A DNA stretch of 64,000 nucleotides. It comes from Bacteroidaceae bacterium (GTDB lineage Bacteria; Bacteroidota; Bacteroidia; Bacteroidales; Bacteroidaceae). Both the position numbers and the translations under genes were made by a program. The stretch covers positions 53,998-117,997 of the forward strand of contig JAEEGS010000040.1 in the NCBI GenBank assembly GCA_016280445.1, read 5' to 3'. Each line of letters starts with the position of its first letter. Position 1 is the first letter of the stretch. Positions 1 through 64,000 of the stretch are shown piece after piece. The notes beneath the pieces are model-generated. The model ran no database searches. It saw nothing but the letters and a program-made list of their open reading frames with translations, and was not told the origin of the DNA.

Positions 1-221
1 ACATCTTTGGCACCCTGAAGCCCGTCATTGTGGGACTTCTGGCGGCAGCAGCCATCATGTTGATGTCGAAAGAAAACTTTGGCAACCCGTCTGAATCTCC
101 GTTTGTGTTTGTGTTGAGTGTGGCGATTTTCCTGTTGGCATTTGTGGGAACAAGACTTTATAAGGTGCATCCCATCATCATGATTCTTTTGTGCGGATTG
201 GCTGGGTTGCTCATTTATTGA
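1..221 (+). CDS. C-terminal fragment of a polytopic membrane protein, chromate-transporter (ChrA)-like; the 5' end lies outside the window
   Basis: The frame is open from the window edge (IFGTLKPVIVGLLAAAAIMLM...). There are two hydrophobic helices. The family call rests only on remembered resemblance to ChrA C-termini. Confidence 0.4.
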   Translation, partial: IFGTLKPVIVGLLAAAAIMLMSKENFGNPSESPFVFVLSVAIFLLAFVGTRLYKVHPIIMILLCGLAGLLIY

Positions 222-231
222 CGAAAGAGGG

Positions 232-1491
232 ATGAAACCACAAAGAATGATGGGCGAGGAGGTGAAGACATACCAGTTTGAGAATGGTTTGCGGTTGATA
301 CAAATACCTTCTCCAACCAACGTGGCGTACTGCGGCATCAGCATCGATGCGGGAACACGCGATGAGAAAGCAGGTGAGGAGGGAATGGCGCACTTCTGCG
401 AACACATGATGTTCAAAGGAACGAACAACCGAAAAGCGTGGCACATCATCAACAGGATGGAAGCAGTAGGGGGAGACCTTAACGCCTACACGAACAAGGA
501 AGAGACGGTGATGTATGCTGCCTTCATGAAAGAGCACTTCCAGCGGGCAGCGGAACTCATCTTCGACATCGTGTTTCACAGCACCTATCCACAGCACGAG
601 ATTGACAAAGAGCGTGAAGTGATTGTGGACGAAATAGAGAGTTACAACGATACTCCTGCCGACCTCATCTTCGACCGCTTCGAGGATATCATCTACGAAG
701 GCAACAGCCTCGGACATGACATTCTTGGCACAGCAGAGAACATACGAGGGTTTGTGTCGGCCGATGCATTGAAGTTTACCAAACGGCTTTATCGCCCTGA
801 GAAGATGGTGTTCTTCCTCTTCGGCAATGTGGCATTTGAACAGGTGAAGAAAGTGGTGCGGAAATGCCTCAAGAGTATCCAGATGCCAACGGAACCGACA
901 CACGCTGAATGTGCCGAAACAAGTGAGCCATTCACACCACACCCCGGCATCTTCACAGAAGAGCGTGGCACCCACCAAGCCCACGTGATGATAGGCAGGG
1001 CTGCCTACGGCTCGAAGAACGATAAGCGCATCGCCCTCTATTTCCTCAACAACATCCTCGGTGGGCCAGGCATGAACTCACGGCTGAATGTTGCACTGAG
1101 AGAACAAAAAGGATTGGTTTACACCGTAGAGAGCACACTGACCAACTACACCGACACCTCCACATGGGCCATCTACTTTGGATGCGATGCAGAGGACGTA
1201 CAGAAGTGCCTGAAGACCGTGCGGAAGGAGTTGGACAAACTGATGAACGAGCCACTCACCGAACGCTCCTTCCGTGCAGCGCTGAAGCAGTTGAAAGGGC
1301 AAATCGGTGTGGCATGCGACAACTTCGAGAACTATGCCCTCGATATGGCCAAAGCGTACCTCCACTACAACAAGTTCGAGGGACAGAAAGATACCATCGA
1401 GCATCTGGAGAAAGTGACACCACAACTCCTGCAGGAAGTGGCACGCGAGATATTCGACGAAAAAAATTTAACAACCCTGATTTTCAGATAA
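232..1491 (+). CDS. M16 (pitrilysin/insulinase) family zinc peptidase
   Basis: 419 aa with the inverted zinc motif HxxEH (HFCEHMMFKG) near the N-terminus. Length and layout are typical of M16. Confidence 0.85.
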   Translation: MKPQRMMGEEVKTYQFENGLRLIQIPSPTNVAYCGISIDAGTRDEKAGEEGMAHFCEHMMFKGTNNRKAWHIINRMEAVGGDLNAYTNKEETVMYAAFMKEHFQRAAELIFDIVFHSTYPQHEIDKEREVIVDEIESYNDTPADLIFDRFEDIIYEGNSLGHDILGTAENIRGFVSADALKFTKRLYRPEKMVFFLFGNVAFEQVKKVVRKCLKSIQMPTEPTHAECAETSEPFTPHPGIFTEERGTHQAHVMIGRAAYGSKNDKRIALYFLNNILGGPGMNSRLNVALREQKGLVYTVESTLTNYTDTSTWAIYFGCDAEDVQKCLKTVRKELDKLMNEPLTERSFRAALKQLKGQIGVACDNFENYALDMAKAYLHYNKFEGQKDTIEHLEKVTPQLLQEVAREIFDEKNLTTLIFR

Positions 1492-1494
1492 CAA

Positions 1495-2424
1495 ATGAGA
1501 AAAATAATTGGAATCGGAGAAACCATTCTCGACATCATTTTCAAGGACGAACAACCCACCGTCGCCGTGCCGGGAGGCTCCACATTCAACGGCCTCATCT
1601 CCCTGGGACGCATGGGGTTGCCCACCACCATGATTACCGAGACAGGAAATGACCGCGTCGGTCGAACCATCAAGCAATTCATGGAAGAAAATGGTGTTGA
1701 CAGCACCCACGTCTGCATGTACGAAGACGGACGCACCGCCATCTCGCTCGCCTATCTGAACGAGCGTAACGATGCCGAATACACCTTCTACAAAGACTAT
1801 CCCAAGGCAAGGCTCGACGTGGCATGGCCAGCAGTGAACAAAGACGACCTGGTGATGATGGGCTCCTATTTCGTGCTCAACCCCGCATTGAGAACCAAGG
1901 TGAAAGAATTTCTCGACTATGCCACCCAGCAAGGTGCACTCATCTACTACGACATCAACTTCCGTTCCTCTCACGCATCCGAGGCCATCAAACTCTACTC
2001 CACCATCTTGGAGAACTTCGATTGCGCCAGCATCGTGCGAGGCTCCACCGAGGATTTTCAGAACATGTTCCGTCTCACCGACCCCGAAAAGGTGTACAAG
2101 CAAGAGGTGAAGTACCATTGCCAGCAGATGCTCTGCACCGATGCAGATGGCGAGATAAGCCTTTTCTCACCCAGCGTGACCAAACAGTATAAAGTCAACA
2201 AAATACAAACCGTCTCCACTATTGGAGCAGGCGACAACTTCAACGCAGGCATCATTTTCGGTTTGATGACCGAAAACGTACACCGTGATGACCTTCCCAC
2301 CCTCAGCGAGGCACAATGGGATCGTATCATTGCCCACGGCACCGCCTTTGCCGCTGAAGTGTGTCAAAGTTTCAACAACTCTATCAGTAAAGAATTTGCA
2401 AAGAATTATGGAAGAAAACAATGA
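1495..2424 (+). CDS. PfkB-family carbohydrate kinase (fructokinase-like)
   Basis: 309 aa. It has the N-terminal GG motif (VPGGSTFN) and the C-terminal PfkB signature TIGAGDNFNAG. Confidence 0.8.
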   Translation: MRKIIGIGETILDIIFKDEQPTVAVPGGSTFNGLISLGRMGLPTTMITETGNDRVGRTIKQFMEENGVDSTHVCMYEDGRTAISLAYLNERNDAEYTFYKDYPKARLDVAWPAVNKDDLVMMGSYFVLNPALRTKVKEFLDYATQQGALIYYDINFRSSHASEAIKLYSTILENFDCASIVRGSTEDFQNMFRLTDPEKVYKQEVKYHCQQMLCTDADGEISLFSPSVTKQYKVNKIQTVSTIGAGDNFNAGIIFGLMTENVHRDDLPTLSEAQWDRIIAHGTAFAAEVCQSFNNSISKEFAKNYGRKQ

Positions 2425-4522
2425 AATGTTACAAGAAATTGTAGAAAACCCGGAAAATCTGAATAGTCAGGAAAATCCCGCAGAGAACCCACAACAACCC
2501 ATAGAGGATGCCTTCACCAAGACAGGCACAACTTTCGAAGAACTGGGTGTTTCGGGCGAAATACTCCAGGCCATCCAAGAGATGGGCTACGTGGCCCCCA
2601 TGCCCGTACAGGAAAAAGTGATACCTTACCTCCTCGGCCACAACAACGACGTAGTGGCACTGGCTCAGACGGGAACAGGCAAGACTGCCGCATACGGTTT
2701 ACCCGTACTGCAAAAGATTGACACCAGTCGCACCGACACCCAAGCCATCATCATGGCACCCACTCGCGAACTCTGTCTTCAAATCACCGACGATTTGAAA
2801 GACTATTCCAAGTATATCAAAGGGCTCCACGTGCTGGCCGTGTATGGCGGTGCCAGCATTGAGCCACAAATCCGTGCCCTGAAAAAAGGAGTACAAGTGA
2901 TTGTTGCCACCCCCGGACGACTGGTCGATTTGATGGAACGCAAGGTAGCGAAACTTGGAACTGTGGAAAATGTCGTGCTCGACGAGGCCGACGAGATGCT
3001 CAACATGGGCTTCTCTGAGAGCATCGACACCATCCTGGCAGGCGTGCCAGCCGAGCGAAACACGCTCCTTTTCTCTGCCACCATGAGCAAAGAGATAGAG
3101 CGCATCTCGAAGAATTACCTGCACGATGCCAAGGAAATCGTGGTGGGTAGCCGCAACGAAGGTGCAGAACACGTGAATCACATCTACTATATGGTCAGTG
3201 CCCGCGATAAGTACAATGCCCTGAAACGTGTGGCCGACTACTATCCAGAGATATACGCCATCATCTTCTGTCGCACCCGCATGGAGACACAGGAGATTGC
3301 CGACAAACTCATCAAGGACGGCTACAACGCCGAATCCCTGCACGGTGAACTCTCACAGGCACAACGTGACCTCACCATGCAGAAGTTCCGCCAGCACCGT
3401 GTGCAACTGCTCGTTGCCACCGACGTGGCTGCCCGTGGTTTGGATGTGGATGAACTCACCCACGTGATTAACTACGGTTTGCCCGACGACATCGAGAGTT
3501 ACACCCACCGTTCGGGACGTACAGGCCGTGCAGGTCGTTCCGGCACCTCCATCTCCATCATCCACGTGAAGGAGAAGGGAAAGGTGCGTGCCATCGAACA
3601 GCAGATACAGAAGAAATTTGTGCCTGGCATCCTGCCGACAGGTCAGGAAATCTGCGCCAAGCAACTCTATAAGGTCATCGACGACATCGAGAAGGTGGAA
3701 GTGGACGAAGAAGAAATCGCTCCGTTCCTTCCTGAGGTGTACCGCAAGTTCGACATGATGGAGAAGGAAGACCTCATCAAGCGCATGGTGTCGATGGAGT
3801 TCAACACCTTCCTCAACTACTACAAGAATGCTCCTGAAATCATCCAGCCATCGGAGAAGGGCGACCGTCATAGCGACAAGGCCAACGGGATGGGAGAGAA
3901 GCGGAGCCGAAGCGACCGCCGTAGTCGTGGTGGCGAACGTTCCCGCATGGCCGAGGCAGGCTATACGCGCCTCTTCATCAATCTGGGCAAGAAAGACGGC
4001 ATCAATCCTAAAGTCTTCATGGGCTTCATCAACCGCGTGGCACAGGGCACACATATTGACCTCGGACGCATCGACCTCATGCAGAACTTCTCGTTCTTCG
4101 AAGTGCCGGAAGGGCAGACAAAGACCGTTCTGAATGTGCTTCAAGGCAGCGATTTCGATGGTCGCAGAGTGAATGTGGAAGTGACCGACCAAGCCGAAGG
4201 CCAGCGCGCCCCCAAGAAGGGTGGAAATGGGCGACAGGAAGAAGGTTTCCGTTCCGTAAGAGGCGCACGCACCAATCGTGGAGAAAGAGGTGGCAGGAAA
4301 GGCGACAGCCATCGTGGCCGTAACGACTTCCAGCATGATGAGAAGAAGTCGAAGAAGGGTAGTGGAGTCATTCGTGGTGCGGCTGCCAAACCCTCGCGGG
4401 AGGAACGTGGCTACACGGCAGAACGCGGTCCTAAAGGCGCAGCCGAATGGGCAAAGTTCTTTGAAGGACAGGTGGAGTCACAACCCTTCTATGAGAATTT
4501 CAAGAAAAAGAAGAAAAAATAA
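2408..4522 (+). CDS. DEAD-box ATP-dependent RNA helicase with a C-terminal RNA-binding, RG/K-rich tail
   Basis: Motifs AQTGTGKT, VLDEADEM (DEAD), SAT and HRSGRTGRAG are present. The start is moved to ATG 2408 (MEENNEML) because the track start at 2285 lies inside the upstream kinase gene. The tail is rich in R/G and ends in KKKKKK. Confidence 0.9.
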   Translation: MEENNEMLQEIVENPENLNSQENPAENPQQPIEDAFTKTGTTFEELGVSGEILQAIQEMGYVAPMPVQEKVIPYLLGHNNDVVALAQTGTGKTAAYGLPVLQKIDTSRTDTQAIIMAPTRELCLQITDDLKDYSKYIKGLHVLAVYGGASIEPQIRALKKGVQVIVATPGRLVDLMERKVAKLGTVENVVLDEADEMLNMGFSESIDTILAGVPAERNTLLFSATMSKEIERISKNYLHDAKEIVVGSRNEGAEHVNHIYYMVSARDKYNALKRVADYYPEIYAIIFCRTRMETQEIADKLIKDGYNAESLHGELSQAQRDLTMQKFRQHRVQLLVATDVAARGLDVDELTHVINYGLPDDIESYTHRSGRTGRAGRSGTSISIIHVKEKGKVRAIEQQIQKKFVPGILPTGQEICAKQLYKVIDDIEKVEVDEEEIAPFLPEVYRKFDMMEKEDLIKRMVSMEFNTFLNYYKNAPEIIQPSEKGDRHSDKANGMGEKRSRSDRRSRGGERSRMAEAGYTRLFINLGKKDGINPKVFMGFINRVAQGTHIDLGRIDLMQNFSFFEVPEGQTKTVLNVLQGSDFDGRRVNVEVTDQAEGQRAPKKGGNGRQEEGFRSVRGARTNRGERGGRKGDSHRGRNDFQHDEKKSKKGSGVIRGAAAKPSREERGYTAERGPKGAAEWAKFFEGQVESQPFYENFKKKKKK

Positions 4523-4530
4523 AATAGATT

Positions 4531-6351
4531 ATGGACAGTTACAATTGGCTTGACACCTATCAGCGCATCAACAGCGACTTTCCCACCAAGGATGCACGTC
4601 CCATCATTGGCATCACAGGCAACTACGACAAGGAGACCTGCACATTGGCTGAAGGTTACTACCAGTCGGTGCTGAAGGCAGGAGGCATCCCCTTCATCAT
4701 CCCTCCTTTCTTCGAGACAGATCGCCTTGGCGAACTACTCGACCGTCTGGATGGCATCCTCTTCAGCGGTGGTGGCGACATCAATCCGCTGCTGTTGGGT
4801 GAGGAGCCAATCAAGGAACTCCATAGCATCACTCCTGAGCGCGACCAGCAGGAACTGTTGTTGGCCCGTTTGGCGTATGACCGTCAAATCCCCATACTGG
4901 GCATCTGCAAGGGCATCCAAATCATCAATGCAGCCCTTGGCGGAACGCTCTATCAGGACATCCACACACAGATGGAGGGCACGCGCATCAAGCACAGCCA
5001 AGACGAAGACAGGCGTTATCCGTCGCATCAGGTGAGCCTCACGAAAGGCTCCATCCTCGCGAAACTCTTTGGCACGGAACTGGCTGTCAATTCCTTCCAT
5101 CATCAGGCCTGCAAAGAGGCTGCTCCAGGGCTGAAAGTGACAGCCATGAGTGCTGATGGTGTGATTGAAGCCATCGAAAGCAACGAGTTCAAGTCCATCA
5201 TGGGCGTGCAATGGCACCCCGAGACCTACATACTGCGCGGTTGCACCGACATGCTGCCCATCTTCGAGTGGCTTGTGGGCGAAAGTGCCGACTTCAAACG
5301 CGCCAAGAAACTGCACGCCAAGATACTCACGCTCGACAGCCATTGCGACACACCCATGTTCTTCCATCAGGGCATCAACTTCGCATCGCGCGACTCCAAG
5401 ATTCTGGTGGATCTCCACAAGATGACTGAGGGGCACCTCGATGCCACCATCATGGTAGCCTATCTGGAGCAGCAGGAGCGTGACGAAGCATCGCTGGAGA
5501 ACGCAACCGCCAAAGCCAACCAAATCCTCACCCAAATCGAGGAACTGACGGCACAGAACTGCACGGCTGTCGATATCGCTTACACACCCGACGATCTCTG
5601 GCGACTGAAGCGAGAGGGCAAACGCGCCATCATGCTCGGCATCGAGAACGGCTATGCCATCGGTAAGGACATCCGCAACGTCGAGGCATTCCGCAAGCGC
5701 GGCGTGGTGTACATGACCCTCTGCCACAATGGTGACAACGACCTCTGCGACTCCGCACGCGGCAACCACGAACATGGCGGTGTGAGCCCCTTTGGCGCAC
5801 AAGTCATCGGCGAGATGAACCGTGTGGGCATGATGGTCGACCTCAGCCATGCAGCCGAAGAGAGTTTCTACGATGCCCTCAGCATCAGCAAGACCCCCAT
5901 CGTGTGCAGCCACTCCTCTGCCCGTGCCCTGTGCGACCATCCACGCAATCTGACCGATGCCCAGATGCGCGCACTCGCCAATGCTGGCGGTGTGGCACAG
6001 GTGACGCTTTATCACGGGTTCCTGGTCAAGGATTCGGTCGATTACAATCCACAAAACGTGCTTCGTTCTTTCGAATCGCCCACCAACGGTGTAACCGAAG
6101 CCACCATCCTCGATGCCATCGAGCATCTCAACCACATGGTGAACGTGATGGGCATCGAGCACGTGGGCATCGGCACCGATTTCGACGGCGACGGAGGCAT
6201 TCGTGGCTGTGCATCGGCCAGCGAACTCATCAACTTCACCCGTCGCCTGCTCCGCGAACGCTACAGCGAAGAGCAGATACAGATGATTTGGGGCGGCAAC
6301 TTCCTCCGTGTGATGAGAGAGGTACAAGGCTTCCCAGCATCATCCAACTGA
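4531..6351 (+). CDS. Fusion protein: peptidase C26 / class-I glutamine amidotransferase-like hydrolase (N) plus M19 membrane-dipeptidase-like domain (C)
   Basis: N-terminal half: GICKGIQIIN (nucleophile Cys) and VQWHPE (His/Glu). C-terminal half: LDSHCDTP, CSHSSARAL and GIGTDFDG, typical of renal-dipeptidase (M19) enzymes. Confidence 0.8.
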   Translation: MDSYNWLDTYQRINSDFPTKDARPIIGITGNYDKETCTLAEGYYQSVLKAGGIPFIIPPFFETDRLGELLDRLDGILFSGGGDINPLLLGEEPIKELHSITPERDQQELLLARLAYDRQIPILGICKGIQIINAALGGTLYQDIHTQMEGTRIKHSQDEDRRYPSHQVSLTKGSILAKLFGTELAVNSFHHQACKEAAPGLKVTAMSADGVIEAIESNEFKSIMGVQWHPETYILRGCTDMLPIFEWLVGESADFKRAKKLHAKILTLDSHCDTPMFFHQGINFASRDSKILVDLHKMTEGHLDATIMVAYLEQQERDEASLENATAKANQILTQIEELTAQNCTAVDIAYTPDDLWRLKREGKRAIMLGIENGYAIGKDIRNVEAFRKRGVVYMTLCHNGDNDLCDSARGNHEHGGVSPFGAQVIGEMNRVGMMVDLSHAAEESFYDALSISKTPIVCSHSSARALCDHPRNLTDAQMRALANAGGVAQVTLYHGFLVKDSVDYNPQNVLRSFESPTNGVTEATILDAIEHLNHMVNVMGIEHVGIGTDFDGDGGIRGCASASELINFTRRLLRERYSEEQIQMIWGGNFLRVMREVQGFPASSN

Positions 6352-6372
6352 AGAAAGCCCATTTGCTTTCGT

Positions 6373-6471
6373 TTCATTGCCTCTGAATCGGTGTGAGTCA
6401 CACCGAGGTAGGCGGTCTGAGTCACACCGACCCCCTCGGTGTGACTCAGACCGTTTTTGAGGTTGTGGAAG
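6373..6471. repeat. Family A palindromic intergenic element, copy A1
   Basis: An 18-bp perfect hairpin, CGGTCTGAGTCACACCGA (6413-6430) / TCGGTGTGACTCAGACCG (6436-6453), with loop CCCCC. It is preceded by the dyad CGGTGTGAGTCACACCG (6389-6405). The degenerate ends are ...CATTGCCTCTGAA / TTTTTGAGGTTGTGGAAG. Confidence 0.85.
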
Positions 6472-6698
6472 TATCGTCGATGCGGTTGTTACACGAACGT
6501 ACTTTTATCAGTTCCACTCCTTCTGTTCAACCTGCAACGACCTCTGCCAACCGATCAGTGGATAATCACCTCACTTCGACAACAGTTTTATATTTCAAAT
6601 GTCATAAATATTGTTCATTTTCCACCTTTTCGGAACAAAAAGCAAAAAAAAAACATATTTAAGGAAACAGAAAATACCCGATATATGAAACATATGGT

Positions 6699-6706
6699 TA
6701 ATTTTG
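6699..6706 (+). promoter_or_regulatory. Bacteroidota -7 promoter box TAatTTTG upstream of the GH13 gene
   Basis: Exact match to the TAnnTTTG consensus, 10 nt before ATG 6716. Confidence 0.55.
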
Positions 6707-6715
6707 CAACTGAGA

Positions 6716-7861
6716 ATGAAAAAAGGACTGCATATGAAAAACTGGTTTGACAACATCCGAATCTATCATCTGCTGATTGACAGATTCAACGGAAACTGGC
6801 AGACACTGCCAAAGAGCGAGAACGTTTTCTGCGGGGGAACCCTGCAGGGAGTGATTGAGAAACTTGATTACATCAAGAGCCTCGGCTTCACGGCCATCAT
6901 GCACTCGCCCATCTTCACGTCGGCTAACTATCACGGGTATCACACCCTGAATTTCGACGAAGTTGACCCCCATTTCGGCACGTGGGAAGACTACCAGCAG
7001 TTGCTCGACCAGGCACACGAGAAGGGGCTGCGGATTATCTGCGACTTTGTGCCCAACCATTGCTGGTATCAGGCACCCATCTTTGCACAGTCGCTGCTCG
7101 CAAACGGCGGAAAGCATCGCGACTGGTTCTTCTATCCCAAGGAAGACAGCGACGAATTTGTCTCGTTCTTAGGCTTTGGCGACCTGCCCAAATTCAATCT
7201 GACAAACCCAGAAGTGGTCAGTTTCATGATTGAAAAAGCGGAAAAACTGGCTCGAATGGGAGTGGATGCATTCCGCATCGACCACGCTTTGGGACAGCCG
7301 TTCCCTTTCCTGCAAACCCTTCGTGAGCACTTACAGGCCATCCGTAGCGACATCGTCGTGTTCGGCGAAGTATGGGCGTTCGGCATCGGTCCCCAACTGG
7401 CTAGCCAACTGTACTTCAAGACAACGGACAGACGGAACGAGTTCCTTGCGCAAGACACCGTGCCCTTCAGTCAAGACGACCTGCAAGCCGACTACGTAGG
7501 CACACTGGATGGTGTCCTCGACTTTGCCTATCGCGATATCCTCTTGGAAGAAATACGGGCAGGAAGAGGCATCCGCGGCAATCAGACCCTGCGCAGCAAG
7601 GTAGAGGCACATTTCGCCAAATATCCAGCCGACTTCAAACTCGTCCTGTTCCTGGATAATCACGACACCGACAGAATCCTGTTCGACTGCCACGACAACG
7701 TGAACCTCATGCAAGAAGCCATTGAGTTCACGAAAGAACTGTCCAAACCCTTCTCTTTCCTCTATGGAACAGAGCAGTTGATGACCATTAAGTCCACTAT
7801 CTTCAATGCCGAACCGTACGCCGACCTTCGTGTGCGCTGTTGCATGGATTGGTCGCGTTAA
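6716..7861 (+). CDS. GH13 alpha-amylase-family enzyme (short, apparently cytoplasmic)
   Basis: Conserved GH13 regions DAFRIDHALG (nucleophile), VFGEVWA (acid/base) and FLDNHDTDR. The start is set after the promoter box; ATG 6734 is an alternative. Confidence 0.8.
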   Translation: MKKGLHMKNWFDNIRIYHLLIDRFNGNWQTLPKSENVFCGGTLQGVIEKLDYIKSLGFTAIMHSPIFTSANYHGYHTLNFDEVDPHFGTWEDYQQLLDQAHEKGLRIICDFVPNHCWYQAPIFAQSLLANGGKHRDWFFYPKEDSDEFVSFLGFGDLPKFNLTNPEVVSFMIEKAEKLARMGVDAFRIDHALGQPFPFLQTLREHLQAIRSDIVVFGEVWAFGIGPQLASQLYFKTTDRRNEFLAQDTVPFSQDDLQADYVGTLDGVLDFAYRDILLEEIRAGRGIRGNQTLRSKVEAHFAKYPADFKLVLFLDNHDTDRILFDCHDNVNLMQEAIEFTKELSKPFSFLYGTEQLMTIKSTIFNAEPYADLRVRCCMDWSR

Positions 7862-7908
7862 ACATCGTTCGCAAGATTCAATAACCTAAAACCAATAAGC
7901 AATATACG

Positions 7909-8220
7909 ATGAACATAGAAAGTTACAAATTAGGGGAAAGGCTGGACTCATTCAACTACCAAGAAGTGCGAAATGACATTCTGGCCATTCTGGAGAAAGG
8001 ATGTAGTGCTGTGCTTGATATGACCGCCTGCAATTACATTTCCAGTACGGGCTTGCGTGTGTTGCTCTATTCCAAAAAGATGGCAGCATCGAAAGAACTG
8101 AAACTCTATCTGGTGGGCTTGAATGCCGATGTCAAAGACATTATGAATGTGACAGGCTTCGACCTATTCTTTGATTCTTTCTGCACGATGGATGAATGCC
8201 TGCAGGCCATTAAAAATTGA
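7909..8220 (+). CDS. STAS-domain anti-sigma-factor antagonist (SpoIIAA/RsbV-like)
   Basis: 103 aa with a STAS-like pattern and a candidate phospho-serine motif, NYISSTGLRVLL. Confidence 0.75.
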   Translation: MNIESYKLGERLDSFNYQEVRNDILAILEKGCSAVLDMTACNYISSTGLRVLLYSKKMAASKELKLYLVGLNADVKDIMNVTGFDLFFDSFCTMDECLQAIKN

Positions 8221-8226
8221 TAAAAT

Positions 8227-10353
8227 ATGCATAGAGTCGATTTATTTCCCACCCATGAATACCAAGGGCTGAAACTACGTCAGGGCAGACCTTATCCGTT
8301 TGGCGCAACGGTCGTTGGTAACATGGTCAACTTCTCGGTTTATTCCCGCTATGCCACCGACTGCACATTGGTGCTCTTCCACAATCGTGAAGAGAAACCA
8401 TTTGTCGAGATTCCTTTCTTCAAGGAGTTCCGGCTGGGCAATGTGTTCTCAATGATTATCTTCGACTTGGATTATGAGAACATAGAATACGGTTTCCGCA
8501 TGGACGGCCCCTTCCAACCGGAAGAAGGCCATCGCTTCGATAAGTCGAAAATCCTGCTCGACCCCTATGCAAAGTTGATTGTTGGGCGTGATGTGTGGGG
8601 ACAGCAACCCAACTGGGACAGTCTTTACCAGTATCGTGCCCGTGTGGTGTTCGGCGACTTCGACTGGGAAGACGACCTGCCGTTGGAAACACCTGTCAAC
8701 GACCTCGTCGTTTATGAAATGCACGTGCGCAACTTTACATGCGGTTCTGCTGCCAACGTGAAACATCCAGGAACGTTTGCAGGCATCGTCGAAAAAATAC
8801 CCTACCTCCTTGAATTGGGGGTCAACTGTGTGGAACTGATGCCTATCCATGAGTTCGACGAGTTTGAGAACCACCGTATCTCGCCCGTTGACGGACGAGA
8901 ACTCTACAATCTGTGGGGCTATAGCAACGTGGGATTTTTCGCCCCCAAGGCAGCCTACGCCTCGTCGGGCAGATTCGCCATGCAGGTGGATGAACTGAAG
9001 AATCTAGTGAAGCGGCTGCATGCCAACGGCATTGCGGTGATACTCGACGTGGTGTTCAACCGCACCGCCGAAGGCAACGAACAAGGCCCCTACATCTCCT
9101 ATCGCGGCATCGACAACAAGACCTACTACATGCTGACCCCCGATGGTTATTACTATAACTTCAGCGGCTGTGGCAATACGCTGAACTGCAATAATCCCAA
9201 TGTGCGCGAGATGATTGTGGAAAGCCTGCGCTATTGGGTCACCGACTATCACATTGACGGCTTCCGCTTCGACTTGGCCGCTATTCTCGGACGCGACCAG
9301 AACGGCAATCCCATGTCGAATCCGCCACTGCTCGAATCGTTGGCACACGACCCCATTCTCGGCAAAACAAAACTCATCGCCGAGGCTTGGGATGCGGGTG
9401 GACTCTATCAGGTGGGCTCGTTCCCGTCATGGGGACGATGGGCCGAGTGGAACGGGAAGTTCCGCGACAGCATGCGTCGTTTCCTGAAAAGCGACGAACA
9501 GGTGCTGGCCGACGTGAAAGAGCGCATCATCGGCTCGCCAGACCTCTATGCCTCACAAAAACGGGGCATCAAGGCCAGCGTCAACTTCATCACGGCACAC
9601 GACGGCTTCACGATGATGGACCTTGTGTCGTATAATGGCAAGCACAACGAAGCCAACGGCGAGGACAACCGCGACGGCGAGAACCACAACAACAGCTGGA
9701 ACTGCGGCTGCGAAGGGGAGACGGATGACCCCGAAATCAACCGTCTGCGCCATCAACAAGTGAAGAATGCCATCACGATGCTCATGGTAAGTCAAGGCAT
9801 ACCGATGGTGCTGTCGGGCGACGAGATGGGCAACTCCCAACAGGGCAACAACAACGCCTATTGCCAAGACAACGAAATTGCTTGGCTCGACTGGAACAAT
9901 CTCGAGAAGAACGCCGACATCTTCCGCTACTTCAAGCAAATCATCAAATTCCGCCGTCAGCACAAAGTGCTCCGCTACGAGGATCACCTCCAACAATGCG
10001 ACTATCTGGGTCTTGGCTACCCCGACTTCTCGTGGCATGGGATGAAGGCTTGGCAACCTGAAAGCGGTTGCAACAATCTCACAGTAGCATTCATGCTGGA
10101 CGGACAATATGCCGCGACCGACGGAGTGCCCGACGACTTCATCTATGTGGCCATAAACATGCATTGGGAGACGCACTGCTTCGAACCGCCTCAACTGCCA
10201 GAATCTATGGCTTGGCACGTATTCGCCAATACCGGAATGCCGTCTCCCGACGACATCTTCGAGCCTGGTAAGGAACCAATCATCGAGAACCAGCACGAGG
10301 TGCTTGTCGGCCCGCGGTCCATCATCATTTTAGTAGGAAGGGCAGCGTTATGA
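8227..10353 (+). CDS. glgX: Glycogen debranching enzyme (isoamylase, GH13 with N-terminal CBM48-like region)
   Basis: 708 aa with GFRFDLAAIL, AEAWDAGG and FITAHDGFT, as in GlgX/TreX. Confidence 0.9.
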   Translation: MHRVDLFPTHEYQGLKLRQGRPYPFGATVVGNMVNFSVYSRYATDCTLVLFHNREEKPFVEIPFFKEFRLGNVFSMIIFDLDYENIEYGFRMDGPFQPEEGHRFDKSKILLDPYAKLIVGRDVWGQQPNWDSLYQYRARVVFGDFDWEDDLPLETPVNDLVVYEMHVRNFTCGSAANVKHPGTFAGIVEKIPYLLELGVNCVELMPIHEFDEFENHRISPVDGRELYNLWGYSNVGFFAPKAAYASSGRFAMQVDELKNLVKRLHANGIAVILDVVFNRTAEGNEQGPYISYRGIDNKTYYMLTPDGYYYNFSGCGNTLNCNNPNVREMIVESLRYWVTDYHIDGFRFDLAAILGRDQNGNPMSNPPLLESLAHDPILGKTKLIAEAWDAGGLYQVGSFPSWGRWAEWNGKFRDSMRRFLKSDEQVLADVKERIIGSPDLYASQKRGIKASVNFITAHDGFTMMDLVSYNGKHNEANGEDNRDGENHNNSWNCGCEGETDDPEINRLRHQQVKNAITMLMVSQGIPMVLSGDEMGNSQQGNNNAYCQDNEIAWLDWNNLEKNADIFRYFKQIIKFRRQHKVLRYEDHLQQCDYLGLGYPDFSWHGMKAWQPESGCNNLTVAFMLDGQYAATDGVPDDFIYVAINMHWETHCFEPPQLPESMAWHVFANTGMPSPDDIFEPGKEPIIENQHEVLVGPRSIIILVGRAAL

Positions 10354-10751
10354 GCAAATTTCATTTTCAACCCATCAAAGGACAGGCTCACCAGATACTC
10401 AAAGCCATCCTGAAGTCGCCAGAGGTCTCCTCTTGCCATCTGAAAGCGACCTTGACGCTGCGGCTGGCTTGCGAAGAAATTATCATGAATGTGACCTCAT
10501 ACGCCTATCCCGAAGGTTCCGAGGGCTTTATGGATGTGGAAATCCAGAAAACCGACCGCATCGTCATCCGTTTCGAAGATGGTGGTGCGCCATTCAACCC
10601 CTTGGAGCAGGAAAATCCCGACACCCGCCTGTCGTGGAACAAACGTCGCATAGGTGGACTTGGCATTTTCCTTCTCTGCCGTAAAATGGATGATGTCCGC
10701 TATGCCTATGAAAATGGCAAGAATGTATTGACTATCGAAAAAATAATATGA
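10350..10751 (+). CDS. Anti-sigma-factor-type serine kinase (RsbW/SpoIIAB-like, GHKL ATPase)
   Basis: 133 aa with N-box EEIIMNV and G-box GGLGIFL. Its start overlaps the glgX stop by 4 nt. Confidence 0.75.
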   Translation: MSKFHFQPIKGQAHQILKAILKSPEVSSCHLKATLTLRLACEEIIMNVTSYAYPEGSEGFMDVEIQKTDRIVIRFEDGGAPFNPLEQENPDTRLSWNKRRIGGLGIFLLCRKMDDVRYAYENGKNVLTIEKII

Positions 10752-12661
10752 CAAAGAGTAAGCTGTCACGCCGTATCACTTGGCGCGTTATCGGAATCAT
10801 ATCGTTCTTCAATGTGCTAATCATTGGAGCAATATTGGGGTTTGTCTTCGAAATTTCACTCGATACCAGCAGTACGCGTGGGCAGTACGTGACCGATGGG
10901 ATTGTCGGCAATATTGAGACCATGCTGCATGTGGCAAAGGCTGTTACATTCAACAACCGTGCCGAAGTGGAGGCTAATCTGGACAGTCCTGAGCATGTGT
11001 TCGACGCTATGGAGCACATCCTGCAGATCAACAAGGGGCTTGCAGGCTGTTTCGTTGCTTTTGAGCCTAACTATTTCAATGGTCAAGGGTCGGCCGATGG
11101 CCGATGGTTTGAGGCCTACGCCTATCACACCGACAGTACACACATCGAGCGCCGGCAGATAGGCTCTGCACAGCACGACTATTTCAATGGACCATGGTAT
11201 CAGCAGGCACTTTCCTTAGGCAGATACGACGACGGTTACCTGTCAGACATGTACTACGACGACACTGTCAACAGCGGTATGTTCTGCAGTTACGCCGTGC
11301 CCATCTTCGACCCTCAGGGGAACAAAGTTGGCGTATACGGCGTGGACCTGAGTATGGAATGGGTTGACAATGCCATCGAGGAAACGATGGGAAGCGTCAA
11401 GAAGGAATTCCTCGGCAACATTGAAGGAAACAATTATACGGCTGATAAGATCTATTTCTCCATCCAGATCCTCGACAGCAAGGGCAACAGGATTACAGGT
11501 TCTGACTCCATCGACATCTCTATTCTCAAAGGGGAGCAAGTGGATGTGAACGACGAACTTGAGATGAAAGACTTGAAGGGTACACCTTATTATATTAATT
11601 CCAAGCAAATAGGCCATACGGGCTGGACATTGGTTGTGCTCCAGCATCGCGAATTGGTGTTCTGGTGGGGAATCCTGTTCGCCGCCGCCATCTTGTTATT
11701 CATGGGCGTTGGTTGCCTGGCCATCTTCTTTTTCACGAGCCACAGCATCCGCCACGCCACAAAGCCGCTGAGATTCCTGTCTGAGGTGGCTCAAGAGGTG
11801 GCAACGGGTAACTTCGACACACCGCTGCCCACGTTTAAGGACAACGATGAAGTGGCTCAGATGCGCGACTCGTTCGGCACCATGCAACAGTCGCTGAAGC
11901 TGTATGTGGAGGAACTGAAGGCATCGACCGCAGCCAAGGCTTCTATCGAGAGTGAGTTGAATGTGGCGCACAGCATCCAGATGTCCATGCTACCCAAGAC
12001 TTTCCCCGCCTTCCCCGATCGCAAGGACATAGAGCTTTATGCTTCGCTGACACCAGCCAAAGCTGTTGGCGGCGACCTCTATGACTTCTTCATCCACAAT
12101 GAGAAACTGTTCTTCTGCATTGGCGACGTATCGGGCAAGGGCGTACCGGCCTCGTTAGTTATGGCAGTCAGCCGCACGCTCTTCCGCAATATCTCGGCCC
12201 ATACCGATAAGCCAAGCCATATCGTGAAAACGATGAACGTAAACATCTGCGAGGGCAACGACAACTGTATGTTCGTCACGTTGTTCGTTGGTGTGCTTGA
12301 CTTACAGACCGGCCATCTGCGCTACTGTAACGCTGGGCATGAATCGCCATACATCCAGGGCACCATGCTTCCGTGTGACTCCAATATGCCTGTTGGTATC
12401 ATGTCAGACCTTGAATACTCTGAGCAAGAAACAGACATCAATCCCGGAATGACTGTTTTCCTATATACTGATGGTCTGACCGAGGCCGAAAACGCCAAGC
12501 GTGATTTGTTTGGAAGGCAGCGTATCAACAATGTTATCACCACTTTTTCTGGTTCCCCTCAGCAGCTTATCGAAACCATGACTGCCGCCGTCCACCAGTA
12601 TGTCGGTGACACCGAGCAGAGCGACGACCTCACGATGCTGGCTTTTAAGTATAAGGGATAA
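10748..12661 (+). CDS. Membrane sensor PP2C phosphatase (periplasmic Cache-like domain, HAMP, SpoIIE/RsbU-type PP2C)
   Basis: Two TM segments and a HAMP-like linker ([25 protein letters not shown]). The SpoIIE motif [12 protein letters not shown] and a C-terminal DD(L/I)T motif are present. The start overlaps the upstream stop by 4 nt. Confidence 0.85.
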
Positions 12662-12776
12662 TATTGCTGGCTTATATTCACCCACATTTACGCCTCATCA
12701 AGGTATCGGCTACAAGACAACAATAAAAAAAGAGAAATATACGTTATATGATTACAAACATCAAAACATTACAAGT

Positions 12777-13754
12777 ATGAGCAGGATTAAAACTATTGGT
12801 ATTTTGACGTCGGGCGGCGACTCCCCCGGCATGAACGCAGCTATCCGTGCCGTGACGCGTGCTGGTATTTACAACTGTTTTAAGATCAAGGGTATCTATC
12901 GTGGCTACGATGGTCTCATCAATGGTGAGATAAAGGAGCTGACTACCGAGGATGTCAGTGGAATCATCACCCGTGGCGGCACCATTCTGAAGAGTGCCCG
13001 CAGCAAGGAGTTCATGACGCCCGAAGGTAGGCAGAAGGCTTACGAAACATGCCAAAGGGAAGGGATTGACGCACTGGTGGTCATTGGAGGCAACGGCTCG
13101 CTGACGGGTGCCCGTGACTTTGCTATGGAGCATGACTTCACCTGCATCGGACTGCCTGGCACCATTGACAACGACCTCTACGGCACGGACGCCACCATCG
13201 GCTATGATACCACGATGAACACCATCATGGAGTGTGTAGACCGTATCCGCGACACCGCCAACTCGCACGAACGCATCTTCTTCATCGAGGTGATGGGACG
13301 TGATGCCGGTTTCCTGGCACAGAACTGTGCCATCGCCTGTGGTGCCGAGGCTGCCATCGTACCTGAGGAAACAACCGACGTTGACCAACTAGCAGCATTC
13401 ATGGGTCGTGGAATCCGTAAGTCAAAGAAGTCGTGCATCGTTATCGTCTCGGAGAGTCCGAAGTGCGGCGCCCTCTATTATGCCGACCGTGTAAAGAATG
13501 AGTTCCCCGAGTTCGACGTGCGCGTGTCCATCCTCGGTCACCTGCAGCGTGGCGGCACTCCGTCGGCCCGCGACCGCATCCTGGCCAGCTGTACAGGCGT
13601 TGGCGCCATCGAGGCCATTATACAGGGACAGCGCAACGTGATGGTTGGCATACGCAACAATGATATCGTCTATGTGCCCTTCTCTGAGTGCATCCGCACC
13701 GATAAGCGTTTTGACAAACGCCTGATTAATGTGCTCGACGAGTTGAGCATCTAA
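12777..13754 (+). CDS. pfkA: ATP-dependent 6-phosphofructokinase
   Basis: [27 protein letters not shown] and MGRDAG motifs. The start is set at MSRIKTIG (ATG 12777). Confidence 0.92.
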
Positions 13755-13804
13755 AAGAAACATTGATGATTCAAATAAGTCAAACACATAAACACCTTTG
13801 AAAT

Positions 13805-14785
13805 ATGAAACATTTTATACTGATTCTGATGACGTTGTTGGTGGGACTGACAGCCTCAGCCCAAAGCAAACGTGAAGCGATGCGCGAACGAATGGACAAC
13901 GTGTTGCGCAAGAACTATGAGAAGGTATCCTATGACACCCTCTACATGAAACGTCCTGACTACAAACTGACAGTGAGAATGAGAGGCAACCTGTCTGGCT
14001 ACTACCAGGACTCCAAGTTCAACGAAAATGGCTACCGCTACAACGCCAAAGTCAACACCGAAACCCGTGGAACCATCAGTGCAGCAGCCACCTACTATGG
14101 AGTGACTGCAGGCTTGGCACTCAATCCCGCCCGTCTGGCTGGTAAGAACAAAGATCTGGAGCTCAACATCAACGCCTATGGCAACCGTTTCGGTCTGGAA
14201 GCCAACTACCAAGATTCCAAGACACTCTCCGGCCACATCGACGGTGACAGAAGATACCACATCAGCAAGGGCGACTTGAAGTTGTCACTTCTCACCATCA
14301 CAGGATACTATGCCTTCAACTACCATCACTTCTCCTATCCCGCTGCCTTCACGCAGTCCTACATCCAGAAGCGTTCGGCAGGCTCATGGGTCGTAGGCCT
14401 CACCTATCAGGGCGGCAGACTCAAAACCACCGACGATGCCCCTGCCGATATGGTCAAGACACGCGTCACCATGAATTCTATTGCCGTCGGTGGTGGCTAC
14501 GCCTACAACCTCGTGGCAGGCAAATGGCTCTTCCATGCTTCAGCAATGCCCAGCCTGATTGTCTTCAACGACATCAACATCAAAGAAAACGGCGTGAAGC
14601 ACGACGGAAAAACTCACTTCCCCGAGGTGATTACCAACACCCGCGCTGCCATCGTCTATAACTTCAGCCAGAAATACTTTGCCGGCTCCACCTTCTTCTT
14701 CAACACCACTCTCTTGGGCGACAACGACGAATACAGCCATCAGACCAAATGGCGTGCTCGTGCCTTCTTTGGTTTCCGCCTGTAA
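13805..14785 (+). CDS. Secreted outer-membrane beta-barrel-type hypothetical protein
   Basis: Signal peptide (MKHFILILMTLLVGLTASAQ), alternating aromatic/Gly-rich strands and a C-terminal ...FFGFRL, typical of OM barrels. No family is assigned with confidence. Confidence 0.6.
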   Translation: MKHFILILMTLLVGLTASAQSKREAMRERMDNVLRKNYEKVSYDTLYMKRPDYKLTVRMRGNLSGYYQDSKFNENGYRYNAKVNTETRGTISAAATYYGVTAGLALNPARLAGKNKDLELNINAYGNRFGLEANYQDSKTLSGHIDGDRRYHISKGDLKLSLLTITGYYAFNYHHFSYPAAFTQSYIQKRSAGSWVVGLTYQGGRLKTTDDAPADMVKTRVTMNSIAVGGGYAYNLVAGKWLFHASAMPSLIVFNDINIKENGVKHDGKTHFPEVITNTRAAIVYNFSQKYFAGSTFFFNTTLLGDNDEYSHQTKWRARAFFGFRL

Positions 14786-14808
14786 TGACAGTCAAGGAGA
14801 AATAGGAA

Positions 14809-15513
14809 ATGGCACAGAAACCCAAGAATTTCCACCGTCACTTTGCGACGAAAGGTACAGACCTTTATTGGATTATTATTGCTTACATCATCGTTGGCTG
14901 GTTCTATCCGGTCGTGGGACTCCTTGCCTTCATCTGCATGATTGGTCCTGTGCTTACATCGATATGGAAAGGTCGCTACTGGTGCGGCAATGCCTGTCCG
15001 CGAGGCAATATGTATGACCGTCTGCTGTCGAAATATTCACCTCACAAACCGATTCCAAAGTTTGTCCGCACGTTTGGTTTCCGTCTGTTCATGGTGCTCT
15101 TCATCTTCAGCATGTTTGGCGTGCAACTGACATTCACCGTTCCTTGGAGCGAAGGAGGACTGCCCATGTGGAGTGCTGTCGGACGTGTGTTCTGGAACAT
15201 TATCGTGGTGACCACCATTGTCGGCATCATTCTCTCATTCATCTATGCACCACGCACCTGGTGTTCCTTCTGTCCTATGGGGACGCTGTCTGCATGGGTG
15301 GCTCCCAAGAAAGAGCCAATGCCCAAACCCTACACAAGTGTCCGCGTGTCGAGTGACTGCCAGATGAAATGCAAGATGTGTGCCCGCGTTTGCCCTATGC
15401 AACTCACACCCTACGACAGTAGAGGCAACAAGGCAGGCTACCTTCATCCTGATTGCTTGAAATGCGGCAAATGCACTTTCGCTTGTCCTACAAAAATCAT
15501 GAACCTACATTAA
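14809..15513 (+). CDS. Membrane-bound 4Fe-4S cluster-binding protein
   Basis: Several TM helices plus the ferredoxin-type motifs CKMCARVCP and CLKCGKCTFACP. Confidence 0.75.
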   Translation: MAQKPKNFHRHFATKGTDLYWIIIAYIIVGWFYPVVGLLAFICMIGPVLTSIWKGRYWCGNACPRGNMYDRLLSKYSPHKPIPKFVRTFGFRLFMVLFIFSMFGVQLTFTVPWSEGGLPMWSAVGRVFWNIIVVTTIVGIILSFIYAPRTWCSFCPMGTLSAWVAPKKEPMPKPYTSVRVSSDCQMKCKMCARVCPMQLTPYDSRGNKAGYLHPDCLKCGKCTFACPTKIMNLH

Positions 15514-15526
15514 ACGGAATGTGTCT

Positions 15527-15624
15527 TACACTGCCTCAAAGGCGGTGTGAGTCACACCGATAGTAACGGTCTGAGTCACACCGAGGGGGTCGGTGTGACT
15601 CAGACCGTTTTTGAGGTAGTGGAA
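15527..15624. repeat. Family A palindromic intergenic element, copy A2
   Basis: Same architecture as A1: dyad CGGTGTGAGTCACACCG, then an 18-bp perfect hairpin (15567-15584 / 15590-15607) with loop GGGGG. The ends are CACTGCCTCAAA / TTTGAGGTAGTG. Confidence 0.85.
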
Positions 15625-15647
15625 CTGTGTTTTGAGTGCTTGTTACG

Positions 15648-16256
15648 TTACAGTACCTTGATTAACTCCACATCAAAGATGAGGGTGGCGAATGGTGGAA
15701 TCATGGCACCAGCACCGCCTTCTCCGTATGCGAGCATGTAGGGGATGTAGAAACGGAACTTGGAGCCTTCTGCCATCAACTGTACACCTTCTGTCCAACC
15801 TGCGATGACTTGCTGGAGACCGAAGTCGGCAGGGGAGTTGCGCTTGTAACTGCTGTCGAACACGGTACCATCCAACAGACGACCTTCGTAGTGACAACGC
15901 ACGGTGTCGGTGGCAGTTGGCTTCTTGCCTGTGCCTTCTGTCAACACTTCGTACTGAAGTCCACTCTTGGTGACGATGATTCCTTCCTTTTTGGCATTCT
16001 CGGCCAAGAATTTGGCACCTTCCTCTTTGGCTGCCTTACCAGCTTCTGCCTTTTCAGCATTCTTTTTCTGTTCCAACTGCTGGAAGAAGGTGTTGACAAT
16101 CTGCTGACCTTCCTGATGACTTACCTTTAAAGGATTCTCTTCGAGCACATCGGTGATGGATGCTGCGAAATCTTCCACTACGAGACTGTCTTTGAGTCCC
16201 ATTTGCTTGAGTTGCTGGCCAATGCCTAGGCCTAATGCATAACTTAATTTATCCAT
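15648..16256 (-). CDS. FKBP-type peptidyl-prolyl cis-trans isomerase
   Basis: C-terminal FKBP domain (GTVFDSSYKRNSPADFGLQQVIAGWTEG...IPPFATLIFDVELI). Confidence 0.9.
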   Translation of the reverse strand: MDKLSYALGLGIGQQLKQMGLKDSLVVEDFAASITDVLEENPLKVSHQEGQQIVNTFFQQLEQKKNAEKAEAGKAAKEEGAKFLAENAKKEGIIVTKSGLQYEVLTEGTGKKPTATDTVRCHYEGRLLDGTVFDSSYKRNSPADFGLQQVIAGWTEGVQLMAEGSKFRFYIPYMLAYGEGGAGAMIPPFATLIFDVELIKVL

Positions 16257-16285
16257 AATTATATTTATGATTTTACAATTGATTT

Positions 16286-16380
16286 GTAAAGTTTAAAGTT
16301 GAGAGATTAGAGTTTACAGAGGACTGACGCTATGCAAGCTACATGGTCTTTAACCCTTAAACTTTAAACGCTAAACTTTA
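16286..16380 (-). repeat. Family B intergenic repeat, diverged copy B4
   Basis: On the minus strand it shares GTTTAAGGGTTAAAGACCATG..., CTGTAAACTCTA and AACTTTAAACTTT with B1-B3. It lies between ribD and the FKBP gene. Confidence 0.7.
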
Positions 16381-16388
16381 TTCGGCTG

Positions 16389-16396
16389 CAAAGGTA
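16389..16396 (-). promoter_or_regulatory. -7 promoter box TAccTTTG (minus strand) upstream of B4 and the FKBP gene
   Basis: The plus strand reads CAAAGGTA within CGTACCTTTGCA, the extended box that recurs in this window. Confidence 0.5.
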
Positions 16397-16407
16397 CGGA
16401 AAAAATG

Positions 16408-17361
16408 CTAATTTTTCACATACTTAGTGAGTTGATGTCCGAAAATGGTGTGAACTTCTTCTTGCAGGGCTGCAGATAGGGTAGGGGCTTTCACTTTCCC
16501 GTGGATGTTTTCTGTACCTGTCTCCACATAACATTCATCCCAAAGACCGCTGTTGATGAATGACTGATGGAGTTCTGCTCCTCCTTCGACCAAGAGTGTC
16601 TGAATGCCTTCTTCGTAAAGACGATGAAGAATGTTATCAACATCTGTTGACTGAATGAGATGATAACCTTCTGGGAGTTTCAACGATTGTGAGGAAACAA
16701 CATATCTGCGAGGTGAATCACCTACCCATTCACGTGTGGTTAATGTGGGATTGTCTATCTCGAAAGTTTTTCTGCCTACGAGAATGGCTTGATGTTCTGA
16801 ACGAAGTTTGTGACAATGCATCTGGGTGTAAGTGTTGGATATGTGTCCATCCATATAGCCATCAGCCGATTCTGCCCACTTCAAGGTGACAAATGGACGA
16901 TGCTTGCCATGAAAGGTCATAAAACGCTTGTTCAATGCCTTACATTCTTTCTCCAACACTCCCACAGTCACTTCCATACCAGCATCTCTCAGTTTTTGGA
17001 TACCCCGACCTTGCACCTTTGCAAAGGGATCTTGACAACCTATGACACAACGTTTGAAACCCTTACTTATCAACAGGTCGGCACATGGAGGTGTCTTACC
17101 ATAATGACTGCATGGTTCCAAACTCACATAGATGGTGCTTTCTGGCAACCACTTCTCATCTTCTGGTCGTACAGATGCACAAGCATTCACCTCTGCATGA
17201 CCTTCGCCACAACGTATATGATATCCTTCTCCTATGATTCGTCCGTTGTGAACAATCACGGCACCCACCATAGGATTAGGCTGTGCATTCTTTCTGCCAT
17301 TCGCTGCCAACTGCAGACAACGACGCATATACATCTCATCAGTTATTGACACATCTTTCAT
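16408..17361 (-). CDS. ribD: Bifunctional riboflavin biosynthesis deaminase/reductase
   Basis: Cytidine-deaminase zinc motifs HAEVNA and PCSHYGKTPPC, followed by a reductase domain. Confidence 0.9.
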   Translation of the reverse strand: MKDVSITDEMYMRRCLQLAANGRKNAQPNPMVGAVIVHNGRIIGEGYHIRCGEGHAEVNACASVRPEDEKWLPESTIYVSLEPCSHYGKTPPCADLLISKGFKRCVIGCQDPFAKVQGRGIQKLRDAGMEVTVGVLEKECKALNKRFMTFHGKHRPFVTLKWAESADGYMDGHISNTYTQMHCHKLRSEHQAILVGRKTFEIDNPTLTTREWVGDSPRRYVVSSQSLKLPEGYHLIQSTDVDNILHRLYEEGIQTLLVEGGAELHQSFINSGLWDECYVETGTENIHGKVKAPTLSAALQEEVHTIFGHQLTKYVKN

Positions 17362-17438
17362 CAGTTATTGTCAACTTTATTAACACCTGCAAAATTAGTA
17401 ATTAACACCCAAAAACAAAAGAATCATCAGTATTTTCA

Positions 17439-17998
17439 TTATCAAAACTTTGGAAACCAAAACGGATTCACTAAATTTGCAACTTATTAACCACTTATCA
17501 ACAGATTATCAACAAGTATATCAACTGTCTTATTCACATATTTATCCACAACAATTATGAGTGACGGCAACTTCAACAGACAACTACTTCCCAAGACTGA
17601 TTTGAGTTCAGGTCTTCGTGCCGGAAAGGCTCAAATGAAGATGAAAGCACAGCAAGCCTTTGAACAGGTTATCAACACCTACTTTCCCGATGAGTCGGAA
17701 GAACGTAAGGCGGCTATGAAACAATCTTTTATGGAGTTGTTAAGAAGGAGTTAAGGAGGTAAAAAATAAGGATTATCAACAAAAAACTATTGATAACCCT
17801 ATTCATAAACTATTCACAATTTTATCATAACTTATCATAACTTTTTTTGCTTTTTTTCAGCCAATTTTTATACCTGCATCTGCTTGAATTATCCAAAAAA
17901 AGTTATTCTTTTTTTTCAACTTTTTTTCAATAGGAAATGTGGTACTTTTCTACAATGTAAATGATTGATAAACAAAGCAATCATGGTAATTATCAACA
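17439..17998. promoter_or_regulatory. Cluster of DnaA-box-like 9-mers in an AT-rich non-coding region (candidate oriC or DnaA-regulated region)
   Basis: TTATCCACA at 17542. TTATTCACA at 17530. TTATCAACA at 17495, 17506, 17773 and 17990. TTATCAATA on the minus strand at 17788-17796. TTATCATAA at 17822 and 17832. T-tracts at 17841-17930. Confidence 0.45.
17557..17754 (+). CDS. Small hypothetical protein (65 aa)
   Basis: ATG-initiated ORF 7 nt after the perfect DnaA box. A TAaaTTTG box lies at 17472-17479. No recognisable domain. Confidence 0.35.
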   Translation: MSDGNFNRQLLPKTDLSSGLRAGKAQMKMKAQQAFEQVINTYFPDESEERKAAMKQSFMELLRRS

Positions 17999-18096
17999 TA
18001 TTCAACACACTATAAATATCATCATATTTGTTTTTAATAAATAAAAAATAAATACAATATATATATTACTTAAGTTTCGGAAGGTCCACTTTCTTG

Positions 18097-18132
18097 GAGT
18101 TAAAGAAGTTAAAGGAGTTAGAGGAGATAAAG
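18097..18132. repeat. Four tandem 9-bp units (GAGTTAAAG / AAGTTAAAG / GAGTTAGAG / GAGATAAAG)
   Basis: Read directly from the sequence. A 16-nt inverted copy, TAACTTCTTTAACTCC, lies at 18188-18203. Confidence 0.8.
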
Positions 18133-18298
18133 CCGAATGTAATGCTGGCGTGAAAGCTCCTCCCCACAGTTGACAGAGTATAGGCTGTAACTTCTTTAAC
18201 TCCTGAGCGCCATCGCGTAGCGCTTTGTTCGCAAAGAACCGGTAACTTCCGACAGTTGAATATATTATATATGGTGGAGAGTTGAGGAGCAAGAGAAA

Positions 18299-19342
18299 TC
18301 AATCGAAAAGACTGCGCATGCCGCTCTGGTCGTTGGGATTGACCCAAGGATTGCGTCCTAGATGCTTGTATGCGAGTTCCGTCACTTCTCGTCCACGTGG
18401 TGTGCGTTTGATGAAACCTTCTTTGATGAGGAAAGGTTCATAGACCTCTTCTACTGTTCCAGTGTCTTCTCCGATGGCTGTTGCAATAGTGCCCAAACCT
18501 ACAGGACCACCTTTGAACTTGTCGATGATAGTGGTGAGAATCTTGTTGTCTATCTCGTCGAGTCCAAATCGGTCGATATTGAGGGCTTCCAGCGCCATGT
18601 GAGCGATGGGGAGGTCGATAGTGCCATTTCCCTTCACCTGTGCAAAATCGCGCACTCTGCGAAGAAGTGCATTGGCTATACGTGGTGTGCCACGTGAACG
18701 GCTTGCTATTTCTCCTGCAGCATCGAAATCGCAAGGGATGCCTAACAGATGAGCGGAACGAAGGATGATTTTTGTGAGCACCTCGGCATCGTAGTACTCC
18801 AGGTGGAGATTGATGCCAAAACGGGCGCGGAGAGGTGCTGTAAGAAGACCGCTACGAGTGGTGGCTCCTACCAGCGTGAAAGGACTCAGATCTATCTGGA
18901 TGGAACGTGCAGAAGGGCCCTTGTCAATCATGATGTCGATACGGTAGTCTTCCATTGCAGAATAAAGATATTCTTCCACAACAGGAGAGAGACGATGTAT
19001 CTCATCAATAAAGAGCACATCATTTTCTTCCAGAGATGTGAGGATGCCTGCCAAATCGCCTGGTTTGTCGAGCACAGGTCCTGAGGTGACTTTGAATCCC
19101 ACTCCCAGTTCATTGGCAATAATGTTGGAGAGGGTGGTCTTGCCGAGTCCTGGAGGTCCGTGCAGCAGCGTGTGGTCGAGTGGTTCGCCACGATATCGTG
19201 CTGCCTCTACAAACACACACAGATTCTCCACCACTTTCGTTTGTCCGCTGAAATCTTCAAACCTAAGTGGGCGAAGTGCATTTTCAAAGTCTTTGTCCTT
19301 GATGGTACGTTGTTCCCTTATGTCAAAATTGTCTTCTGTCAT
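18299..19342 (-). CDS. ruvB: Holliday junction branch-migration helicase RuvB
   Basis: Walker [18 protein letters not shown], and RuvB-typical length and C-terminal winged helix. Confidence 0.95.
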
Positions 19343-19386
19343 CTGTTTATCTGTTCTCTTGATATGCTATGAAAGTGAAATATATC

Positions 19387-22155
19387 TTACTCATTCACCA
19401 TGAACTTTCCTTCGGCGTTGATGCCTTCGCAGGAGATGTACATTTCATGGCAGGAAGAGTTGTTAAAGAACTCGATGGTGGCTTTTCCCTCAGCATCGGT
19501 CTTCACATCAGGTTCCCACCAGAGTGTACGACGGAAATCTTCGATAGGTGGCAACGTGTTGTAGTCGTCTGTCTCGAAGGTGGAAGGCTTGTTATATCCT
19601 TGGAAATGGGTGTTGCGCAAACCCTTCTGTTTGACTTGAAACTTATGATGCGTATAGACAAACACCGTCACCGCATTGGGAATGGAAGGTATCGTTCTGA
19701 TGTAGCGCATGTAAGCATTGGCATTTTCGGTTACATAGACAGACTTCACCTCATCAATTTCAGTTCTCATGAGATTGCCTGCAGGGTCATCATCTGCTTG
19801 AGCCACTGCACTTCCTTGTAGGATGTCGAATTCATCAAATTTGGTAGAACCCAACGAAGTGATGGCATGATATGCGTTATCCACAATCCAGACGATGGGG
19901 CGATTCTTGTAAGAGAGTCCTGAAAAACGGTAGATGCTTCCTGTCTCATTCCCCTCCAGTTCCAAAGATTCTCCTTGGGTCACATCCTCCCCCTCGCTCA
20001 TATCCCCTTCTTCTGTGTTTTCTTCGTTCAGCGTGAAGTCGCTCGTGCTATTGTCAGCGTTGATGGCCGCCTCCGCATCGAAGGCACTCATATTTTTGCC
20101 AGAACCTCCAAAGTAAGGATTGCGCATGTGGAGCCAACTGCTGAGAGTAGGCAAGTCCATTCCCTTGTCGGCAAACATATCAGCATCCCTGTCCGTGTTA
20201 TAATACATCGTGGCATAATGCTGTGCTTCTGTTTCCGACTCCCATGCGGCACGGGCATTGTCGTAGATGCGTGTACGCTTGGCCTTCACCGTCACCGTAG
20301 GCAACACATGTTCACGTTTTTGTATGGGGATATATTCATGATTTTCTTCCGCCGCCTTTTTCGATTCCTCGTTGGCAAAGACATTAGGTCGCATCAGATT
20401 GATGGTCTTCGTCTCCTCGGTAGAGAGCCAACGGCGGGCAGGAGAGAAATGGCGGTCGATGCCCACAAAATAATTGGCATCCTTGTCATCCTTCTGAGTG
20501 TTGATGATGAGTTTCCATTCCCCGTCCATATTAGGTAAGGCAAACGCGTATGCACCTAAAGAGTCGGTCACGGTAGTACCTTCCAGATGCTCACCTAGTT
20601 GATTGTAGAACGTCATGGTGAGGTTGACACCATCTATCGTGTTTTTCTTCCTCTTTTGTCCTAACTTTCCAAACACATACAGTTTATCCTCGATAGGTTG
20701 GGTGAAGACGGCCGTACTGTCATTGAAGAGCGTATATCCCTCATTTTGTTCAATCGCACTTGCCATGAGCGCCCAGTCATATCGTCGCCATCCCTGCACC
20801 ATCATCAGCAAGTCCGCCGCCAGGCGATGTTCCTCATCATCTGCTTCGAAATAGTAGCCAGGGTCGGAAATGTAGCCCTTGATGTCGCTCGAGAGCAGGA
20901 GCCAAGTCATGGCATTCCCCTCACGTCCATTGGTCATCGTGGCAGCGTCGATGGCCGAAAATGACAGGTTGCTGTTGGGTTGCGCCTGCACATTGATGGT
21001 CACCTTCTTGCAAGGCCTTGGGAAAGCTTGTTCAGGACGAATGCGGATGGTGTCACCCTCTTGGCTTTTCGGCACGATGAAGAACTGGCGTTCCGTCTGA
21101 ATGTGACCATCGGCAGTGAAAAACGTCAGCTGGTTCACACCTTCAGGCATCGACGCCCTTTCGAACGGAATCATCATCGCCCGTTCGGCATACACCGTGT
21201 CAGCCTGAATCACCCTACCGTTATGCATCAGCGTATAACCCAGCAATTTCCCCACCATCGAGGGAGACGCATACACTGTTGCCTCTATGGCCTCCTCCTT
21301 CAGCATGTTCATCTGCATGGCCAGACCCTCCTCCTCCGCATCAGGCAACTTGAAGTCGTGCATCCTTCCCCTTCTGTCGGCCAACCGCAGATAGAGCGCC
21401 CTCCCGTCGGGAATAACCTTGAACGCACCCCTCCCCTCGCGCACCGTGGCAACCAGCGTCTGTTCCTGTTTCCTGTCGTCCAACAGGCTACCCTTCGTGT
21501 CGAGAAACGCCCCCGTCTTGTCAGTCACATAAAACGCCACGCGGTTAGGCAAACCCCTCACCAGTTTTCCACCCTCAGGGTAGAACCGCACCTTCAACCC
21601 GTTCTCCTTGTCGTTCAGGTCGTCGTTCGTCCTCACACTGGGCAAACGTTTCCGATACCCCAAGTTGTCCATCACCATTTTGGAGTAGTCGCCACTCCTC
21701 TTGGGCGCATTAAACACCGGGAACACCCGTGAGAAGATGCCGCCATTCCCCCAGTTCGTCATGTAGCGCGTGTAGGCACGCACCTCATAAAATCCCGTCG
21801 TGTAAAGGCTGTCCAACGTGATGTCGCCATGCGCCGTACCCTCCTGAATAGGCAATTTACGTGTCTCCACCACATCGCCCGATGGGTTCACCAGCTCCAC
21901 ATACAGCACCGCACTCATGTCCGTAGGCCTCCCATTGTCAGCCCTCACCACGTACGCCTTAAACCAAATTGTTTCGCCCTTGAAGTATCCCGTATTGTCG
22001 AAGTGCAGATACACCTTTTCCTGTGGCATCGTTTGTCCAAACATCATGGCGCGTTTCATGTAGGAGAGCACCCCCACAAGTTCGTTGTCCACTTGAGCCC
22101 TACATACATAAAAAGGCAGGAAAAATAGAGATAGGATGGTAAGAATCTTTTTCAT
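19387..22155 (-). CDS. Large secreted hypothetical protein (922 aa), possibly with an MG2/alpha-2-macroglobulin-like N-terminal region
   Basis: Signal peptide MKKILTILSLFFLPFYVCRAQ and a long uninterrupted ORF. The domain call is tentative. Confidence 0.6.
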   Translation of the reverse strand: MKKILTILSLFFLPFYVCRAQVDNELVGVLSYMKRAMMFGQTMPQEKVYLHFDNTGYFKGETIWFKAYVVRADNGRPTDMSAVLYVELVNPSGDVVETRKLPIQEGTAHGDITLDSLYTTGFYEVRAYTRYMTNWGNGGIFSRVFPVFNAPKRSGDYSKMVMDNLGYRKRLPSVRTNDDLNDKENGLKVRFYPEGGKLVRGLPNRVAFYVTDKTGAFLDTKGSLLDDRKQEQTLVATVREGRGAFKVIPDGRALYLRLADRRGRMHDFKLPDAEEEGLAMQMNMLKEEAIEATVYASPSMVGKLLGYTLMHNGRVIQADTVYAERAMMIPFERASMPEGVNQLTFFTADGHIQTERQFFIVPKSQEGDTIRIRPEQAFPRPCKKVTINVQAQPNSNLSFSAIDAATMTNGREGNAMTWLLLSSDIKGYISDPGYYFEADDEEHRLAADLLMMVQGWRRYDWALMASAIEQNEGYTLFNDSTAVFTQPIEDKLYVFGKLGQKRKKNTIDGVNLTMTFYNQLGEHLEGTTVTDSLGAYAFALPNMDGEWKLIINTQKDDKDANYFVGIDRHFSPARRWLSTEETKTINLMRPNVFANEESKKAAEENHEYIPIQKREHVLPTVTVKAKRTRIYDNARAAWESETEAQHYATMYYNTDRDADMFADKGMDLPTLSSWLHMRNPYFGGSGKNMSAFDAEAAINADNSTSDFTLNEENTEEGDMSEGEDVTQGESLELEGNETGSIYRFSGLSYKNRPIVWIVDNAYHAITSLGSTKFDEFDILQGSAVAQADDDPAGNLMRTEIDEVKSVYVTENANAYMRYIRTIPSIPNAVTVFVYTHHKFQVKQKGLRNTHFQGYNKPSTFETDDYNTLPPIEDFRRTLWWEPDVKTDAEGKATIEFFNNSSCHEMYISCEGINAEGKFMVNE

Positions 22156-23435
22156 TGTTCGGAAAAATAAGGAGAGGTTTGTTGTTGGGTTAATCTGTCG
22201 GCAGGTTGAAGCACATACAGGCGGTCATTCACCCGTACTCGGTCATTCACCTTGATGCTGATGTTTTGTCCTCGAGTGGCTGTGTTCACAGGTTGCAAGT
22301 CGAAACGTATCTCTTCGCAAGATTGAATGAGCGCACCTGTTGTGGTGCCTGTCACCAATATCTTGTCACCCACATGCAAGTCCTCATTTTCAATCAGAAA
22401 CTCTGCTACTCCTATTTTTGAGAAGTATTTGACGCATTTGCCCACATACACTTTCTTCTCCGTCGCCTTGCTGCCATACACTTCACACCATTCACCCAGT
22501 TTCTGACCCTGATAATATCCATCCCAGAAACCGCGATTGAAGACAGTAGACAGTTCTTTGTCCCACTTGTCTTTTTTCTCTTCAGTAAAACATCCGTCAA
22601 GCACCGCATGGATGGCTTCATTGTAGGCTTTCACCACTGTGTACACATATTCAGGACCTCGTGCACGACCCTCTATCTTGAACACCCTCACACCAGCATT
22701 CATCATCACATCCAAGAACCGAATGGTCTTGAGGTCACGTGGCGACATGATGTATTTATTGTCAACGTTCAGTTGGGTGCCTGTCTCCAAATCCGTCACT
22801 TCATATCCTCTCCGGCATATTTGCACACATTCACCACGATTGGCACTTCTGCCTGCATTTTGTAGAGACAGGTAGCATTTTCCGCTGATGGCCATGCATA
22901 GCGCACCGTGACAGAACATCTCTATCCTGATGAGGTCGCCTTTGGGGCCACGTATGTCTTGTTGAACAATTTCTTGGTGAATGTTCCTCACTTGCCACAT
23001 GTTCAATTCTCTTGCCAGCACCACTACATCGGCAAACTGCGCATAGAATTTCAAAGCCTCTATGTTGGAAATATTCAACTGTGTGCTGAGATGTACCTCC
23101 TGATTGACCTGGCGGCAATAAGTCATCACAGCCACATCGCTGGCAATGACTGCCGAAATCTGAGCCTCCTTTGCCGCATCCACAATCTCATGCATCGTGG
23201 GAATGTCTTCTTCGTAGATGATGGTGTTCACCGTCAAGTAAGACTGCACACCATGCTCATGACAAATAGCGGCAATCTCCTTCAAGTCATCTATTGTAAA
23301 GGCATTCGCGCTATGACTCCGCATGTTCAATTTGCCAATGCCAAAATAGATGGAATTGGCACCAGCCTTGATGGCAGCCGCTAAACTCTCACGGCTTCCC
23401 ACTGGCGCCATGATTTCAAAATCAGAACGTTTCAT
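22152..23435 (-). CDS. Peptidase U32 family protein
   Basis: U32 signature EMFCHGALCMAISGKCYLS. The start is set at MKRSDFEIMAPVG (ATG 23435), immediately after a -7 box. Confidence 0.85.
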   Translation of the reverse strand: MKRSDFEIMAPVGSRESLAAAIKAGANSIYFGIGKLNMRSHSANAFTIDDLKEIAAICHEHGVQSYLTVNTIIYEEDIPTMHEIVDAAKEAQISAVIASDVAVMTYCRQVNQEVHLSTQLNISNIEALKFYAQFADVVVLARELNMWQVRNIHQEIVQQDIRGPKGDLIRIEMFCHGALCMAISGKCYLSLQNAGRSANRGECVQICRRGYEVTDLETGTQLNVDNKYIMSPRDLKTIRFLDVMMNAGVRVFKIEGRARGPEYVYTVVKAYNEAIHAVLDGCFTEEKKDKWDKELSTVFNRGFWDGYYQGQKLGEWCEVYGSKATEKKVYVGKCVKYFSKIGVAEFLIENEDLHVGDKILVTGTTTGALIQSCEEIRFDLQPVNTATRGQNISIKVNDRVRVNDRLYVLQPADRLTQQQTSPYFSEQ

Positions 23436-23440
23436 GTGTG

Positions 23441-23448
23441 CAAAGGTA
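23441..23448 (-). promoter_or_regulatory. -7 box TAccTTTG (minus strand) directly upstream of the U32 gene (near-leaderless)
   Basis: CAAAGGTA on the plus strand, 5 nt from ATG 23435. It is part of a 12-bp inverted repeat with the divergent promoter (GCAAAGGTACGA at 23439-23450 / TCGTACCTTTGC at 23498-23509). Confidence 0.5.
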
Positions 23449-23476
23449 CGACTATGCAAGGGAAAATCCAAATAAA

Positions 23477-23508
23477 TTTGGTATTTCTCTCACTTAATCG
23501 TACCTTTG
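23477..23508 (+). promoter_or_regulatory. Promoter module TTTG-N20-TAccTTTG for the thioesterase/dprA genes
   Basis: TTTGGTATTTCTCTCACTTAATCGTACCTTTG. It matches the Bacteroidota -33 TTTG / -7 TAnnTTTG architecture and is near-identical to 26716-26747. Confidence 0.65.
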
Positions 23509-23538
23509 CAAGTGCAAAGAAAGAAACAAAAGAAGATT

Positions 23539-23946
23539 ATGGCTAACTACATCTTTGAATTGAAAGACAAAGTTCGCGACTACGAATGCGACTTGCAAGG
23601 CATCGTCAACAATGCGAACTATCAACATTACCTCGAACATTGCCGTCATGAGTTTTTATTGGCAAACAACATCAGTTTTGCTGAACTTCACGATCAAGGC
23701 ACCGATGCTGTGGTGGCACGTCTCACCATGCAGTTTAAGGTGCCGTTGAAAAGTCGTGACGAATATGTGACGAAACTGTGGATAAAGAAGGATGGTGTGC
23801 GTTACATTTTCATGCAAGACATTTTCCGTTTACCCGATATGAAACTGTGCATCCGTGCACAAGTGGATTCTGTCTGCCTTGTCGACGGAAAACTGGCCGA
23901 AAGTCCTGAACTCAACCAAAAATTCGCCCCATTTCTGCAAGCTTGA
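23539..23946 (+). CDS. Hotdog-fold acyl-CoA thioesterase (YbgC/4HBT family)
   Basis: 135 aa with VRDYECDLQGIVNNANYQHYLE, typical of 4HBT thioesterases. The start is set at MANYIF. Confidence 0.8.
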   Translation: MANYIFELKDKVRDYECDLQGIVNNANYQHYLEHCRHEFLLANNISFAELHDQGTDAVVARLTMQFKVPLKSRDEYVTKLWIKKDGVRYIFMQDIFRLPDMKLCIRAQVDSVCLVDGKLAESPELNQKFAPFLQA

Positions 23947-25082
23947 ACACACAGGAAATCATCTATTCCATCGCCCTCACCAAACTGAAAGGGCTGAATC
24001 TGTTGAATGCCCGAACCCTGCTCGACACGATGGGTTCGGCCACAGAAGTGTTTCTCCACAGGAACGAAATCTTGGATGTTCTTCCTCACGCAAGCCAACG
24101 GCTCAGGGATGCTCTTCATCATGTGGATGATGCTCTTCGGGTGGCGGAGAAAGAGATGGAGTTTATTGAGCAGAAACATCTGCGTGTGTTTACGCTGAAT
24201 GATGAAAATTATCCCCAGCGTCTGAAGGAGTGTGAAGACGCTCCCTTGGTGTTGTATCAATGTGGAACAGCCAACCTGAACAGTCCTCACATCATCAGCG
24301 TTGTAGGCACACGCAAATGCTCTACCTATGGTCGTGAAATATGCGCTAACTTCATTGCCGACCTCAAGAGGTATTATCCAGACACCGTCATTGTGAGCGG
24401 ATTGGCTTATGGGATTGATATATGTGCCCATCGTGCCGCCTTGGAGAATGGAATGAGCACAGTGGGTGTGTTGGCTCATGGATTAGACAACATCTATCCT
24501 TCCATGCATCGGAAAACTGCTATCGACATGATACATCAGGGAGGTGGATTGTTGACAGAATATACGACCCAAACTCAACCTGAAAAAATGAATTTCGTGA
24601 GCAGAAACCGTATTGTGGCGGGTTTGTGCGATGCTTGTGTGGTGGTGGAGAGTTCGGAAAGGGGCGGGTCACTCATCACAGCCGAGTTGGCATTGAATTA
24701 TAATCGTGAAGTTTTTGCTTTCCCGGGACGTGTGTATGATGACATTAGCAGGGGATGTAACAATCTCATTCGTCGGCAGCAGGCCACATTGCTGACGGAT
24801 GCTGCAGATTTGTTGGAGGTGATGGGATGGGCAAATCCGCTGAGTGCTTCCACCAAAAACAAAGTGGTGCAGCAAGACCTTTTTCCTGATTTGTCCGATG
24901 AAGAAAAAATGCTTGTCAACACACTCAAAGGAGTGGATGACAAGCATGTGAATCAGATGGCGATTGAGGCTGAGATGCCTTATGCGCGGGCAAGCATGTT
25001 GCTTTTCGATCTCGAAATAAGGGGTATCGTTCAGGCATTGGGCGGTGCCAGATACCGTTTGGCGAGAAAAGGGATTGTGTGA
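23943..25082 (+). CDS. dprA: DNA-processing protein DprA (Smf)
   Basis: Rossmann-like core with VVGTRKCSxYG, GLAYGIDICAHRAAL and a C-terminal winged helix. The apparent TTG start overlaps the upstream stop. Confidence 0.88.
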   Translation: MNTQEIIYSIALTKLKGLNLLNARTLLDTMGSATEVFLHRNEILDVLPHASQRLRDALHHVDDALRVAEKEMEFIEQKHLRVFTLNDENYPQRLKECEDAPLVLYQCGTANLNSPHIISVVGTRKCSTYGREICANFIADLKRYYPDTVIVSGLAYGIDICAHRAALENGMSTVGVLAHGLDNIYPSMHRKTAIDMIHQGGGLLTEYTTQTQPEKMNFVSRNRIVAGLCDACVVVESSERGGSLITAELALNYNREVFAFPGRVYDDISRGCNNLIRRQQATLLTDAADLLEVMGWANPLSASTKNKVVQQDLFPDLSDEEKMLVNTLKGVDDKHVNQMAIEAEMPYARASMLLFDLEIRGIVQALGGARYRLARKGIV

Positions 25083-25127
25083 GGGGTTTGTATTGATGAG
25101 GAAAATGCAAACACTCCTGACACCCGC

Positions 25128-25652
25128 TTATTCGTCGTCGGCCAAGATGATCTTGGCTTTTCCTCCCTTTTGAATCTTTTCTTCCGGTTTGTCGGTCACA
25201 CAGATGGGCACTTCTTTCTTGATGCTCTGGTCGAGCGAGATGAGGGTCTCTGTGGAGTCAACGCCCGTGATGCCCTGAATCTTGCGGTTGAGCAAGTCCA
25301 TGAGTTGTTCGTTGTCACGCGCATAGAGTTTCACCAGCATGGTGTAGGGGCCAGTGGTGTAGTGACATTCCACTATCTCAGGAATTTTGTTGAGTTCGCT
25401 CACCACGCGCTCGTACATGGAACCTTTTTCCAGTCGGATGCCTACATAGGTGCAGGTTTTGTAGCCGAGGCTTTTTGGGTTGATGACATAACCGGAACCA
25501 ACTATCACGTTGGTATCGATGAGTCGCTGCACACGCTGATGGATGGCGGCACGGGAAACACCGCAAACAGCGGCCACATCTTTGAACGGGATGCGGGCGT
25601 TGGCGGAGATGATTTCCATGATTTGTTTATCAAGTTTGTCTATCTTTTCCAT
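25128..25652 (-). CDS. Lrp/AsnC-family transcriptional regulator with a short charged C-terminal extension
   Basis: HTH (IPFKDVAAVCGVSRAAIHQRVQRL) plus a RAM/ACT-like domain. The start is set at MEKIDKLD. Confidence 0.85.
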   Translation of the reverse strand: MEKIDKLDKQIMEIISANARIPFKDVAAVCGVSRAAIHQRVQRLIDTNVIVGSGYVINPKSLGYKTCTYVGIRLEKGSMYERVVSELNKIPEIVECHYTTGPYTMLVKLYARDNEQLMDLLNRKIQGITGVDSTETLISLDQSIKKEVPICVTDKPEEKIQKGGKAKIILADDE

Positions 25653-25866
25653 TGTTCGTAAAGATGTTATTTGATTGCTTAAATCAGATGAGTTGAAACA
25701 ATTTGTAAACAAAAGTAGGTCATTTTTTTCTATTTGTCAAACAAAATCGAAAAAATTTAGTCTTTTAGGCAAAAAAACTTAGAAAAGTGACATCAAAGAC
25801 GAAATAAATGTGCTAATTTTACATATTCATATGAACGAATCCATTTTATTTTAACGTGTAATCAAA

Positions 25867-26460
25867 ATGAAAACTTTGGTTTTTGCAAGCAACAATGCGC
25901 ACAAGTTGGAGGAGATACGTGCCATCCTGAGTGGCTGTTTCGACGTGAAAAGTTTGAAGGACATCGGTTGTGAGGTGGACATCCCCGAAACGGGCTTCAC
26001 CTTCAGGGAAAATGCCTTGCAGAAGGCAACCTATGTGAAGGAGCATTTTGGGTTGGATTGCTTTGCCGACGATTCCGGGCTTCAGGTGGAAGCGTTGGGA
26101 GGTGAACCTGGCGTGTTTTCCGCACGCTATGCCACCAAGTGTGGTTATCCGGTGGAGGGAAACCGTGATGATGCCAACATGAATGTGCTGTTGGAGAAAC
26201 TGGCAGGCGAGACGAACAGAAAGGCGAAATTCTCCACTTGTGTGGCGCTCATCTACGAAGGGGAGACATATTTCTTCGAGGGTGAGGTGAAGGGAAAAAT
26301 CATCGACGAGAAGCGTGGCGATGGCGGTTTCGGCTATGACCCCATCTTCGTGCCTGAGGGTCACGATAAGACATTTGCGGAGTTGGGAAACGAGGTGAAG
26401 AATGGCATGAGCCATCGTGCCCGTGCTGTAGCGAAGTTGGCTGCGTTTTTGAAGAACTGA
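25867..26460 (+). CDS. rdgB: Non-canonical purine NTP pyrophosphatase (RdgB/HAM1)
   Basis: [16 protein letters not shown] and GGFGYDPIF motifs. Confidence 0.9.
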
Positions 26461-26464
26461 CGGC

Positions 26465-26665
26465 TCTTCCACAACCTCCGTTTCCTTTCTTCCATTTCCT
26501 CCACTTCCCCCCTTCCACTACCTCCAAATCGACGTCGTCGACATCGGTTAACCGACGTCGACGACATCGGTTAAGTGGCTGTGGAAGGAAGGTTGAGGAG
26601 GTAGTGGAAGGGTGGAAGTGGCGACTGTGGAAGGAAGGGTGAAGAGGAAAAAGGGGGAAAGAATC
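26465..26665. repeat. Long imperfect palindrome; a variant of Family A (same type of ends, different core)
   Basis: Ends CCTTCCACTACCTCC (26511-26525) and GGAGGTAGTGGAAGG (26597-26611). There are extra nested CCAC(T/A)TCC / GGAAGTGG pairs. The core has GTCGAC/CGACGTCG dyads and two direct CGACATCGGTTAA copies. Confidence 0.8.
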
Positions 26666-26715
26666 GGAAGGAAAAGCGTTGACGAAGTCAATAACAATGA
26701 AAATAGGCTTTTTCA

Positions 26716-26747
26716 TTTGGTATTTCTCTCACTTAGTCGTACCTTTG
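26716..26747 (+). promoter_or_regulatory. Promoter module TTTG-N20-TAccTTTG for the glutaminyl-cyclase/sufE/ABC genes
   Basis: TTTGGTATTTCTCTCACTTAGTCGTACCTTTG, with 1 mismatch to 23477-23508. Confidence 0.65.
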
Positions 26748-26767
26748 CACCCGCTAAATGGTTAGAA

Positions 26768-27739
26768 ATGAAAAAACTACTCTATATGGCCTTTTTACCC
26801 CTCCTTTTTGGGGGGTGTAAAGGTGAGAAAGGTGGGGAGGTGACGGATTATGTGTCACCAGCACCCGTCTTTTGTGAAGACTCTGCCTATCAGTATGTGG
26901 CTGAGCAATGTGCGTTTGGTCCTCGTGTGATGAACTCAGCGGCTCACGACTCTTGTGGCGAGTACATTGCCCGAAAATTCAAGAGTTTCGGGGCAGTGGT
27001 GTATGACCAATATGCCGATTCCAAACTCTACGACGGCACACCTGTCAAGATGCGCAACATCATTGCCTCCTACAACCCTGAGGCACCTGTGCGCATCCTC
27101 ATTGCAGGGCATTGGGACAGTCGTCAATGGGCCGACAACGACCCTGACGAGCGGAATCATAACACCCCGATTGATGGTGCCAACGATGGCGGCAGTTCCA
27201 TTGGTGTGCTGCTGGAGATTGCCCGTCAGTTGCAGTTGGCCAACGATTCCAATCAGGTGAAGATAGGGGTGGATTTGATATGCTGGGATGCAGAAGACAG
27301 CGGCGAGTCGGGCGGAGGCAACGAGAGCAGTTGGTGTCTGGGCAGTCAATACTGGGCAGGAGTGCGCCACGTGGAAGGCTACACCGCTCGTTATGGCATC
27401 AACCTTGATATGGTGGGCGGCAACAACACGGTCTTCTATCGGGAACGCATCTCGATGGCTTATGCACCGATGGTGGTGGATAAGGTGTGGGCGGCAGCCA
27501 ACCGCATCGGATACGGGAAGTTTTTCAGTTATGCCGATGAGGGAGGAGGGGTGACAGACGACCACCTGCAAGTGAATCAGGGAGGCATCCCCTGCATCGA
27601 CGTGATTGGCTCAGACACAGAGGATGGTGGATTCCCAGCCACTTGGCACACCTTGAATGATAACATCAGGAATATCAACAAAGAAACGCTGAAGGCGGTG
27701 GGACAAACCATGCTGGAGGTGATATGGACAGAAAAATGA
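26768..27739 (+). CDS. M28-family lipoprotein, glutaminyl-peptide cyclotransferase-like
   Basis: Lipobox LLFGGC and M28 metal-ligand regions IAGHWDS and WDAEDSGE. It resembles the type II glutaminyl cyclases described in oral Bacteroidota. The track N-terminus (26612) would run through the palindromic repeat, so I reject it. Confidence 0.75.
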   Translation: MKKLLYMAFLPLLFGGCKGEKGGEVTDYVSPAPVFCEDSAYQYVAEQCAFGPRVMNSAAHDSCGEYIARKFKSFGAVVYDQYADSKLYDGTPVKMRNIIASYNPEAPVRILIAGHWDSRQWADNDPDERNHNTPIDGANDGGSSIGVLLEIARQLQLANDSNQVKIGVDLICWDAEDSGESGGGNESSWCLGSQYWAGVRHVEGYTARYGINLDMVGGNNTVFYRERISMAYAPMVVDKVWAAANRIGYGKFFSYADEGGGVTDDHLQVNQGGIPCIDVIGSDTEDGGFPATWHTLNDNIRNINKETLKAVGQTMLEVIWTEK

Positions 27740-28164
27740 CAATAGAAGAAATACAGCAAGAAGTCATCGAAGAGTTTGAAGGTTTCGATGATTGGATGGA
27801 CAAGTATCAGATGCTCATCGACTTAGGCAGCGAACAGGAACCACTTCCTGAGCAGTACAAGGTGGAGAGCAACCTCATCGATGGTTGCCAAAGCCGTGTG
27901 TGGCTGCAGGCAGACCTCACACCAGAGGGGAAGATACATTTTCAGGCAGAGAGCGATGCACTCATCGTGAAGGGCATCGTCACCCTGCTTATCCGTGTGC
28001 TCGACAACCACACTCCTGACGAGATTCTGGAGGCGGACCTGCACTTTATTGAAGATATCGGTTTGAAGGAGCATCTTTCTCCCACTCGCAGCAATGGATT
28101 GCTGGCGATGGTGAAGCAGATGAGGCTTTACGCTTTTGCTTTCAAAACTACCCAATCCAAATGA
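27736..28164 (+). CDS. sufE: SufE-family sulfur acceptor protein
   Basis: Conserved LIDGCQSRVWL (persulfide-accepting Cys). The ATG overlaps the upstream stop (ATGA). Confidence 0.85.
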   Translation: MTIEEIQQEVIEEFEGFDDWMDKYQMLIDLGSEQEPLPEQYKVESNLIDGCQSRVWLQADLTPEGKIHFQAESDALIVKGIVTLLIRVLDNHTPDEILEADLHFIEDIGLKEHLSPTRSNGLLAMVKQMRLYAFAFKTTQSK

Positions 28165-29999
28165 AGGAATTTTTCACCCAAATGGGCAAGTATTTTGCCC
28201 GCTACAAAGGATATATTGCCGGCACGTTCATCTTGAACATTCTGGCAGCGTTGTTCAATGTGTTCTCATTCTCTGTGCTGCTGCCCATCTTGCAGATTCT
28301 CTTCAAGGTGAACACAGAGCACTATGAGTTCATCGAGTGGGGAACAGGTGGATTGAACAACCTGGTGGAGGTGATGAAAAACAACGGGTACTATTATTCG
28401 CAGCTGATGGTGGAGAGGTATGGCCCTGCAAACACGCTGCTGCTGCTGGGCATTGTGCTGGCGGCTCTCACGCTGCTGAAGACGGCGACTTACTTTGCAG
28501 GTTCTGCCTGTCTGATGCCTCTGCGAACGGGCATCGTGCGCGACATCCGTGCTGACATTTACAAGAAGATTCTTTCTTTGCCGCTTTCTTTCTTCTCTGA
28601 TGAACGAAAGGGTGACATCTTGGCAAGAGTGAGTACAGATGTGAATGAGGTGGACGGAAGCATCACCTCGTCGCTCGACATGATGATCAAGAATCCTATC
28701 TTCATCCTGGTGTATATTGGCACGATGTTTGCGATGAGTTGGCAACTCACGTTGTTCACACTCTTGGTGGTGCCTTTGTTGGCTGGAGGAATCGGACGCA
28801 TCGGCAAGAAACTGAAGCATCGTTCGCTTTATGCCCAGTCGAAATGGAGCGATGGCATCAGTCAGATTGAGGAGACGTTGGGAGGATTGCGCATCATCAA
28901 AGCGTTCATTGCTGAGAAGAAGATGGAAGACAGGTTCACGCGCATCAACAACGAATATCGCAAGGCAGCCATGAAGGTGGCCATCCGTCAGTCGGCTGCC
29001 CATCCTGTGAGCGAGTTTCTGGGCACTTGCATGATTGTGATTGTTTTGTGGTTTGGCGGCTATCTGATTTTTGCTGGCAACAGCCCGATTGATGCCAGCG
29101 GCTTCATCTATTATTTGGTCATTCTCTACACCACGTTGCAACCCATCAAGGATCTCTCGAGGGCGGGATACAGCATCCAGAAGGGTCTTGCTTCGTTGGA
29201 GCGCATCAACAAGATTCTGAAGGCTGAAAACCACATCAAAGAGGTGGAGCATCCCAAGAAGATTGAGACGCTGAAGGACAGCATCGAACTGGATCATGTG
29301 CGTTTTGCCTACAATGAGGGTCATGAGATTCTGCACGACATCAATCTGACTATCAAGAGGGGTCAGACAATCGCGCTCGTGGGACAGTCGGGTTCAGGAA
29401 AGAGCACGTTGGTGGATTTGATTCCCCGCTACCACGATGTGACGGGCGGTGCCATCAGGATTGATGGGGAGGATGTGCGCAACCTGTCCATTCATTCGTT
29501 GAGGAGTTTGATTGGCAACGTGAATCAGGAGGCGATTCTCTTTAACGACACTATTTTCAACAACATTGCTTTTGGTGTGGACAACGCTACGCAGGAGCAG
29601 GTGGAGGCGGCTGCAAGGATTGCCAATGCACACGAGTTCATCATGGAGATGGAGGAGGGTTACGAAACGAATGTGGGTGACCGCGGTGGAAGGTTGTCGG
29701 GGGGTCAGCGACAAAGAATCTCCATTGCCCGTGCCATCTTGAAGAATCCTCCCATCCTCATTCTTGACGAGGCGACGTCGGCGCTCGACACTGAGAGCGA
29801 ACGACTGGTGCAGGATGCGCTGGAGAAGTTGATGAAGTCGCGCACGACTATCGCGATTGCACACCGGCTCTCCACCATCAAGAATGCGGACACGATTTAT
29901 GTGCTCCATGAGGGCAACATCGTGGAGAGGGGGTCGCACGAGGAGTTGATTGCTCTGAACGGCTATTACAAGAAACTGAACGACATGCAGGCGCTGTGA
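28161..29999 (+). CDS. ABC exporter, fused permease/ATPase (MsbA-like)
   Basis: Six N-terminal TM helices, Walker A GQSGSGKST, signature LSGGQRQRI and Walker B ILILDEATS. Confidence 0.9.
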   Translation: MKEFFTQMGKYFARYKGYIAGTFILNILAALFNVFSFSVLLPILQILFKVNTEHYEFIEWGTGGLNNLVEVMKNNGYYYSQLMVERYGPANTLLLLGIVLAALTLLKTATYFAGSACLMPLRTGIVRDIRADIYKKILSLPLSFFSDERKGDILARVSTDVNEVDGSITSSLDMMIKNPIFILVYIGTMFAMSWQLTLFTLLVVPLLAGGIGRIGKKLKHRSLYAQSKWSDGISQIEETLGGLRIIKAFIAEKKMEDRFTRINNEYRKAAMKVAIRQSAAHPVSEFLGTCMIVIVLWFGGYLIFAGNSPIDASGFIYYLVILYTTLQPIKDLSRAGYSIQKGLASLERINKILKAENHIKEVEHPKKIETLKDSIELDHVRFAYNEGHEILHDINLTIKRGQTIALVGQSGSGKSTLVDLIPRYHDVTGGAIRIDGEDVRNLSIHSLRSLIGNVNQEAILFNDTIFNNIAFGVDNATQEQVEAAARIANAHEFIMEMEEGYETNVGDRGGRLSGGQRQRISIARAILKNPPILILDEATSALDTESERLVQDALEKLMKSRTTIAIAHRLSTIKNADTIYVLHEGNIVERGSHEELIALNGYYKKLNDMQAL

Positions 30000-30056
30000 T
30001 GCCTTGGGGTTTCTTGGGGTGCGGCTTGCTGCTGCTACTGCTGGTCTGCTTTTTCC

Positions 30057-30698
30057 TTATTTCAGACGGCGGGAGTGCTGCAGGTTCTCGTCGAATACCT
30101 TAAAGGCATAACCTTCCTTTTGCAACCATTCGATGCAGCGGGGCAAGGCTGTTTTCAGCTTGTCGATGCTGCGCAGGGAATCGTGGAAGGTGATGATGGA
30201 ACCATTACGCGTATATTTTTTTACATTCTCAACCACATCGTCGGCAGTGAGTCGACGGGAGTAGTCGCGGGTGACCAAGTCCCACATGATGATGGTGTAA
30301 TGGCGGCGGATATGGATGTACTGCTGGTTGCGCATCCAGCCGCGTGGCGGACGGAAGAGGTTGGAACCTATCAATCGGTCGGCCTTGTTGGCGTTGCGAA
30401 GGAAGTGGCTGCTCGACACGGTGAGTCCGCCAATGTGATTGAAGGTGTGATTGCCCAACCGATGCCCATGCGAACGGATGAGTTCGAACAACTCAGGATA
30501 TTTGCGCACGTTGTCGCCCACCATGAAGAAGGTGGCTTTCACGCCGTAGCGGTCGAGCGTCTCGATGAGCCAAGGGGTCGATTCGGGAATGGGGCCATCG
30601 TCGAAAGTCAGATAAACGGCTTTCTCTGTCGGGTCCATTCGCCATATCGCACTGGGATAAAGCCAACGTAGCCACTTGGTGGGTTGTTCGATAATCAT
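30057..30698 (-). CDS. Polysaccharide deacetylase (CE4 / NodB homology domain)
   Basis: TFDDGP and GNHTFNH motifs. Confidence 0.85.
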   Translation of the reverse strand: MIIEQPTKWLRWLYPSAIWRMDPTEKAVYLTFDDGPIPESTPWLIETLDRYGVKATFFMVGDNVRKYPELFELIRSHGHRLGNHTFNHIGGLTVSSSHFLRNANKADRLIGSNLFRPPRGWMRNQQYIHIRRHYTIIMWDLVTRDYSRRLTADDVVENVKKYTRNGSIITFHDSLRSIDKLKTALPRCIEWLQKEGYAFKVFDENLQHSRRLK

Positions 30699-30760
30699 TG
30701 TTTGCTATTTTGGGGAAGTGAGAAGAAGTGAGAGCAGACTTCTCTCACTTCTTCCCATAT

Positions 30761-33700
30761 TTATTGGAGTTGTATGCCTGCATTGTCACACTTCGAGACG
30801 AAAGCGCCATAGAAACTCTGCAGGTTTTTGTCCATCTGCTCCGTCTTCTTGGTGTACTGGGCAGCGTTGGGGGAGTTGCTTTCTGACAACTTATTGTAGA
30901 TGTCTTGAATCGTTGCCAGGGCATAGAGTTCTTGGTGGCAATCGCGGACACTATGAGCAAAGTATGTGTTGTTGAGCGACAAATACCACTTGAGATACTC
31001 TGATGAACGCTTCTCCAGTTGCTCAAGGATAGGTGTGGCCTTTTCAGGCTTTCCACAGGCAATGTAGGCATTCACGATATCAAGCGATGCACTGCCCACA
31101 TCATGAGGAACATTGTAGGATGGTATCTCCTTCTCACACTTCTCCAATGCCTTCAATGCCTTGTCCATCTTGCCTTCTTTCACCAGATTGGTGATGAGGC
31201 TGGCGAACCAACGGCGGTGTGTGTAGCACATGCGCATGGTGGTCTCGTCGATGTAGAGGTCAGGCTGTTTCAGGTTGCCGTAGTGGTACTTGTTCATCAT
31301 GTTGTCGTACATCTTCTCTGTGTCTGCCATACATTGTACAACACCATGTGACATCTCATTCTCAGGGAAGGTGAATGGGGTGATTCGCCATGCCATGCCT
31401 TCCAAGATGAAGTGTCGCCACAGGTTGCCGTAGTTGCTGGCTCCCACCGTGGTGGACATGTAGAGCGGACGCGAGAAGTTTGCCTGTGCTATCATCTCGA
31501 GCATCATGGTGAAACTCTTCGACACGCGGCCTTGACCCTCAAGACTGATGACCATCTGGTCGGGGATGATCTGGTTGCCCAACGAGTCGGTAGGAATCTT
31601 CATGCCCGAACGACGCACCGCTTCCTTGTCCACTGTGACGTAGAGCGTGTCGCTTGGCAGACAGGAAGGAATGCCGTCCACCAGTTCCTTCTCCTCAGCG
31701 GAGAGTCCTTCGTAGTCTTTCAGGATGAACTTGCGGATAGCGGTCTTCAGTTCGAAAGGATTGTCACCCCACAGGCGTTTAGCCAAGGTGGGGTCTTGCT
31801 TCATCACTTCCTTGATGACATCCTTGATGGTCATACCGTCGGCCACTTCTGGGTTCACATCAATCATCTCGTGCTTACCACTGGTGTACTGATAGCGTTT
31901 CCACGAAATGGGCAGCGGGCTTGACTGCTCTTCGCCAGAGAAAGCAGGACGCTTCATCTGGTCGATGTACCAATCTGTCTGCAGATAGGAAAGGTTGCAG
32001 ACACGCACATCAGTGCGGTTGCCCTCTGTGTCCTCGTTGTACCAAAGTGGGAACGTGTCGTTGTCACCATTCGTATAGATGACACCATCGTGAGGAATGG
32101 TCTCCAGATAGTTCAAACCAAAGTCGCGGCACACATAGCGGTCGCTGCGGTCGTGGTCGTCCCATGTCTGGCTGACCATTTGCAATGGTACTGCTATAGC
32201 AGGCACAAGTCCTACAACACTCGCAAGGATGGCAGCCATGCGGCGTTCCATCATCTTGCCCAACCACTTGCCCAACAGTTCAAAGATGGCAGCGATGCCA
32301 AGACCGCACCAGATGGAGAAGGCATAGAACGAACCTGCGTATGCGTAGTCACGTTCACGTGGCTGGAGAGGTGTCTGGTTCAGATAGATGACAATGGCAA
32401 CGCCTGTCATGAAGAAGAGGAAGAACACCACCCAGAACTGCTGGATGCCCTTCTTGTCGCGGAAGGCCTGCCAGAAGAAGCCAAGCAGACCGAGGATGAG
32501 GGGCAGGCAGAAGAAGACGTTGTGTCCCTTGTTCTCCTTGAGGTCGGATGGCAACATGTCCTGATTGCCCAGACGCATGGTGTCCAGCCAGTCGAAGCCT
32601 GAAAGCCAGTTGCCGTGCTCCAGTTCGCCATTGCCTTGGATGTCGTTCTGACGACCGGCAAAGTTCCACATGAAGTAGCGCCAGTACATCCAGTTCATCT
32701 GATAAGAGAGGAAGAAGCGGATGTTGGTCGTTTGGGTTGGAATCTCCAAAGTGCGGGATTCACGGCCAGGCACCTTGTATTCTACTGAATGATAGGAAAC
32801 ATCACCCAACCATTGCTCGTAAGCCTGTACGTGCAAAGGCTCATCGCTATAGATGCGAGGGAAGAGCATACACTGGTTGGTGGGGTACTTGAGCGAGAAC
32901 TTGTCGCGAATCTTGATGTACTCGTCTTTCTCACTCTCGTTCTCCTTGTCCTTACGCTGATAGACAGGTGCTCCCTGCTCAGTGGCATAAGTGAGGTAAC
33001 CGTCGCCATTGTCCTGAATCTCTGGTTGTGACTTGTAGGTCTGGCCAAAGAAGAGAGGACGGTCACCATATTGTTCACGACCCAGATATTCGCCCAAGGT
33101 GAAAACATCCTCTGGGGAGTTTTGGTCCATGGGTGGATTAGCGGTGGAACGGATGACGATGACGGCATAGGAACTATAGCCGATAGTCATCAAAGTCATG
33201 CAGAGAATAGCGGTGTTGAGAATGCGTGGGGTAGCCTTCTTCGTGAAGAAAAGCAGACCTGCAATGATGCCCAACACAACGATGCCGATGATGACAGATG
33301 CTGCACCATGACCATAGAAAGGAATGCCGAGCAATGCTGTGCAGACAATGAACGCGATGTACATGCGATTCTCGCTCTTTGCCTTCGTTGTCTCCCAAAG
33401 TGCCCACACCAGTGCGATGGCCAGAAGCGTCAGGTAGATGTAAAGACCGATGTTGTAAGGCATGCCGAGCGCGTTGACAAACAGCAACTCAAACCAGCCT
33501 CCAATCTTCACAATGCCTGGCACAATACCGTAAAGCACAGCCGCCACGATGATGACCGACACACCCAACACGATGAGTGAGCCTTTTCCTGTGGGGTTCT
33601 TGCTCATCTTGTAGTAGTAAACCAGCACGATGGCAGGGATACACAACAAGTTCAGAAGGTGCACACCGATGGAAAGACCTACCAGGTAGGCAATGAAAAC

Positions 33701-34231
33701 AAGCCAGCGGTCAGAGTGTGGTTTGTCTGCATTGTCCTCCCATTTGAGGATGAGCCAGAACACCAACGCTGTGAAGAAACTGGAGAAGGCATACACTTCG
33801 CCTTCTACGGCAGAGAACCAGAAAGTGTCGCTCCATGTGTAGATGAGCGCACCTGCGATACCGCTACCTATGATGGCAAGCATTTGTCCAACGGAAGGTG
33901 TCTCTTCCTCCTTCACCAGCAGTTTTTTGGCCAAGTGCGTGATGCTCCAGAAGAGGAACAGGATACAACCTGCACTGAGCAGAGCATTCATCGTGTTTAT
34001 CATCTTGGCAATCTGGCTTGCATCGCTGGCAAAGAGCGAGAAGAAATTGCCAAACAGCATGAAGAACGGTGCGCCAGGGGGGTGACCCACCTCCAGTTTG
34101 GCGGCAGTGGTAATGAACTCAGGGCAGTCCCAGAAACTGGCTGTCGGTTCAATCGTAGAACAGTAGGTGAATGCCGCAATAGCGAACACCACCCAACCGG
34201 CTACATTGTTAATGATATTGTACGTTTTCAT
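30761..34231 (-). CDS. Large polytopic membrane protein, DUF2723 / GT-C-like glycosyltransferase with a TPR-like C-terminus
   Basis: 1156 aa with more than 10 predicted TM helices in the first ~650 aa, followed by a soluble helical-repeat region. The family call is from overall resemblance. Confidence 0.65.
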   Translation of the reverse strand: MKTYNIINNVAGWVVFAIAAFTYCSTIEPTASFWDCPEFITTAAKLEVGHPPGAPFFMLFGNFFSLFASDASQIAKMINTMNALLSAGCILFLFWSITHLAKKLLVKEEETPSVGQMLAIIGSGIAGALIYTWSDTFWFSAVEGEVYAFSSFFTALVFWLILKWEDNADKPHSDRWLVFIAYLVGLSIGVHLLNLLCIPAIVLVYYYKMSKNPTGKGSLIVLGVSVIIVAAVLYGIVPGIVKIGGWFELLFVNALGMPYNIGLYIYLTLLAIALVWALWETTKAKSENRMYIAFIVCTALLGIPFYGHGAASVIIGIVVLGIIAGLLFFTKKATPRILNTAILCMTLMTIGYSSYAVIVIRSTANPPMDQNSPEDVFTLGEYLGREQYGDRPLFFGQTYKSQPEIQDNGDGYLTYATEQGAPVYQRKDKENESEKDEYIKIRDKFSLKYPTNQCMLFPRIYSDEPLHVQAYEQWLGDVSYHSVEYKVPGRESRTLEIPTQTTNIRFFLSYQMNWMYWRYFMWNFAGRQNDIQGNGELEHGNWLSGFDWLDTMRLGNQDMLPSDLKENKGHNVFFCLPLILGLLGFFWQAFRDKKGIQQFWVVFFLFFMTGVAIVIYLNQTPLQPRERDYAYAGSFYAFSIWCGLGIAAIFELLGKWLGKMMERRMAAILASVVGLVPAIAVPLQMVSQTWDDHDRSDRYVCRDFGLNYLETIPHDGVIYTNGDNDTFPLWYNEDTEGNRTDVRVCNLSYLQTDWYIDQMKRPAFSGEEQSSPLPISWKRYQYTSGKHEMIDVNPEVADGMTIKDVIKEVMKQDPTLAKRLWGDNPFELKTAIRKFILKDYEGLSAEEKELVDGIPSCLPSDTLYVTVDKEAVRRSGMKIPTDSLGNQIIPDQMVISLEGQGRVSKSFTMMLEMIAQANFSRPLYMSTTVGASNYGNLWRHFILEGMAWRITPFTFPENEMSHGVVQCMADTEKMYDNMMNKYHYGNLKQPDLYIDETTMRMCYTHRRWFASLITNLVKEGKMDKALKALEKCEKEIPSYNVPHDVGSASLDIVNAYIACGKPEKATPILEQLEKRSSEYLKWYLSLNNTYFAHSVRDCHQELYALATIQDIYNKLSESNSPNAAQYTKKTEQMDKNLQSFYGAFVSKCDNAGIQLQ

Positions 34232-34234
34232 CTT

Positions 34235-35254
34235 TTATTTTTCGATACCTTTCAATTCCACTGTGAAAATCAGCGCAGAGTAAGGCTTGATCTCCCTGCC
34301 TGTCTCGCGGTCGCCATAAGCCAACTGATAAGGGATGTAGAGTTCCCATTTAGAGCCGACTGGCATGAGTTGCAAGGCTTCTGTCCATCCTGCAATCACT
34401 TGGTTGACCTGGAAGGTGGCCGGCTGACCACGCTTATAACTTGAGTCGAACACAGTGCCGTCGACAAGGTGACCTTCGTAGTCAACCTTCACCTTTTGAG
34501 TGGCTGTTGGCTTTTCACCATCACCCATCGTGATGACTTTATACTGAAGTCCGCTGGCAGTGCAAACCACACCGGGCTTTGTCTTGTTCTCTTCGAGGAA
34601 CTGCTCACCTTCCCGACGGTTGGGGCCATAGAGTTTCTCCTTGTTGGCCTCTTGACGGGCAATCATCTTGGGACGGAAAATCATAGCGGCGCTGTCTGGT
34701 GTGATATCGTTCGTTCCCAACAAGCCAGCCAAGATGCCGTTCACCACAAGGGCAGGGTCAATCTTCTTTCCTTCATCGGCTGCGAAATAATCACCAGATA
34801 ATTGTTGAGTCATCTGGAGAATGCGGTCACCAATCTGTGTGCCTGCGCTATAAGCCGTAGCAGCCTTGTCGTTAGGGTCGGCCGTGGTACGGTTGAGGAG
34901 ACCCTCCACGAACGAAGGGAGTTGTGCCTCTTCCACACCCATTTGGCTCATGATATACTGATGAAGACCATTCGACTGTATCACGCCATAAAGGTAGGCC
35001 ATAGAATCGTCTTCATTGGTCAGAACGGGCTTTTCCACCTTGATGGGAGCCTTGCCGTTCTTCTGTGCCTCGATAAATGCGGCCAAGTCAGCCTTCTGCT
35101 TAGCCTGAAACTCCTTCAGGTCTTTGGCATCCTGCACCTTCTTGGCCTTAGCGGCTGCTTTGGCGGCAGCAATGGAGTCCTTTGCTGCTGTCTGCGCGAA
35201 AACAGCGCTTGCCATGGCAAACGCTGCTATCATACATATCAATGTTCTTTTCAT
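34235..35254 (-). CDS. FKBP-type peptidyl-prolyl isomerase (Mip-like, secreted)
   Basis: Signal peptide, long helical N-domain and a C-terminal FKBP domain (GTVFDSSYKRGQPATFQVNQVIAGWTEA). Confidence 0.9.
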   Translation of the reverse strand: MKRTLICMIAAFAMASAVFAQTAAKDSIAAAKAAAKAKKVQDAKDLKEFQAKQKADLAAFIEAQKNGKAPIKVEKPVLTNEDDSMAYLYGVIQSNGLHQYIMSQMGVEEAQLPSFVEGLLNRTTADPNDKAATAYSAGTQIGDRILQMTQQLSGDYFAADEGKKIDPALVVNGILAGLLGTNDITPDSAAMIFRPKMIARQEANKEKLYGPNRREGEQFLEENKTKPGVVCTASGLQYKVITMGDGEKPTATQKVKVDYEGHLVDGTVFDSSYKRGQPATFQVNQVIAGWTEALQLMPVGSKWELYIPYQLAYGDRETGREIKPYSALIFTVELKGIEK

Positions 35255-35280
35255 GTCAATTGTCAATTATCAATTGTCAA

Positions 35281-36144
35281 TTATTTCAACACTTCAATCG
35301 TGAACACAAGAGTAGAGAAAGGTTTGATGATACCCTGGTCGCTTTCTCCATAACCCAATTCCTGAGGAATGGTCACTTCCCACTTTGAGCCGGCTGGCAT
35401 CAACTTCAACACTTCAATCCAACCTGGGATGACACCTGGATGTGCCATATCGATGGTGATAGGTTGCTTGCGCTCGTAGCTGCTGTCGAACACAGTGCCG
35501 TCGATGAGCTTGCCCTCATAGTTCACCTGCAGTTTGGTGGTGTCGGTTGGCAGAGCGCCATTGCCCTCCACAAGCACTTTGTACTGAAGACCGCTGGCAG
35601 TTGTTGTCACACCTTCCTTCTTCTTATTCTCGGCCAGATACTTCTCGCCAGCCACGCGGTTGTCACCATATTTCTTCTCGATGTTAGCCTTGCGGATAGG
35701 CTCCAACTGCTCGTTGAACTTGTTGAAAGCCTCCTCAGGATCTGTCTTGTCGGTGCCTTTCATACCGGCAATGAGACCAGCCAGAATGTTCTTGGTGTTC
35801 ACGCTCTTGGTGGTGTCACCGGCATATACCTCCTGGCTCAAGCCTTTCGACATCTCCTGGATGCGCTTACCCATTTCGACGCCCTTGAAATAAGCATCCT
35901 TCTTGGGGTCAGCCTCGTTCAGAGCACCTTCCTTCAAACCCTTGATGAACTCATCCATATAGGCAGAATCCACACCCAACTGCATGGTCATTACCTGCTT
36001 CAGACCTTGTGACTGGGCAACCCCCAGATTGTAGGCCATAGAATCAACTCCATCTTTGAAAGTGGCGCCACTGCCACCATCGCAAGAAACTGTTGTCATG
36101 GCAGTCATCGCAACTGCGGCTGCCATCAAAAGAACTTTTTTCAT
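35281..36144 (-). CDS. FKBP-type peptidyl-prolyl isomerase lipoprotein
   Basis: Lipobox TTVSC and an FKBP domain (GTVFDSSYERKQPITIDMAHPGVIPGWIEV). The start is set at MKKVLLMAAA. Confidence 0.9.
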   Translation of the reverse strand: MKKVLLMAAAVAMTAMTTVSCDGGSGATFKDGVDSMAYNLGVAQSQGLKQVMTMQLGVDSAYMDEFIKGLKEGALNEADPKKDAYFKGVEMGKRIQEMSKGLSQEVYAGDTTKSVNTKNILAGLIAGMKGTDKTDPEEAFNKFNEQLEPIRKANIEKKYGDNRVAGEKYLAENKKKEGVTTTASGLQYKVLVEGNGALPTDTTKLQVNYEGKLIDGTVFDSSYERKQPITIDMAHPGVIPGWIEVLKLMPAGSKWEVTIPQELGYGESDQGIIKPFSTLVFTIEVLK

Positions 36145-36368
36145 TGTGTTATTTATTTTTTTGAATTGTTTGATGAATATCCGTTGTTTATACCACAAAA
36201 AACAATATGTCTGTCCACGACATGAACACACACAAAATCATGCAAAGTTAGCGTTTATTTTGTTCATTATCTGCCTCTCTGCCCACTTTTCTCATTTTTT
36301 TTAATGTTTTTTCAACAAGTTCGTTCAGTTTTTGGAGAAAAGATGTGTTTTTTTAGTGGAAAATCGTG

Positions 36369-36376
36369 TATCTTTG
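36369..36376 (+). promoter_or_regulatory. -7 box TAtcTTTG upstream of the LRR lipoprotein gene
   Basis: Exact TAnnTTTG match, 54 nt before ATG 36430. Confidence 0.55.
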
Positions 36377-36429
36377 CAACTGAATTCTATTTTACTTTTT
36401 TTATTTATAACTACTTAAAAACAAAAACG

Positions 36430-37587
36430 ATGAAGAAAAACGTAATGATGCTGCTGGCAGTGTTGTCACTGCTGGGCATGTCCTGTAAGGGTGGTTCATC
36501 ATCAGGTGATGGCTCTGCTGATGTTCCAGAATTTGAGAAGTTGGACGAGCGCGCCACGCTGGTGAAAGTTTTCGAAGCCCTGAACGGAAATGAATGGAAA
36601 GAGGAAGACAAGGCCGGATGGTGTACAGAAGCCCCACTCAACGAATGGAAAGGTGTGGAACTGGACGATGCAGGCAAGGTGACCAAACTGCAACTCTCAG
36701 TTTATGGTGTGAAGGGTGCTATCCCTGCTGAAATTCAGAATCTTGAGGCACTGAAAGATTTGAATGTAACCTTCAAGAATGCAGGTGCTGGCATTCAGAA
36801 TCCTGTTCCAGCCAACGTGTTCCAAATGGCTTCATTGGAGAACCTCCGACTGAACTGTCCTACCAGCAATGCAGACGAATATATCCAGTTGCCAGAGTCA
36901 TTCAACCTGCCCAATCTCAAGCATTTCACCATCAACCGCGTGAAGGGCGACTTCCACCAACTGGGCACTTGCACCAATCTGATCGACATCGTCATCAAGA
37001 ACTGCACCCCTGACATTCCTGCCGAGATTGGCAACTGCACCCAATTGAGAGACATCTTCTGGGAAGGCGAAGGCACTCCCACCAAGCCTCTCACTTCCGA
37101 GTTGACCAAGTTGACTTTGCTGAAAGATTTGACCATCTACAGCGATGAGCCTTATGACGAGAAGTTGCCCGACTTCATCTGGGATATGAGCAGCCTTGAA
37201 AACATCTTGTTGAAGAATGTGGCAAAGAATCACGGTGAACTGGAGGCAGAGAAAGTGGCCAAACTGTCAAAACTCGAAGGCCTGAACCTTATCAAGGATG
37301 GCATCACCAACATTCCTGAGAGCCTTTTCTCCATTGCCAGCCTCAAGTATCTTGACTTGGCAGAAAATGCCATCAGCGGTGAGATTCCAGCCAGCATCGG
37401 CAACTCCAACCTCAGAAGCATCGACTTCAGCAAGAACGCTGGTTTGACAGGCAAGATTCCAGCCAGCATCGGCAATCTGAAGGACTTGTACAAACTTTAT
37501 CTCACCGGTACAGGCATTGATCAGAACGTTCCCGCATCAGTGAAGAGTCTGCCCAAGTTCGACAGTTTCAGCAGCCGCATCTTCTAA
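36430..37587 (+). CDS. Leucine-rich-repeat lipoprotein
   Basis: Lipobox LLGMSC and repeated LxxLxLxxN/C-type units throughout (LKDLNV, LENLRL, LKHFTI, LKDLTI, LEGLNL, LKYLDL...). Confidence 0.8.
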   Translation: MKKNVMMLLAVLSLLGMSCKGGSSSGDGSADVPEFEKLDERATLVKVFEALNGNEWKEEDKAGWCTEAPLNEWKGVELDDAGKVTKLQLSVYGVKGAIPAEIQNLEALKDLNVTFKNAGAGIQNPVPANVFQMASLENLRLNCPTSNADEYIQLPESFNLPNLKHFTINRVKGDFHQLGTCTNLIDIVIKNCTPDIPAEIGNCTQLRDIFWEGEGTPTKPLTSELTKLTLLKDLTIYSDEPYDEKLPDFIWDMSSLENILLKNVAKNHGELEAEKVAKLSKLEGLNLIKDGITNIPESLFSIASLKYLDLAENAISGEIPASIGNSNLRSIDFSKNAGLTGKIPASIGNLKDLYKLYLTGTGIDQNVPASVKSLPKFDSFSSRIF

Positions 37588-37623
37588 AGCACACATATCT
37601 CCCTCATTATCTTGAGGGAACAC

Positions 37624-37672
37624 ACACAAATGACCGGCGTACACACAGCGAGTGTACGCCGGTCATTTGTGT
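37624..37672 (+). terminator. 21-bp perfect hairpin downstream of the LRR gene (terminator-like; no clear U-tract)
   Basis: ACACAAATGACCGGCGTACAC (37624-37644) / GTGTACGCCGGTCATTTGTGT (37652-37672), with loop ACAGCGA. Confidence 0.5.
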
Positions 37673-37725
37673 ATCCCCACTTCCACTGCCGCATATTACT
37701 CTCTTCAAGAACCACCAGAACGACA

Positions 37726-37826
37726 CTTCCACTGCCTCAAAATCGGTGTGACTCACACCGGGTATGTCGGTCTGAGTCACACCGAGGGTGGCGGTCTGAG
37801 TCACACCGTTTTCGAGGCAGTGGAAG
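37726..37826. repeat. Family A palindromic intergenic element, copy A3 (best-preserved termini)
   Basis: Termini CTTCCACTGCCTCAAAA (37726-37742) and TTTTCGAGGCAGTGGAAG (37809-37826) match 17/18 as inverted repeats. There are three GGT(G/C)TGA(G/C)TCACACC boxes inside. Extra solo termini lie at 37680-37690 and 37838-37848. Confidence 0.85.
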
Positions 37827-37963
37827 CATCGAAAAGGAGGCAGTGGAATAAAGCAAGGAGAGGAAACGCCACTCTTATCTGCAAAGTTCTTTCATCATGC
37901 CCCATCTGCACCATACAGAAAAAACATTTTTCCCAAGAATAGTTGTTCGGTTCAAAAATCTTT

Positions 37964-37971
37964 CGTACTTT
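37964..37971 (+). promoter_or_regulatory. -7 box TActTTTG driving the candidate ncRNA
   Basis: Exact TAnnTTTG match. The box ends 6 nt before the 5' strand of the closing helix (37978). Confidence 0.55.
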
Positions 37972-37977
37972 TGCAAC

Positions 37978-38297
37978 TGCATCTGCCCACATGCGCTACC
38001 CGATGCGAGGGAACAGCCGAAGGGTGGAGCACTACATATTAAAGGGCGTTACTGACGCTTTGTTTTTGGTCATTCGAAACTTAGGAACTTCCGAATATAC
38101 AATCAAGAACAATGCAAGGGTAACTCTACGGGGTGTAGTATATACTCTCCGTAGTGTGCTGCGAGGATCAAGCATCCTCAACGCACACTTTACGGGTGTT
38201 TATATACTCCAAACGTGGGTGTTTCTCTGTCTGTTTTTCTCTATGGCTGTGGAAGGCCAGAATATCGAACGGGCAGATGCAAGCATCCACGTTTTTT
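37978..38297 (+). ncRNA. Candidate structured non-coding RNA (~320 nt) upstream of a serine recombinase gene; class unknown
   Basis: An 11-bp perfect long-range helix, TGCATCTGCCC (37978-37988) / GGGCAGATGCA (38271-38281). Internal hairpins at 38072-38096, 38124-38153 and 38154-38188. The 3' end has CCACGTTTTTT (T-run 38292-38297). No conserved motif of RNase P, tmRNA, SRP or 6S RNA was recognised. Confidence 0.45.
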
Positions 38298-38351
38298 ATG
38301 TGTAGTTGGCCATAAATACTAACTCGTTCGCTTTGCAAAGGATGGGTCAAG

Positions 38352-38534
38352 GTGCTTTACAACTATGCAACGGATGCCTTCGATGTGTATTTCTTGAACA
38401 ATCAGAAGGAGGTCGTGGAGAAGGTGGAAGAAGTTTATCTTGACAACCTCGTGGATGTTATTGACCGTCACGTAGAGAAGACCTCAGATTACGAGGAAAG
38501 GGTCAGAGCAGAATACGGGATAACAGCATCGTAA
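38352..38534 (+). CDS. Small acidic hypothetical protein (60 aa, GTG start)
   Basis: ORF only, with no in-frame ATG. It lies just upstream of the recombinase gene on the same strand. Confidence 0.3.
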   Translation: MLYNYATDAFDVYFLNNQKEVVEKVEEVYLDNLVDVIDRHVEKTSDYEERVRAEYGITAS

Positions 38535-38586
38535 TAACCCCAATTACATAAGTAATACGTTCGTTTCACACACGTAAAACAGCATT

Positions 38587-39276
38587 ATGAAAGCAAGAAA
38601 ATTTGTCAGTTGGCGTAGAGTGAGCACCCAAAAGCAGGGTCGCTCAGGTCTTGGTCTTGAAGCACAGCAATCCATCATTCGTTATTTTGTGGATGAGGCT
38701 AATGGAGAATTGATTGCCGACTATTACGAGACATATACAGGTAAGAACCTTCATGGCTGCACAGAACTACAAAAGGCGATGGAGTTCGCAAAAAAGAACG
38801 ATGCCATATTGATGATAGCCAAAAGTGATAGATTCAGAAACTTGGAACAAGCCTTAGAAGTGTATAGGATAATGGATGGTAACATCTATTTTTGTGACGT
38901 ACCTATGGCCGAAGATAAGGCAACCTACAAGTTTATGTTATCCCTTGGATGGTCGTTGGCAGAACGTGAGGCAGCAATAACAAGCCTCAGGACAAAACAA
39001 GCGTTACAGGCGAAGCGTGAGCGTGGGGAAAGAGTTGGCAATCCCAATGCAAAAGTTACAGTCGATATGAGAGCCAACAGCATTACAAGCAGACGTATGG
39101 ATGCACAGATGAACGATAACAACCGAAGGGCATACAAGTTGGTCTGCTTGTTAAGAGAGCAAGGCAAGTCATTCGCTGAGATTGCAAGAGAGTTGAATGA
39201 GAGCGGCTATAAAACGTCTAATGGTAAACAATGGCAAGCAGTCCAAGTGCAAAGATTGACGGCTCTGTACCAATGA
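38587..39276 (+). CDS. Small serine recombinase (resolvase/invertase family) with a C-terminal HTH
   Basis: Catalytic-serine motif SWRRVSTQKQ near the N-terminus, a resolvase core, and a C-terminal HTH (SFAEIARELNESGYKTSNGKQW). Confidence 0.88.
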   Translation: MKARKFVSWRRVSTQKQGRSGLGLEAQQSIIRYFVDEANGELIADYYETYTGKNLHGCTELQKAMEFAKKNDAILMIAKSDRFRNLEQALEVYRIMDGNIYFCDVPMAEDKATYKFMLSLGWSLAEREAAITSLRTKQALQAKRERGERVGNPNAKVTVDMRANSITSRRMDAQMNDNNRRAYKLVCLLREQGKSFAEIARELNESGYKTSNGKQWQAVQVQRLTALYQ

Positions 39277-39388
39277 ATGATGGCACAGAAACTGACGCTC
39301 CATGACACTTTTATCCCCCCGTATGGTTATTTTTCAATAAAATAGCTTTTTTACCTCCAATCCTAATGACCGATTGGGGATTATTTGT

Positions 39389-39396
39389 TATCTTTG
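39389..39396 (+). promoter_or_regulatory. -7 box TAtcTTTG with a ~200-nt leader before the WG-repeat gene
   Basis: Exact TAnnTTTG match. The leader contains the hairpin AAAGCG-CATTT-CGCTTT. Confidence 0.45.
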
Positions 39397-39594
39397 CAAC
39401 GCTATATTGCCGTAATAGGCATTGTTGGCAGACATATTGGAGAAAGCGCATTTTCGCTTTGCCTATCGGTGTGAACTTCGAGCACTCGAGGCCTTACACT
39501 GAGGAAGAGAGGAATGTTGGCTCCGCTTTTCGTATATGTCTTCACATAATTTTAACCGCACTCATCGGGCCAAAAGTGTGTAAATGTTATTAAG

Positions 39595-40737
39595 ATGGCA
39601 CTTATTAAATGTACTGAATGTGGAAAAATGATTTCAAGTAGGGCATTAAAGTGTCCTGATTGTGGATGTCCAATAGAAAGTGTTGGAGCAATCCAAGAAG
39701 AAGTGAAGGACGAAGAGCCCGTAAAAAAGAGTAAAGGCAAACTATGGTCTTTGCTTGCTATATTGTTCTGCCTTTTAATAGGTGGAGGATATGCTTATGC
39801 TAAACTCTTTAATGGTGGAAGCAGTGAAGGTTCTGCAATCGTGGAACTAACCCCCGAGTTTGTCAATGCTATCCAAAAGTATGAAGAACTTGGTTCGTTT
39901 TCAGAAGGAATGGCTGCGGTTATGAGAGATGGCAAATGGGGTTATATTAATACAAAAGGAGAGGAAGTTATTCCCTGTCAATTCCCTAATGCTGATTATT
40001 ATAATACAGCAAGTCCTTTTCACGAGGGTTTGGCTCTCATACAAAAGGATGGAAAGTGGGGTTTTATTAATACAAAAGGTGACGAAGTAATCCCCATTAA
40101 TATAGAAGCAGAAGCCGTTGGTAGGTTCTCAGAAGGCTTGGCTTTTGTATATAAAAGCGGCGAAGACTTTTCTGTCATAGATAAGGAAGGTAATACTTTA
40201 TTTAGTGATAAATGTATAAACTTTGGTGAATATTATACAGACGATTTTGATGAAAGTGTTTTACCTTTCTATCGCCAAGGCCTACTATACGTACGGATAA
40301 GTTACGACAAATTTACCGTATATGATAAGCAAGGAAACAAAACAAAAGAGATTAATCAAGAAACCAAAGATGAACTTGACAAACAAGAAGATTCGAAACC
40401 ATACACTATTTTTTTAAAAGAGTTTGACGACAATGAGGTATTATATACTGTTGGATTGAAAGATGCGAATGGAACAGAACTCTTACCTGCAATTTATGAC
40501 GAAATTGAAAATTACGGTCTTGAACAATATTTTGATGCTCCCAATGGCGTTGTTTTAGTTGTTTTAGAAGAAATCGGTGATGATGTTTTTGAAGGATATG
40601 CAGGTGAGTTAGAAAACACTAAACGTTATTATGGTTATGCCGACCTAAAAGGTAATGATACATTTACAGATGAAATTAAACAAAAATGTAAAAAGTCAAA
40701 AGAAGATGCCATTGCAAAGGGATTATTAGATTATTAA
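39595..40737 (+). CDS. Zinc-ribbon, single-pass membrane protein with WG (KWG-type) beta-repeats
   Basis: N-terminal CTECG...CPDCGC zinc ribbon, a TM helix (LWSLLAILFCLLIGGGYAYA) and repeated DGKWGYINTKGEEVIP / DGKWGFINTKGDEVIP units. Visibly AT-rich codon usage. Confidence 0.8.
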   Translation: MALIKCTECGKMISSRALKCPDCGCPIESVGAIQEEVKDEEPVKKSKGKLWSLLAILFCLLIGGGYAYAKLFNGGSSEGSAIVELTPEFVNAIQKYEELGSFSEGMAAVMRDGKWGYINTKGEEVIPCQFPNADYYNTASPFHEGLALIQKDGKWGFINTKGDEVIPINIEAEAVGRFSEGLAFVYKSGEDFSVIDKEGNTLFSDKCINFGEYYTDDFDESVLPFYRQGLLYVRISYDKFTVYDKQGNKTKEINQETKDELDKQEDSKPYTIFLKEFDDNEVLYTVGLKDANGTELLPAIYDEIENYGLEQYFDAPNGVVLVVLEEIGDDVFEGYAGELENTKRYYGYADLKGNDTFTDEIKQKCKKSKEDAIAKGLLDY

Positions 40738-41035
40738 TGTAGTAACTGATGAGTATTTTGAAGAAGACGAAGGATTAACTTAGGAGCTGGGTAGAGCGAG
40801 GGATATTCCTTAGATATTGCTACCATATCCCTACCATTGCCGAATGATATCCGACAACGCTTCGCAAAGCGTACATCTCCGTAAGCATAGCGTGGGTATA
40901 GCGTAATCATAGCGAATGCTTGTCCTCTTCTTCCCCTAACGCGATCCGACAAGCCACAGTAGCTACATCTCTGCTTCCCCCTTGCTTGATGTATGCTTTA
41001 TCCTTGCAATCGTTTATTTTTTCAAAATAATTTGC

Positions 41036-41043
41036 TAACTTTG
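41036..41043 (+). promoter_or_regulatory. -7 box TAacTTTG upstream of the HUH-Y1 gene
   Basis: Exact TAnnTTTG match, 20 nt before ATG 41063. Confidence 0.5.
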
Positions 41044-41062
41044 CCGCAGAAAAAGATGACGG

Positions 41063-42163
41063 ATGGCAGAACAAGAGAAATGGCAATGGCAAGAGCCCGG
41101 TACAACTTGGAAGGGGGTCGGTTTATATCATATCATATTGACGATTCCCGACCGTCGGCCTTTGTTGGGTACGCTGGTTGTTCCTGAAAGAGACCCTTCG
41201 AAGGCTAGGGTGAGCCGCACGGCTTTAGGGAATGCCCTTGTGAATTGTCTGCTGGGAATCCCACGTTATCATCCTGAGGTGCAGGTGCTCCATTTCTGTC
41301 TGATGCCTGACCACCTGCATGCTGTGTTATTTGTGAGGCGGAGAATGGCGAAAGGAATTGGGATGTTGGTTCGTGGATTCTGGCAGGCAACAAAGAAACT
41401 AGGGCGCGCTTATTCAGCAGCTTCTTCTGTTGAGCCGAATGATATTCGGGAAAGTTGCCAAGAAGAGAAACTGCTGGGAAAACTCCAGGAAGAGACTGTT
41501 CGATTAGAGAAACTTGCAGCGGTACTGTGCAAGGAGATGGGTGATGAGGCTTATTACCGCCTGGAACCTGTCTTCAAGGAGATGCCTTTCATACGTCCGA
41601 TGGGGCGGCGCTCACAACTGCCCAACACGATTCGCTATATTGATATGAATCCCCAACGGTTGGCCACCAAGCGCCTCAAGCCAGGTTTGTTCCGAGTTCA
41701 GAAGGATATTGAGATTGGCGGACGACGATATGATGGAGTGGGTAATGCGACTTTACTGATGGCTGAGCACTTCAAGCCTGTTCATGTACGCCACGAGCTG
41801 TTGGACGAAGCCGCCAACGGCGACAGCCAGCCTCTGCGCAATTATATGAACGGCTGCGTGCAGGCTGCCCGTCAAGGGACGGTGATGGTTTCGCCTTTTA
41901 TCTCACCTAAAGAGAAGGATGTACAGGCCGTTCTCCTTGCAGAGAAACACCCCTTCATCCTTCTTGCTGACAATGGTTTTCGTGACTACTACAAGCCTGC
42001 AGACAGCCTGTTTGATGCATGTGCTTCGGGGCGTGTGCTTATCCTTAGTCCTTGGCCTTACGATGCCAACAAACGGCATATCAGCAGAGCTGATTGCAAA
42101 GCCCTCAATGCGATGGCGGAAGAAATCTGTCATCACCTTATGGGGAGCGGGAAATTCTCATGA
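41063..42163 (+). CDS. HUH-Y1 transposase homologue (IS200/RAYT-like), enlarged to 366 aa
   Basis: HUH motif in LMPDHLHAVLF. The catalytic-Tyr helix motif is NTIRYIDMNPQRL (compare the Y-x-x-x-NP of IS200/RAYT proteins). There is a long insertion between the two motifs and a ~150-aa C-terminal extension. Confidence 0.65.
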   Translation: MAEQEKWQWQEPGTTWKGVGLYHIILTIPDRRPLLGTLVVPERDPSKARVSRTALGNALVNCLLGIPRYHPEVQVLHFCLMPDHLHAVLFVRRRMAKGIGMLVRGFWQATKKLGRAYSAASSVEPNDIRESCQEEKLLGKLQEETVRLEKLAAVLCKEMGDEAYYRLEPVFKEMPFIRPMGRRSQLPNTIRYIDMNPQRLATKRLKPGLFRVQKDIEIGGRRYDGVGNATLLMAEHFKPVHVRHELLDEAANGDSQPLRNYMNGCVQAARQGTVMVSPFISPKEKDVQAVLLAEKHPFILLADNGFRDYYKPADSLFDACASGRVLILSPWPYDANKRHISRADCKALNAMAEEICHHLMGSGKFS

Positions 42164-42187
42164 CAGATTCGGGTTTAAGACAAAAAA

Positions 42188-42221
42188 GACTGGAAGAGCG
42201 GGGTGTGTCGTTCTTCCAGTC
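42188..42221. terminator. Bidirectional intrinsic terminator between the HUH-Y1 gene and putA
   Basis: 10-bp stem GACTGGAAGA / TCTTCCAGTC, flanked by AAAAAA upstream and ATTTT downstream. Confidence 0.7.
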
Positions 42222-42265
42222 ATTTTGGTGTATTACATTTCCAGCCAGTTGCTGAACGTGTGCTG

Positions 42266-45200
42266 TCAATCCTCCACTTTTGGTACTTCTATTTGAGAGC
42301 CGTAGCGGTGGTACTCGTTGGCAATGGATTGTTCCTTGATGTAGAGAGCCAGTTCGATGCGGCCGTTCTTCACAGGTGCGGATTGGGCGATGTATTTGTC
42401 GCAGTTGGCAGCTGCCTCGAAGACGATGTCGGGCACGTCCTGAGAGATTGTGCGCACGCGTTCATACAGCTTGATGCTTTCGCAGAAGGTGGCGAGGCTT
42501 TCCTTCTTGATGGTGCCCGACAGTTGGGAAAGGAGGGTATGGTGGTCGTCGGCAGAGATGGTGAGCGGTGTGCCCACAGTTTGTGCTGCCAGTTGAACCA
42601 TCTGCACCTGTTCCAATGTTTCGTCGCCAAAGAGACGGAGCACCATGCCTCCCTTGAGTGGGAGATAGCGGAACACGTTCTGCTCTCCACGAATCTTGGG
42701 TTGGATGTTGCGGGCATGATGGAACTCCTTCTCATACCATTCAGCATAGGACTGGCGGTAGTCGGTCGTGCTGCCGGCCTTGTCGGTGATGGACATGAAT
42801 TGAGCGCAGTAGTTGGGGCCACCTGCTTTGAGGCCAGGACCGAAAGCGGAGAGCTTCATGCCGCCAAAGGGTTGACGGTTCACAATGGCTCCTGTGATGC
42901 CTCGATTGATGTAGAGGTTTCCTGCCATGATGTGGTTCTTCCAATACTTCTGTTCCTGTTCATCGAGCGATTGCAAACCAGAGGTGAGCCCATAGTCGAG
43001 GCTGTTCACAAGCTCCACGGCTTCCTCCAGTGTGTCGTATGGGGTGACAGCAAGGAGCGGGGCGAACAATTCCGTGCGGAAGGTGAAGGAGGTCGGTTTC
43101 ACGTCGTACTTCACTGTGGGTTTGAGGATGTATCTCTTCTGGTCGATAAACTCTGGTGCAATGAGCCATTTCTCGCCCTCTTCGAGCTTGAAGGCCTGTT
43201 CCAGTTTCTCGTTCTGGTTGGTAATCATCGGCCCCACAATGTTACCGGCATTCCACACACCGCCCACCTTGAGCGAGGAGGCACAATCCTTGAGTTTCTC
43301 GAGGAATTCGGGGGTGTTGTAAACAGAACGTTCCACCAGCAGAATGGAGCAAGCTGAACATTTCTGTCCTGCATTGCCGAAAGCGCTCCGGCAGGCATTC
43401 ATGATGGCGTGGTCGCGGTCACCTTTGGCAGAGAGTATCATCACGTTCTTTCCGCCCGTCTCGGCAGAGAGGGGTTTGCGTGGGTTTGCATGAGCGATGC
43501 TCTGTGCAGTTTCGGTACCACCTGTCAGGATGATGTGTTTTACTACAGGCGAGGAAGTGAGCATTGGGGTGGCTTCCTTGTCGGTGATGACCACTTGAAG
43601 CGCTTCCTTGGGCACTCCTGCCTCCCAGAATGCTTTGGCAAACAACCACGCAACGGGGGCGGCAACGGTGGCAGGTTTCAGGATGCAGGTGTTGCCCGAT
43701 GCCAGTGCTGCCACCACTCCTCCACAAGGAATGGCGCATGGGAAGTTCCAGGGCGAGAGCACCAGCACGGTACCCTTGGCCTTCATGTCGATGTCGCCTA
43801 AAGCAGCGTATTTCTTCATCGTGGTGGTGTAGAAACGGCAGTAGTCGATGCCTTCCGACACTTCCACATCGGCTTCTTCGATGGTCTTGCCTGTGATGGC
43901 ACACATGGAGCCACAGAGGTCGCCACGCATCTGTCCCATAATGTTGGCGGCCTTGTACATGATGCGATGACGCTCCTCTATCGAGGTCTTTCTCCATCCA
44001 GCAGGGTCTTTCTCGGCAATGTCGAGCATTTGTGCTGTTTGAGCCTTGTTGGCGCGTGACATCTCACACACAATGACATCGCCTTCCTGCGAGCGGTCAT
44101 AGTATCTGGCGTGGTCATCATTGTAGAAAAGCTGGCTGCCAATTTGGGTGGGAAGCAGGTCGCCTGGTTGCCAGTCGCCCCATTCTGATTTCTTGCCTGA
44201 CATGTTGCCCTTTGACTGCCATTTGGCAAAGATTTTCTCCACCCACTCTTGGTTGCAGAAGCGGTCGAAGTCAGTATCTGGCTCATTGATCATCTCATCT
44301 TGTGGATCCTGACCCACGTATGGCTGGTTGCGGTCTTGGTTGCGGGTGGGTGTATGGTTGAGGCTGTCCTTCATGTTGTAGGCAGCGATGAACTGCTGCT
44401 CCAGGTCTTTCCATTCCTTCGTGTTGGGTTTCAAGGAGAAGGAATGAGTGAGGAAGTTGTCGGGAGCTGTGTTCTCGTCCATGCGGCGCACCAGATAGGA
44501 TATGGCGTTGAGGAAGTGTTCCTTTTTCACCACAGGGGTGTAGAGAATCACGTGGTTGCCCAACTTCTTCTGCGCTCTCCATACATGGTTGGCCATACCT
44601 TCCAGCATCTCGAAGCAGAAGCAGTCCTTGGGGGTCTGATACATCTCAGTGAGCAGATAGGCATAACTGATGGTGAACAGGTTGTGGCTGGCCATTCCGA
44701 TATGCAGCACGCGGGCATTTTCAGGTTTCAAGCCACGCTCGATGATGTGCAGGTAGTTGGCATCCACTTCTGTCTTGTTGCTTCTGACAGGGTTGGGCCA
44801 TCCGCGTATGTCGCTCACTATGTTTTCCATGTCGAGATTGCATCCCTTCACTATGCGCATCTTGATGGGAGAACCACCTGCTGCCACACGTGCTTTGGCA
44901 AATTCCAGCAGTTCGCTCTGGAAGCCCCAAGCATCGGGCAGATAGGCCTGCACCACAATGCCCGCTTCGTAGTTCTTGAACTGTGGCAGTGAGAGCACGT
45001 CCTTGAAGAGCTTCATCGTGAGGTGGGCATCCTTGTACTCCTCCATGTCGAGATTGATGAACTTGGGTCTCGTCACACCATTGGGGTCGGTGTAGGGATT
45101 GTCGATAGCAGCCTGATAGAGGGCCGACATGCGCTTGATGAGTTCAGGGAATGATTCCTTGTAATTGAGGGCATGGGTCTGTGCATAAATGCCTGAAATC

Positions 45201-45748
45201 TTCACAGAGATATAGTTGATGTCTGGCTCCTTCAGCGCTTCCAGATAGGAGAAGTAGCGTTTGTCGGCTTCTCCATCACCCAACACCACCTCGCCCAGCA
45301 GGTTCACGTTCTGTCCGATGTTTTGGTCAAATCGGGTGGCAAGGTGCTTCGTCAGGTTGGGACGAGCAGCGTTGATGATGACACGGCTGGTGTCTCTGCG
45401 TAATCTCCATTTGATGATAGGTACAGCAGCCCAGTTGAAGAGAGGCAGGTAAGCAAATGTCTGGTACATCCAGAAGAGGAAGTGGTCGCCAGCATCCAAG
45501 AACTTAGGGATGCCGTACTGATCCATCAAATCCTTCACACGGATGGCAAGCTTTTGGGTGTCGCGCACCTGGCTGGTTTCGTCGAGCATGCGTACAATGA
45601 ACTTCTTGTCGTTGGGGGTAGTCACCATCGTGCCATACATGTGCTGCTCACTCTTCTCGGTCTTTGTCAAGCCCGAATAACTCTCATCATAAAGTTTCCT
45701 CATCCATGAGAAAACCTCGTCAATGGTTGGGAATCTCTGTTCTTCCAT
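42266..45748 (-). CDS. putA: Bifunctional proline dehydrogenase / L-glutamate-gamma-semialdehyde dehydrogenase
   Basis: 1160 aa. The PRODH barrel region has FEMLEGMANH. The ALDH domain has SPWNFPCAIP and the catalytic GQKCSACS. Confidence 0.9.
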   Translation of the reverse strand: MEEQRFPTIDEVFSWMRKLYDESYSGLTKTEKSEQHMYGTMVTTPNDKKFIVRMLDETSQVRDTQKLAIRVKDLMDQYGIPKFLDAGDHFLFWMYQTFAYLPLFNWAAVPIIKWRLRRDTSRVIINAARPNLTKHLATRFDQNIGQNVNLLGEVVLGDGEADKRYFSYLEALKEPDINYISVKISGIYAQTHALNYKESFPELIKRMSALYQAAIDNPYTDPNGVTRPKFINLDMEEYKDAHLTMKLFKDVLSLPQFKNYEAGIVVQAYLPDAWGFQSELLEFAKARVAAGGSPIKMRIVKGCNLDMENIVSDIRGWPNPVRSNKTEVDANYLHIIERGLKPENARVLHIGMASHNLFTISYAYLLTEMYQTPKDCFCFEMLEGMANHVWRAQKKLGNHVILYTPVVKKEHFLNAISYLVRRMDENTAPDNFLTHSFSLKPNTKEWKDLEQQFIAAYNMKDSLNHTPTRNQDRNQPYVGQDPQDEMINEPDTDFDRFCNQEWVEKIFAKWQSKGNMSGKKSEWGDWQPGDLLPTQIGSQLFYNDDHARYYDRSQEGDVIVCEMSRANKAQTAQMLDIAEKDPAGWRKTSIEERHRIMYKAANIMGQMRGDLCGSMCAITGKTIEEADVEVSEGIDYCRFYTTTMKKYAALGDIDMKAKGTVLVLSPWNFPCAIPCGGVVAALASGNTCILKPATVAAPVAWLFAKAFWEAGVPKEALQVVITDKEATPMLTSSPVVKHIILTGGTETAQSIAHANPRKPLSAETGGKNVMILSAKGDRDHAIMNACRSAFGNAGQKCSACSILLVERSVYNTPEFLEKLKDCASSLKVGGVWNAGNIVGPMITNQNEKLEQAFKLEEGEKWLIAPEFIDQKRYILKPTVKYDVKPTSFTFRTELFAPLLAVTPYDTLEEAVELVNSLDYGLTSGLQSLDEQEQKYWKNHIMAGNLYINRGITGAIVNRQPFGGMKLSAFGPGLKAGGPNYCAQFMSITDKAGSTTDYRQSYAEWYEKEFHHARNIQPKIRGEQNVFRYLPLKGGMVLRLFGDETLEQVQMVQLAAQTVGTPLTISADDHHTLLSQLSGTIKKESLATFCESIKLYERVRTISQDVPDIVFEAAANCDKYIAQSAPVKNGRIELALYIKEQSIANEYHRYGSQIEVPKVED

Positions 45749-45800
45749 TGTTTTCAGGTCAATTAAAAAAGTTAGTTTTTCCGATTGCTAATCTCTGGGG

Positions 45801-45808
45801 CAAAGATA
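45801..45808 (-). promoter_or_regulatory. -7 box TAtcTTTG (minus strand) upstream of putA
   Basis: CAAAGATA on the plus strand, ~55 nt upstream of the putA start. Confidence 0.5.
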
Positions 45809-46073
45809 CGGCAAAAAAGTTGTAAAAACATAAAGATGCCTTCTTTTTTCATGGAAAGTGCACGATTTTTCTACTTTTTCTTCCATCAAGAGCGAAGAAA
45901 GAGTCTCTCTGTCAGTTTCAGTCAGCAGAAAAATGACAAAGTGTCACACGTGGCAGTCAATGTGTGTGGCTGGTACGACATTTGTTGTAGCTCCATTGTG
46001 AATTTTTGGTAAAGATTTCTATCATGATTCAATCAATAACGTGATATATTCAACTAAAAAAACTCAAAAGACT

Positions 46074-46346
46074 ATGAACATTCAACCATTGGCAGACAGG
46101 GTGCTGGTGCTCCCCAAACCTGCGGAAGAGAAGACGGTGGGTGGCATCATCATTCCAGACACCGCAAAGGAGAAGCCCCTGCAGGGCGAAGTTGTTGCTT
46201 GTGGCAACGGCACGAAGGACGAGGAGATGGTCGTGAAGGTAGGCGACCAGGTTCTCTATGGCAAGTATTCTGGCACGGAACTCGAGTACGAGGGCGTGAA
46301 GTATCTCATGATGCGTCAAAGTGACGTGTTGGCAATCTTGAAATAA
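46074..46346 (+). CDS. groES: Co-chaperonin GroES
   Basis: [12 protein letters not shown]...[13 protein letters not shown]...[13 protein letters not shown]. The start is set at ATG 46074. Confidence 0.95.
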
Positions 46347-46376
46347 AATTGAAAAATTAAAAGATTGAAGAATTGA

Positions 46377-48077
<1,701 letters not shown>

Positions 48078-48144
48078 TAGCCCACCAGCCCACGCGCTGG
48101 GCGAAGGTTGCCATGCGGATAGAAAGTCAATAATCAACAATAGG

Positions 48145-48183
48145 AAAGGCTTCGGCACAGCGATGTGTCGAAGCCTTTTTTGT
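48145..48183 (+). terminator. Intrinsic terminator after groEL (possibly bidirectional with the convergent GH43 gene)
   Basis: Stem AAAGGCTTCG / CGAAGCCTTT followed by a T-run. Confidence 0.75.
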
Positions 48184-48203
48184 TGATGATATTTTTATGT
48201 GCG

Positions 48204-49229
48204 TCATTCCAACTCTGGCCATCCGTCCGAGCTCCATCGGATAGGGCGCTGAATGAGCATGGCTGCACCGTCGCGGGTGGCGCTGTAGCCGTGGCAGATG
48301 AAGATGTCCTCATCGCCAAAAGTGTAGGCGGCACAGTGACCGGCTGCCTCCCATTCCTTTTTGTCGCCTTCCAGGAAGAGGGTGCCACCACCGTTAGCCA
48401 TATCCTTGCCCGAACGGTCGAGATAGGGGCCTTCGACGCTCTTGCTGCGTCCCACGGCTACGCGGTAGTTGCTTTTGGCACCTCGGCAGCAGTAGTCCCA
48501 GGAGACAAACAGATAGTAGTAGCCCCCATGCTTGAAGATGAATGGGGCCTCGATGGCGTTCGTGCCGGCAAAGCGTGATGTGGGATTCGGCTCTGTGGGC
48601 TTGAAGCTAGGGTCGTAGCGTCGGGCGACGGTGCGAGGTTTTACACCCTGGGCAATGTGCATGGTGGAGTCGAGACGTGCCAATTGGATACCGTCCCAAA
48701 ATGAGCCCCAGACAAGCCAGGGGGTGTCGGTGGTGTCGTCGATGACGAAATTAGGGTCGATGGCGTTCCAGTTGTCACGTTTCTCGCGGGAGGTGACGAT
48801 GCACCCCTCGTCTTTCCACATGTTGGAACTGAGCGAGCGGCTGCTCAGCAAACCGATGGCCGATCCGTTCTTGCCGAAGGTGGAGCAACTGTAGGCCATC
48901 CACCAACGGCCGTGCCACTGAATCACATCGGGTGCCCAGACATGATTGCCGAAGCCAGGAACTGAGTCGGTTGTCCAGCCAGGAATGACGGTCATCACAG
49001 GAGTGCGTAAAACCGTCCAGATCTTGCGGTCTTGCGACACCATCTGCTGGATGCCCATGCCTGTGGCGTAGATGTAATACGTGTCACCATCCTTGGCCAT
49101 GACTGGGTCGTGAACCATAGGTGTCTCTGTGCAGAAATCCTCGCGTGGGAAGAATCGACGTGCCCCCTGTGCAGCGGCTGTCTGACAAATGGCCACAAAG
49201 ACCATCGTAAGGAGAAAAACTTTATTCAT
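48204..49229 (-). CDS. GH43 glycoside hydrolase, endo-1,5-alpha-L-arabinanase-like, secreted
   Basis: Signal peptide MNKVFLLTMVFVAICQTAAAQ. VHDPVMAKDGDTYYIYATG and WAPDV motifs of the GH43 five-bladed propeller. The start is set at ATG 49229. Confidence 0.8.
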   Translation of the reverse strand: MNKVFLLTMVFVAICQTAAAQGARRFFPREDFCTETPMVHDPVMAKDGDTYYIYATGMGIQQMVSQDRKIWTVLRTPVMTVIPGWTTDSVPGFGNHVWAPDVIQWHGRWWMAYSCSTFGKNGSAIGLLSSRSLSSNMWKDEGCIVTSREKRDNWNAIDPNFVIDDTTDTPWLVWGSFWDGIQLARLDSTMHIAQGVKPRTVARRYDPSFKPTEPNPTSRFAGTNAIEAPFIFKHGGYYYLFVSWDYCCRGAKSNYRVAVGRSKSVEGPYLDRSGKDMANGGGTLFLEGDKKEWEAAGHCAAYTFGDEDIFICHGYSATRDGAAMLIQRPIRWSSDGWPELE

Positions 49230-49272
49230 AAATGGATAGCATAAAAAGGTATGATTGTTAGTTTTCTGCCTG

Positions 49273-49280
49273 CAAAGGTA
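49273..49280 (-). promoter_or_regulatory. -7 box TAccTTTG (minus strand) upstream of the GH43 gene
   Basis: CAAAGGTA on the plus strand, ~45 nt from ATG 49229. Confidence 0.5.
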
Positions 49281-49375
49281 TTGTATTCTTTTCGTTTGAT
49301 GATGAAAAATATGCCCAAATATTTGTAAAAATGTAACTTTATGGGGTGGAAGACCATTTGTCGATAAAAAAAATG

Positions 49376-49383
49376 TATCTTTG
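49376..49383 (+). promoter_or_regulatory. -7 box TAtcTTTG upstream of the AraC-type sensor gene
   Basis: Exact TAnnTTTG match, 24 nt before ATG 49407. Confidence 0.5.
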
Positions 49384-49406
49384 CATCGCAAAAATAGCGG
49401 AACATC

Positions 49407-51272
49407 ATGAAGCGACATATCATCACCATACTGTTGAACCTCCTTGTGCTGACCAGCATGAAGGGGCAGCATTGTGTCCGTTTCGAACTGCCCAACCAAG
49501 AACAGTTGTCGTCAGAACGGGTGTTGCAGGTGCTGCAGGATGCAGAAGGGTTTCTTTGGTATGCGACAGAAGGTGGTGGCGTGTGTCGTGACGATGGGCG
49601 GCAGATGGTCGTGTTCCGCAGCGACGCTGAGCATCCCGACCTTTTGGGAAGCAACGATGTGGCATGTTTGGCCGAAGCTGCTGGGCGATACATCCTCATT
49701 GGAACATTTCACGGGGCATACGTGTTGGATAAGCAGGACTATGCCATCCGTCGGCTGATGGAGGTGGATGACAAGCGGGTGGATGACATCATTGTGACGG
49801 CCAATGGCCATTGGTGGATGACGGCCAACAAGAAAGTATATGAGTATGCTGATGACGGTCGGCTGCTGAAGAGATACCCCACTGGTGATAAGTATCTCGC
49901 CCGTTTGCACGAAGACAGGCAAGGGCGGATATGGGCTTCGCAGTGGGATGGGGGATTGATTAAACTCGATGGTGAAAAGTTCGTACCCGCCCCCTGGCCA
50001 CTGGATGCTGCTCCGACAGCCATCGACGATGACTCTCTGACCAATGCTTTGCTCATTGGCACCATCGGCAAGGGTGTGGTGCGTTATCAGCCTGAAAGTG
50101 GAACGATAGAATTGACAGAGCCGAAAGACAGCATCTGCATGAGCCGCGTCACCCTCGACCTTCAGGGACGATGTCTTGTGGCCGACGGGCAGGGGAATTG
50201 CTTCGTTCTCAGTGGGAGTGGGGAACAGCGGTCGTGGTTCGAGGGTGTCATCTTCACGAGAAATATTGCTGACTCCGTGCGCACAGCCCGTAATCTGTCG
50301 ACTCGTCCCACCGCTATTGCCGTCAGCGAAGCAGGAGACTTATGGTTCAGCACTGGCAAGGATATTCGTCTGATGAGGCAAGGTGAGGAAATGGTGGTGC
50401 TCAGTGACACGAAAGATGTATCGGCCATGACTTTCACGGAGGATGGAACTTTGTGGCTTGCCACTATCTTCGGCACTGTGATGACCTACAAAGATGGACA
50501 ACTCGCCATCGACGAGTACGCCTCGAATGAATACGGCGATGCCGTGACACATCTGGAGGTTGACAGCCGCGGGCGTCTGTTGCTGGTCAGCGACCGCTAT
50601 GTTCGTCTCTACGACCCTGTTCGCCACACGCTTCGTCAGCAGAGTCGTGAGGCAGCGGGTGTCTATAGCATTGAACTGGAGGAGACTACTTCTGGTAATC
50701 GATGGAGCCAGCCACAGGCAGACCCCGTCGTGGAGCGGATGCCTCAGTGGGTATGGTGGATACTGGCCGCACTCTTCTTAATGCTCTCAGCACTCATCGG
50801 CTATATCTGGTTCCTGCGTGGTCAGCGCAAGCGCTTCCTTGCTGTCATGACTAAGGAGGTGACAGTTCAAGAGCAGCCTGCCGACAGTCCGCCTGCTGAT
50901 GAGCAACCTGATTTTTCAGACGAATGGCTACAAAGTGCCATTGCCCAAGTGGAAGCACATCTGAGCGAAGAAACTTACAGCGTAGAACAACTGTCCAGCG
51001 ACCTGTGCATGAGCCGCATGACCTTCTATCGCAAGATACAGTCGGCAACAGGTCAGAAACCTACTGAATTCATGCGCACCATCCGTCTGCGTCGTGCTGC
51101 CGAACTGCTGCACGAAGGTCGCTTGACCATCTCCGAAATCAGTGTCGATACAGGTTTCTCGTCTGTCAGTTATTTCAGTCGTTGCTTCCGCACGATGTAT
51201 GGTGTGCCGCCCACACAATTTGGCAAGGCAACAACTGCCGACGATCGGTTGCCCAGCGAGAATCCCAACTGA
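49407..51272 (+). CDS. One-component sensor/regulator: periplasmic beta-propeller (two-component-regulator propeller type), a TM helix and an AraC-family HTH; no kinase or receiver domain
   Basis: Propeller-like repeats (LQDAEGFLWYATEGGGV...), TM helix WVWWILAALFLMLSALIGYIWFL, and a C-terminal AraC HTH (...SVSYFSRCFRTMYGVPPTQF). Confidence 0.8.
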   Translation: MKRHIITILLNLLVLTSMKGQHCVRFELPNQEQLSSERVLQVLQDAEGFLWYATEGGGVCRDDGRQMVVFRSDAEHPDLLGSNDVACLAEAAGRYILIGTFHGAYVLDKQDYAIRRLMEVDDKRVDDIIVTANGHWWMTANKKVYEYADDGRLLKRYPTGDKYLARLHEDRQGRIWASQWDGGLIKLDGEKFVPAPWPLDAAPTAIDDDSLTNALLIGTIGKGVVRYQPESGTIELTEPKDSICMSRVTLDLQGRCLVADGQGNCFVLSGSGEQRSWFEGVIFTRNIADSVRTARNLSTRPTAIAVSEAGDLWFSTGKDIRLMRQGEEMVVLSDTKDVSAMTFTEDGTLWLATIFGTVMTYKDGQLAIDEYASNEYGDAVTHLEVDSRGRLLLVSDRYVRLYDPVRHTLRQQSREAAGVYSIELEETTSGNRWSQPQADPVVERMPQWVWWILAALFLMLSALIGYIWFLRGQRKRFLAVMTKEVTVQEQPADSPPADEQPDFSDEWLQSAIAQVEAHLSEETYSVEQLSSDLCMSRMTFYRKIQSATGQKPTEFMRTIRLRRAAELLHEGRLTISEISVDTGFSSVSYFSRCFRTMYGVPPTQFGKATTADDRLPSENPN

Positions 51273-53011
51273 GACTGGGGCACTCTGCGGATGAACACCC
51301 CCGAGAGGCTGTAAACATCTACCATTTCGTCATCATTGCCGATGCGCTGATTCTTGATACCTGTTGCGTCAGATAGTGATGGAGCTATCTGTCCCTCCAA
51401 GGGGAAGATGCGTAGCCATGCTATGTCAGGCAAGCCATATTTGCTGGTTGCCGTCAGCATGAGTGTTTGATTACCGTTCTCGGCCACTTCGATATCTTGT
51501 TTCAGATAGTCATCCTGTTTTTTTGTGAAATGAAATCGACCAATGCTGTCGCCATTGATCCATATCCCCGTACCACAAGTATTTGTGGCTGTGTATTTGA
51601 ACAGCAACCTGTATTTTCCAGGGGCATTCACCATCATGTTCCAGTTGGCAGAACCTCCTATCTGTGTACCATTGGTTACGGTGGGGTCATCCAGTTGAGT
51701 TGACTCACCAGTGAAGAAAGTCAGGGTGTCAGACATCTGTGTGAATTTGTCGGTGTCAGTAACCTTTACCCATACCGTATGTACACCTGGTTCCGACACT
51801 TCCACAGGCAGTTCGTAGGGTGAATCGGTCACCTTGCCCACCAATCGCTTGTCAAGATAGAAAGCCACTGTATTCGTGCGCTTCCTGATGTGTTTCACAT
51901 CAGCCTTCAGTGTCAGGTTGTTGGCAGCATGTTCTTCTTGAGCCGGTGCAGTTATCTTCGCGCTCATCAACCACGACACTTCCGTGTGCTTCACACCAAG
52001 GAAGGCATCCATCATCACCGTAGGCTTTTTGCTTGCCTCGTCCCAAGCCCCCATGTCATAGCCACCCATCGATTCAGGCTCCCAATAGAAGCAGCCTAAA
52101 TCACCGTTCTTGATCATTTTGTCCATCACGCCAACGAGATACTGGTTGCCCTCAATGGCTTTATTGGGATAGTGACCTGTTTCCACCACCATGCAGGGAG
52201 TGCCGTAGCGCTTTTTCAAGTCGTTGATGTTGGCCATTACCTTCGTAATCATTGTGGGACCATCCAAGTGCGACCATCGGGGATAGGCAGACAAACCGAT
52301 GATGTCCCATTTGGCACCGTTTTTCTTTAATCCGTCGAAAATGCTACGGTAGAGTGAATTGTCGTGACCATCGGGAAGGTGGACGATGACCTGCATCGAT
52401 GGGTCAACGGCTTTCACGGCATTGTAGCCGCTCAGCACGAACTTTGCGAAGGCCACCGAACCGCCTTTGTTCGTTTGTCCTACGGGGTAGAGCATGCCGC
52501 GTTTTGTTTCGTTGCCCACTTGCACCCACTTCGGTGTGACGCCCGCTGCCTTGATGGCCGAGAGCACGTCGTAGGTGTGGTCGTACACATTCTTGGACAG
52601 CGCCTCCACGCTGTGGTCTGTCCATGCAGCAGGAATGGTTTGGCTGCCTGGGTCGGCCCATGTGTCGCTGTAGTGGAAGTCTATCATCACCCCCATGCCC
52701 TTCGCCTTGGCTCGCTTGCACATGTTCACTACCTCCTGCTTGCTGCTGGCTCCGCTGCTCACCGTCCACACACGCAGGCGGATGTTGTTGACGCCCTGTT
52801 CTTTCAGAATTTGCAGGATGTCTTTCTGCTTGCCGTTCTTGTCGAGCCATCTCGTGCCCCAACTTTCCATTTGCGGTACGAAACTCACATCGGCACCGAA
52901 GGCAAAATCCTCATGGTCGTAGCGGTGAAAGAGAGTGTCAGTTACAGTGATGGCATGCGCGCCGATAGCCAGCCATGCCGTCATGAGTGTTAGTAGAAGA
53001 TTTCGTTTCAT
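51170..53011 (-). CDS. GH53 endo-beta-1,4-galactanase with C-terminal carbohydrate-binding/Ig-like modules and a T9SS-type C-terminal sorting domain
   Basis: GH53 catalytic region (IRLRVW, WVQVGNE acid/base, MVVETGH nucleophile). The C-terminus DVYSLSGVFIRRV...GTPYIVRKQRLK resembles Por-secretion tails. Confidence 0.8.
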   Translation of the reverse strand: MKRNLLLTLMTAWLAIGAHAITVTDTLFHRYDHEDFAFGADVSFVPQMESWGTRWLDKNGKQKDILQILKEQGVNNIRLRVWTVSSGASSKQEVVNMCKRAKAKGMGVMIDFHYSDTWADPGSQTIPAAWTDHSVEALSKNVYDHTYDVLSAIKAAGVTPKWVQVGNETKRGMLYPVGQTNKGGSVAFAKFVLSGYNAVKAVDPSMQVIVHLPDGHDNSLYRSIFDGLKKNGAKWDIIGLSAYPRWSHLDGPTMITKVMANINDLKKRYGTPCMVVETGHYPNKAIEGNQYLVGVMDKMIKNGDLGCFYWEPESMGGYDMGAWDEASKKPTVMMDAFLGVKHTEVSWLMSAKITAPAQEEHAANNLTLKADVKHIRKRTNTVAFYLDKRLVGKVTDSPYELPVEVSEPGVHTVWVKVTDTDKFTQMSDTLTFFTGESTQLDDPTVTNGTQIGGSANWNMMVNAPGKYRLLFKYTATNTCGTGIWINGDSIGRFHFTKKQDDYLKQDIEVAENGNQTLMLTATSKYGLPDIAWLRIFPLEGQIAPSLSDATGIKNQRIGNDDEMVDVYSLSGVFIRRVPQSQLGFSLGNRSSAVVALPNCVGGTPYIVRKQRLK

Positions 53012-53046
53012 TTTTGTTTAATAATTAGTCAAGTAATTTGATAAAA

Positions 53047-53085
53047 AGCCTGCTGCAAAGGTACGTCTTTCCTTTGCAGCAGGCT
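53047..53085 (-). terminator. Hairpin terminator for the esterase gene that also embeds the -7 box of the downstream GH53 gene
   Basis: 15-bp stem AGCCTGCTGCAAAGG / CCTTTGCAGCAGGCT. On the minus strand it is followed by TTTTTAT. The minus strand reads GTACCTTTGCAGC (TAccTTTG at 53056-53063). Confidence 0.65.
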
Positions 53086-53133
53086 TTCACAGTTGTAACA
53101 ACCGGATGAAAACATGTAACAATTGTTCCCTTC

Positions 53134-54777
53134 CTACAAATTCTTTCTTAGAAACTTCACGATATGCTCGTTGGCTTTGACATGAGTGATGGAGGCAGGG
53201 AACCCATGAGCACCATTAGGCACCACATTCACCTCACAACTGCGATAGGTTTGGCGGGCACGCTCCATATAGTCACCAGCAGCAATGGGGTCTTTGTCAC
53301 CATACACAATCATGACGTTACCCTGGTACTTTTTCATCTCGTCAAACACTTTGTAGCCCACCAACTGGTCATAGTAGATGTGCGACAAAGGCATGCCCAT
53401 CACCTCTACTCCCGTCTCGGAGGTGATGGCCTCTTTGGGGTGTACATTGACGGCATGCTCTGCAATCATGAGAGCAGGGTAGACCAGCACAACCGCCTTG
53501 AACGCTTCGGGCATTTGCGATGAGGCAATGGCAGCAACCAGTCCGCCTTGGCTACAGCCCAGCAATGCCATTCTGTCCGTATCGACAAAGTCCCACGTCT
53601 TGACCGTTTCCACGATGGCGGCCACATCGTCAGCCTCAGTAAAGACTGACATCTCCGTAGTTTTACCCTCGCTGCGACTCTTTACAGCACCTCCGCAGAA
53701 ATCGAAAATGTAGGCGGCAATCCCATTCATGGCCAGTGTTTGGGCATAAGCCTCCGTTTCGTGGAAGGAAGAGTTGTAGCCGTGGGCAAGAATGGCAATA
53801 GGTTTTTTCGCCTGGCCGTTGTGGGGCAGATAGAGTTTGCCGAAGATGTTCTGGTTTTTGTGGTTGGTGCAGTGCACCTCCATCACCGCGAAAGGCTCGT
53901 TCACAAAGCCCTTCATGGACTCTTTCGAGCGCATGGTCCATTCGGGGAACTGGTCAAGTTGGTTCTTCAAGAAGATGTCACCGCAGTCAGTGTTTCCCTT
54001 CAGTTGCCAGTCCAACCAAGCCGTCAGCATACGGGCGAAACTGCCACCATAGGACTGGTCGAAATCTCCTCCATGACCAGCCGTCAAGTGGTTGGCAAAA
54101 GCCACAAACACATGGTCGATGCGTGCATAGTCTTTCACCGCATTCCCATAAGCCACGTCACCCTCACCTCCTGGCATATACAGAATAGGAGCATGGAGCC
54201 TACTGAGCGATTCGCGGCTGGCTCCCGACATCTCCATATCGCCCATGCCCGAATTGACCATCACCGTGGTCTTCACACGCGCATCGCTGCTGGCCACCAA
54301 CGCTTGCGCCCCGCCACACGACTGTCCAGCCACGGCAATCTTCTCCACATCCACCACATCGTGGTATTCACTACTTTTCTTCGATGCCTGCTTGGCTATC
54401 CAATCCATCGCTTGTACCATCTGCTCGTTGGGCGATTTCTTTAGAGGACGGTCATCAATACGTTGCTGCATGCTGCCCAAAGCGATGACCACATAGCCAT
54501 GTGATGCCACCTCGTTCAGCATCCGCTCGTGGGGCAGCGACGTGTCGTTGCAACCACCATTCGCCCACACCAGTACGGGTAACTTACCCTCTTTCGCTGC
54601 CACCTTCATGTCTATAGGCTTGTAGATGACCGCATCCCTGAATGTCTTTTCCTCGCGGGCCTCTGCCTTGTAGGCTCCACTGCCACCATTGTCGATGGTC
54701 TTCTGTTTCACTTGTCCCTGCATGGCCAGAGGTAGCAGCCACGCCAGCAAGAAAGTCGAAAATAAGATTCTTTTCAT
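53134..54777 (-). CDS. Secreted tandem alpha/beta-hydrolase (two esterase modules)
   Basis: Signal peptide and two nucleophile elbows, GQSCGG (N-module) and GCSQGG (C-module), each within a dienelactone-hydrolase/esterase-like context. Confidence 0.7.
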   Translation of the reverse strand: MKRILFSTFLLAWLLPLAMQGQVKQKTIDNGGSGAYKAEAREEKTFRDAVIYKPIDMKVAAKEGKLPVLVWANGGCNDTSLPHERMLNEVASHGYVVIALGSMQQRIDDRPLKKSPNEQMVQAMDWIAKQASKKSSEYHDVVDVEKIAVAGQSCGGAQALVASSDARVKTTVMVNSGMGDMEMSGASRESLSRLHAPILYMPGGEGDVAYGNAVKDYARIDHVFVAFANHLTAGHGGDFDQSYGGSFARMLTAWLDWQLKGNTDCGDIFLKNQLDQFPEWTMRSKESMKGFVNEPFAVMEVHCTNHKNQNIFGKLYLPHNGQAKKPIAILAHGYNSSFHETEAYAQTLAMNGIAAYIFDFCGGAVKSRSEGKTTEMSVFTEADDVAAIVETVKTWDFVDTDRMALLGCSQGGLVAAIASSQMPEAFKAVVLVYPALMIAEHAVNVHPKEAITSETGVEVMGMPLSHIYYDQLVGYKVFDEMKKYQGNVMIVYGDKDPIAAGDYMERARQTYRSCEVNVVPNGAHGFPASITHVKANEHIVKFLRKNL

Positions 54778-54789
54778 TACTTCTTCTTT

Positions 54790-55896
54790 TTATTTGTTTT
54801 CTATAAATCCGTCCATAATGGCAGTGGGCTTGCCTTTGCTGTCAAACGCTCCCAGTTTATAGCCTCCAGGTCGACACTGAGGTTCCCAGTAGAACACACC
54901 ACGGCAATGGCCTCCTGTTTCGTTGCGGGCTTCGCGGATGACTCGCGCCAACTGACGTCGTCCTTCCTCCATGATTTCGGGATGCTGCTCATTCACTTCG
55001 TAGCCTGTCTCCACAATCATCACGTCGCAACCGTATTTCTCGCTCACATGGCGGATGTTCTTGATGCAGTTGGTGATGATGTCGTCGGCATTCAATTCAG
55101 GATGTCCTTCCATAGCCCAATAGGGATAGAGCGACATGCCCACCATGTCGAACTTGCCGCCATATTTCAGCACTGTGTCGAGGTTCCAGTCGTAGATGTC
55201 CTGCCGATGTCCACGGTCGAGGTGGACAATGACGATGGCTTTTGGGAAAACTTCCTTCACGGCATCGTAACCAGCACGGATAAATCCGGCATACTGTTGA
55301 GGCTCAGTCTTGATGTGACCCATGCTATGGGTGATGGTGGTGTGACCTTGTGCATCCTTCACTTCCCAGCCCTGCTCATTGGTCTTCACGCTCCAAAGCA
55401 TGCCGTTCGTGGTCTCGTTTCCCACCTGCACCCAGCGAGGCTCGATGCCGTTCTCCTTCAGCAGCGATAGCACCTCGATGGTGTGGTTTCTCACGTCCTG
55501 CTTCATCTCTTCAAATGAGTGTCCGAGCCAAGCCCTCGGGATGGGTTGCTTGCCGGGGTCTGCCCATGAGTCACTGTAGTGGAAGTCCACCATCAGGTCC
55601 ATGTCCAGCGCCTTCACCCGTTTAGCCATCGCCAAGAGTTCATTCTTGTCGCATGAACCACCACGGGGATTCACCCAGACACGCATGCGGATGGCTGACA
55701 TCTGGTAATCATTCTTCAGCAGTTCCAGACACTCGCGTTCTGTGCCTCGGACATCGTAGAATTTTTGTCCTTGACGCTCCTGTCCTGTAAGGAAGCCCAC
55801 ATCGGCACCTTTCACGAAGTCCTTGTCACCCTCCTGTGCTTTTAACAGCACTGTCTGTAACAACAGACATACTACAATAATAATCCTTATATTCAT
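54790..55896 (-). CDS. GH53 endo-beta-1,4-galactanase, secreted
   Basis: Signal peptide, plus IRMRVWVNP, WVQVGNETTNG and MIVETGY. Confidence 0.88.
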   Translation of the reverse strand: MNIRIIIVVCLLLQTVLLKAQEGDKDFVKGADVGFLTGQERQGQKFYDVRGTERECLELLKNDYQMSAIRMRVWVNPRGGSCDKNELLAMAKRVKALDMDLMVDFHYSDSWADPGKQPIPRAWLGHSFEEMKQDVRNHTIEVLSLLKENGIEPRWVQVGNETTNGMLWSVKTNEQGWEVKDAQGHTTITHSMGHIKTEPQQYAGFIRAGYDAVKEVFPKAIVIVHLDRGHRQDIYDWNLDTVLKYGGKFDMVGMSLYPYWAMEGHPELNADDIITNCIKNIRHVSEKYGCDVMIVETGYEVNEQHPEIMEEGRRQLARVIREARNETGGHCRGVFYWEPQCRPGGYKLGAFDSKGKPTAIMDGFIENK

Positions 55897-55971
55897 ATTC
55901 GTTTCTTATTTATTTGCTGACTTTCACACGCATGATGGCAATCCGTGTGTTATAGTTAGTAAAACTGGCCA

Positions 55972-55979
55972 CAAAGGTA
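55972..55979 (-). promoter_or_regulatory. -7 box TAccTTTG (minus strand) upstream of the GH53 gene
   Basis: CAAAGGTA on the plus strand, ~75 nt from the start at 55896. Confidence 0.5.
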
Positions 55980-56095
55980 CACAAGTTCGTTGTATTGCCG
56001 ATGAACTATTTGCCCAAACGTTTGCAAATATGTAACAATGGACGGTAATCTGTTATTTTTACGTGTGTTTTTGTCATTATTACACATATAGTTAT

Positions 56096-56103
56096 TATAT
56101 TTG
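56096..56103 (+). promoter_or_regulatory. -7 box TAtaTTTG upstream of the DUF4861-like gene
   Basis: Exact TAnnTTTG match, 24 nt before ATG 56127. Confidence 0.5.
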
Positions 56104-56126
56104 CAAGGAAAAAAAATGATTGACCA

Positions 56127-57371
56127 ATGAAAAAGACCTTTTTACTGACCCTCGTATGCCTGTTGGCTGCAGCAGCCTATGCTGCCAATCGTGTAACCAT
56201 TTCCGTGTCCAACCCCATCTCTTCTGCCCGTCTGGAGATAGTGGAGGTGGATGTGACTGCCCTCCAGATGCTGCCCGAGGCCGACAAAGACTTCGTTGTG
56301 ACCGATGCAGGTGGCAAGGAGATTCCCTCGCAGGTGACTTGGGACGGGAAACTCATCTTCCAGGCAGGAGTGGCTGGCAAGGGAAAATCGTTGTATTATG
56401 CACAAAAAGGCTCTCCACAGAACTATGAGGTAAAGGCGAAAGGACGTCTCTTCATCGAGCGTCAGGACGAGTTTGGCTGGGAGAACGACCGTGTGGCCTA
56501 CCGTGTGTATGGACATGGCGGCGCTGTGGGATACGACCTCTTCAACAAGAGCACCTCCGACCTCATGCTCGACTACTGGTATGCCTCTGAGCAGAATCAG
56601 GAAATGCGCTCGGTGAGCAAGCAACTGCACGACCGTGGTTACCACGACTTGGCCGACCAGGTGTACAACGCCTATTGCTACCACATCGACCACGGAAAGG
56701 GCATGGATTGCTACACCGTAGGGCCTACCCTCGGAGGTGGGGCCAACGCCCTTCTCAATGCCGATGGAACCCTCTTCATGCCCAAGTGCTACAAGTCTTT
56801 CGAGATTCTCGACCAGGGGCCACTCCGCTTCACCGTTCGCTTCACCTATCCCGAGCAGGACTTCAATGGGGAGAAAGTGACCGAAGTGCGCATCATCTCG
56901 CTCGATGCAGGCAGCCATTTCAACCGTGTCAGCATCACCTATCAGGGCTTGACAAAACCATCGAAGATGGCGGCAGGAACCGTCATCCACAAGTCTAATC
57001 CCTCAGCCTATGTGCTCTCTCAGGAGAATGGCTATCTGGGTTATGAAGATTTGGGCGATGCTTCCGTCTATAACGCCAAATACAAGGACGAACTGGCCAA
57101 GCAGATGGGAAAAATCTACATCGGGCTGCTCTTCCCCGACAAGGGCATCCTCACCACCTATCAGGCTCGCGAGAACGGCATCGCTACTGGCCACATCCTC
57201 GCCACCACCACCTACAAGCCCGCCACATCCTACACCTACTACTTTGGTTCTGGATGGGACAAGAACCCCAACACAGGCTTCCGTTCCCTCACCGACTGGG
57301 AAGCCCATCTGAGCCAATCCGCACAATGCGTGAGAACCCCACTGATAGTAAAATTGAGAAATAAAGGTTAA
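56127..57371 (+). CDS. Secreted DUF4861-like protein (associated with pectin/galactan loci)
   Basis: Signal peptide. The FGWENDRVAYRVYG motif is remembered as typical of DUF4861. The last 8 codons (IVKLRNKG-stop) are encoded by repeat B1. Confidence 0.6.
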   Translation: MKKTFLLTLVCLLAAAAYAANRVTISVSNPISSARLEIVEVDVTALQMLPEADKDFVVTDAGGKEIPSQVTWDGKLIFQAGVAGKGKSLYYAQKGSPQNYEVKAKGRLFIERQDEFGWENDRVAYRVYGHGGAVGYDLFNKSTSDLMLDYWYASEQNQEMRSVSKQLHDRGYHDLADQVYNAYCYHIDHGKGMDCYTVGPTLGGGANALLNADGTLFMPKCYKSFEILDQGPLRFTVRFTYPEQDFNGEKVTEVRIISLDAGSHFNRVSITYQGLTKPSKMAAGTVIHKSNPSAYVLSQENGYLGYEDLGDASVYNAKYKDELAKQMGKIYIGLLFPDKGILTTYQARENGIATGHILATTTYKPATSYTYYFGSGWDKNPNTGFRSLTDWEAHLSQSAQCVRTPLIVKLRNKG

Positions 57372-57456
57372 AGTTTAAGGGTTAAAGACCATGCGGTTTG
57401 TTTTTCAACATCGCGTTAGCCTTTCTTTAAACTTTAAACTGTAAACTCTAAACTTT
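57344..57456 (+). repeat. Family B intergenic repeat, copy B1
   Basis: GATAGTAAAATTGAGAAATAAAGGTTAAAGTTTAAGGGTTAAAGACCATGCGG...GCGTTAGCCTTTCTTTAAACTTTAAACTGTAAACTCTAAACTTT. The arms are partly complementary. It ends exactly at ATG 57457. Confidence 0.85.
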
Positions 57457-57888
57457 ATGAAGACTTGGATTGAAATAGACGGTCGTCTCATCGACTTGGA
57501 GGCACATTTGTCGAGAGCCCGCACCATCGTCACGCTGGGCAAGAACTCAGAAGAAGCCTATAACGTGATAGCCTTGGACGACGAGGAACTCGATGTGTTT
57601 CAGTGTCAGTTCACCCGTTCTGGCGAAGGTTGGAAAGTACAGAACGGACAGTGGCGCACCGACTGTCCGAAGGGCATCCACTCCCGTCTACAACACGCCT
57701 GCAGCCTCTGCATGGGATGCTGTGTCAATGTGCACCCTGGGCAACCCACCTACGGATGGCGACTGCCCGAAAAGCCCACCCTCTGCAACGGAACCGAGAT
57801 AGGCACCGAAGGGGTGGACTTGAAAGATGGTGATGTGATAGAAGTGGGGAAGAGACGAATGATAGTAAAATTGAAAAATAAAGGTTAA
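57457..57888 (+). CDS. Small FHA-like protein with a Cys-rich insertion
   Basis: 143 aa with an FHA-like pattern (TIVTLGKNSE..., ...CNGTEIGTEGVDLKDGDVIEVGKRRMIV) interrupted by CPKGIHSRLQHACSLCMGCC. The C-terminal IVKLKNKG-stop is encoded by repeat B2. Confidence 0.5.
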   Translation: MKTWIEIDGRLIDLEAHLSRARTIVTLGKNSEEAYNVIALDDEELDVFQCQFTRSGEGWKVQNGQWRTDCPKGIHSRLQHACSLCMGCCVNVHPGQPTYGWRLPEKPTLCNGTEIGTEGVDLKDGDVIEVGKRRMIVKLKNKG

Positions 57889-57977
57889 AGTTTAAGGGTT
57901 AAAGGTTAAAGACCATGCGGCTTGTATGCATCGCGTTAGCCTTTCTTTAAACTTTAAACTGTAAACTCTAAACTTTA
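57861..57977 (+). repeat. Family B intergenic repeat, copy B2
   Basis: Near-identical to B1, with one extra GGTTAAAG unit and a shorter centre. Its 3' end supplies the last codons and stop of the convergent aminotransferase gene. Confidence 0.85.
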
Positions 57978-59164
57978 TCCCCACTCAACTGCTTAAGCGC
58001 CTGCTCCAGCACACTTCGCTGGGTACCCACATTTAGGCGCATGAAACCCTCACCGCCAGGGCCGAACATCTCGCCGTCGTTGAGAGCGAGGTGCGCCTTG
58101 TTGACGAATAAGTCGATGAGTTCCCTGTGGTTCAAGCCCAAGTCGCGGCAGTCGAGCCACACCAGATAGGAGGCCTGTGGACGCACAGGCTTTATTTTCG
58201 GGATATGCTCACGACAGTAGTCGATGAGGAAGTCAATATTCCCCTCCACATACCGCAACATCTGCTGCCGCCACTCCTCCCCCTGTTGCAAGGCTGCGAT
58301 GGTGGCGATGGGCGCAAACATATTGGGGTCGTTCAGTTCGTTGGCTGCCAGCCACTGGTAGAACGGCTTGCGCAACGCCTCGTTCGGGATGATGCACCAC
58401 GAACTCACGATGCCCGCCATATTGAACGTCTTTGTCGGAGCACCAAACGTGATGCTCACCTCGGCTGCCTCGTCGTTCACCGAAGCAAAAGGAATGTGCT
58501 TGTTGTCCCATAGCGCCATGTCGCAGTGAATCTCGTCGCTGATGACGATGAGATGGTGCTCCTTCGCAAAGTGAGCCAATCGCTGCAACGTCTCCCTGTC
58601 CCACACGAGGCCAGCAGGGTTGTGGGGATTTGCCAAGATGAGCAGACGACACTTCTCGTCGTACACCTGTTCGAGATTCTCGAAGTCCATCTCATAAAAG
58701 ACTCTCTCCCCATTATGGGGGAGGGCTGGGGAGAGGGTCTCCTTCAGCGGATTCCACACCACCTCCCGTTTGTTTCCCCTTGGGGTCAGGTAGAACGGAT
58801 GGTAGATGGGTGGTTGCACAATCACCTTCTCGTCCTCCTTCAGGAAGAAGTTGATAACCATGCCGATGCCCTTCACGATGCCAGGGATGTAGGTCAACCA
58901 TTCACGTTCCACCTTCCATTGGTGGTGCGCCTCTATCCATTGCTGCACCGTTGGCCAATAGTCCTTGGGTTCGACCGTATAGCCGAACAGCGAGTGGTTG
59001 AGCCGTTGTTTCAGGGCATCCGTGATGAAGGAAGGGGTTTCCCAATCCATATCAGCCACCCACAAGGGCACCAAATCACTCCGTCCATATCGTTCCTGAA
59101 GCACCTCATGCTTCAAATCGCCCGACCCACTGCGGTCAACGGGCTTGTCAAAATCGTATCTCAT
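57968..59164 (-). CDS. PLP-dependent C-S lyase / aminotransferase (PatB/MalY family, cystathionine beta-lyase-like)
   Basis: 398 aa class-I aminotransferase fold with the PatB/MalY-typical N-terminus (YDFDKPVDRSGSGDLKH) and APTKTFNMAG (PLP-Lys region). Confidence 0.8.
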   Translation of the reverse strand: MRYDFDKPVDRSGSGDLKHEVLQERYGRSDLVPLWVADMDWETPSFITDALKQRLNHSLFGYTVEPKDYWPTVQQWIEAHHQWKVEREWLTYIPGIVKGIGMVINFFLKEDEKVIVQPPIYHPFYLTPRGNKREVVWNPLKETLSPALPHNGERVFYEMDFENLEQVYDEKCRLLILANPHNPAGLVWDRETLQRLAHFAKEHHLIVISDEIHCDMALWDNKHIPFASVNDEAAEVSITFGAPTKTFNMAGIVSSWCIIPNEALRKPFYQWLAANELNDPNMFAPIATIAALQQGEEWRQQMLRYVEGNIDFLIDYCREHIPKIKPVRPQASYLVWLDCRDLGLNHRELIDLFVNKAHLALNDGEMFGPGGEGFMRLNVGTQRSVLEQALKQLSGDKV

Positions 59165-59310
59165 ATTTCCTTACTTTTTGCAAAGTTACATAATCTCAAA
59201 TAAAAATGCCCCATGCAGTCTTCACAGATTGCAATGGGGCGGACAAAAAACTTCATCAGTATATTTTGAAGTCTTGTGTATGGCTTCTTATCGTTGTGAA
59301 TTCCACCCAA

Positions 59311-60897
59311 CTATCGAACATCAGCCACAATGCGTTCCAAGGCGATGACCAGACGGTCAACCTCTTCTTTGGTGTTATACACAGCAAAGGTGGGACGCAC
59401 GGACATTTCGTAGCCGAGGGCACGGAGGGCAGGTTGGGCACAGTGGTGTCCTGCACGCACGGCTATGCCCTCTTTGTCAAGCAACTGTCCCACCTGAGGG
59501 GCTGGAATACCCGGAATGTCGAGCGAGATGACGCTGACACGTTTCTTGGGGTTGCCCATGATGGTGATGCCTGGGATGCGTGATATTTGCTGTCGAGCAT
59601 ACTCGGTGAGTTCATGCTCGTGGCGTTCGATGTTGTGGATGCCCACACTCTGCACGAAGTCGAGCGCATAGCCCAATCCGATGGCATCGGCAATATTGGG
59701 TGTTCCTGCTTCGAAGCGAGCTGGAGGCACATTGAACTCGGTGCGCTCGAGGGTCACATCCTTGATCATGTTGCCTCCACCTTGCCAGGGTGGGAGCTGT
59801 TCGAGCCATTCCTTCTTTCCATAAACCACACCGATGCCCGAAGGCCCGTAAATCTTGTGGCCAGAGAAGACGAAGAAGTCTGCGTCGAGTTGCTGTACAT
59901 CCACCTTGGTGTGGGCGATGGACTGTGCACCATCGATGAGTACGGGGATGCCGTGGGCGTGAGCAGTGCGGATGATGCTTGCCACGTCGTTGATGGTGCC
60001 AAAAGTATTGTTCACATGACCTACGCTGACGAACTTGGTGCGGGGCGTGATGAGACGCTCCAGTTCGCTGAGGATGAGGTCACCGTTCTTGTCGATAGGG
60101 ATGGCACGGAGTTCTGCCTTACGTTCCTTGCTGATTTGCTGCCAAGGCACGATGTTGGCGTGGTGGTCAAGGGTGGAGACAATCACGTTGTCGCCCTCTT
60201 CCAAGAACTTGCGTCCGAAGGTCTGTGCCACGAGGTTGATGCCCTCGGTGGTGCCGCGCACAAAGAGGATGTTCTCCTTGGATGGGGCATTGATGAAACG
60301 GGCCACCTTCTCTCGTGCACCTTCATACTGGTCGGTGCTTCGTGCTGCCAGCGTGTGTGCGCCACGGTGTATGTTGGAGTAGTCCGTCTTGTAGAAGTGG
60401 CTCACTCCGTCAATGACCCTCAGAGGCTTCTGCGTGGTGGCACCATTGTCGAACCACACGAGGTCGTGCCCGTTCACCTTCTGATGCAGAATGGGGAACT
60501 GCTTGCGAATCTCGTCGGTGTTGACCGTGTCAGCCTCGTCGTAGTGGAGGTGCCGCACGATGTCCGTCTCTGGGATGCCAATGCCGAACCCGTTGTCAGT
60601 TGACAGTTGAGAGTCGAAAGTGGGCAGTTGGGCATCATCCGAATAGGATGCACCAGCAGGAGCAGACTGCCCCGATTGCAAGTCCTCGGCAAAGTACTTC
60701 TCCACCACTTTGCGGAAGAGGCACTGGTCAGCAGAACTCAGCCCACCAATCTGGGGTGCTGCACCCCCTGCCAAGGAAGTGGCGGGAATGGGCAGTGATG
60801 ACAAGTCCAACTCGTCAGGAGCCTCGTTCGGCACAGCCACCTGCGGCACATTACCCCTATCCGGCAAGTCAAAATGGAAATTATCTAATTCGTACAT
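59311..60897 (-). CDS. SufS-type (group II) cysteine desulfurase with a ~125-aa low-complexity N-terminal extension; candidate encapsulin cargo
   Basis: Core motifs HHANIVPWQ, SGHKIYGPSGIGV (PLP-Lys) and RAGHHCAQP (catalytic Cys). The N-terminal 125 aa are rich in P/S/A/G/D/Q, with one amphipathic stretch, CLFRKVVEKYFAEDL. Confidence 0.85.
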   Translation of the reverse strand: MYELDNFHFDLPDRGNVPQVAVPNEAPDELDLSSLPIPATSLAGGAAPQIGGLSSADQCLFRKVVEKYFAEDLQSGQSAPAGASYSDDAQLPTFDSQLSTDNGFGIGIPETDIVRHLHYDEADTVNTDEIRKQFPILHQKVNGHDLVWFDNGATTQKPLRVIDGVSHFYKTDYSNIHRGAHTLAARSTDQYEGAREKVARFINAPSKENILFVRGTTEGINLVAQTFGRKFLEEGDNVIVSTLDHHANIVPWQQISKERKAELRAIPIDKNGDLILSELERLITPRTKFVSVGHVNNTFGTINDVASIIRTAHAHGIPVLIDGAQSIAHTKVDVQQLDADFFVFSGHKIYGPSGIGVVYGKKEWLEQLPPWQGGGNMIKDVTLERTEFNVPPARFEAGTPNIADAIGLGYALDFVQSVGIHNIERHEHELTEYARQQISRIPGITIMGNPKKRVSVISLDIPGIPAPQVGQLLDKEGIAVRAGHHCAQPALRALGYEMSVRPTFAVYNTKEEVDRLVIALERIVADVR

Positions 60898-61008
60898 AAA
60901 GTTTAGAGTTTATAGTTTAAAGTTTAAAGAAAGGCTAACGCAGTGTTGAAAAACAAACCGCATGGTCTTTAACCTTTAACCCTTAAACTTTAACCTTTAT
61001 TTTTCAAT
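60898..61008 (-). repeat. Family B intergenic repeat, copy B3, filling the shell-cargo spacer
   Basis: The reverse complement matches B1/B2 (ATTGAAAAATAAAGGTTAAAGTTTAAGGGTTAAAGGTTAAAGACCATGCGG...CTTTAAACTTTAAACTATAAACTCTAAACTTT). It contains the shell gene stop and abuts the desulfurase ATG. Confidence 0.85.
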
Positions 61009-62436
61009 CTTGTTTCTGTGCTGATAATCGTGATAGTAGCCCACCTCCACATTCTCGAGGACTGCAATCGCATCGTCGGTGAGAGAAGCGAGGCTGAAAT
61101 ACTTGGTGAGCAGATAACTTGCCACGCCATACTGGTCAAGACCCATCAAACGTGCCGAGAGGCTTGGAGCGATTTCGCCAGGGATGCCAGCCTGATGCAG
61201 ACCTACCACACCCTGCTCTTTCTCGCCTACACGCACAAGGATAATCTCAGTGGTGCCCACGCCACGATTGGTCAGGTACTGACCCTTGATTTCCACCTTG
61301 TCAGATGGGATGATAGGCACACCACGCCAAGTGATGACTTTCGTGCCGAAGAGGTCGATAGACACAGGAGGCACACCACGCCAAGTGCACTCACGCTCGA
61401 AAGCAGCGATGGCACGTGGGTTGGCAATGAAGAAAGCAGGCTCTTTCCACACGAGTGACAGGAGTTCGTCGAGGTCGTCAGGTGTAGGCGCACCATAACG
61501 TGTGCTGATTTTGTAGCCTGGAGCCGTCTGAGCCAAGAGTCCGAACTTCTTGTTGTTGATGAGTTCCCACTCCTGACGCTCCTTGATGCTTTCGATGGAG
61601 AGGCGCAACTGCTGTTCGAGCTGGTTGTAGGGAGCGTTGTAGAGGTCACTCACACGGGTGTGTACACGCACCACTGTCTGCAGGGTATTGAGAGAGTACT
61701 CTGTTGGATTCTCCTCATAGTCAATATAGGTCTCTGGGATGACATTATCCTCCTCATGACCGCTCACAAGGTCAATATGCTTCTCACCGTGATCATTCAC
61801 CGTAGCCTTCAGACGCAGGTGCTCATCCACCGCCTTGTTGAACTGCTCGCGGAAGTCAGGAATCTCCTCGATGAGTGACTCCAATACAGGAGTCTCCAAT
61901 GCCAGGAACACAGAATCCGTCACGGCACGTACACTCACCGTAGAGTCTGCCGCACTCAGCAAGTCAGCCTCACCGAAGTACTCACCATCGCCCAAGAGTG
62001 CGATGCGCAGTTCCTCACCATGAGTACCTGTGCTGATGACCTCAGCCTGTCCATTAGCCACGATGAAGAACTTCTGCTTGTCCTTTCCCTGAGTGACGAG
62101 GTTCTTGCCACGAGCCACCTCTACAGGCACGAAATTGCGAGCCAAACGAGCCACAATCTCCTGCTTGATGTTCTGGAAGAGCGGAATGGCACGGAGATTC
62201 TTCGCCGTGAAACTGGGCACGCCATCGAAGTACTGAATCTCGATGCGTTCAGCCTTTTTCAGTTCCACCTTCGTACGGTTCACACGATAGGTGCCACTTT
62301 CCACCTGCTGCCAGGGAAGGAGTTTGAGGAGAAGTCTCGGTGTGATACTGCCCATTTGAGGGGCTGTCTTGGTGGTGTTCGCTAGTTTGCGAGCCGTTGC
62401 AGTCGTGATACTGCGCTGAATGTTGTTGTCTGCCAT
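60997..62436 (-). CDS. Family 2B-type encapsulin shell protein candidate (cNMP-binding-domain insertion plus HK97-like body)
   Basis: 479 aa. Residues ~80-190 form a CAP-type cyclic-nucleotide-binding fold (LFQNI..., GDGEYFGE...VRAVT). The remainder has no enzyme motifs. It lies immediately upstream of an N-terminally extended cysteine desulfurase, which is the hallmark Family 2 arrangement. Confidence 0.7.
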   Translation of the reverse strand: MADNNIQRSITTATARKLANTTKTAPQMGSITPRLLLKLLPWQQVESGTYRVNRTKVELKKAERIEIQYFDGVPSFTAKNLRAIPLFQNIKQEIVARLARNFVPVEVARGKNLVTQGKDKQKFFIVANGQAEVISTGTHGEELRIALLGDGEYFGEADLLSAADSTVSVRAVTDSVFLALETPVLESLIEEIPDFREQFNKAVDEHLRLKATVNDHGEKHIDLVSGHEEDNVIPETYIDYEENPTEYSLNTLQTVVRVHTRVSDLYNAPYNQLEQQLRLSIESIKERQEWELINNKKFGLLAQTAPGYKISTRYGAPTPDDLDELLSLVWKEPAFFIANPRAIAAFERECTWRGVPPVSIDLFGTKVITWRGVPIIPSDKVEIKGQYLTNRGVGTTEIILVRVGEKEQGVVGLHQAGIPGEIAPSLSARLMGLDQYGVASYLLTKYFSLASLTDDAIAVLENVEVGYYHDYQHRNKIEK

Positions 62437-62456
62437 GTTGTTGAATTGTTTTTAGT

Positions 62457-62852
62457 TTATCTTAGTGTAATTTTCTCAGTTACTTCTCCCTCTGCGATGC
62501 GGAAAGCATTGAGCACAGGTTTCTCTTCTGCCAGCGAGAGGATGAAATAGAGGATGTTAGGGTCGTATGCCAAGCGCTTGTCTTCTTCCGAAGGACGGGA
62601 GGGTGAAGCAGGATGGCTGTGCCAGTTGCCCACAATCTTCAAGCCCTGCTGACGGGCATATTTGATGGCGGCAAACTGCTCCTTGGGGTCGAAACTGAAG
62701 TGCTCCTCCGAGTGGTCGATGTTGGTCATCGGGAAGTTCTCCGTAGCCGTTTCCTTGTCGGGACCCAGCAGATAACCGCACGACTCCACAGGGGCATCCT
62801 TCTGTGCTTGCGCCAAGATGGACTGATATGCCGATTCCGTGATAGTGACCAT
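62457..62852 (-). CDS. JAMM/MPN+ metalloprotease (Mov34 family; Mec+/QbsD-like)
   Basis: 131 aa with the JAMM motif HSHPASPSRPSEED (HxHx7SxxD) and an upstream Glu (VESCGYLLG). Its start overlaps the TusA stop by 1 nt (TAATG). Confidence 0.85.
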   Translation of the reverse strand: MVTITESAYQSILAQAQKDAPVESCGYLLGPDKETATENFPMTNIDHSEEHFSFDPKEQFAAIKYARQQGLKIVGNWHSHPASPSRPSEEDKRLAYDPNILYFILSLAEEKPVLNAFRIAEGEVTEKITLR

Positions 62853-63076
62853 TACTTTTGTATTGTTACTTTGTGAACATTTCCTTCCACGTGTTCCACG
62901 GAGAGGACGTTGTAGCCCTGTTCCTTCGCCGAACGAGGCACATTCTCCAAAGGTTCCCCTTCAGTCAGGAGCACTTCAAGTGTGTCACCTGCTGCTATCT
63001 GCGCCAATTTGAGTTTGGTCTTTACGAAGGTCATGGGGCAATGTTCCTTCGTGATGTCAAGTGTATGTATAGCCAT
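62852..63076 (-). CDS. TusA/SirA-family sulfurtransferase
   Basis: 74 aa with the conserved Cys motif LDITKEHCPMTFVKTK. Confidence 0.85.
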   Translation of the reverse strand: MAIHTLDITKEHCPMTFVKTKLKLAQIAAGDTLEVLLTEGEPLENVPRSAKEQGYNVLSVEHVEGNVHKVTIQK

Positions 63077-63091
63077 AATGAAAGTGAAAAA

Positions 63092-63571
63092 TTAAATAAA
63101 CAAAGTCTGTCCTCCCTCGCTGAGGTTCAGGAATGAGGCTACACCGAGCACATCCTTCACTTCGGGGATGAAATCTGTCTTTTCCAAACCGAGCACGTGC
63201 ATCGCCATCTCGCAGGCATAGAGGTTCACACCCAATGCATTGGCTGCATCGACGAGTTCTTCGAGGGTAGCCACGTTGTTCTTACGCATCAAGGAGCGGA
63301 AGATTTGAGGGCCAATGCCAGCGAAGTTGAAGCGGCTGTTGGGGGCGACACTCAGTCCACCCATCATGAAACCAAAGAGTTTCGTGAGCCAGTTGCCACC
63401 CGTGAAACTGCGTCCACGCTTCTGCTTGATGGCATCCAAACCCCAGAAGGTGAAGAAGATGTTGACCTCGTAACCCACAGCAGCAGCACCTGTTGCCAGC
63501 GTGAAAACTGCTGTCAGTTTATCGAAGTCGCCAGAGAAGGCGATGAGTGAGAGTTTCTTTTGTTCTGCCAT
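63092..63571 (-). CDS. DsrE/DsrF-like sulfur-relay family protein
   Basis: ~159 aa (start set at MAEQKKLSLIAFSG). DsrE-like Rossmann pattern with the conserved Cys in LYACEMAM. Confidence 0.7.
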   Translation of the reverse strand: MAEQKKLSLIAFSGDFDKLTAVFTLATGAAAVGYEVNIFFTFWGLDAIKQKRGRSFTGGNWLTKLFGFMMGGLSVAPNSRFNFAGIGPQIFRSLMRKNNVATLEELVDAANALGVNLYACEMAMHVLGLEKTDFIPEVKDVLGVASFLNLSEGGQTLFI

Positions 63572-63578
63572 ATTCTTT

Positions 63579-64000
63579 TTATTTGTGTAGGTCGCAAGCA
63601 GCCTGTTCGTAATCAATGAGTTCTGTGATGGTTGGATTCGTGCCACAGATGGGGCATCGGTCTGTCTTCTTCACATTGATCTTGCGGAAGTCCATCGTCT
63701 TGGCATTGAAGGTGAGCAACTTGTTGGTGAGCAGTTCGCCCACACCTGTCAGGTACTTCAACGTTTCTGCTGCCTGAATCGTGCCCAACATACCTGCAAT
63801 GGCTCCCAACACACCTGCCTGACTGCACGTAGGCACGGCTCCTGGTGGGGGTGGTGTCTTAAACATACAACGGTAACAAGCTGTTCCTGGCACATGGGTG
63901 AAGGTTTGTCCCTCAAAACGGAGGATGCCACCATGACTGAAAGGTTTGCCTGCCATCACACAGGCATCGTTGATGAGGAACTTCACAGGGAAGTTATCGG
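63579..64000 (-). CDS. ThiF/MoeB-type E1-like adenylyltransferase, C-terminal part (the gene continues beyond the window)
   Basis: ...LINDACVMAGKPFSHGG..., with zinc-binding CxxC pairs (CYRC, CPIC) as in MoeB/ThiF. The frame is open to the window edge. Confidence 0.8.
   Translation of the reverse strand, partial: DNFPVKFLINDACVMAGKPFSHGGILRFEGQTFTHVPGTACYRCMFKTPPPPGAVPTCSQAGVLGAIAGMLGTIQAAETLKYLTGVGELLTNKLLTFNAKTMDFRKINVKKTDRCPICGTNPTITELIDYEQAACDLHK

Follow-up and report, generated by a model that had tools for sequence, protein, structure and literature searches.

The question raised by this locus is whether a large structured RNA that is read in the same direction as the gene of a small serine recombinase located nearby works together with that enzyme or belongs to a different system altogether. 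The RNA, here termed RNA1, occupies positions 37978-38297 of the forward strand of the window (the whole 64,000-nt stretch of DNA that was analysed), and a preliminary description had presented it as a discrete structured non-coding RNA bearing no known RNA signature. Folding, homologues, consensus structure and reading-frame analysis bear this out: RNA1 is a genuine conserved structured non-coding RNA of approximately 320 nt, with a promoter box at its 5' end, a terminator-like 3' end and a consensus fold that holds across 65 sequences. The fold of positions 37975-38300 reaches -118.8 kcal/mol, compared with -87.7 +/- 5.4 kcal/mol for shuffled sequences (z = -5.76), and none of 100 shuffles folds as well. 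Metagenomes contain 337 stretches homologous to RNA1; the 80 loci that were fetched share 77-87% nucleotide identity with it, and an nhmmer profile of RNA1 (328 positions) matches positions 37972-38296 of the window at full length, with an E-value of 8.6e-93. The consensus structure of the 65 sequences comprises 67 pairs, 97.5% paired, as against 41-52% in slid controls. The covariation among homologues that had been proposed as a check on the RNA is present as well, with compensatory changes at 19 pairs, and none of 500 shuffles attains any of five measures of the consensus.

A -7 promoter box of the Bacteroidota type (TAnnTTTG), TACTTTTG, lies at 37966-37973 on the forward strand, where it is aligned in the homologues, and 56 of 60 homologous loci have it at the start of RNA1. 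The motif is also enriched in the window as a whole, in which 22 TAnnTTTGC boxes, mostly preceding genes, are found against 6.2 expected. The box had been correctly recognized ahead of the 5' end of RNA1, at a distance of 4 nt rather than the 6 nt first given, and published Bacteroides promoter geometry would place the transcription start at approximately 37977-37979.

In agreement with the lack of a known signature, an Rfam cmscan check returned zero family matches. With the gathering score as cut-off, no family of Rfam 15 was matched anywhere in the window, and at E <= 10 the stretch 37400-38800 gave nothing but noise of microRNA models on nearby palindromes; nor was any family found at RNA1, or at the second RNA described below, in 11 related loci. 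In a similar vein, blastn of 37600-38340 gave no match in phage and plasmid collections, an invariant 23-mer of RNA1 was not found among IMG/VR viral contigs, and no description of such an RNA was found in the literature searched, which covers subscription journals poorly. RNA1 belongs to a family of structured RNAs of approximately 320 nt, not catalogued before, in Prevotella-like Bacteroidota. The copy in the window is 100% identical in three other assemblies.

Several domains can be distinguished within RNA1, all of them on the forward strand. Domain 1 (37982-38028) is formed by helix H1, in which TCTGCCC (37982-37988) pairs with GGGTGGA (38022-38028) around a variable inner hairpin; H1 is 98% paired, with compensatory changes at five of its seven pairs, and the inner helix H4 shows covariation at all five of its pairs. 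A nearly invariant core, GCACTACATATTAAAGGGCGTTACTGACGCTTTGTTTTTGG (38029-38069), follows and holds the 5' strands of helices H5-H7 (H5, 38045-38053/38119-38127; H7, 38064-38068/38104-38108), and GGCGTTACTGACGCTTTGTTTTT is identical in 65 of 65 sequences. A simple scan also marks 38043-38061 as terminator-like. Domain 3 (38130-38210), supported by both fold and consensus, comprises H8 (38130-38133/38207-38210), H9 (38135-38137/38203-38205), H10 (38149-38159/38183-38195) and an inner hairpin, GAGGAT-CAAGC-ATCCTC (38163-38179), which varies in sequence and length while its pairing is retained. H10 is invariant and hence yields no covariation information. Of the three inner hairpins originally proposed, the minimum-energy fold contains two (38072-38096 and 38154-38188), whereas the third (38124-38153) appears neither there nor in the consensus. 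The first has a conserved stem (TTCGAA/TTCGAA-like) and a variable apical part that differs among homologues, including 2-nt indels; the outer stem of the second corresponds to consensus helix H10.

At its 3' end, RNA1 presents a long irregular hairpin followed by a run of six T residues (T1, 38211-38297, with T6 at 38292-38297), an arrangement that resembles an intrinsic terminator. Its helices H11 (38215-38218/38287-38290), H12 (38227-38236/38267-38276) and H13 (38244-38248/38255-38259) are 92-99% paired, with compensatory changes in H12 and H13, and the aligned homologues retain the U-tract. The fold therefore appears to be closed by an intrinsic terminator, at which transcription would be expected to end. 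The terminator stem that had been suggested as an alternative structure is recovered, AAACGTGG.. (38211-38224) and ..CCACGTTT (38281-38294) pairing at 86% immediately ahead of T6. The perfect 11-nt complementarity noticed between TGCATCTGCCC (37978-37988) and GGGCAGATGCA (38271-38281) is equally real, but the conclusion that an 11-bp helix closes RNA1 is not borne out, since neither the minimum-energy fold nor the 65-sequence consensus closes it in this way: GGGTGGA (38022-38028) is the local partner of the 5' arm, and the 3' arm is part of the long terminator hairpin.

The long-range helix and the better-supported combination of H1 and H12 are mutually exclusive. The former is paired in 82.8% of cells across the 65 sequences, with no more covariation than shuffles, and its complementarity makes the 5' arm (37978-37988, forward strand) a candidate antiterminator strand, so that the 11-bp helix may act as an antiterminator. 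When the two states are forced, they are near-isoenergetic on average (ddG = +2.9 +/- 7.8 kcal/mol), the antiterminator state being better in 25 of 65 sequences; in the sequence of the window, H1 and T1 are favoured by 9.8 kcal/mol. The three-way complementarity among the 5' arm, its H1 partner and the 3' strand of T1 is conserved. In addition, a hairpin loop, GGGUGCUU, and AAGCACCC in the 3' strand of T1 are candidate pseudoknot partners.

The setting in which RNA1 normally occurs is revealed by its homologues. In ~54 of 60 non-redundant copies, RNA1 precedes Type II restriction-modification genes and is read in the same direction as they are. The first ORF encodes a C5 DNA methyltransferase (PF00145) in 43 of these 60 loci, the remainder including Eco57I, D12 and N6_N4 methylases, EcoRI methylase, HaeIII and TdeIII endonucleases and a MutH-like protein, and the ORFs that follow encode more methylases, many endonuclease families and Vsr. 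Among the 80 loci, a C5 methyltransferase is the same-strand downstream neighbour in 63, at a median of 298 nt. No recognizable restriction-modification gene is found downstream in ~6 of the 60 copies, nor in the window. The first same-strand ORF begins 46-320 nt past T1 in most loci, and within 46-67 nt in 11 of 60, and a TAnnTTTG box is present between T1 and that ORF in only 2 of 60. Lacking a promoter box of their own, these operons are most likely transcribed from the RNA1 promoter and dependent on read-through of T1 and of a second terminator (T2), even if the interval from T1 to the restriction-modification genes could hold promoters of a sequence other than TAnnTTTG. RNA1 is hence found where an attenuator-type leader would lie, 5' of restriction-modification genes and on the same strand, except in the window, where the operon is missing.

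RNA1 is also part of a larger portable unit. This module of ~650 nt comprises the promoter, RNA1, a covarying hairpin and, often, a second structured RNA (RNA2) of ~250 nt, of type A or B, which ends in T2. Pairs of loci share 90-96% identity over the approximately 645-685 nt of the module only, with unrelated flanks on both sides; the boundary of the module coincides exactly with the start codon, and the genes upstream of it are ordinary chromosomal genes that differ between loci. The hairpin past T1 completes its stem around a GGGTG-containing loop in 58 of 61 other loci, with 29 different stems around the conserved loop, and the motifs GGGUG and CUGAC recur in RNA1, in the hairpin loop and in type B RNA2.

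From this arrangement we infer, with a probability of roughly 0.6, that RNA1 is a cis-acting leader or attenuator of restriction-modification operons, of which the copy in the window has been orphaned. Transcription of the methyltransferase and endonuclease genes would start at the RNA1 promoter and would need to read through T1 and T2, following the order TAnnTTTG promoter, RNA1 with T1, GGGUG-loop hairpin, often RNA2 (type A or B) with T2, and start codon of the operon. Acting in cis as a conditional terminator (an attenuator or riboswitch-like leader), RNA1 would gate the expression of both enzymes. With the 5' arm UGCAUCUGCC engaged by its local partner GGGUGGA in H1, T1 would form and transcription would stop; with the same arm paired to GGCAGAUGCA in the 3' strand of T1, as the 11-bp helix, T1 would be blocked and read-through would ensue. 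The switch would respond to some signal, be it a metabolite, a protein or an RNA. In the window, a rearrangement ~38 nt past T1 has swapped the restriction-modification part for a truncated recombinase module.

Such a role would relate RNA1 to attenuators, riboswitches and T-box leaders, the last of which are a large multi-domain example among leaders that operate through terminators and antiterminators. Like them, RNA1 lies in a 5' leader and is co-oriented with the operon, and it shares with them a conserved multi-helix fold, invariant unpaired stretches and an intrinsic terminator at its end; a conserved complementarity may also provide an alternative pairing that would prevent that terminator. 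On the other hand, with 320 nt and a further structured unit of 250 nt it is much larger than most riboswitches, and its candidate antiterminator, unlike those of attenuators and riboswitches, is a long-range 5'/3' helix devoid of covariation support. The processive antitermination RNAs put, of phage HK022, and EAR, of Bacillus, are likewise promoter-proximal structured RNAs ahead of long operons containing terminators, as T1 and T2 would be here, but they are much smaller, lack a strong terminator at their own end and have no sequence or model similarity to RNA1.

Restriction-modification is the most common anti-phage defence of bacteria, and its expression must be tightly balanced if self-restriction is to be avoided. 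Known control relies on C proteins, on autoregulation by the methyltransferase and on antisense RNAs (e.g. EcoRI); we know of no restriction-modification system reported to be under a riboswitch-like leader, nor did the literature searched contain one. Control by C proteins or antisense RNAs serves the same purpose as that proposed here for RNA1 (timing and level of expression) and also depends on an element that heads the operon. It employs, however, a small HTH protein or short antisense transcripts, each for one system, whereas RNA1 is a single large sense-strand module common to dozens of unrelated Type II systems (C5, N4/N6, Dam-like and Eco57I-like). No C-protein gene was noticed in passing between leader and methyltransferase.

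A broader proposal, which we advance only tentatively and hold to be somewhat less likely than not to be correct, is that RNA1 and its GGGUG-loop hairpin, together with RNA2 of type A or B, make up a new class of large regulatory leader, through which many unrelated Type II systems of rumen and gut Prevotellaceae would share one RNA checkpoint, by conditional termination at T1 and T2. Were this the case, one signal, for instance the supply of methyl donors, the uptake of DNA or an attack by phage, could switch the whole restriction barrier up or down. The dominant bacteria of rumen and gut are notoriously hard to transform, and a portable, conserved RNA leader spanning dozens of systems would constitute a new regulatory layer and open a way of controlling their restriction barrier in a coordinated manner. 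For RNA biology, it would add a new multi-domain RNA (~320 nt plus ~250 nt) that covaries well and whose function has an obvious read-out.

The alternative that survives best is that RNA1 is an independent, stable RNA that acts in trans or binds a protein and travels with restriction-modification cassettes, for instance by titrating a regulator, acting on the endonuclease mRNA in the manner of an antitoxin or coordinating several systems; in that case T1 would terminate constitutively, and the genes past it would be transcribed from non-canonical promoters. RNA1 does have its own promoter and a strong terminator, its long invariant unpaired stretches suggest a binding surface and would suit a trans-acting or protein-bound RNA equally well, and the repetition of GGGUG and CUGAC motifs across RNA1, hairpin loop and type B RNA2 favours such an RNA. 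The persistence of the window copy, identical in three other assemblies, where restriction-modification genes are gone points the same way. Nonetheless, RNA1 strictly keeps the orientation of the operon and lies immediately ahead of it, the ORF starts within 46-67 nt of T1 in several loci, the near absence of boxes between T1 and the ORF (2 of 60 loci) argues against separate promoters, and a module boundary placed exactly at the start codon argues against an independent trans-acting RNA, all of which leads us to consider this explanation unlikely.

Weighing the remaining alternatives requires a description of what follows RNA1 in the window. Family homology extends to ~38333-38334, and positions 38298-38334 (forward strand) are a remnant of the conserved post-terminator spacer that retains only the 5' half, GTTCGCTT, of the next hairpin of the family, its 3' half being missing. 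Homology to the recombinase loci L005-L007 from pig gut (95%) begins at 38337, so that the RNA1 locus and the recombinase module meet at a rearrangement junction at 38334-38337, where a short CTT-TG microhomology is visible. Beyond it, 38337-38534 (forward strand) is the 3' part of a gene of 106-129 aa that precedes the recombinase elsewhere, leaving a 5'-truncated residual ORF (38352-38534, 60 aa); its product is 97% identical to the C-terminal 60 aa in tblastn, and full-length homologues are found at 3559/3619-3948 of L005 and 2628-2948 of L001. The recombinase itself (38587-39276, forward strand, 229 aa) matches Pfam Resolvase PF00239 (E = 2.9e-12) and Recombinase PF07508, is classed by PHROG as a DNA invertase or integrase and belongs to a family with 3062 hits. 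Judging from these homology limits, the sharp junction, with the elements on both sides truncated, is a rearrangement scar, and the recombinase is a neighbour by rearrangement that stands outside the RNA system. The possibility that the recombinase module simply inserted into the hairpin was discarded, since the window contains no second hairpin half, RNA2 or methyltransferase. An alignment with L001 (MAFFT) had also suggested that the 3' half of RNA1 might be the decayed N-terminal half of the 106-aa gene, an idea rejected because 80 loci without that gene conserve the same stretch as part of RNA1.

In the light of this junction, one might regard the module, by analogy with integrons, as a DNA- or RNA-level platform for acquiring and exchanging restriction-modification cassettes. 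The covarying hairpin past T1 would be a recombination site or hotspot, and the junction in the window its product, possibly by way of the neighbouring serine recombinase. Many unrelated restriction-modification systems behind one leader, sharp module boundaries, a hairpin with 29 different stems around a conserved loop and a breakpoint that falls inside that hairpin are all congruent with such a platform. We nevertheless deem it quite improbable, given that 0 of 80 loci have an associated recombinase, that the window is not the outcome of a simple insertion (the other hairpin half, RNA2 and methyltransferase being missing), that a gene of the recombinase module is cut short as well at the junction, where the microhomology is only short, and that covariation in the stem denotes selection on a folded single strand and is no proof of recombination.

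It could also be imagined that the 11-bp inverted repeats bound an invertible DNA segment, whose inversion by an invertase would destroy and restore the terminator and phase-vary downstream expression. The repeats are perfect and 282 bp apart, a Pin-like recombinase of the invertase type is nearby and a flip would break T1, yet 80 of 80 loci run collinear with the window through both repeats; this lack of inverted variants led us to reject the idea as highly improbable. Moreover, the compensatory changes in several helices indicate selection on the single-stranded fold, the invertase is missing from all other RNA1 loci and the promoter lies outside the repeats. The inverted repeats also recall retron msr/msd, but no reverse-transcriptase family is present among the Pfam hits of downstream ORFs and window neighbours.

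Still less credible is the notion with which this locus was first approached, namely that RNA1 is a guide or assembly factor for the adjacent serine recombinase. The recombinase had been said to lie directly downstream of the RNA, when in fact 290 nt and the 5'-truncated ORF intervene. Its sole support is that the two are close together and co-oriented in the window and in copies of it that are 100% identical in other assemblies; no TAnnTTTGC box separates the two in the window, so that RNA1 and the recombinase may share a transcript at this locus. Against a partnership, in none of the 80 RNA1 loci do the surrounding 5 kb contain a relative of the recombinase, the 60-aa ORF or the WG-repeat gene, and none of seven loci of the recombinase family has RNA1 (a recombinase-based search of genome contigs gave four loci, with the RNA in none). 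Protein genes precede the recombinase in L005-L007 and L001 instead, both partners are truncated by the junction, and the regular neighbours of RNA1 are Type II restriction-modification genes. The loop matches to other sites that had been envisaged are also wanting, blastn of RNA1 against the window yielding only matches of 13-33 nt at chance level (E = 0.07-0.9). Bridge RNAs and seekRNAs (IS110/IS1111) and the omega-RNAs of IscB and TnpB (HEARO) do resemble RNA1 as structured RNAs of a few hundred nt beside a DNA-acting enzyme, but they always accompany their own enzyme at the end of a mobile element and carry programmable guide loops, whereas RNA1 neither co-occurs with the recombinase nor displays guide-like complementarity within the window. 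Their enzymes, in addition, are DEDD recombinases or RuvC or HNH nucleases, and the neighbour of RNA1 is a serine recombinase. An RNA-guided serine recombinase was a tempting lead, but a wrong one that is now removed.

Least tenable of all is that the overlapping ORF at 37943-38305 (120 aa) encodes a protein: it is open in the window and its translation matches 140 database 'proteins', but these are 67-203 aa long and differ by frameshifts and segment replacements, Pfam returns no hit, the open frame is retained in only ~14 of 65 sequences and the reading phase relative to the window shifts in 64 of 64 homologues, which refutes the coding interpretation and upholds the original non-coding reading, the conservation of RNA1 being at the level of nucleotides and structure.

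The structured region noted in the preliminary description, here called RNA1 (37978-38297, about 320 nt), is real and significant, and it is near certain that it represents a family of structured RNAs linked to restriction-modification loci. The family is new and well supported, and its usual place in Prevotella-like bacteria is at the head of operons for Type II restriction-modification systems. Translation of the overlapping 120-aa ORF yielded 140 protein matches of 67-203 aa, the alignment of which reveals identity blocks broken by frame-shifted and replaced segments; to judge from the sequences, such a pattern is characteristic of ORFs called spuriously across conserved non-coding DNA. DNA fetched through that protein alignment comprised 337 related stretches in metagenome contigs, 80 of which were retrieved as the RNA1 locus set. 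All 80 loci are collinear with the window and 77-87% identical to it over a stretch that starts near 37955 or 38015 and ends near 38305-38335. An nhmmer profile, 328 positions long, finds the family at 37972-38296 (E = 8.6e-93). A protein gene, which the preliminary description had set against its RNA, is ruled out: in the alignment of 65 homologues (A4) the reading phase relative to the window shifts in every homologue, an open frame across the core is kept in only about 14, and conservation is found at the RNA level instead. In line with the lack of a recognized RNA signature in the preliminary description, RNA1 matches no Rfam 15 family, whether the whole window is scanned at the gathering score or the surroundings of RNA1 at E <= 10. 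Searches of phage, plasmid and IMG/VR collections did not find it, nor was any description of it found in the searchable literature, the coverage of which is incomplete.

The RNA spanning 37975-38300 folds at -118.8 kcal/mol, against -87.7 +/- 5.4 kcal/mol in dinucleotide shuffles (z = -5.76). The consensus fold, predicted with RNAalifold on the 65 sequences of A4 and followed by explicit counting of helices, is multi-domain and comprises, on the forward strand, H1 (37982-37988/38022-38028), which encloses a covarying inner hairpin, H5 (38045-38053/38119-38127), H7 (38064-38068/38104-38108), H8 (38130-38133/38207-38210), H10 (38149-38159/38183-38195) and the three helices of the long 3' terminator hairpin, T1: H11 (38215-38218/38287-38290), H12 (38227-38236/38267-38276) and H13 (38244-38248/38255-38259). 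Its 67 pairs are standard in 97.5% of cells. The covariation on which the original proposal hinged is present, with compensatory changes at 19 of these pairs (139 cells, shuffles giving 48). On each of five measures the observed value lies beyond all 500 shuffles, and sliding the 3' partners as a control lowers pairing to 41-52%. Two of the internal hairpins first picked out (38072-38096 and 38154-38188) agree with this fold, but the one at 38124-38153 does not.

A TAnnTTTG box, TACTTTTG (37966-37973, +), is present as reported, but it ends 4 nt, not 6 nt, before the 5' arm TGCATCTGCCC (37978-37988, +). Since TAnnTTTGC is enriched in the window (22 occurrences vs 6.2 expected) and typically lies ahead of genes, it is the promoter type of this organism. 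The 5' arm is indeed a perfect complement of the 3' arm GGGCAGATGCA (38271-38281, +), and the terminator stem AAACGTGGGTGTTT (38211-38224, +) pairs with AAGCATCCACGTTT (38281-38294), followed by T6, as had been described. The 11-bp helix originally proposed to close the RNA, however, is left unused by the minimum-energy fold of 37975-38300, which pairs the 5' arm locally and places the 3' arm inside the terminator hairpin. Across A4 its two arms pair in 82.8% of cells with covariation at shuffle level, and the helix is mutually exclusive with both H12 and H1, the latter being 98% paired with five compensatory pairs. Forced folds assign the two states similar energies on average (mean ddG = +2.9 +/- 7.8 kcal/mol), the long-range state being better than the H1 state in 25 of the 65 sequences; for the window sequence, H1 plus T1 is favoured by 9.8 kcal/mol. 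We infer that this conserved three-way complementarity would fit a terminator/antiterminator arrangement.

A same-strand protein family, the C-5 cytosine DNA methyltransferases, lies downstream of RNA1 in 63 of the 80 loci, at a median distance of 298 nt. Among 60 non-redundant first ORFs, 43 belong to PF00145, and the remainder encode Eco57I-type, D12 and N6_N4 methylases, an EcoRI methylase, HaeIII and TdeIII endonucleases and a MutH-like protein. The next ORFs encode further methylases, Vsr and endonucleases of many families (BpuJI, HaeIII, NgoPII, NgoFVII, EcoRII, LlaJI with McrB-like AAA, HNH, PD-(D/E)XK and Z1/DUF2357). Genes upstream of RNA1 are ordinary and locus-specific, such as rpsD-rpoA-rplQ, glycoside hydrolases and toxin-antitoxin genes. 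The flank of one locus (L035, 6347-6463, -) contains a SAM-I/IV riboswitch (44.5 bits vs a gathering score of 41.1), a familiar element that has no relation to RNA1.

Beyond T1, most loci carry two more conserved elements, a hairpin and a second structured region, neither of which has an Rfam match in the related loci. The hairpin, found in 58 of 61 loci, has 29 stem sequences and a conserved GGGTG-containing loop. Its stems covary (e.g. L028, about 600-640), and the conserved loop GGGUG(C/U)UU has its complement, AAGCACCC, in the 3' strand of T1. The second region, about 250 nt long, lies 3' of the hairpin in most C5-methyltransferase loci and occurs as type A (35 loci) and type B (26 loci), both showing compensatory pairs and closing with a terminator-like hairpin (T2) directly 5' of the methyltransferase ATG. 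Examples are L015 2981-3267 (type A) and L032 5332-5645 (type B); type B contains up to five CUGAC repeats. Locus pairs with 90-96% identical RNA have precisely this run of elements in common, a block of 645-685 nt, and nothing else on either side, so that the leader forms a portable module.

Of 60 loci, 56 have a TAnnTTTG box at the 5' end of RNA1 and only two have one anywhere in the interval from T1 to the first ORF; where the second RNA is missing, the ORF starts 46-67 nt past T1. The simplest reading of these sequences is that the restriction-modification operons would be transcribed from the RNA1 promoter, which would require read-through of T1 (and T2); RNA1 would then be a cis-acting leader. 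We regard a conditional terminator as the best-supported mechanism, with a probability of roughly 0.6. Closest to it in its predicted working are terminator-based leaders (riboswitches, T-boxes, attenuators), with which RNA1 shares leader position, a conserved fold, a 3' terminator and a possible competing helix. A system resembling bridge RNAs fails on enzyme class, co-occurrence and guide complementarity, the last of which the preliminary description had proposed to check and which did not emerge above chance when the RNA was compared with the rest of the window. An inverton and a retron are dismissed, there being no inverted variants among the 80 RNA1 loci and no reverse transcriptase among the Pfam matches of neighbouring ORFs. 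Partial copies comprising the promoter and first 55-90 nt (the H1 domain) sit about 750-800 nt upstream of full RNA1 (L057 884-956, immediately 5' of a 184-aa ORF at 971-1525; L024 518-599; L045 4218-4378), on account of which the 5' domain may be reused as a separate module.

The window RNA1 is an orphaned copy of this family. Family homology spans the post-terminator spacer up to GTTCGCTT (about 38334), the 5' half of the post-T1 hairpin stem, and switches at 38337 to a recombinase module with only a short CTT-TG microhomology; the second hairpin half, second RNA and methyltransferase are absent from the whole window. The ORF at 38587-39276 encodes a small serine recombinase (Resolvase and Recombinase domains) of a large family (3062 matches). 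The link to this enzyme drawn in the preliminary description is not upheld, as relatives of the recombinase, the neighbouring 60-aa ORF, the WG-repeat protein or the LRR protein occur in none of the 80 RNA1 loci, and RNA1 in none of seven recombinase loci. Pig-gut contigs L005-L007 carry a 93% identical recombinase preceded by genes for 488-aa, 104-aa, WYL_2 and 109-129-aa proteins. Because window homology to these contigs starts abruptly at 38337 (95% identity) and the 60-aa ORF (38352-38534) covers no more than the C-terminal portion of a 106-129-aa protein, full-length in L001 (106 aa), the window module is 5'-truncated. Three other metagenome assemblies carry the order LRR gene, RNA1, recombinase at 100% identity; the arrangement is fixed in the lineage and is no artefact of assembly. 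The window lacks a TAnnTTTGC box from the end of RNA1 to the recombinase; the latter may be fed by RNA1 read-through, which would then be a by-product of the rearrangement. The module extends over 38337-39276 and 39595-40737 in the window and 994-6645 in L005. The partners of the recombinase family are an upstream 106-129-aa gene without Pfam match and a downstream zinc-ribbon plus WG-repeat protein, joined in L005 by the WYL_2 and 488-aa proteins, and together they probably make up a small module, either mobile or involved in phase variation.

Two repeats lie upstream of RNA1. A perfect 21-bp inverted repeat (ACACAAATGACCGGCGTACAC/GTGTACGCCGGTCATTTGTGT, 37624-37672, 7-nt loop), located 37 nt past the stop codon of the gene for the LRR lipoprotein, is probably the terminator of that gene or another repeat element. 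Just 5' of the RNA1 promoter lies a dispersed intergenic repeat (37744-37808) of three tandem 24-nt units, each palindromic (CGGTGTGACTCACACCG-like), bordered by inverted CTTCCACTGCC motifs (37680, 37726, 37816(-), 37839(-)). Three copies occur in the window, the others at 6389-6453 and 15543-15607 (18 strand-matches vs 0.23 expected), and the repeat looks REP- or MITE-like; its palindromes account for the spurious microRNA-model matches that came up when Rfam was searched by E-value. Finally, a 366-aa ORF (41063-42163, +) without Pfam or PHROG match contains an HUH-like motif, LHFCLMPDHLHAVLF, that recalls IS200/RAYT-type Y1 transposases, and the ORF could have a link to the REP-like repeats of the window.

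Follow-up and report, generated by a model that had tools for sequence, protein, structure and literature searches.

Introduction

The desulfurase encapsulins that have been characterized all belong to Family 2A (PMC8049743, PMC10836720), as an earlier sequence-only reading of the DNA analyzed here had stated. Their loading domains are N-terminal extensions that combine low conservation with conserved motifs (PMC8049743, PMC10836720), and the sulfur is stored inside, its remobilization being an open question (PMC10836720). Family 2B counterparts are known from genes alone. The census of Andreas and Giessen (2021) found a desulfurase as cargo in 199 Family 2B operons from nine phyla, with a phylum spread resembling that of 2A, in which the Bacteroidetes rank third (PMC8346489), and a 2024 paper of the same authors assigns desulfurase cargo to approximately 9% of the 2B systems (PMC11550324). 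Pairs of DsrE and TusA proteins, in turn, are established sulfur relays (PMC4175335, PMC11094781).

We analyzed a window of 64,000 nucleotides from a Bacteroidaceae bacterium, in which the sequence-only reading had recognized a 2B shell gene followed by a desulfurase gene and had presented the combination as new. This class is already catalogued, and the PGAP name given to close relatives is 'family 2B encapsulin nanocompartment shell protein'; the claim of novelty is therefore overstated. What is new here is the position of a 2B desulfurase encapsulin inside an operon of sulfur-relay and sulfur-carrier proteins, which suggests a destination for the enclosed sulfur, and this surrounding operon is the most informative feature of the locus. 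We consider it fairly probable that the locus represents a desulfurase encapsulin of Family 2B within a sulfur-trafficking operon through which the sulfur is passed on.

The Shell Protein and Its Nucleotide-Binding Fold

Both open reading frames were found on the minus strand exactly where they had been placed earlier. The first (60997-62436, 479 aa) was searched with family 2 shell HMMs, a check that the sequence-only reading had proposed, and scored 562.4 bits with the NCBIfam model for family 2B encapsulin shells, NF041163, against a cut-off of 400; the alignment spans residues 9-466 of the protein and positions 1-449 of the 450 in the model. The embedded CAP-type nucleotide-binding domain noticed earlier corresponds to Pfam cNMP_binding (PF00027, residues 105-190, E 4e-15), and the C-terminal body, described then as free of enzyme motifs, is a recognized HK97-type shell domain (SrpI-like PF19307, residues 209-466, E 5e-112). 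The protein can be divided into an N-arm (residues 1-56; 62269-62436), an inserted nucleotide-binding-fold domain with its linker (residues ~57-223; 61768-62268) and the HK97 body (residues 224-479; 61000-61767), all encoded on the minus strand. It aligns over its full length with the solved 2B shells 9bje, 9bix and 9bhu (E 1e-98 to 1e-110), and its N-arm and body align with SrpI (6x8m). The HK97 body alone scores 303-313 bits against the solved 2A shells and 234-260 bits against the solved 2B shells.

Structure prediction was informative for the inserted domain only. The AF2 model is confident at residues 63-206 (pLDDT 70-93), and this domain matched CAP, PKG and HCN domains in Foldseek with a TM-target of up to 0.78; the HK97 body was modeled with low confidence and adds nothing to the fold assignment, and for this model we give low weight to the S. 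griseus 2B shell as best Foldseek match. On the evidence of profiles and alignments, the 479-aa protein is assigned as an HK97-fold shell protein whose N-arm is followed by an inserted nucleotide-binding-fold domain, and we regard the identities given to the shell and to the desulfurase enzyme as close to certain. Because it is locally about 60% similar to shells of known structure, the protein would be expected, by analogy, to self-assemble into a closed icosahedral compartment, probably T=1, whose outer face carries the inserted domains.

The sequence-only reading had further proposed a ligand-gated shell. The FGE glutamate is retained in the nucleotide-binding fold, and the position of CRP R82, the arginine that binds the cyclic phosphate, is taken by Ser165, which is a serine in 82 of 84 relatives and aligns with a tryptophan of the solved Streptomyces 2B shell 9bje. 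Since a conserved serine stands in the place of the phosphate-binding arginine, gating of the shell by a cyclic nucleotide appears unlikely; consistent with this, Sg Enc of S. griseus, the sole characterized 2B shell, shows no cAMP binding (PMC11550324). The proposal of a ligand-gated shell is weak, though a ligand of another kind may exist, and what the outer shell domain binds is probably neither cAMP nor cGMP.

The Desulfurase and Its Linkage to the Shell

The second open reading frame (59311-60897, minus strand, 528 aa) had been taken for a group II cysteine desulfurase, and the family models agree. It scored 553 bits with the SufS model TIGR01979 (cut-off 475), Pfam Aminotran_5 covers residues 147-516, and both catalytic motifs are present, SGHK with the PLP lysine and RAGHHCA with the active-site cysteine loop; among solved structures, 8kg1 matched best (498 bits). 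Judged from these features, the protein is a cysteine desulfurase of the SufS type that looks active, and a variable N-terminal extension (residues 1-125; 60523-60897, minus strand) precedes its catalytic domain (residues 126-528, minus strand). The search with cargo HMMs, also suggested earlier, gave a mixed outcome: the Family 2 cargo model NF041166 was the best-scoring model, but its 695 bits fall below the cut-off of 800. This model, which was built for 2A cargo with extensions of ~220 aa, aligns through positions 219-623 and only to the catalytic part.

The extension itself was borne out, as the first ~125 residues matched no family in the profile search and have a mean column identity of 0.39, against 0.85 for the remainder of the protein (75 relatives). 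It is present in all scored relatives, varies from 83 to 168 aa and is rich in indels. That it is disordered, as claimed earlier, is suggested by the poor conservation, the length variation and the composition, whereas a charge-hydropathy test was borderline. Two islands stand out, LFRKVVEKYFAE near residues 60-72 and GFGIGIPE at residues 103-110, the latter in 61 of the 75 relatives. The 2A motifs LARLANEFFS and AASPYYFLDG have no clear copy in the extension, and LFRKVVEKYFAE loosely resembles the first of them. At about half the length of the 2A loading domains, the extension leaves some doubt about the enzyme as cargo.

The desulfurase gene adjoins the shell gene in 71 of 72 relatives, the gap being -4 to +8 nt in most of them. 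Together with the score of the 2B shell model, this adjacency bears out the earlier view that a shell gene and an N-terminally extended desulfurase gene form the defining Family 2 arrangement, and encapsulation of this candidate cargo by the shell is highly probable in our judgment. In the present genome the two genes are separated by 99 nt (60898-60996, minus strand), a stretch that is itself one of the copies of a dispersed palindrome, with a predicted hairpin of -27.8 kcal/mol (MFE, z -3.6) and three copies in the window that are ~90% identical. The related locus L001 is without this palindromic element, and there the shell stop codon TAA is followed directly by ATG. The spacer is a lineage-specific insertion and no conserved part of the system.

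The Surrounding Sulfur Genes

Upstream of the shell gene, on the same strand, lie four further genes. The nearest (62457-62852) encodes a JAB/JAMM metalloprotease of 131 aa (Pfam Prok-JAB, E 1.2e-25) with the conserved metal-binding motif HSHPAxPSRPSxED. Its start overlaps by 1 nt the stop codon of a gene for a TusA-family sulfur carrier of 74 aa (62852-63076; Pfam TusA, E 1.7e-22), which has the conserved active-site cysteine motif EHCPMTFV and finds its best NCBIfam matches in the YedF selenium-metabolism models (46 bits, cut-off 79). The next gene (63092-63571) encodes a sulfur-transfer protein of 159 aa, counted from the methionine that matches relatives, with a Pfam DrsE_2 domain (PF13686, E 7.5e-39) and the cysteine motif YACEMAMHVLGL, conserved at 95% or more; we call it DsrE2-like because it missed the NCBIfam DsrE2 equivalog cut-off (70 against 210 bits). 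The fourth gene (63579-64000), for an E1 adenylyltransferase of the MoeB/ThiF type, extends beyond the window, which covers its 3' part. Its full-length orthologue in L001 (269 aa) matches Pfam ThiF (E 7e-84) and the MoeB subfamily model PRK05690 (NCBIfam, 286 bits, cut-off 266); the motifs GAGGLG, PTCSQAG and CxxC...CxxC are kept across 68 relatives, and a domain search found no rhodanese domain in the E1. The relay cysteines and the JAMM motif are all conserved in relatives.

The neighborhood further includes a ThiS carrier (TIGR01683, 64 bits, cut-off 37) whose C-terminal end consists of a conserved FLYFMGG followed, in most relatives, by a glycine and 1-8 variable residues, that is, a masked Gly-Gly. 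A homocysteine-synthase-like (MetY-like) enzyme of the Cys_Met_Meta_PP family scored below every specific cut-off, and a CysK-type gene passed the cysK model TIGR01139 (452 bits, cut-off 351). This model is the ordinary cysK equivalog, and the CysK-type enzyme may simply use free sulfide. On the other side of the desulfurase gene, a PatB-family C-S lyase (57968-59164, minus strand; TIGR04350, 440 bits, cut-off 340) probably stands outside the core of the system, being found in only 5 of 41 well-flanked relatives. The 146-nt spacer before it contains, ~20 nt ahead of its ATG, the sequence TAACTTTG, which we take to be a Bacteroidetes-type -7 box.

Relatives of the system number more than 540 among the species genomes of Bacteroidales, mostly from the rumen, and the nearest shell matches, up to 99% identical, are in MAGs of rumen and gut Bacteroidales labeled Bacteroidaceae or Prevotellaceae. 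The Prevotella-like host proposed earlier is thus roughly right, and the oral niche gives way to the ruminant foregut. For the linkage counts a set of 80 loci was used, all from close Bacteroidales relatives with shells at least 81% identical, which means that the counts lack phylogenetic independence. The TusA gene is upstream of the shell gene in 73 of 73 relatives, and the DsrE2-like gene is directly upstream of both in 72 of 73. Among the 41 loci with at least 5 kb of flank on both sides, the ThiS/ThiF/JAB module is linked in 38, in 12 different gene orders that include inversions; the CysK-type gene is linked in 38 and the homocysteine-synthase-like gene in 34. The same core occurs in Dysgonomonadaceae and in Tannerellaceae, the latter with a CysE-like acetyltransferase gene just upstream of the shell gene, and in the cultured isolate V. 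tarda no ThiS/ThiF/JAB genes lie within 10 kb. A neighborhood search found no SufBCD or SufE/U genes near the locus, and neither selD, selA nor other selenium genes.

A Proposed Route for the Enclosed Sulfur

These observations can be combined into a route from cysteine to a carrier protein. By analogy with the characterized 2A and 2B systems, the desulfurase would be loaded through the short conserved islands of its extension, cysteine would enter through the pores, and sulfane sulfur would accumulate inside as persulfide or elemental sulfur. The gene linkage suggests that sulfur then leaves through a persulfide relay of the DsrE2-like protein and TusA, in the place of the rhodanese of classical operons. 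This relay may supply the MoeB/ThiF-type E1, which, having no rhodanese domain, should need an outside sulfur donor and which would adenylate the ThiS-like carrier once the JAB protease had trimmed its masked Gly-Gly end. A desulfurase or a protein carrying sulfane sulfur converts adenylates of this kind to thiocarboxylates (PMC3227635). The two PLP enzymes, CysK-type and homocysteine-synthase-like, could then take their sulfide from the ThiS thiocarboxylate, and the JAB protease may free cysteine or homocysteine from the resulting ThiS adducts. Removing sulfur from cysteine to rebuild cysteine looks circular, and the route is sensible only for the synthesis of homocysteine or for drawing on a store.

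We rate the chance that the encapsulin is functionally coupled to the DsrE2/TusA and ThiS route as about even. The hand-over step has no known mechanism, since TusA and DsrE2 are proteins and cannot cross encapsulin pores. More tentatively, the encapsulin might be the entry point of an insulated line running from cysteine through the shell, the DsrE2-like/TusA relay and the ThiS thiocarboxylate to homocysteine or cysteine, with the outer domain as a docking or sensing site for release. If true, this would define for the first time how encapsulin-held sulfur leaves the shell and where in metabolism it ends, and the 2B insertion would have a function in release control.

The neighbors could instead form only a co-regulated island for sulfur assimilation that draws on another donor, with the encapsulin standing alone as a store of elemental sulfur or a buffer of cysteine. 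Sulfide is plentiful in the rumen and could be that donor, the ThiS module shifts relative to the shell gene and is missing within 10 kb in V. tarda, and no protein is able to enter the shell for sulfur pick-up. The 2A shells, moreover, hold sulfur without such neighbors (PMC10836720). Against this, the DsrE2-like and TusA genes stay fixed to the shell gene while the rest shuffles, they sit where 2A operons have a putative acceptor rhodanese, and the E1 is without a sulfur-donor domain of its own; we therefore hold a stand-alone store to be a minority possibility, at perhaps one chance in four.

A reversed flow, in which the thiocarboxylate path and the CysK-type enzyme make cysteine from environmental sulfide and the encapsulated desulfurase turns the surplus of it into an inert sulfur store, so that the operon would fill the compartment, seems improbable. 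It would account for the cysteine synthase encoded just upstream of the shell gene and for the CysE-like acetyltransferase encoded there in Tannerellaceae, and it fits the serine acetyltransferase of classical operons, but it leaves DsrE2/TusA and the rhodanese-less E1 without a sulfur donor and the homocysteine-synthase-like gene unexplained. That the system handles selenium, the enzyme being a selenocysteine lyase, the shell holding elemental selenium and the TusA-like protein acting as a YedF-type carrier, is very improbable: YedF models are the best NCBIfam matches of the TusA protein, and SufS/CsdB enzymes have been solved under the name selenocysteine lyase, yet every YedF match is under its cut-off, the neighborhood is without selenium genes, and the linked enzymes are cysteine and homocysteine synthases.

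Finally, we give next to no credence to the view that there is no compartment and that a soluble Crp/Fnr-like regulator accompanies a free desulfurase of Fe-S assembly, a view encouraged by relatives still named 'cyclic nucleotide-binding domain-containing protein' in many databases and by PDB entries of 2B shells titled 'Crp/Fnr family transcriptional regulator', since Pfam and NCBIfam profile searches found no helix-turn-helix family in the 479-aa protein, whose C-terminal 256 residues are the SrpI-like HK97 body scoring 303-313 bits, the S. griseus protein once annotated in this way was shown to be a shell (PMC11550324), and SufBCD and SufE/U are absent nearby. The CRP and FtrB models scored 18-28 bits, their cut-offs being 180-300, and aligned to the nucleotide-binding fold alone; within the limits of sequence evidence, homology refutes identity as a Crp/Fnr regulator.

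Comparison with Known Systems

A Family 2B desulfurase encapsulin that feeds a sulfur-trafficking operon, the reading we prefer, would draw on parts known from several systems. With the 2A desulfurase encapsulins of S. elongatus (SrpI/CyD, 6x8m), A. baumannii (8t6r) and M. leprae (MMP-I, 8wol/9ksl) it has in common the HK97 body, for which these shells are the closest solved relatives, an N-arm whose residues 1-56 align to SrpI 1-56, and a SufS-type cargo with a poorly conserved N-terminal extension encoded next to the shell gene. Because shell body and enzyme type are common to both, the same chemistry is expected, the conversion of cysteine to alanine and stored sulfane sulfur. The present system differs from 2A in the ~170-aa inserted nucleotide-binding-fold domain of its shell, in a cargo extension of ~125 aa instead of ~225 aa, in its accessory genes (DsrE2-like, TusA, ThiS, ThiF, JAB, CysK and MetY-like, where 2A operons have a rhodanese and a serine O-acetyltransferase) and in its strictly anaerobic rumen Bacteroidales hosts.

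The order of N-arm, inserted domain, linker and HK97 body is that of S. griseus EshA/Sg Enc (9bhu) and of the Streptomyces shells 9bje and 9bix, which also lack the arginine that binds the cyclic phosphate. In contrast to these Streptomyces 2B systems, which carry a terpene cyclase or a prenyltransferase and often have a pair of shell genes, the candidate cargo here is a desulfurase, there is one shell gene, and the shell body is closer to 2A shells than to the Streptomyces 2B shells.

The remaining genes recall protein-thiocarboxylate pathways. Krishnamoorthy and Begley reportedly described in 2011 a homocysteine synthesis of this type in W. succinogenes, with HcyS, HcyF, HcyD and MetY; the ThiS carrier here resembles HcyS in its masked C-terminus, which would require proteolytic maturation. 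A ThiS-fold Gly-Gly carrier, an E1, a JAMM protease and PLP sulfhydrylases are likewise clustered in the M. tuberculosis CysO-CysM-Mec+-MoeZR system (PMC3227635), where the cysteine synthase is of the CysM type and not, as here, of the CysK type. Unlike the CysO and HcyS systems, the present one has an E1 without rhodanese and, in its place, the DsrE2-like/TusA pair and a putatively encapsulated desulfurase. A PF13686-type DsrE protein and a TusA protein encoded side by side, with their active-site cysteines kept, are found also in the DsrE3A-DsrE2B-TusA set of Metallosphaera (PMC4175335) and in the sHdr-associated cascades (PMC11094781). These relays of sulfur oxidizers belong to dissimilatory sulfur-oxidation clusters, whereas the DsrE2-like protein described here, which falls short of the DsrE2 equivalog (70 against 210 bits), is part of an assimilatory operon in a fermentative anaerobe.

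Identity and fold of the shell protein

Both open reading frames on which the sequence-only reading had built a Family 2B encapsulin with a SufS-type desulfurase cargo were recovered on the minus strand, at 60997..62436 (479 aa) and 59311..60897 (528 aa), and judged by homology the identification was correct. The shell protein passes the NCBIfam equivalog model NF041163 (family 2B encapsulin nanocompartment shell protein) with 562 bits against a cut-off of 400, covering residues 9-466, and the enzyme passes the SufS model TIGR01979 with 553 bits against a cut-off of 475. Within the shell, residues 105-190 match the Pfam cNMP_binding domain and residues 209-466 the Pfam SrpI-like domain ('Type 2A encapsulin shell') with an E-value of 5e-112. 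In a PDB search, the solved Streptomyces Family 2B shells 9bje (E 1.5e-110), 9bix and 9bhu aligned over the entire length of the protein, and the Family 2A shell SrpI (6x8m) aligned with the N-arm (residues 1-56) and the body (residues 224-474).

In an AlphaFold2 model of the shell, the inserted domain was predicted confidently (residues 63-206, pLDDT 70-93), and the HK97 body scored below 50, the input being 23 relatives of at least 78% identity. Foldseek returned the S. griseus 2B shell 9bhu as the best match of this model; nucleotide-binding domains of CAP, PKG and HCN made up many of the next matches. We attach little weight to this result. Since the body is of low confidence in the model, the HK97 assignment relies on strong homology to shells with solved structures.

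We also searched with the shell body alone (259 aa; 60997-61776). The 2A desulfurase shells (SrpI, A. baumannii 8t6r, M. leprae MMP-I) matched it at 303-313 bits, the Streptomyces 2B shells at only 234-260 bits. With the body closer to the former, shell phylogeny seems to follow the type of cargo rather than the presence of the inserted domain, and the protein is, in effect, a '2A-desulfurase-type' body bearing a 2B insertion. The same scores bear on how 2A and 2B are to be defined, a question on which a phylogenetic and a domain-based definition compete (PMC8049743 vs PMC8346489).

The inserted nucleotide-binding-fold domain

The cassette of the inserted domain reads FGEADLLSAADSTVSVRA. The position of CRP R82, anchored on the VRAxT segment, is occupied by Ser165, which is a serine in 82 of 84 relatives and which phmmer aligns with a tryptophan of the solved shell 9bje. 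The 2B shell of S. griseus was shown not to bind cAMP, a property put down to Trp176 in place of the same arginine, which is absent from nearly all 2B shells; what the inserted domain of 2B shells binds, and what it does, were given as unknown in that study (Andreas & Giessen 2024, PMC11550324). Given the serine and the behavior of the S. griseus shell, the earlier suggestion of a ligand-gated shell is not plausible in the form of canonical cAMP/cGMP gating. A non-cNMP ligand or a partner protein is plausible, because the pocket residues are invariant and the domain, the least conserved part of the shell, still retains a column identity of ~0.8.

The desulfurase cargo and its N-terminal extension

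The cargo is a class II desulfurase of the SufS type, with both the SGHK lysine and the RAGHHCA cysteine loop present. Among the models, the Family 2 cargo desulfurase NF041166 scores highest (695 bits); the alignment is confined to the catalytic part, which leaves the score under the cut-off of 800. Over 75 relatives, mean column identity is 0.39 for residues 1-125 and 0.85 for the catalytic domain. The extension is rich in indels, and among relatives it runs for 83 to 168 aa before a conserved FPIL motif is reached. Two conserved islands stand out. The first, at approximately residues 60-72, reads LFRKVVEKYFAE, with LESVFDSFKSLL and LDALYQSFLNLS at the same place in more distant relatives; the second, GFGIGIPE (residues 103-110), is found in 61 of the 75 relatives. 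The loading domains of 2A cargo have been described as sparse motifs in a fast-evolving linker (PMC8049743; PMC10836720), and the extension resembles them in this respect, whereas it is half as long and neither of the named 2A motifs can be clearly recognised. The extension may be disordered, as the sequence-only reading had it; a charge-hydropathy calculation gave a borderline value, short of proof.

The cargo start codon usually adjoins or overlaps the stop codon of the shell gene, the gap being -4 to +8 nt in most relatives. In Viscerimonas tarda (GCA_054601255.1; locus L084, 11452-13014), the full desulfurase frame of 520 aa starts 11 nt past the shell stop. The public annotation places the start at 11776 (412 aa), 324 nt late, and so omits the extension; encapsulin loading domains can thus be hidden by automated choice of the start codon.

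Distribution and prior knowledge

A genome scan of GTDB species representatives found >541 relatives, the best 80 of which have shells 81-99% identical and are all Bacteroidales metagenome-assembled genomes (MAGs). The great majority come from the ruminant forestomach (rumen, reticulum or omasum), with cattle, sheep, goat, yak, buffalo and deer as hosts. In a protein search, which was saturated by close relatives, 7,995 clusters passed an E-value of 1e-20. The best 120 of these all have at least 77% identity, and some among them, from Parabacteroides, Dysgonamonadaceae and Viscerimonas tarda, already carry the NCBI name 'family 2B encapsulin nanocompartment shell protein'. Two whole-cluster copies occur in the Prevotella sp. 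MAG RGIG5985 (L048 and L053; contigs JAFWQT010000044 and JAFWQT010000092), both with shells 82% identical to the query; either the genome has two paralogues of the system, or the bin mixes strains.

A census of desulfurase-cargo operons counted 1,281 of Family 2A and 199 of Family 2B, with serine O-acetyltransferase and rhodanese as enriched accessory genes (Andreas & Giessen 2021, PMC8346489). With the class already catalogued, the expectation of new biology was too strong: the locus is a member of a widely distributed, experimentally uncharacterised class, and its novelty is modest. Elemental-sulfur storage was shown in a 2A system by authors who list four types of operon, all composed solely of rhodanese, acetyltransferase, shell and desulfurase genes, and who leave the exit and destination of the stored sulfur unexplained (Benisch et al. 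2024, PMC10836720). The value added here is the conserved sulfur-relay and sulfur-carrier context, which offers candidates for how sulfur leaves desulfurase encapsulins.

Gene neighborhood and linkage

Upstream of the shell gene and on the same strand lie genes for a JAB/JAMM metalloprotease (62457..62852), TusA (62852..63076), a DsrE2-like PF13686 protein (63092..63571) and the 3' part of a ThiF/MoeB-type E1 adenylyltransferase that runs off the window. The sequence-only reading, right about the shell and the desulfurase, had missed this neighborhood. A contig with an identical shell protein (L001) gives the cluster in the order LuxR-type regulator, Cys/Met-family PLP enzyme, PALP enzyme, ThiS, ThiF, DsrE2-like, TusA, JAB, shell, desulfurase and PatB. 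Its PALP enzyme passes the cysK equivalog (452 bits vs 351), and its Cys/Met enzyme is closest to O-acetyl/O-succinyl-homoserine sulfhydrylases, below every cut-off. The ThiS of the cluster passes TIGR01683, and the E1 passes the MoeB subfamily model, with both CxxC motifs and no rhodanese domain. Rfam scans of the L001 operon and the window revealed no riboswitch or other RNA, and a sigma-70 promoter and terminator scan, whose model is unsuited to Bacteroidetes promoters, found sites no more numerous than in shuffled sequence.

Among the GTDB loci, TusA is directly upstream of the shell in 73/73 relatives and the DsrE2-like gene in 72/73; the desulfurase is directly downstream in 71/72. Where at least 5 kb of flank was available on both sides (41 relatives), ThiS, ThiF and JAB were present within the locus in 38, the CysK-like gene likewise in 38, and the Cys/Met PLP enzyme in 34. 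The genes occur in 12 arrangements, in which the ThiS module may lie upstream, may lie downstream or may be inverted. Because the linkage survives so much rearrangement, it argues for a functional connection, although the genomes are all fairly closely related (Bacteroidales with shells at least 81% identical in the genome scan). Tannerellaceae loci hold the whole gene set and two further genes, seen in the MAG locus L086: immediately ahead of the shell gene, a CysE-like serine O-acetyltransferase (9134-9979; best hit 159 bits vs a cut-off of 210), and, upstream of the whole cluster, a thioredoxin-like gene (4937-5368). The acetyltransferase ties this type of cluster to the classical desulfurase encapsulin operons that contain one. 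The Viscerimonas locus keeps only CysK, DsrE2, TusA, shell and desulfurase. We found no prior description of encapsulin linkage to TusA/DsrE/ThiS/ThiF in the searchable literature, which covered few subscription journals.

PatB and a dispersed palindromic element

The C-S lyase gene patB (57968..59164, minus strand) was rejected as a part of the system, being present in 5 of the 41 relatives and apparently having its own promoter-like box. In the desulfurase-PatB spacer (59165-59310, minus strand), TAACTTTG stands ~20 nt before the PatB ATG and fits TAnnTTTG, the Bacteroidetes -7 promoter consensus. The box and the rarity of the gene suggest separate transcription of PatB.

Within 4 kb, a palindromic element of ~105 bp is dispersed in three copies, at 57345-57465 (+), 57862-57985 (+) and 60898-61004 (-). 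The copies are ~90% identical (a 17-mer from the element is found 3 times vs 0 expected), and the element folds as a long hairpin (-27.8 kcal/mol, z -3.6). Every copy lies precisely between one stop codon and the following ATG, and the element supplies the 'KL(K/R)NKG*' C-termini of the 414-aa and 143-aa ORFs. One copy makes up the whole shell-to-cargo spacer, where L001 lacks the element and its TAA runs straight into the ATG; the ratio of shell to cargo expression might be changed by the insertion. A comparison of L001 (13180-17701) with the window (55800-59164) shows an identical shell protein, a cargo 98% identical and divergence downstream of PatB. Past PatB, L001 carries DUF4492 and cytochrome bd genes, and the window a 143-aa ORF (weak FHA-like match), the 414-aa ORF and then two more long ORFs on the opposite strand. 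The palindromic elements are located at this breakpoint.

A candidate route for encapsulated sulfur

By analogy with the work on 2A and 2B systems, the shell would assemble, the desulfurase would be packaged via its N-terminal islands, and cysteine would be desulfurated inside, with sulfane sulfur accumulating there. The linkage suggests that the DsrE2-like/TusA pair may take over the acceptor role of the rhodanese and feed the formation of an E1-ThiS thiocarboxylate, which the two PLP enzymes could turn into cysteine and, more sensibly, homocysteine, with JAB maturing ThiS and freeing the products. The weak step is the hand-over: TusA and DsrE2 cannot enter the shell, so that the route needs a small sulfane carrier, reductive release or pore docking. 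In the main rival, the compartment stores sulfur on its own, as a 2A compartment does, and the neighboring genes are merely co-regulated; the hand-over step is in its favor, and the persistence of the linkage through rearrangement speaks for a connection. We regard coupling of the encapsulin to the DsrE2/TusA-ThiS route as about evenly balanced, and consider the overall statement, an encapsulin within a coupled sulfur operon, somewhat probable. A thiamine or molybdopterin role for ThiS/ThiF is unlikely, as no ThiG/ThiH or MoaE was found among the genes called in L001, which has JAB and two sulfhydrylase-type genes.

In a very abundant Bacteroidales lineage (>540 species genomes, ~8,000 protein clusters), the shell gene has a persulfide-relay pair as its constant neighbor and is linked to a complete pathway for a sulfur-carrier protein. 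These provide concrete candidate acceptors and a measurable end product, making sulfur remobilisation testable in vitro, and Viscerimonas tarda is a cultured relative with the core genes. The locus points to an unstudied route of cysteine/methionine sulfur economy in dominant rumen bacteria.

Parts of this pathway have known counterparts. At the C-terminus of the ThiS-like carrier, an almost invariant FLYFMGG has Gly and 1-8 variable residues after it, so that a protease must expose the reactive end, and the HSHPAxPSRPSxED site of the JAB protein is intact. In the HcyS/HcyD system of Wolinella, a protease exposes the Gly-Gly end of the carrier, and the masked ThiS end with JAB is the same arrangement. 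DsrE-family/TusA pairs are documented sulfur relays (PMC4175335, PMC11094781). In M. tuberculosis, MoeZR makes the CysO thiocarboxylate through a fused rhodanese domain, CysM uses it, and the adduct is cut by the JAMM protease Mec+; where MoeB has no rhodanese, sulfur is supplied by a cysteine desulfurase or by another protein that carries sulfane sulfur (PMC3227635). Unlike MoeZR with its fused rhodanese, the E1 of the present locus is rhodanese-less and adjoins genes for a desulfurase and the DsrE2-like/TusA pair.

Follow-up and report, generated by a model that had tools for sequence, protein, structure and literature searches.

The closest described encapsulins are the Family 2 desulfurase systems, among them SrpI of S. 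elongatus (Nichols 2021) and Enc-CD of A. baumannii (Benisch 2024), in which the gene for an SrpI-like HK97 shell is followed by that for a SufS-type desulfurase whose N-terminal loading domain is disordered. They occur in a sulfur-metabolism context together with cysteine-synthesis accessory genes, and the published accessories are a rhodanese and a serine O-acetyltransferase. Desulfurase encapsulins store elemental sulfur, for which a remobilization mechanism is needed, and a shell-docking rhodanese has been proposed, speculatively, to provide it (Benisch et al. 2024). In the solved Family 2A shell, the pores measure at most 6 Å and should keep out proteins and glutathione, and elemental sulfur stored inside a shell is shielded from cytosolic reductants. 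For Family 2B, 199 CD operons have been counted (Andreas & Giessen 2021). Among the papers that our literature search yielded, none was an experimental study of such a 2B system.

A protein-thiocarboxylate pathway to homocysteine (HcyS/HcyF/HcyD/MetY) was reportedly described in Wolinella succinogenes by Krishnamoorthy and Begley in 2011. The Wolinella carrier is loaded from sulfide. Clusters of the HcyS type correspond to neighborhood type 4e of Iyer, Burroughs & Aravind (2006; PMC1779556) and are also found in Firmicutes such as Syntrophobotulus, Acetivibrio, and Caproiciproducens, in the order sulfate uptake/activation-ThiS-ThiF-JAB-sulfite reductase-TusA-MetY. In the known clusters, genes that transport and activate sulfate accompany a small sulfite reductase, which serves as the sulfur source, and there is neither DsrE2 nor an encapsulin.

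We analyzed a 64,000-nt stretch of DNA (here called the window) from a Bacteroidaceae bacterium (GCA_016280445.1, contig JAEEGS010000040.1), in which a sulfur-carrier toolkit at positions 62457-64000 adjoins a desulfurase encapsulin. The genes are as follows.

63579..64000, minus strand: ThiF/MoeB-type E1 adenylyltransferase (HcyF-like), 3′ part, 140 codons (Pfam ThiF PF00899, E 4e-30)
63092..63571, minus strand: DsrE2-like (DrsE_2) putative persulfide carrier, 159 aa (PF13686, E 5e-39)
62852..63076, minus strand: TusA/SirA-type sulfurtransferase, 74 aa (PF01206, E 2e-22)
62457..62852, minus strand: JAMM/MPN+ metallopeptidase (HcyD-like), 131 aa (Prok-JAB PF14464, E 1e-25)
60997..62436, minus strand: Family 2B encapsulin shell protein, 479 aa (NF041163, 562 bits; PF19307 and PF00027)
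59311..60897, minus strand: SufS-type cysteine desulfurase, presumed cargo, CyD (TIGR01979; Aminotran_5, E 1e-143)
57968..59164, minus strand: PatB-family C-S lyase (TIGR04350, 440 bits, cut-off 340)

The five genes that an earlier sequence-only reading had claimed on the minus strand (E1, DsrE-like, TusA, JAMM, and shell) are all located where it had placed them. The intergenic gaps that it had given for E1/DsrE2/TusA/JAMM/shell (7, 15, −1, and 20 nt) agree exactly with our reading of the sequence, when the start of the DsrE2-like gene is taken as the ATG at 63571. The negative gap is a TAATG, in which the TusA stop and the JAMM start overlap.

The shell protein exceeds the cut-off of the NCBIfam family 2B encapsulin model NF041163 (562 versus 400 bits) and consists of an SrpI-like HK97 fold (PF19307, E 5e-112) with an inserted cNMP-binding domain (PF00027, E 4e-15). 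The adjoining enzyme is of the SufS type (TIGR01979 sufS, 553 bits, cut-off 475) and has an N-terminal extension of ~120 aa, its catalytic domain starting near residue 125. The locus therefore has the makeup of a Family 2B desulfurase system, although the catalytic part of the enzyme scores 695 bits against the family 2A cargo model, under that model's cut-off of 800. The desulfurase gene is located 3′ of the shell gene in 77 loci, and the enzyme is presumed, from sequence, to be the cargo that the shell encloses. Across Bacteroidales, identity to this shell is 78-99%, while the nearest of the other full-length shells among the matches listed are at most 48% identical.

The window ends within the E1 gene, whose frame stays open up to the edge and contains DNFPVKFLINDACV; the genes for ThiS, CysK, and MetY were read from strains that are ~97% identical. 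On contigs ~97% identical in nucleotide sequence to the window, the order is regulator-MetY-CysK-ThiS-ThiF-DsrE2-TusA-JAMM-Enc-CyD. The carrier gene that had been suggested to lie just beyond position 64000 is thus found directly upstream of E1, and extension in that direction, which had been advised in search of a carrier ending in GG, yielded a ThiS with MGGG plus a tail. This ThiS matches TIGR01683 with 64 bits (cut-off 37.45). In all 72 loci with a ThiS match, the C terminus reads FLYFMGGG or FLFFMGGG and then continues into an unconserved tail, whose length ranges from 1 to about 19 residues. Given the MGGG and the hypervariable tail, ThiS looks like a precursor trimmed by JAMM. The peptidase had been proposed to release the product of the pathway; its place in a carrier pathway holds, but its role is most likely to cut the variable C-terminal tail off ThiS, rather than release alone. 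A 111-nt stretch after the ThiS GGG was considered as a mobile element or a structured RNA, and both ideas were dropped because searches gave no second copy of it and no Rfam match. The PALP enzyme passes the cut-off for cysK (451 versus 351 bits) and fails those for CysM. The best PDB match of MetY is 3RI6 (352 bits; the next match scores 230), which is MetY of W. succinogenes. The sulfur donor of this enzyme is a carrier-protein thiocarboxylate, and the Bacteroidales MetY is accordingly predicted to be of this thiocarboxylate-using, Wolinella type.

Residues expected for catalysis are conserved throughout the toolkit. The full E1 (ThiF) in related contigs has 268 aa and no rhodanese domain; its matches to the MoeZ and MoeB models are confined to their adenylyltransferase part, and the full-length copy in locus L001 exceeds the cut-off of the MoeB subfamily model NF004281 (283 versus 266 bits). 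Its GxGxxG, CxxC, and PTCSQAGVLG motifs are invariant in 65 distinct sequences. Equally invariant are Cys120 of DsrE2, within ACEMAM (73 sequences), and the active-site Cys13-Pro14 of TusA (72 sequences). DsrE2 has the PDB relatives 2qs7 and 3pnx, of which the second bears the name “putative sulfurtransferase DsrE.” In JAMM, Glu23 and H78-x-H80-x7-S88-x2-D91 are conserved (64 sequences), and the metal site appears to be intact. The best PDB match of JAMM is 2kks (E 3e-33), and PfJAMM1 matches as well.

Among the described pathways, the HcyS type is the one that the Bacteroidales module resembles most. Both have a ThiS-fold carrier with FLYFMGGG and a short tail, an E1 without rhodanese, a JAB peptidase, SirA/TusA, and a MetY closest to 3RI6; the Bacteroidales genes thus have the GG carrier with its tail, the rhodanese-less E1 together with TusA, the conserved JAMM residues, and the type of MetY that characterize this pathway. 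The ThiS proteins of the three Firmicutes clusters read EFLYFMGGG plus a tail, as in Bacteroidales, and identities between the two groups amount to 62-66% for ThiF and 48-52% for JAB. The Bacteroidales module of ThiS, ThiF, JAMM, TusA, and MetY is a homologue of the Wolinella/Firmicutes pathway. The known module already includes TusA, and what the Bacteroidales clusters add is DsrE2 and the pair of encapsulin and desulfurase. The Bacteroidales clusters contain Enc(2B), CyD, DsrE2, and CysK, in contrast to the known clusters with their sulfate genes; neither sulfate uptake and activation genes nor a sulfite reductase gene was found in the gene tables of L001-L003 and L091 or in the mapped loci. 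Because these genes are missing and Enc, CyD, and DsrE2 are in place, we interpret the difference as a swap of the sulfur-source module. It is a clear case of module swapping, with a presumably encapsulated desulfurase where homologous clusters carry a sulfite reductase.

The E1 and JAMM genes had earlier been likened to the CysO/Mec+ and thioquinolobactin systems. A ubiquitin-like carrier pathway is indeed present, but its closest counterpart is HcyS-HcyF-HcyD-MetY. The CysO/CysM/Mec+/MoeZ system of M. tuberculosis and MetO/MetM/Mec/MoeZ of Streptomyces (Hasebe 2024, as cited in a GapMind 2026 preprint) resemble the Bacteroidales clusters in having a JAMM peptidase and a ubiquitin-like protein whose thiocarboxylate supplies the sulfur of an amino acid. 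The E1s of both systems have a rhodanese domain and the acceptors are CysM or the threonine-synthase-like MetM, whereas the Bacteroidales clusters have a rhodanese-less E1, a PALP enzyme that scores as CysK, and MetY as the acceptor. CysO/Mec+ was rejected as the closest analogue because ThiF lacks the rhodanese part and the PALP enzyme is CysK type, not CysM type. The thioquinolobactin QbsCDE type was rejected because siderophore biosynthesis genes were not found in the annotated neighborhoods.

The pairing of a desulfurase with TusA and a DsrE-family protein also has a counterpart in E. coli, where TusA accepts persulfide from IscS and hands it on to TusD, which is homologous to DsrE. The Tus relay (IscS-TusA-TusBCD-TusE-MnmA) and the TusA/DsrE3 relays of sulfur oxidizers share with the Bacteroidales clusters a desulfurase, TusA, and a DsrE-family protein with a conserved Cys. 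In Bacteroidales, however, a single DsrE2/DrsE_2 is found in place of the TusBCD heterohexamer, the desulfurase is presumably enclosed in a shell, and the sulfur is predicted to end up on a ThiS-type carrier. Neither of the Tus partners TusE/DsrC and MnmA was found in the annotated neighborhoods. Compared with the published Family 2 encapsulins, the Bacteroidales clusters have a 2B shell with a cNMP domain and no rhodanese, whose position is filled by TusA with DsrE2, CysK, and a full ubiquitin-like carrier pathway. As the sequence-only reading had surmised, the encapsulin literature searched yielded no description of this combination, though Fig. S5A of Nichols et al. may hold such genes unlabeled among the components that its legend calls “sulfur metabolism,” “cofactor synthesis,” and “amino acid synthesis.” The operon arrangement is real, widespread, and new, and its parts are known.

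A survey of gene neighborhoods, a check proposed with the earlier reading, found the linkage conserved in about 80 species and in several gene orders. DsrE2 and TusA are located directly upstream of the shell gene in all 73 informative loci (those in which the sequence continues for 1.5 kb or more on that side), and the arrangement is therefore not due to chance. Among the 37 long-flank loci (at least 6 kb on either side), ThiS, ThiF, and JAMM are present together in 34, CysK in 34, and MetY in 30. These loci show 11 different gene orders, in which membership is kept and order is shuffled; DsrE2 and TusA keep their position by the shell gene where ThiS-ThiF-JAMM moves. Three of the 37, as well as the isolate Viscerimonas tarda, have CysK-DsrE2-TusA-Enc-CyD without ThiS, ThiF, or JAMM inside 10 kb. 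Close relatives of the shell are encoded on 541 or more stretches of the genomes that represent species in GTDB, and the genomes inspected among them belong to abundant rumen and gut Bacteroidales. The nearest shells outside the Bacteroidales clade (at most 48% identity) are without the toolkit: of the four closest 50%-cluster representatives, three lack it, and the contig of the fourth was too short to judge. The toolkit is also missing beside the desulfurase shells of Kitasatospora (2B), Methylobacterium (2B), and Azospirillum (2A).

In the extended operon (L001 4800-10500), Rfam models matched no riboswitch and no known RNA at E values up to 1. Sites in a sigma-70 promoter and terminator scan, whose model is not built for Bacteroidetes promoters, were not above those in shuffled sequence, and the short intergenic gaps contained no terminator-like sites on the coding strand. 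Because the scan had no Bacteroidetes promoter model, we infer the operon structure and the co-transcription of the cluster.

We consider it probable that these genes form one conserved sulfur-amino-acid operon of Bacteroidales, in which the encapsulated desulfurase supplies the sulfur for homocysteine made by way of a protein thiocarboxylate. Cysteine would be made by CysK, and the encapsulated desulfurase would take off its sulfur, either in the form of persulfide or for storage as S0. The sulfane sulfur would be collected at or outside the shell by TusA and DsrE2, each of which carries persulfide on a cysteine. JAMM would cut the tail of ThiS to expose ...MGGG, the rhodanese-less ThiF would adenylate the carrier, and persulfide sulfur would convert it to ThiS-COSH, with which the Wolinella-type MetY would make homocysteine from O-acylhomoserine. 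We infer each sulfur-transfer step, as well as the passage of sulfur through the shell. Because the CysK is ordinary, a flow from cysteine through the desulfurase back to cysteine would be futile, and homocysteine would be the only productive branch. Given the narrow pores of the solved Family 2A shell, TusA and DsrE2 would have no direct access to the enclosed desulfurase, and an exit step would be needed. We tentatively suggest, as a possibility somewhat less likely than the operon model as a whole, that the shell with its cNMP domain holds sulfur as a gated reservoir with a dedicated way out, and that TusA and DsrE2 dock on or near it, take up the sulfane sulfur that the enclosed desulfurase makes, and pass it to the carrier for homocysteine.

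Sulfide, from which the Wolinella carrier is loaded, is plentiful in the rumen, so that the ThiS module could perhaps work without the desulfurase. The genes could then share a regulon without any hand-off, clustered only through a common response to sulfur status, with the carrier loaded from free sulfide and the encapsulin and desulfurase serving separately in cysteine detoxification or sulfur storage. Pores that bar proteins, the shielding of stored S0 from cytosolic reductants, a homologous Firmicutes module that runs with a sulfide-yielding sulfite reductase, and the genomes with DsrE2-TusA-Enc-CyD but no ThiS/ThiF/JAMM nearby are all consistent with this explanation. We nevertheless think it unlikely: DsrE2 and TusA stay by the shell gene in every informative locus, unmoved when ThiS-ThiF-JAMM moves; Enc, CyD, and DsrE2 occupy the place of the sulfide-producing enzyme of the homologous clusters; and in clusters of the window type the modules are interleaved, with 7-20 nt gaps and the TAATG overlap.

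The CysK-DsrE2-TusA-Enc-CyD core that Viscerimonas tarda and a few MAGs have with no ThiS module would also fit a role of TusA and DsrE2 as the encapsulin's own acceptors, replacing the Family 2A rhodanese, whose proposed docking on the shell offers a precedent. TusA is pleiotropic in E. coli, and such acceptors might feed general needs (Fe-S clusters, tRNA thiolation, and Moco) or load the storage in reverse, with the ThiS module as one client or a mere neighbor. However, retention of ThiS, ThiF, and JAMM in 34 and of MetY in 30 of the 37 long-flank loci, together with annotated neighborhoods in which Fe-S, tRNA-thiolation, and Moco genes were not found, makes this improbable. Least probable is that ThiS, E1, and JAMM carry no sulfur and instead form a SAMPylation-like conjugation system, with the shell, the cargo, or further proteins as its targets. 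The second-best NCBIfam match of ThiF is the SAMP-activating E1 UbaA and JAMM matches a desampylase, both below cut-offs, and archaeal SAMPs do both conjugation and sulfur carrying, but no E2-like or ligase gene is present, and the cluster is tied to a thiocarboxylate-type MetY and TusA and is orthologous to clusters linked to sulfate assimilation.

The conserved cluster, read as an operon that supplies homocysteine synthesis from the encapsulated desulfurase, suggests a route for sulfur out of the shell. This type of operon gives candidates for the remobilization of stored sulfur (TusA and DsrE2) and a destination for it (a ThiS-type thiocarboxylate feeding MetY), and with both named, the remobilization question becomes testable with a handful of small proteins. 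If the shell is a gated reservoir, the cluster would encode an exit pathway and a downstream client for sulfur held in an encapsulin, the first of either to be defined, as well as a sulfide-free route for sulfur from cysteine to methionine in dominant rumen and gut Bacteroidales. The system is common in these bacteria, in habitats where the supply of sulfur amino acids bears on animal nutrition.

Two parts of the cluster vary among lineages or sequences. The PatB-family gene at the 3′ end of the cluster is lineage-variable and occurs in only 5 of the 37 long-flank loci. The N-terminal region of the desulfurase is variable in length, but its sequences have short motifs in common, KY[FC]xE[DE] and GFGIGIPE among them, as judged by eye in sampled sequences.

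The minus-strand genes at 62457-64000 are those listed by the sequence-only reading (part of an E1, DsrE2-like, TusA, and JAMM), and three further genes lie downstream of them:

63579-64000, minus strand: ThiF/MoeB-type E1, 3′ 140 codons, frame open to the window edge
63092-63571, minus strand: DrsE_2/DsrE2-like protein
62852-63076, minus strand: TusA
62457-62852, minus strand: Prok-JAB/JAMM peptidase
60997-62436, minus strand: Family 2B encapsulin shell gene, downstream of JAMM
59311-60897, minus strand: SufS-type cysteine desulfurase, extended at the N terminus by ~120 residues, downstream of the shell gene
57968-59164, minus strand: PatB C-S lyase, downstream of the desulfurase

From E1 through DsrE2, TusA, and JAMM to the shell gene, the gaps read from the sequence are 7, 15, −1 (TAATG), and 20 nt, the same values and overlap as in that reading, and a terminator scan found no terminator-like hairpin on the coding strand within them. 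Convergent with the PatB gene is a cysteine-rich ORF of 143 aa (57457-57888, plus strand), whose sole domain match is a weak one to FHA (E = 0.0075), with no NCBIfam match; it is also called in L005, a public contig 99.9% identical to the window across 9.3 kb.

The identical JAMM protein sequence occurs on 21 public contigs. Besides L005, other contigs sharing it are ~97% identical to the window over the toolkit and reach further upstream, with the single-strand order response regulator-MetY-like-CysK-ThiS-ThiF-DsrE2-TusA-JAMM-shell-desulfurase. In these contigs the response regulator is of GerE/NarL type and the MetY-like protein is a Cys/Met-PLP enzyme. ThiS and CysK pass the NCBIfam cutoffs of the thiS and cysK models, and the complete ThiF in related contigs has 268 aa and no rhodanese domain. 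The evidence for ThiS, CysK, and MetY comes from near-identical strains, outside the window itself; because ThiS adjoins the E1 gene on its upstream side there, the small carrier gene predicted to lie beyond 64000 is placed just past that position. Upstream of the window, the MetY-like gene comes in two allelic forms with only 77 to 78% protein identity (L001 5833-7008 versus the contigs L002, L003, L004, L007, and L010), in strains whose CysK, ThiF, DsrE2, TusA, and JAMM are 98 to 100% identical, which suggests that this gene alone was exchanged by recombination (allelic replacement).

A search with the shell protein across GTDB species, one genome each, found at least 541 stretches encoding a relative. 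The best 80 of these (81 to 99% identity) all come from rumen or gut Bacteroidales MAGs; eleven query proteins were mapped onto these 80 loci, and a handful of outgroups completed the survey, in which all loci are metagenome-assembled bar one isolate. All 73 loci with enough upstream sequence have DsrE2 and TusA immediately upstream of the shell gene. Among the 37 loci flanked by at least 6 kb on each side, ThiS, ThiF, and JAMM are present in 34, CysK in 34, and MetY in 30. Gene order takes 11 forms, for example, MetY-CysK-DsrE2-TusA-Enc-CyD-ThiS-ThiF-JAMM (Enc, shell; CyD, desulfurase), ThiS-ThiF-JAMM-CysK-DsrE2-TusA-Enc-CyD-MetY, and the interleaved type of the window. That the set stays together through repeated rearrangement strongly supports functional coupling. 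Most closely knit is (CysK-)DsrE2-TusA-Enc-CyD, which occurs by itself in the isolate Viscerimonas tarda and three MAGs.

Among solved structures, the best match to the MetY-like enzyme, with a lead of more than 120 bits, is 3RI6, the MetY of Wolinella succinogenes, whose sulfur donor is described as a carrier-protein thiocarboxylate, not bisulfide. For JAMM the best solved relative is 2kks, whose homologues we examined in gene clusters of Syntrophobotulus glycolicus, Acetivibrio mesophilus, and Caproiciproducens. These clusters have the order sulfate ABC transporter-CysH/CysD/CysNC-ThiS-ThiF-JAB-small sulfite reductase-TusA-MetY, and their ThiS proteins share the Bacteroidales signature (EFLYFMGGGAR, ...GGGAL, and ...GGGQYKKIA). 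Identity to the Bacteroidales proteins is 62 to 66% for ThiF, 48 to 52% for JAMM, and 41 to 49% for TusA. This sulfate-linked ThiS-ThiF-JAB neighborhood is type 4e of Iyer, Burroughs and Aravind 2006 (PMC1779556), in which the E1 always lacks rhodanese and SirA (TusA) is always there. By this kinship, signature, and neighborhood, we assign the ThiS/ThiF/JAMM/TusA/MetY part to a known, biochemically characterized pathway family. The sulfur source differs, however: the sulfate-reduction genes and sulfite reductase of the Firmicutes clusters are absent from the Bacteroidales clusters, which instead contain encapsulin, its desulfurase, DsrE2, and CysK.

Wherever ThiS was identified (72 related loci), the protein ends in ...FLYFMGGG (one FLFFMGGG) with MGGG invariant, followed by a tail of 1 to ~19 residues conserved in neither sequence nor length (R, SR, AF, C, QYV, AYV, GFTI, TANVSNLANE). 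A tail that is always there and never conserved fits a precursor that the co-encoded JAMM would trim, baring the glycine C terminus needed for adenylation. Across the distinct sequences (64 to 73 per protein), the JAMM metal site (Glu and HxHx7Sx2D), the TusA Cys-Pro, the DsrE2 ACEMAM cysteine, and the ThiF nucleotide loop, CxxC, and PTCSQAGVLG cysteine are kept. Just past 64000, close strains carry 0, 1, or 2 tandem copies of a 111-nt in-frame stretch between ThiS ...GGGQ and YV-stop/ThiF start (L001 8348-8458; L002 8202-8419; same place in L003, L006, L010, and L012), extending the tail from 3 to ~40 or 83 residues. It is bordered by a GGAGGACAG direct repeat and holds a perfect 8-bp hairpin; no further copy was found in the window or compared loci, and no Rfam match. 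A cleavable tail seems to tolerate insertions.

The best-supported model, which we consider somewhat probable, is a homocysteine route running from the encapsulated desulfurase through TusA/DsrE2 and ThiS to MetY. CysK would supply cysteine, which the enclosed desulfurase would convert to alanine and persulfide or S0; TusA and DsrE2 would take over the sulfane sulfur; ThiS, matured by JAMM and adenylated by ThiF, would form ThiS-COSH with the persulfide sulfur; and MetY would make homocysteine. We infer every transfer step from homology, from the module swap, and from the IscS-TusA-TusD relay of E. coli as a precedent.

The shell is the weakest link of this model. Because pores of the solved 2A shell are ≤6 Å and shut out proteins and glutathione, the model must assume that sulfur leaves with a small carrier, through a gated pore, or by means of docking at the external cNMP domains. 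We regard the main rival, co-regulation without hand-off and with ThiS loaded from sulfide, as unlikely. That TusA and DsrE2 are a general-purpose acceptor pair is less probable still, and protein conjugation is very improbable. The shell cNMP-binding domain lies at window 61900-62130 (residues ~105-190). In a BLASTP alignment to E. coli CRP, with a nearby gap and uncertain register, Ser-Thr stands opposite Arg82-Ser83 of the phosphate-binding cassette, so cAMP may not be the ligand.

The Bacteroidales shells are closely related to one another (78 to 99% identity), and among the matches listed from a 50%-identity cluster library, the closest full-length representatives outside this group are ≤48% identical. 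One of these nearest relatives is the Family 2B shell of locus L102 (572-3118; 48% identical, 848 aa), which has a C-terminal beta-propeller fusion and is followed by a desulfurase. Shell and desulfurase are present, but TusA, DsrE2, and ThiS were not found, around four of these nearest representatives (one on a contig too short to judge) and around desulfurase shells from Kitasatospora (2B), Methylobacterium (2B), and Azospirillum (2A).

Full-text literature searches found no paper joining encapsulin with TusA or with thiocarboxylate, and the sequence-only reading likewise was not aware of a description of the combination with a sulfur-carrier toolkit. The systems covered by Nichols et al. 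and Benisch et al. are of the 2A type, and the latter note that stored sulfur needs a mechanism for remobilization. Andreas & Giessen count 199 Family 2B desulfurase operons, and the accessory genes they name are limited to serine O-acetyltransferase and rhodanese. Their supplementary figure legend refers to "sulfur metabolism," "cofactor synthesis," and "amino acid synthesis" neighbors without specifying them, so, to go by the legend, the toolkit genes may already have been drawn there uninterpreted. Judged by these searches, the desulfurase-encapsulin operon type and the sulfur-source variant of the HcyS pathway are new; both underlying kinds are already known. The Tannerellaceae MAG locus L093 has the whole gene set plus, between JAMM and the shell gene (9134-9979), a 281-aa hexapeptide-repeat protein that is probably a serine O-acetyltransferase, so that an accessory gene of the published type and the toolkit occur in one locus.
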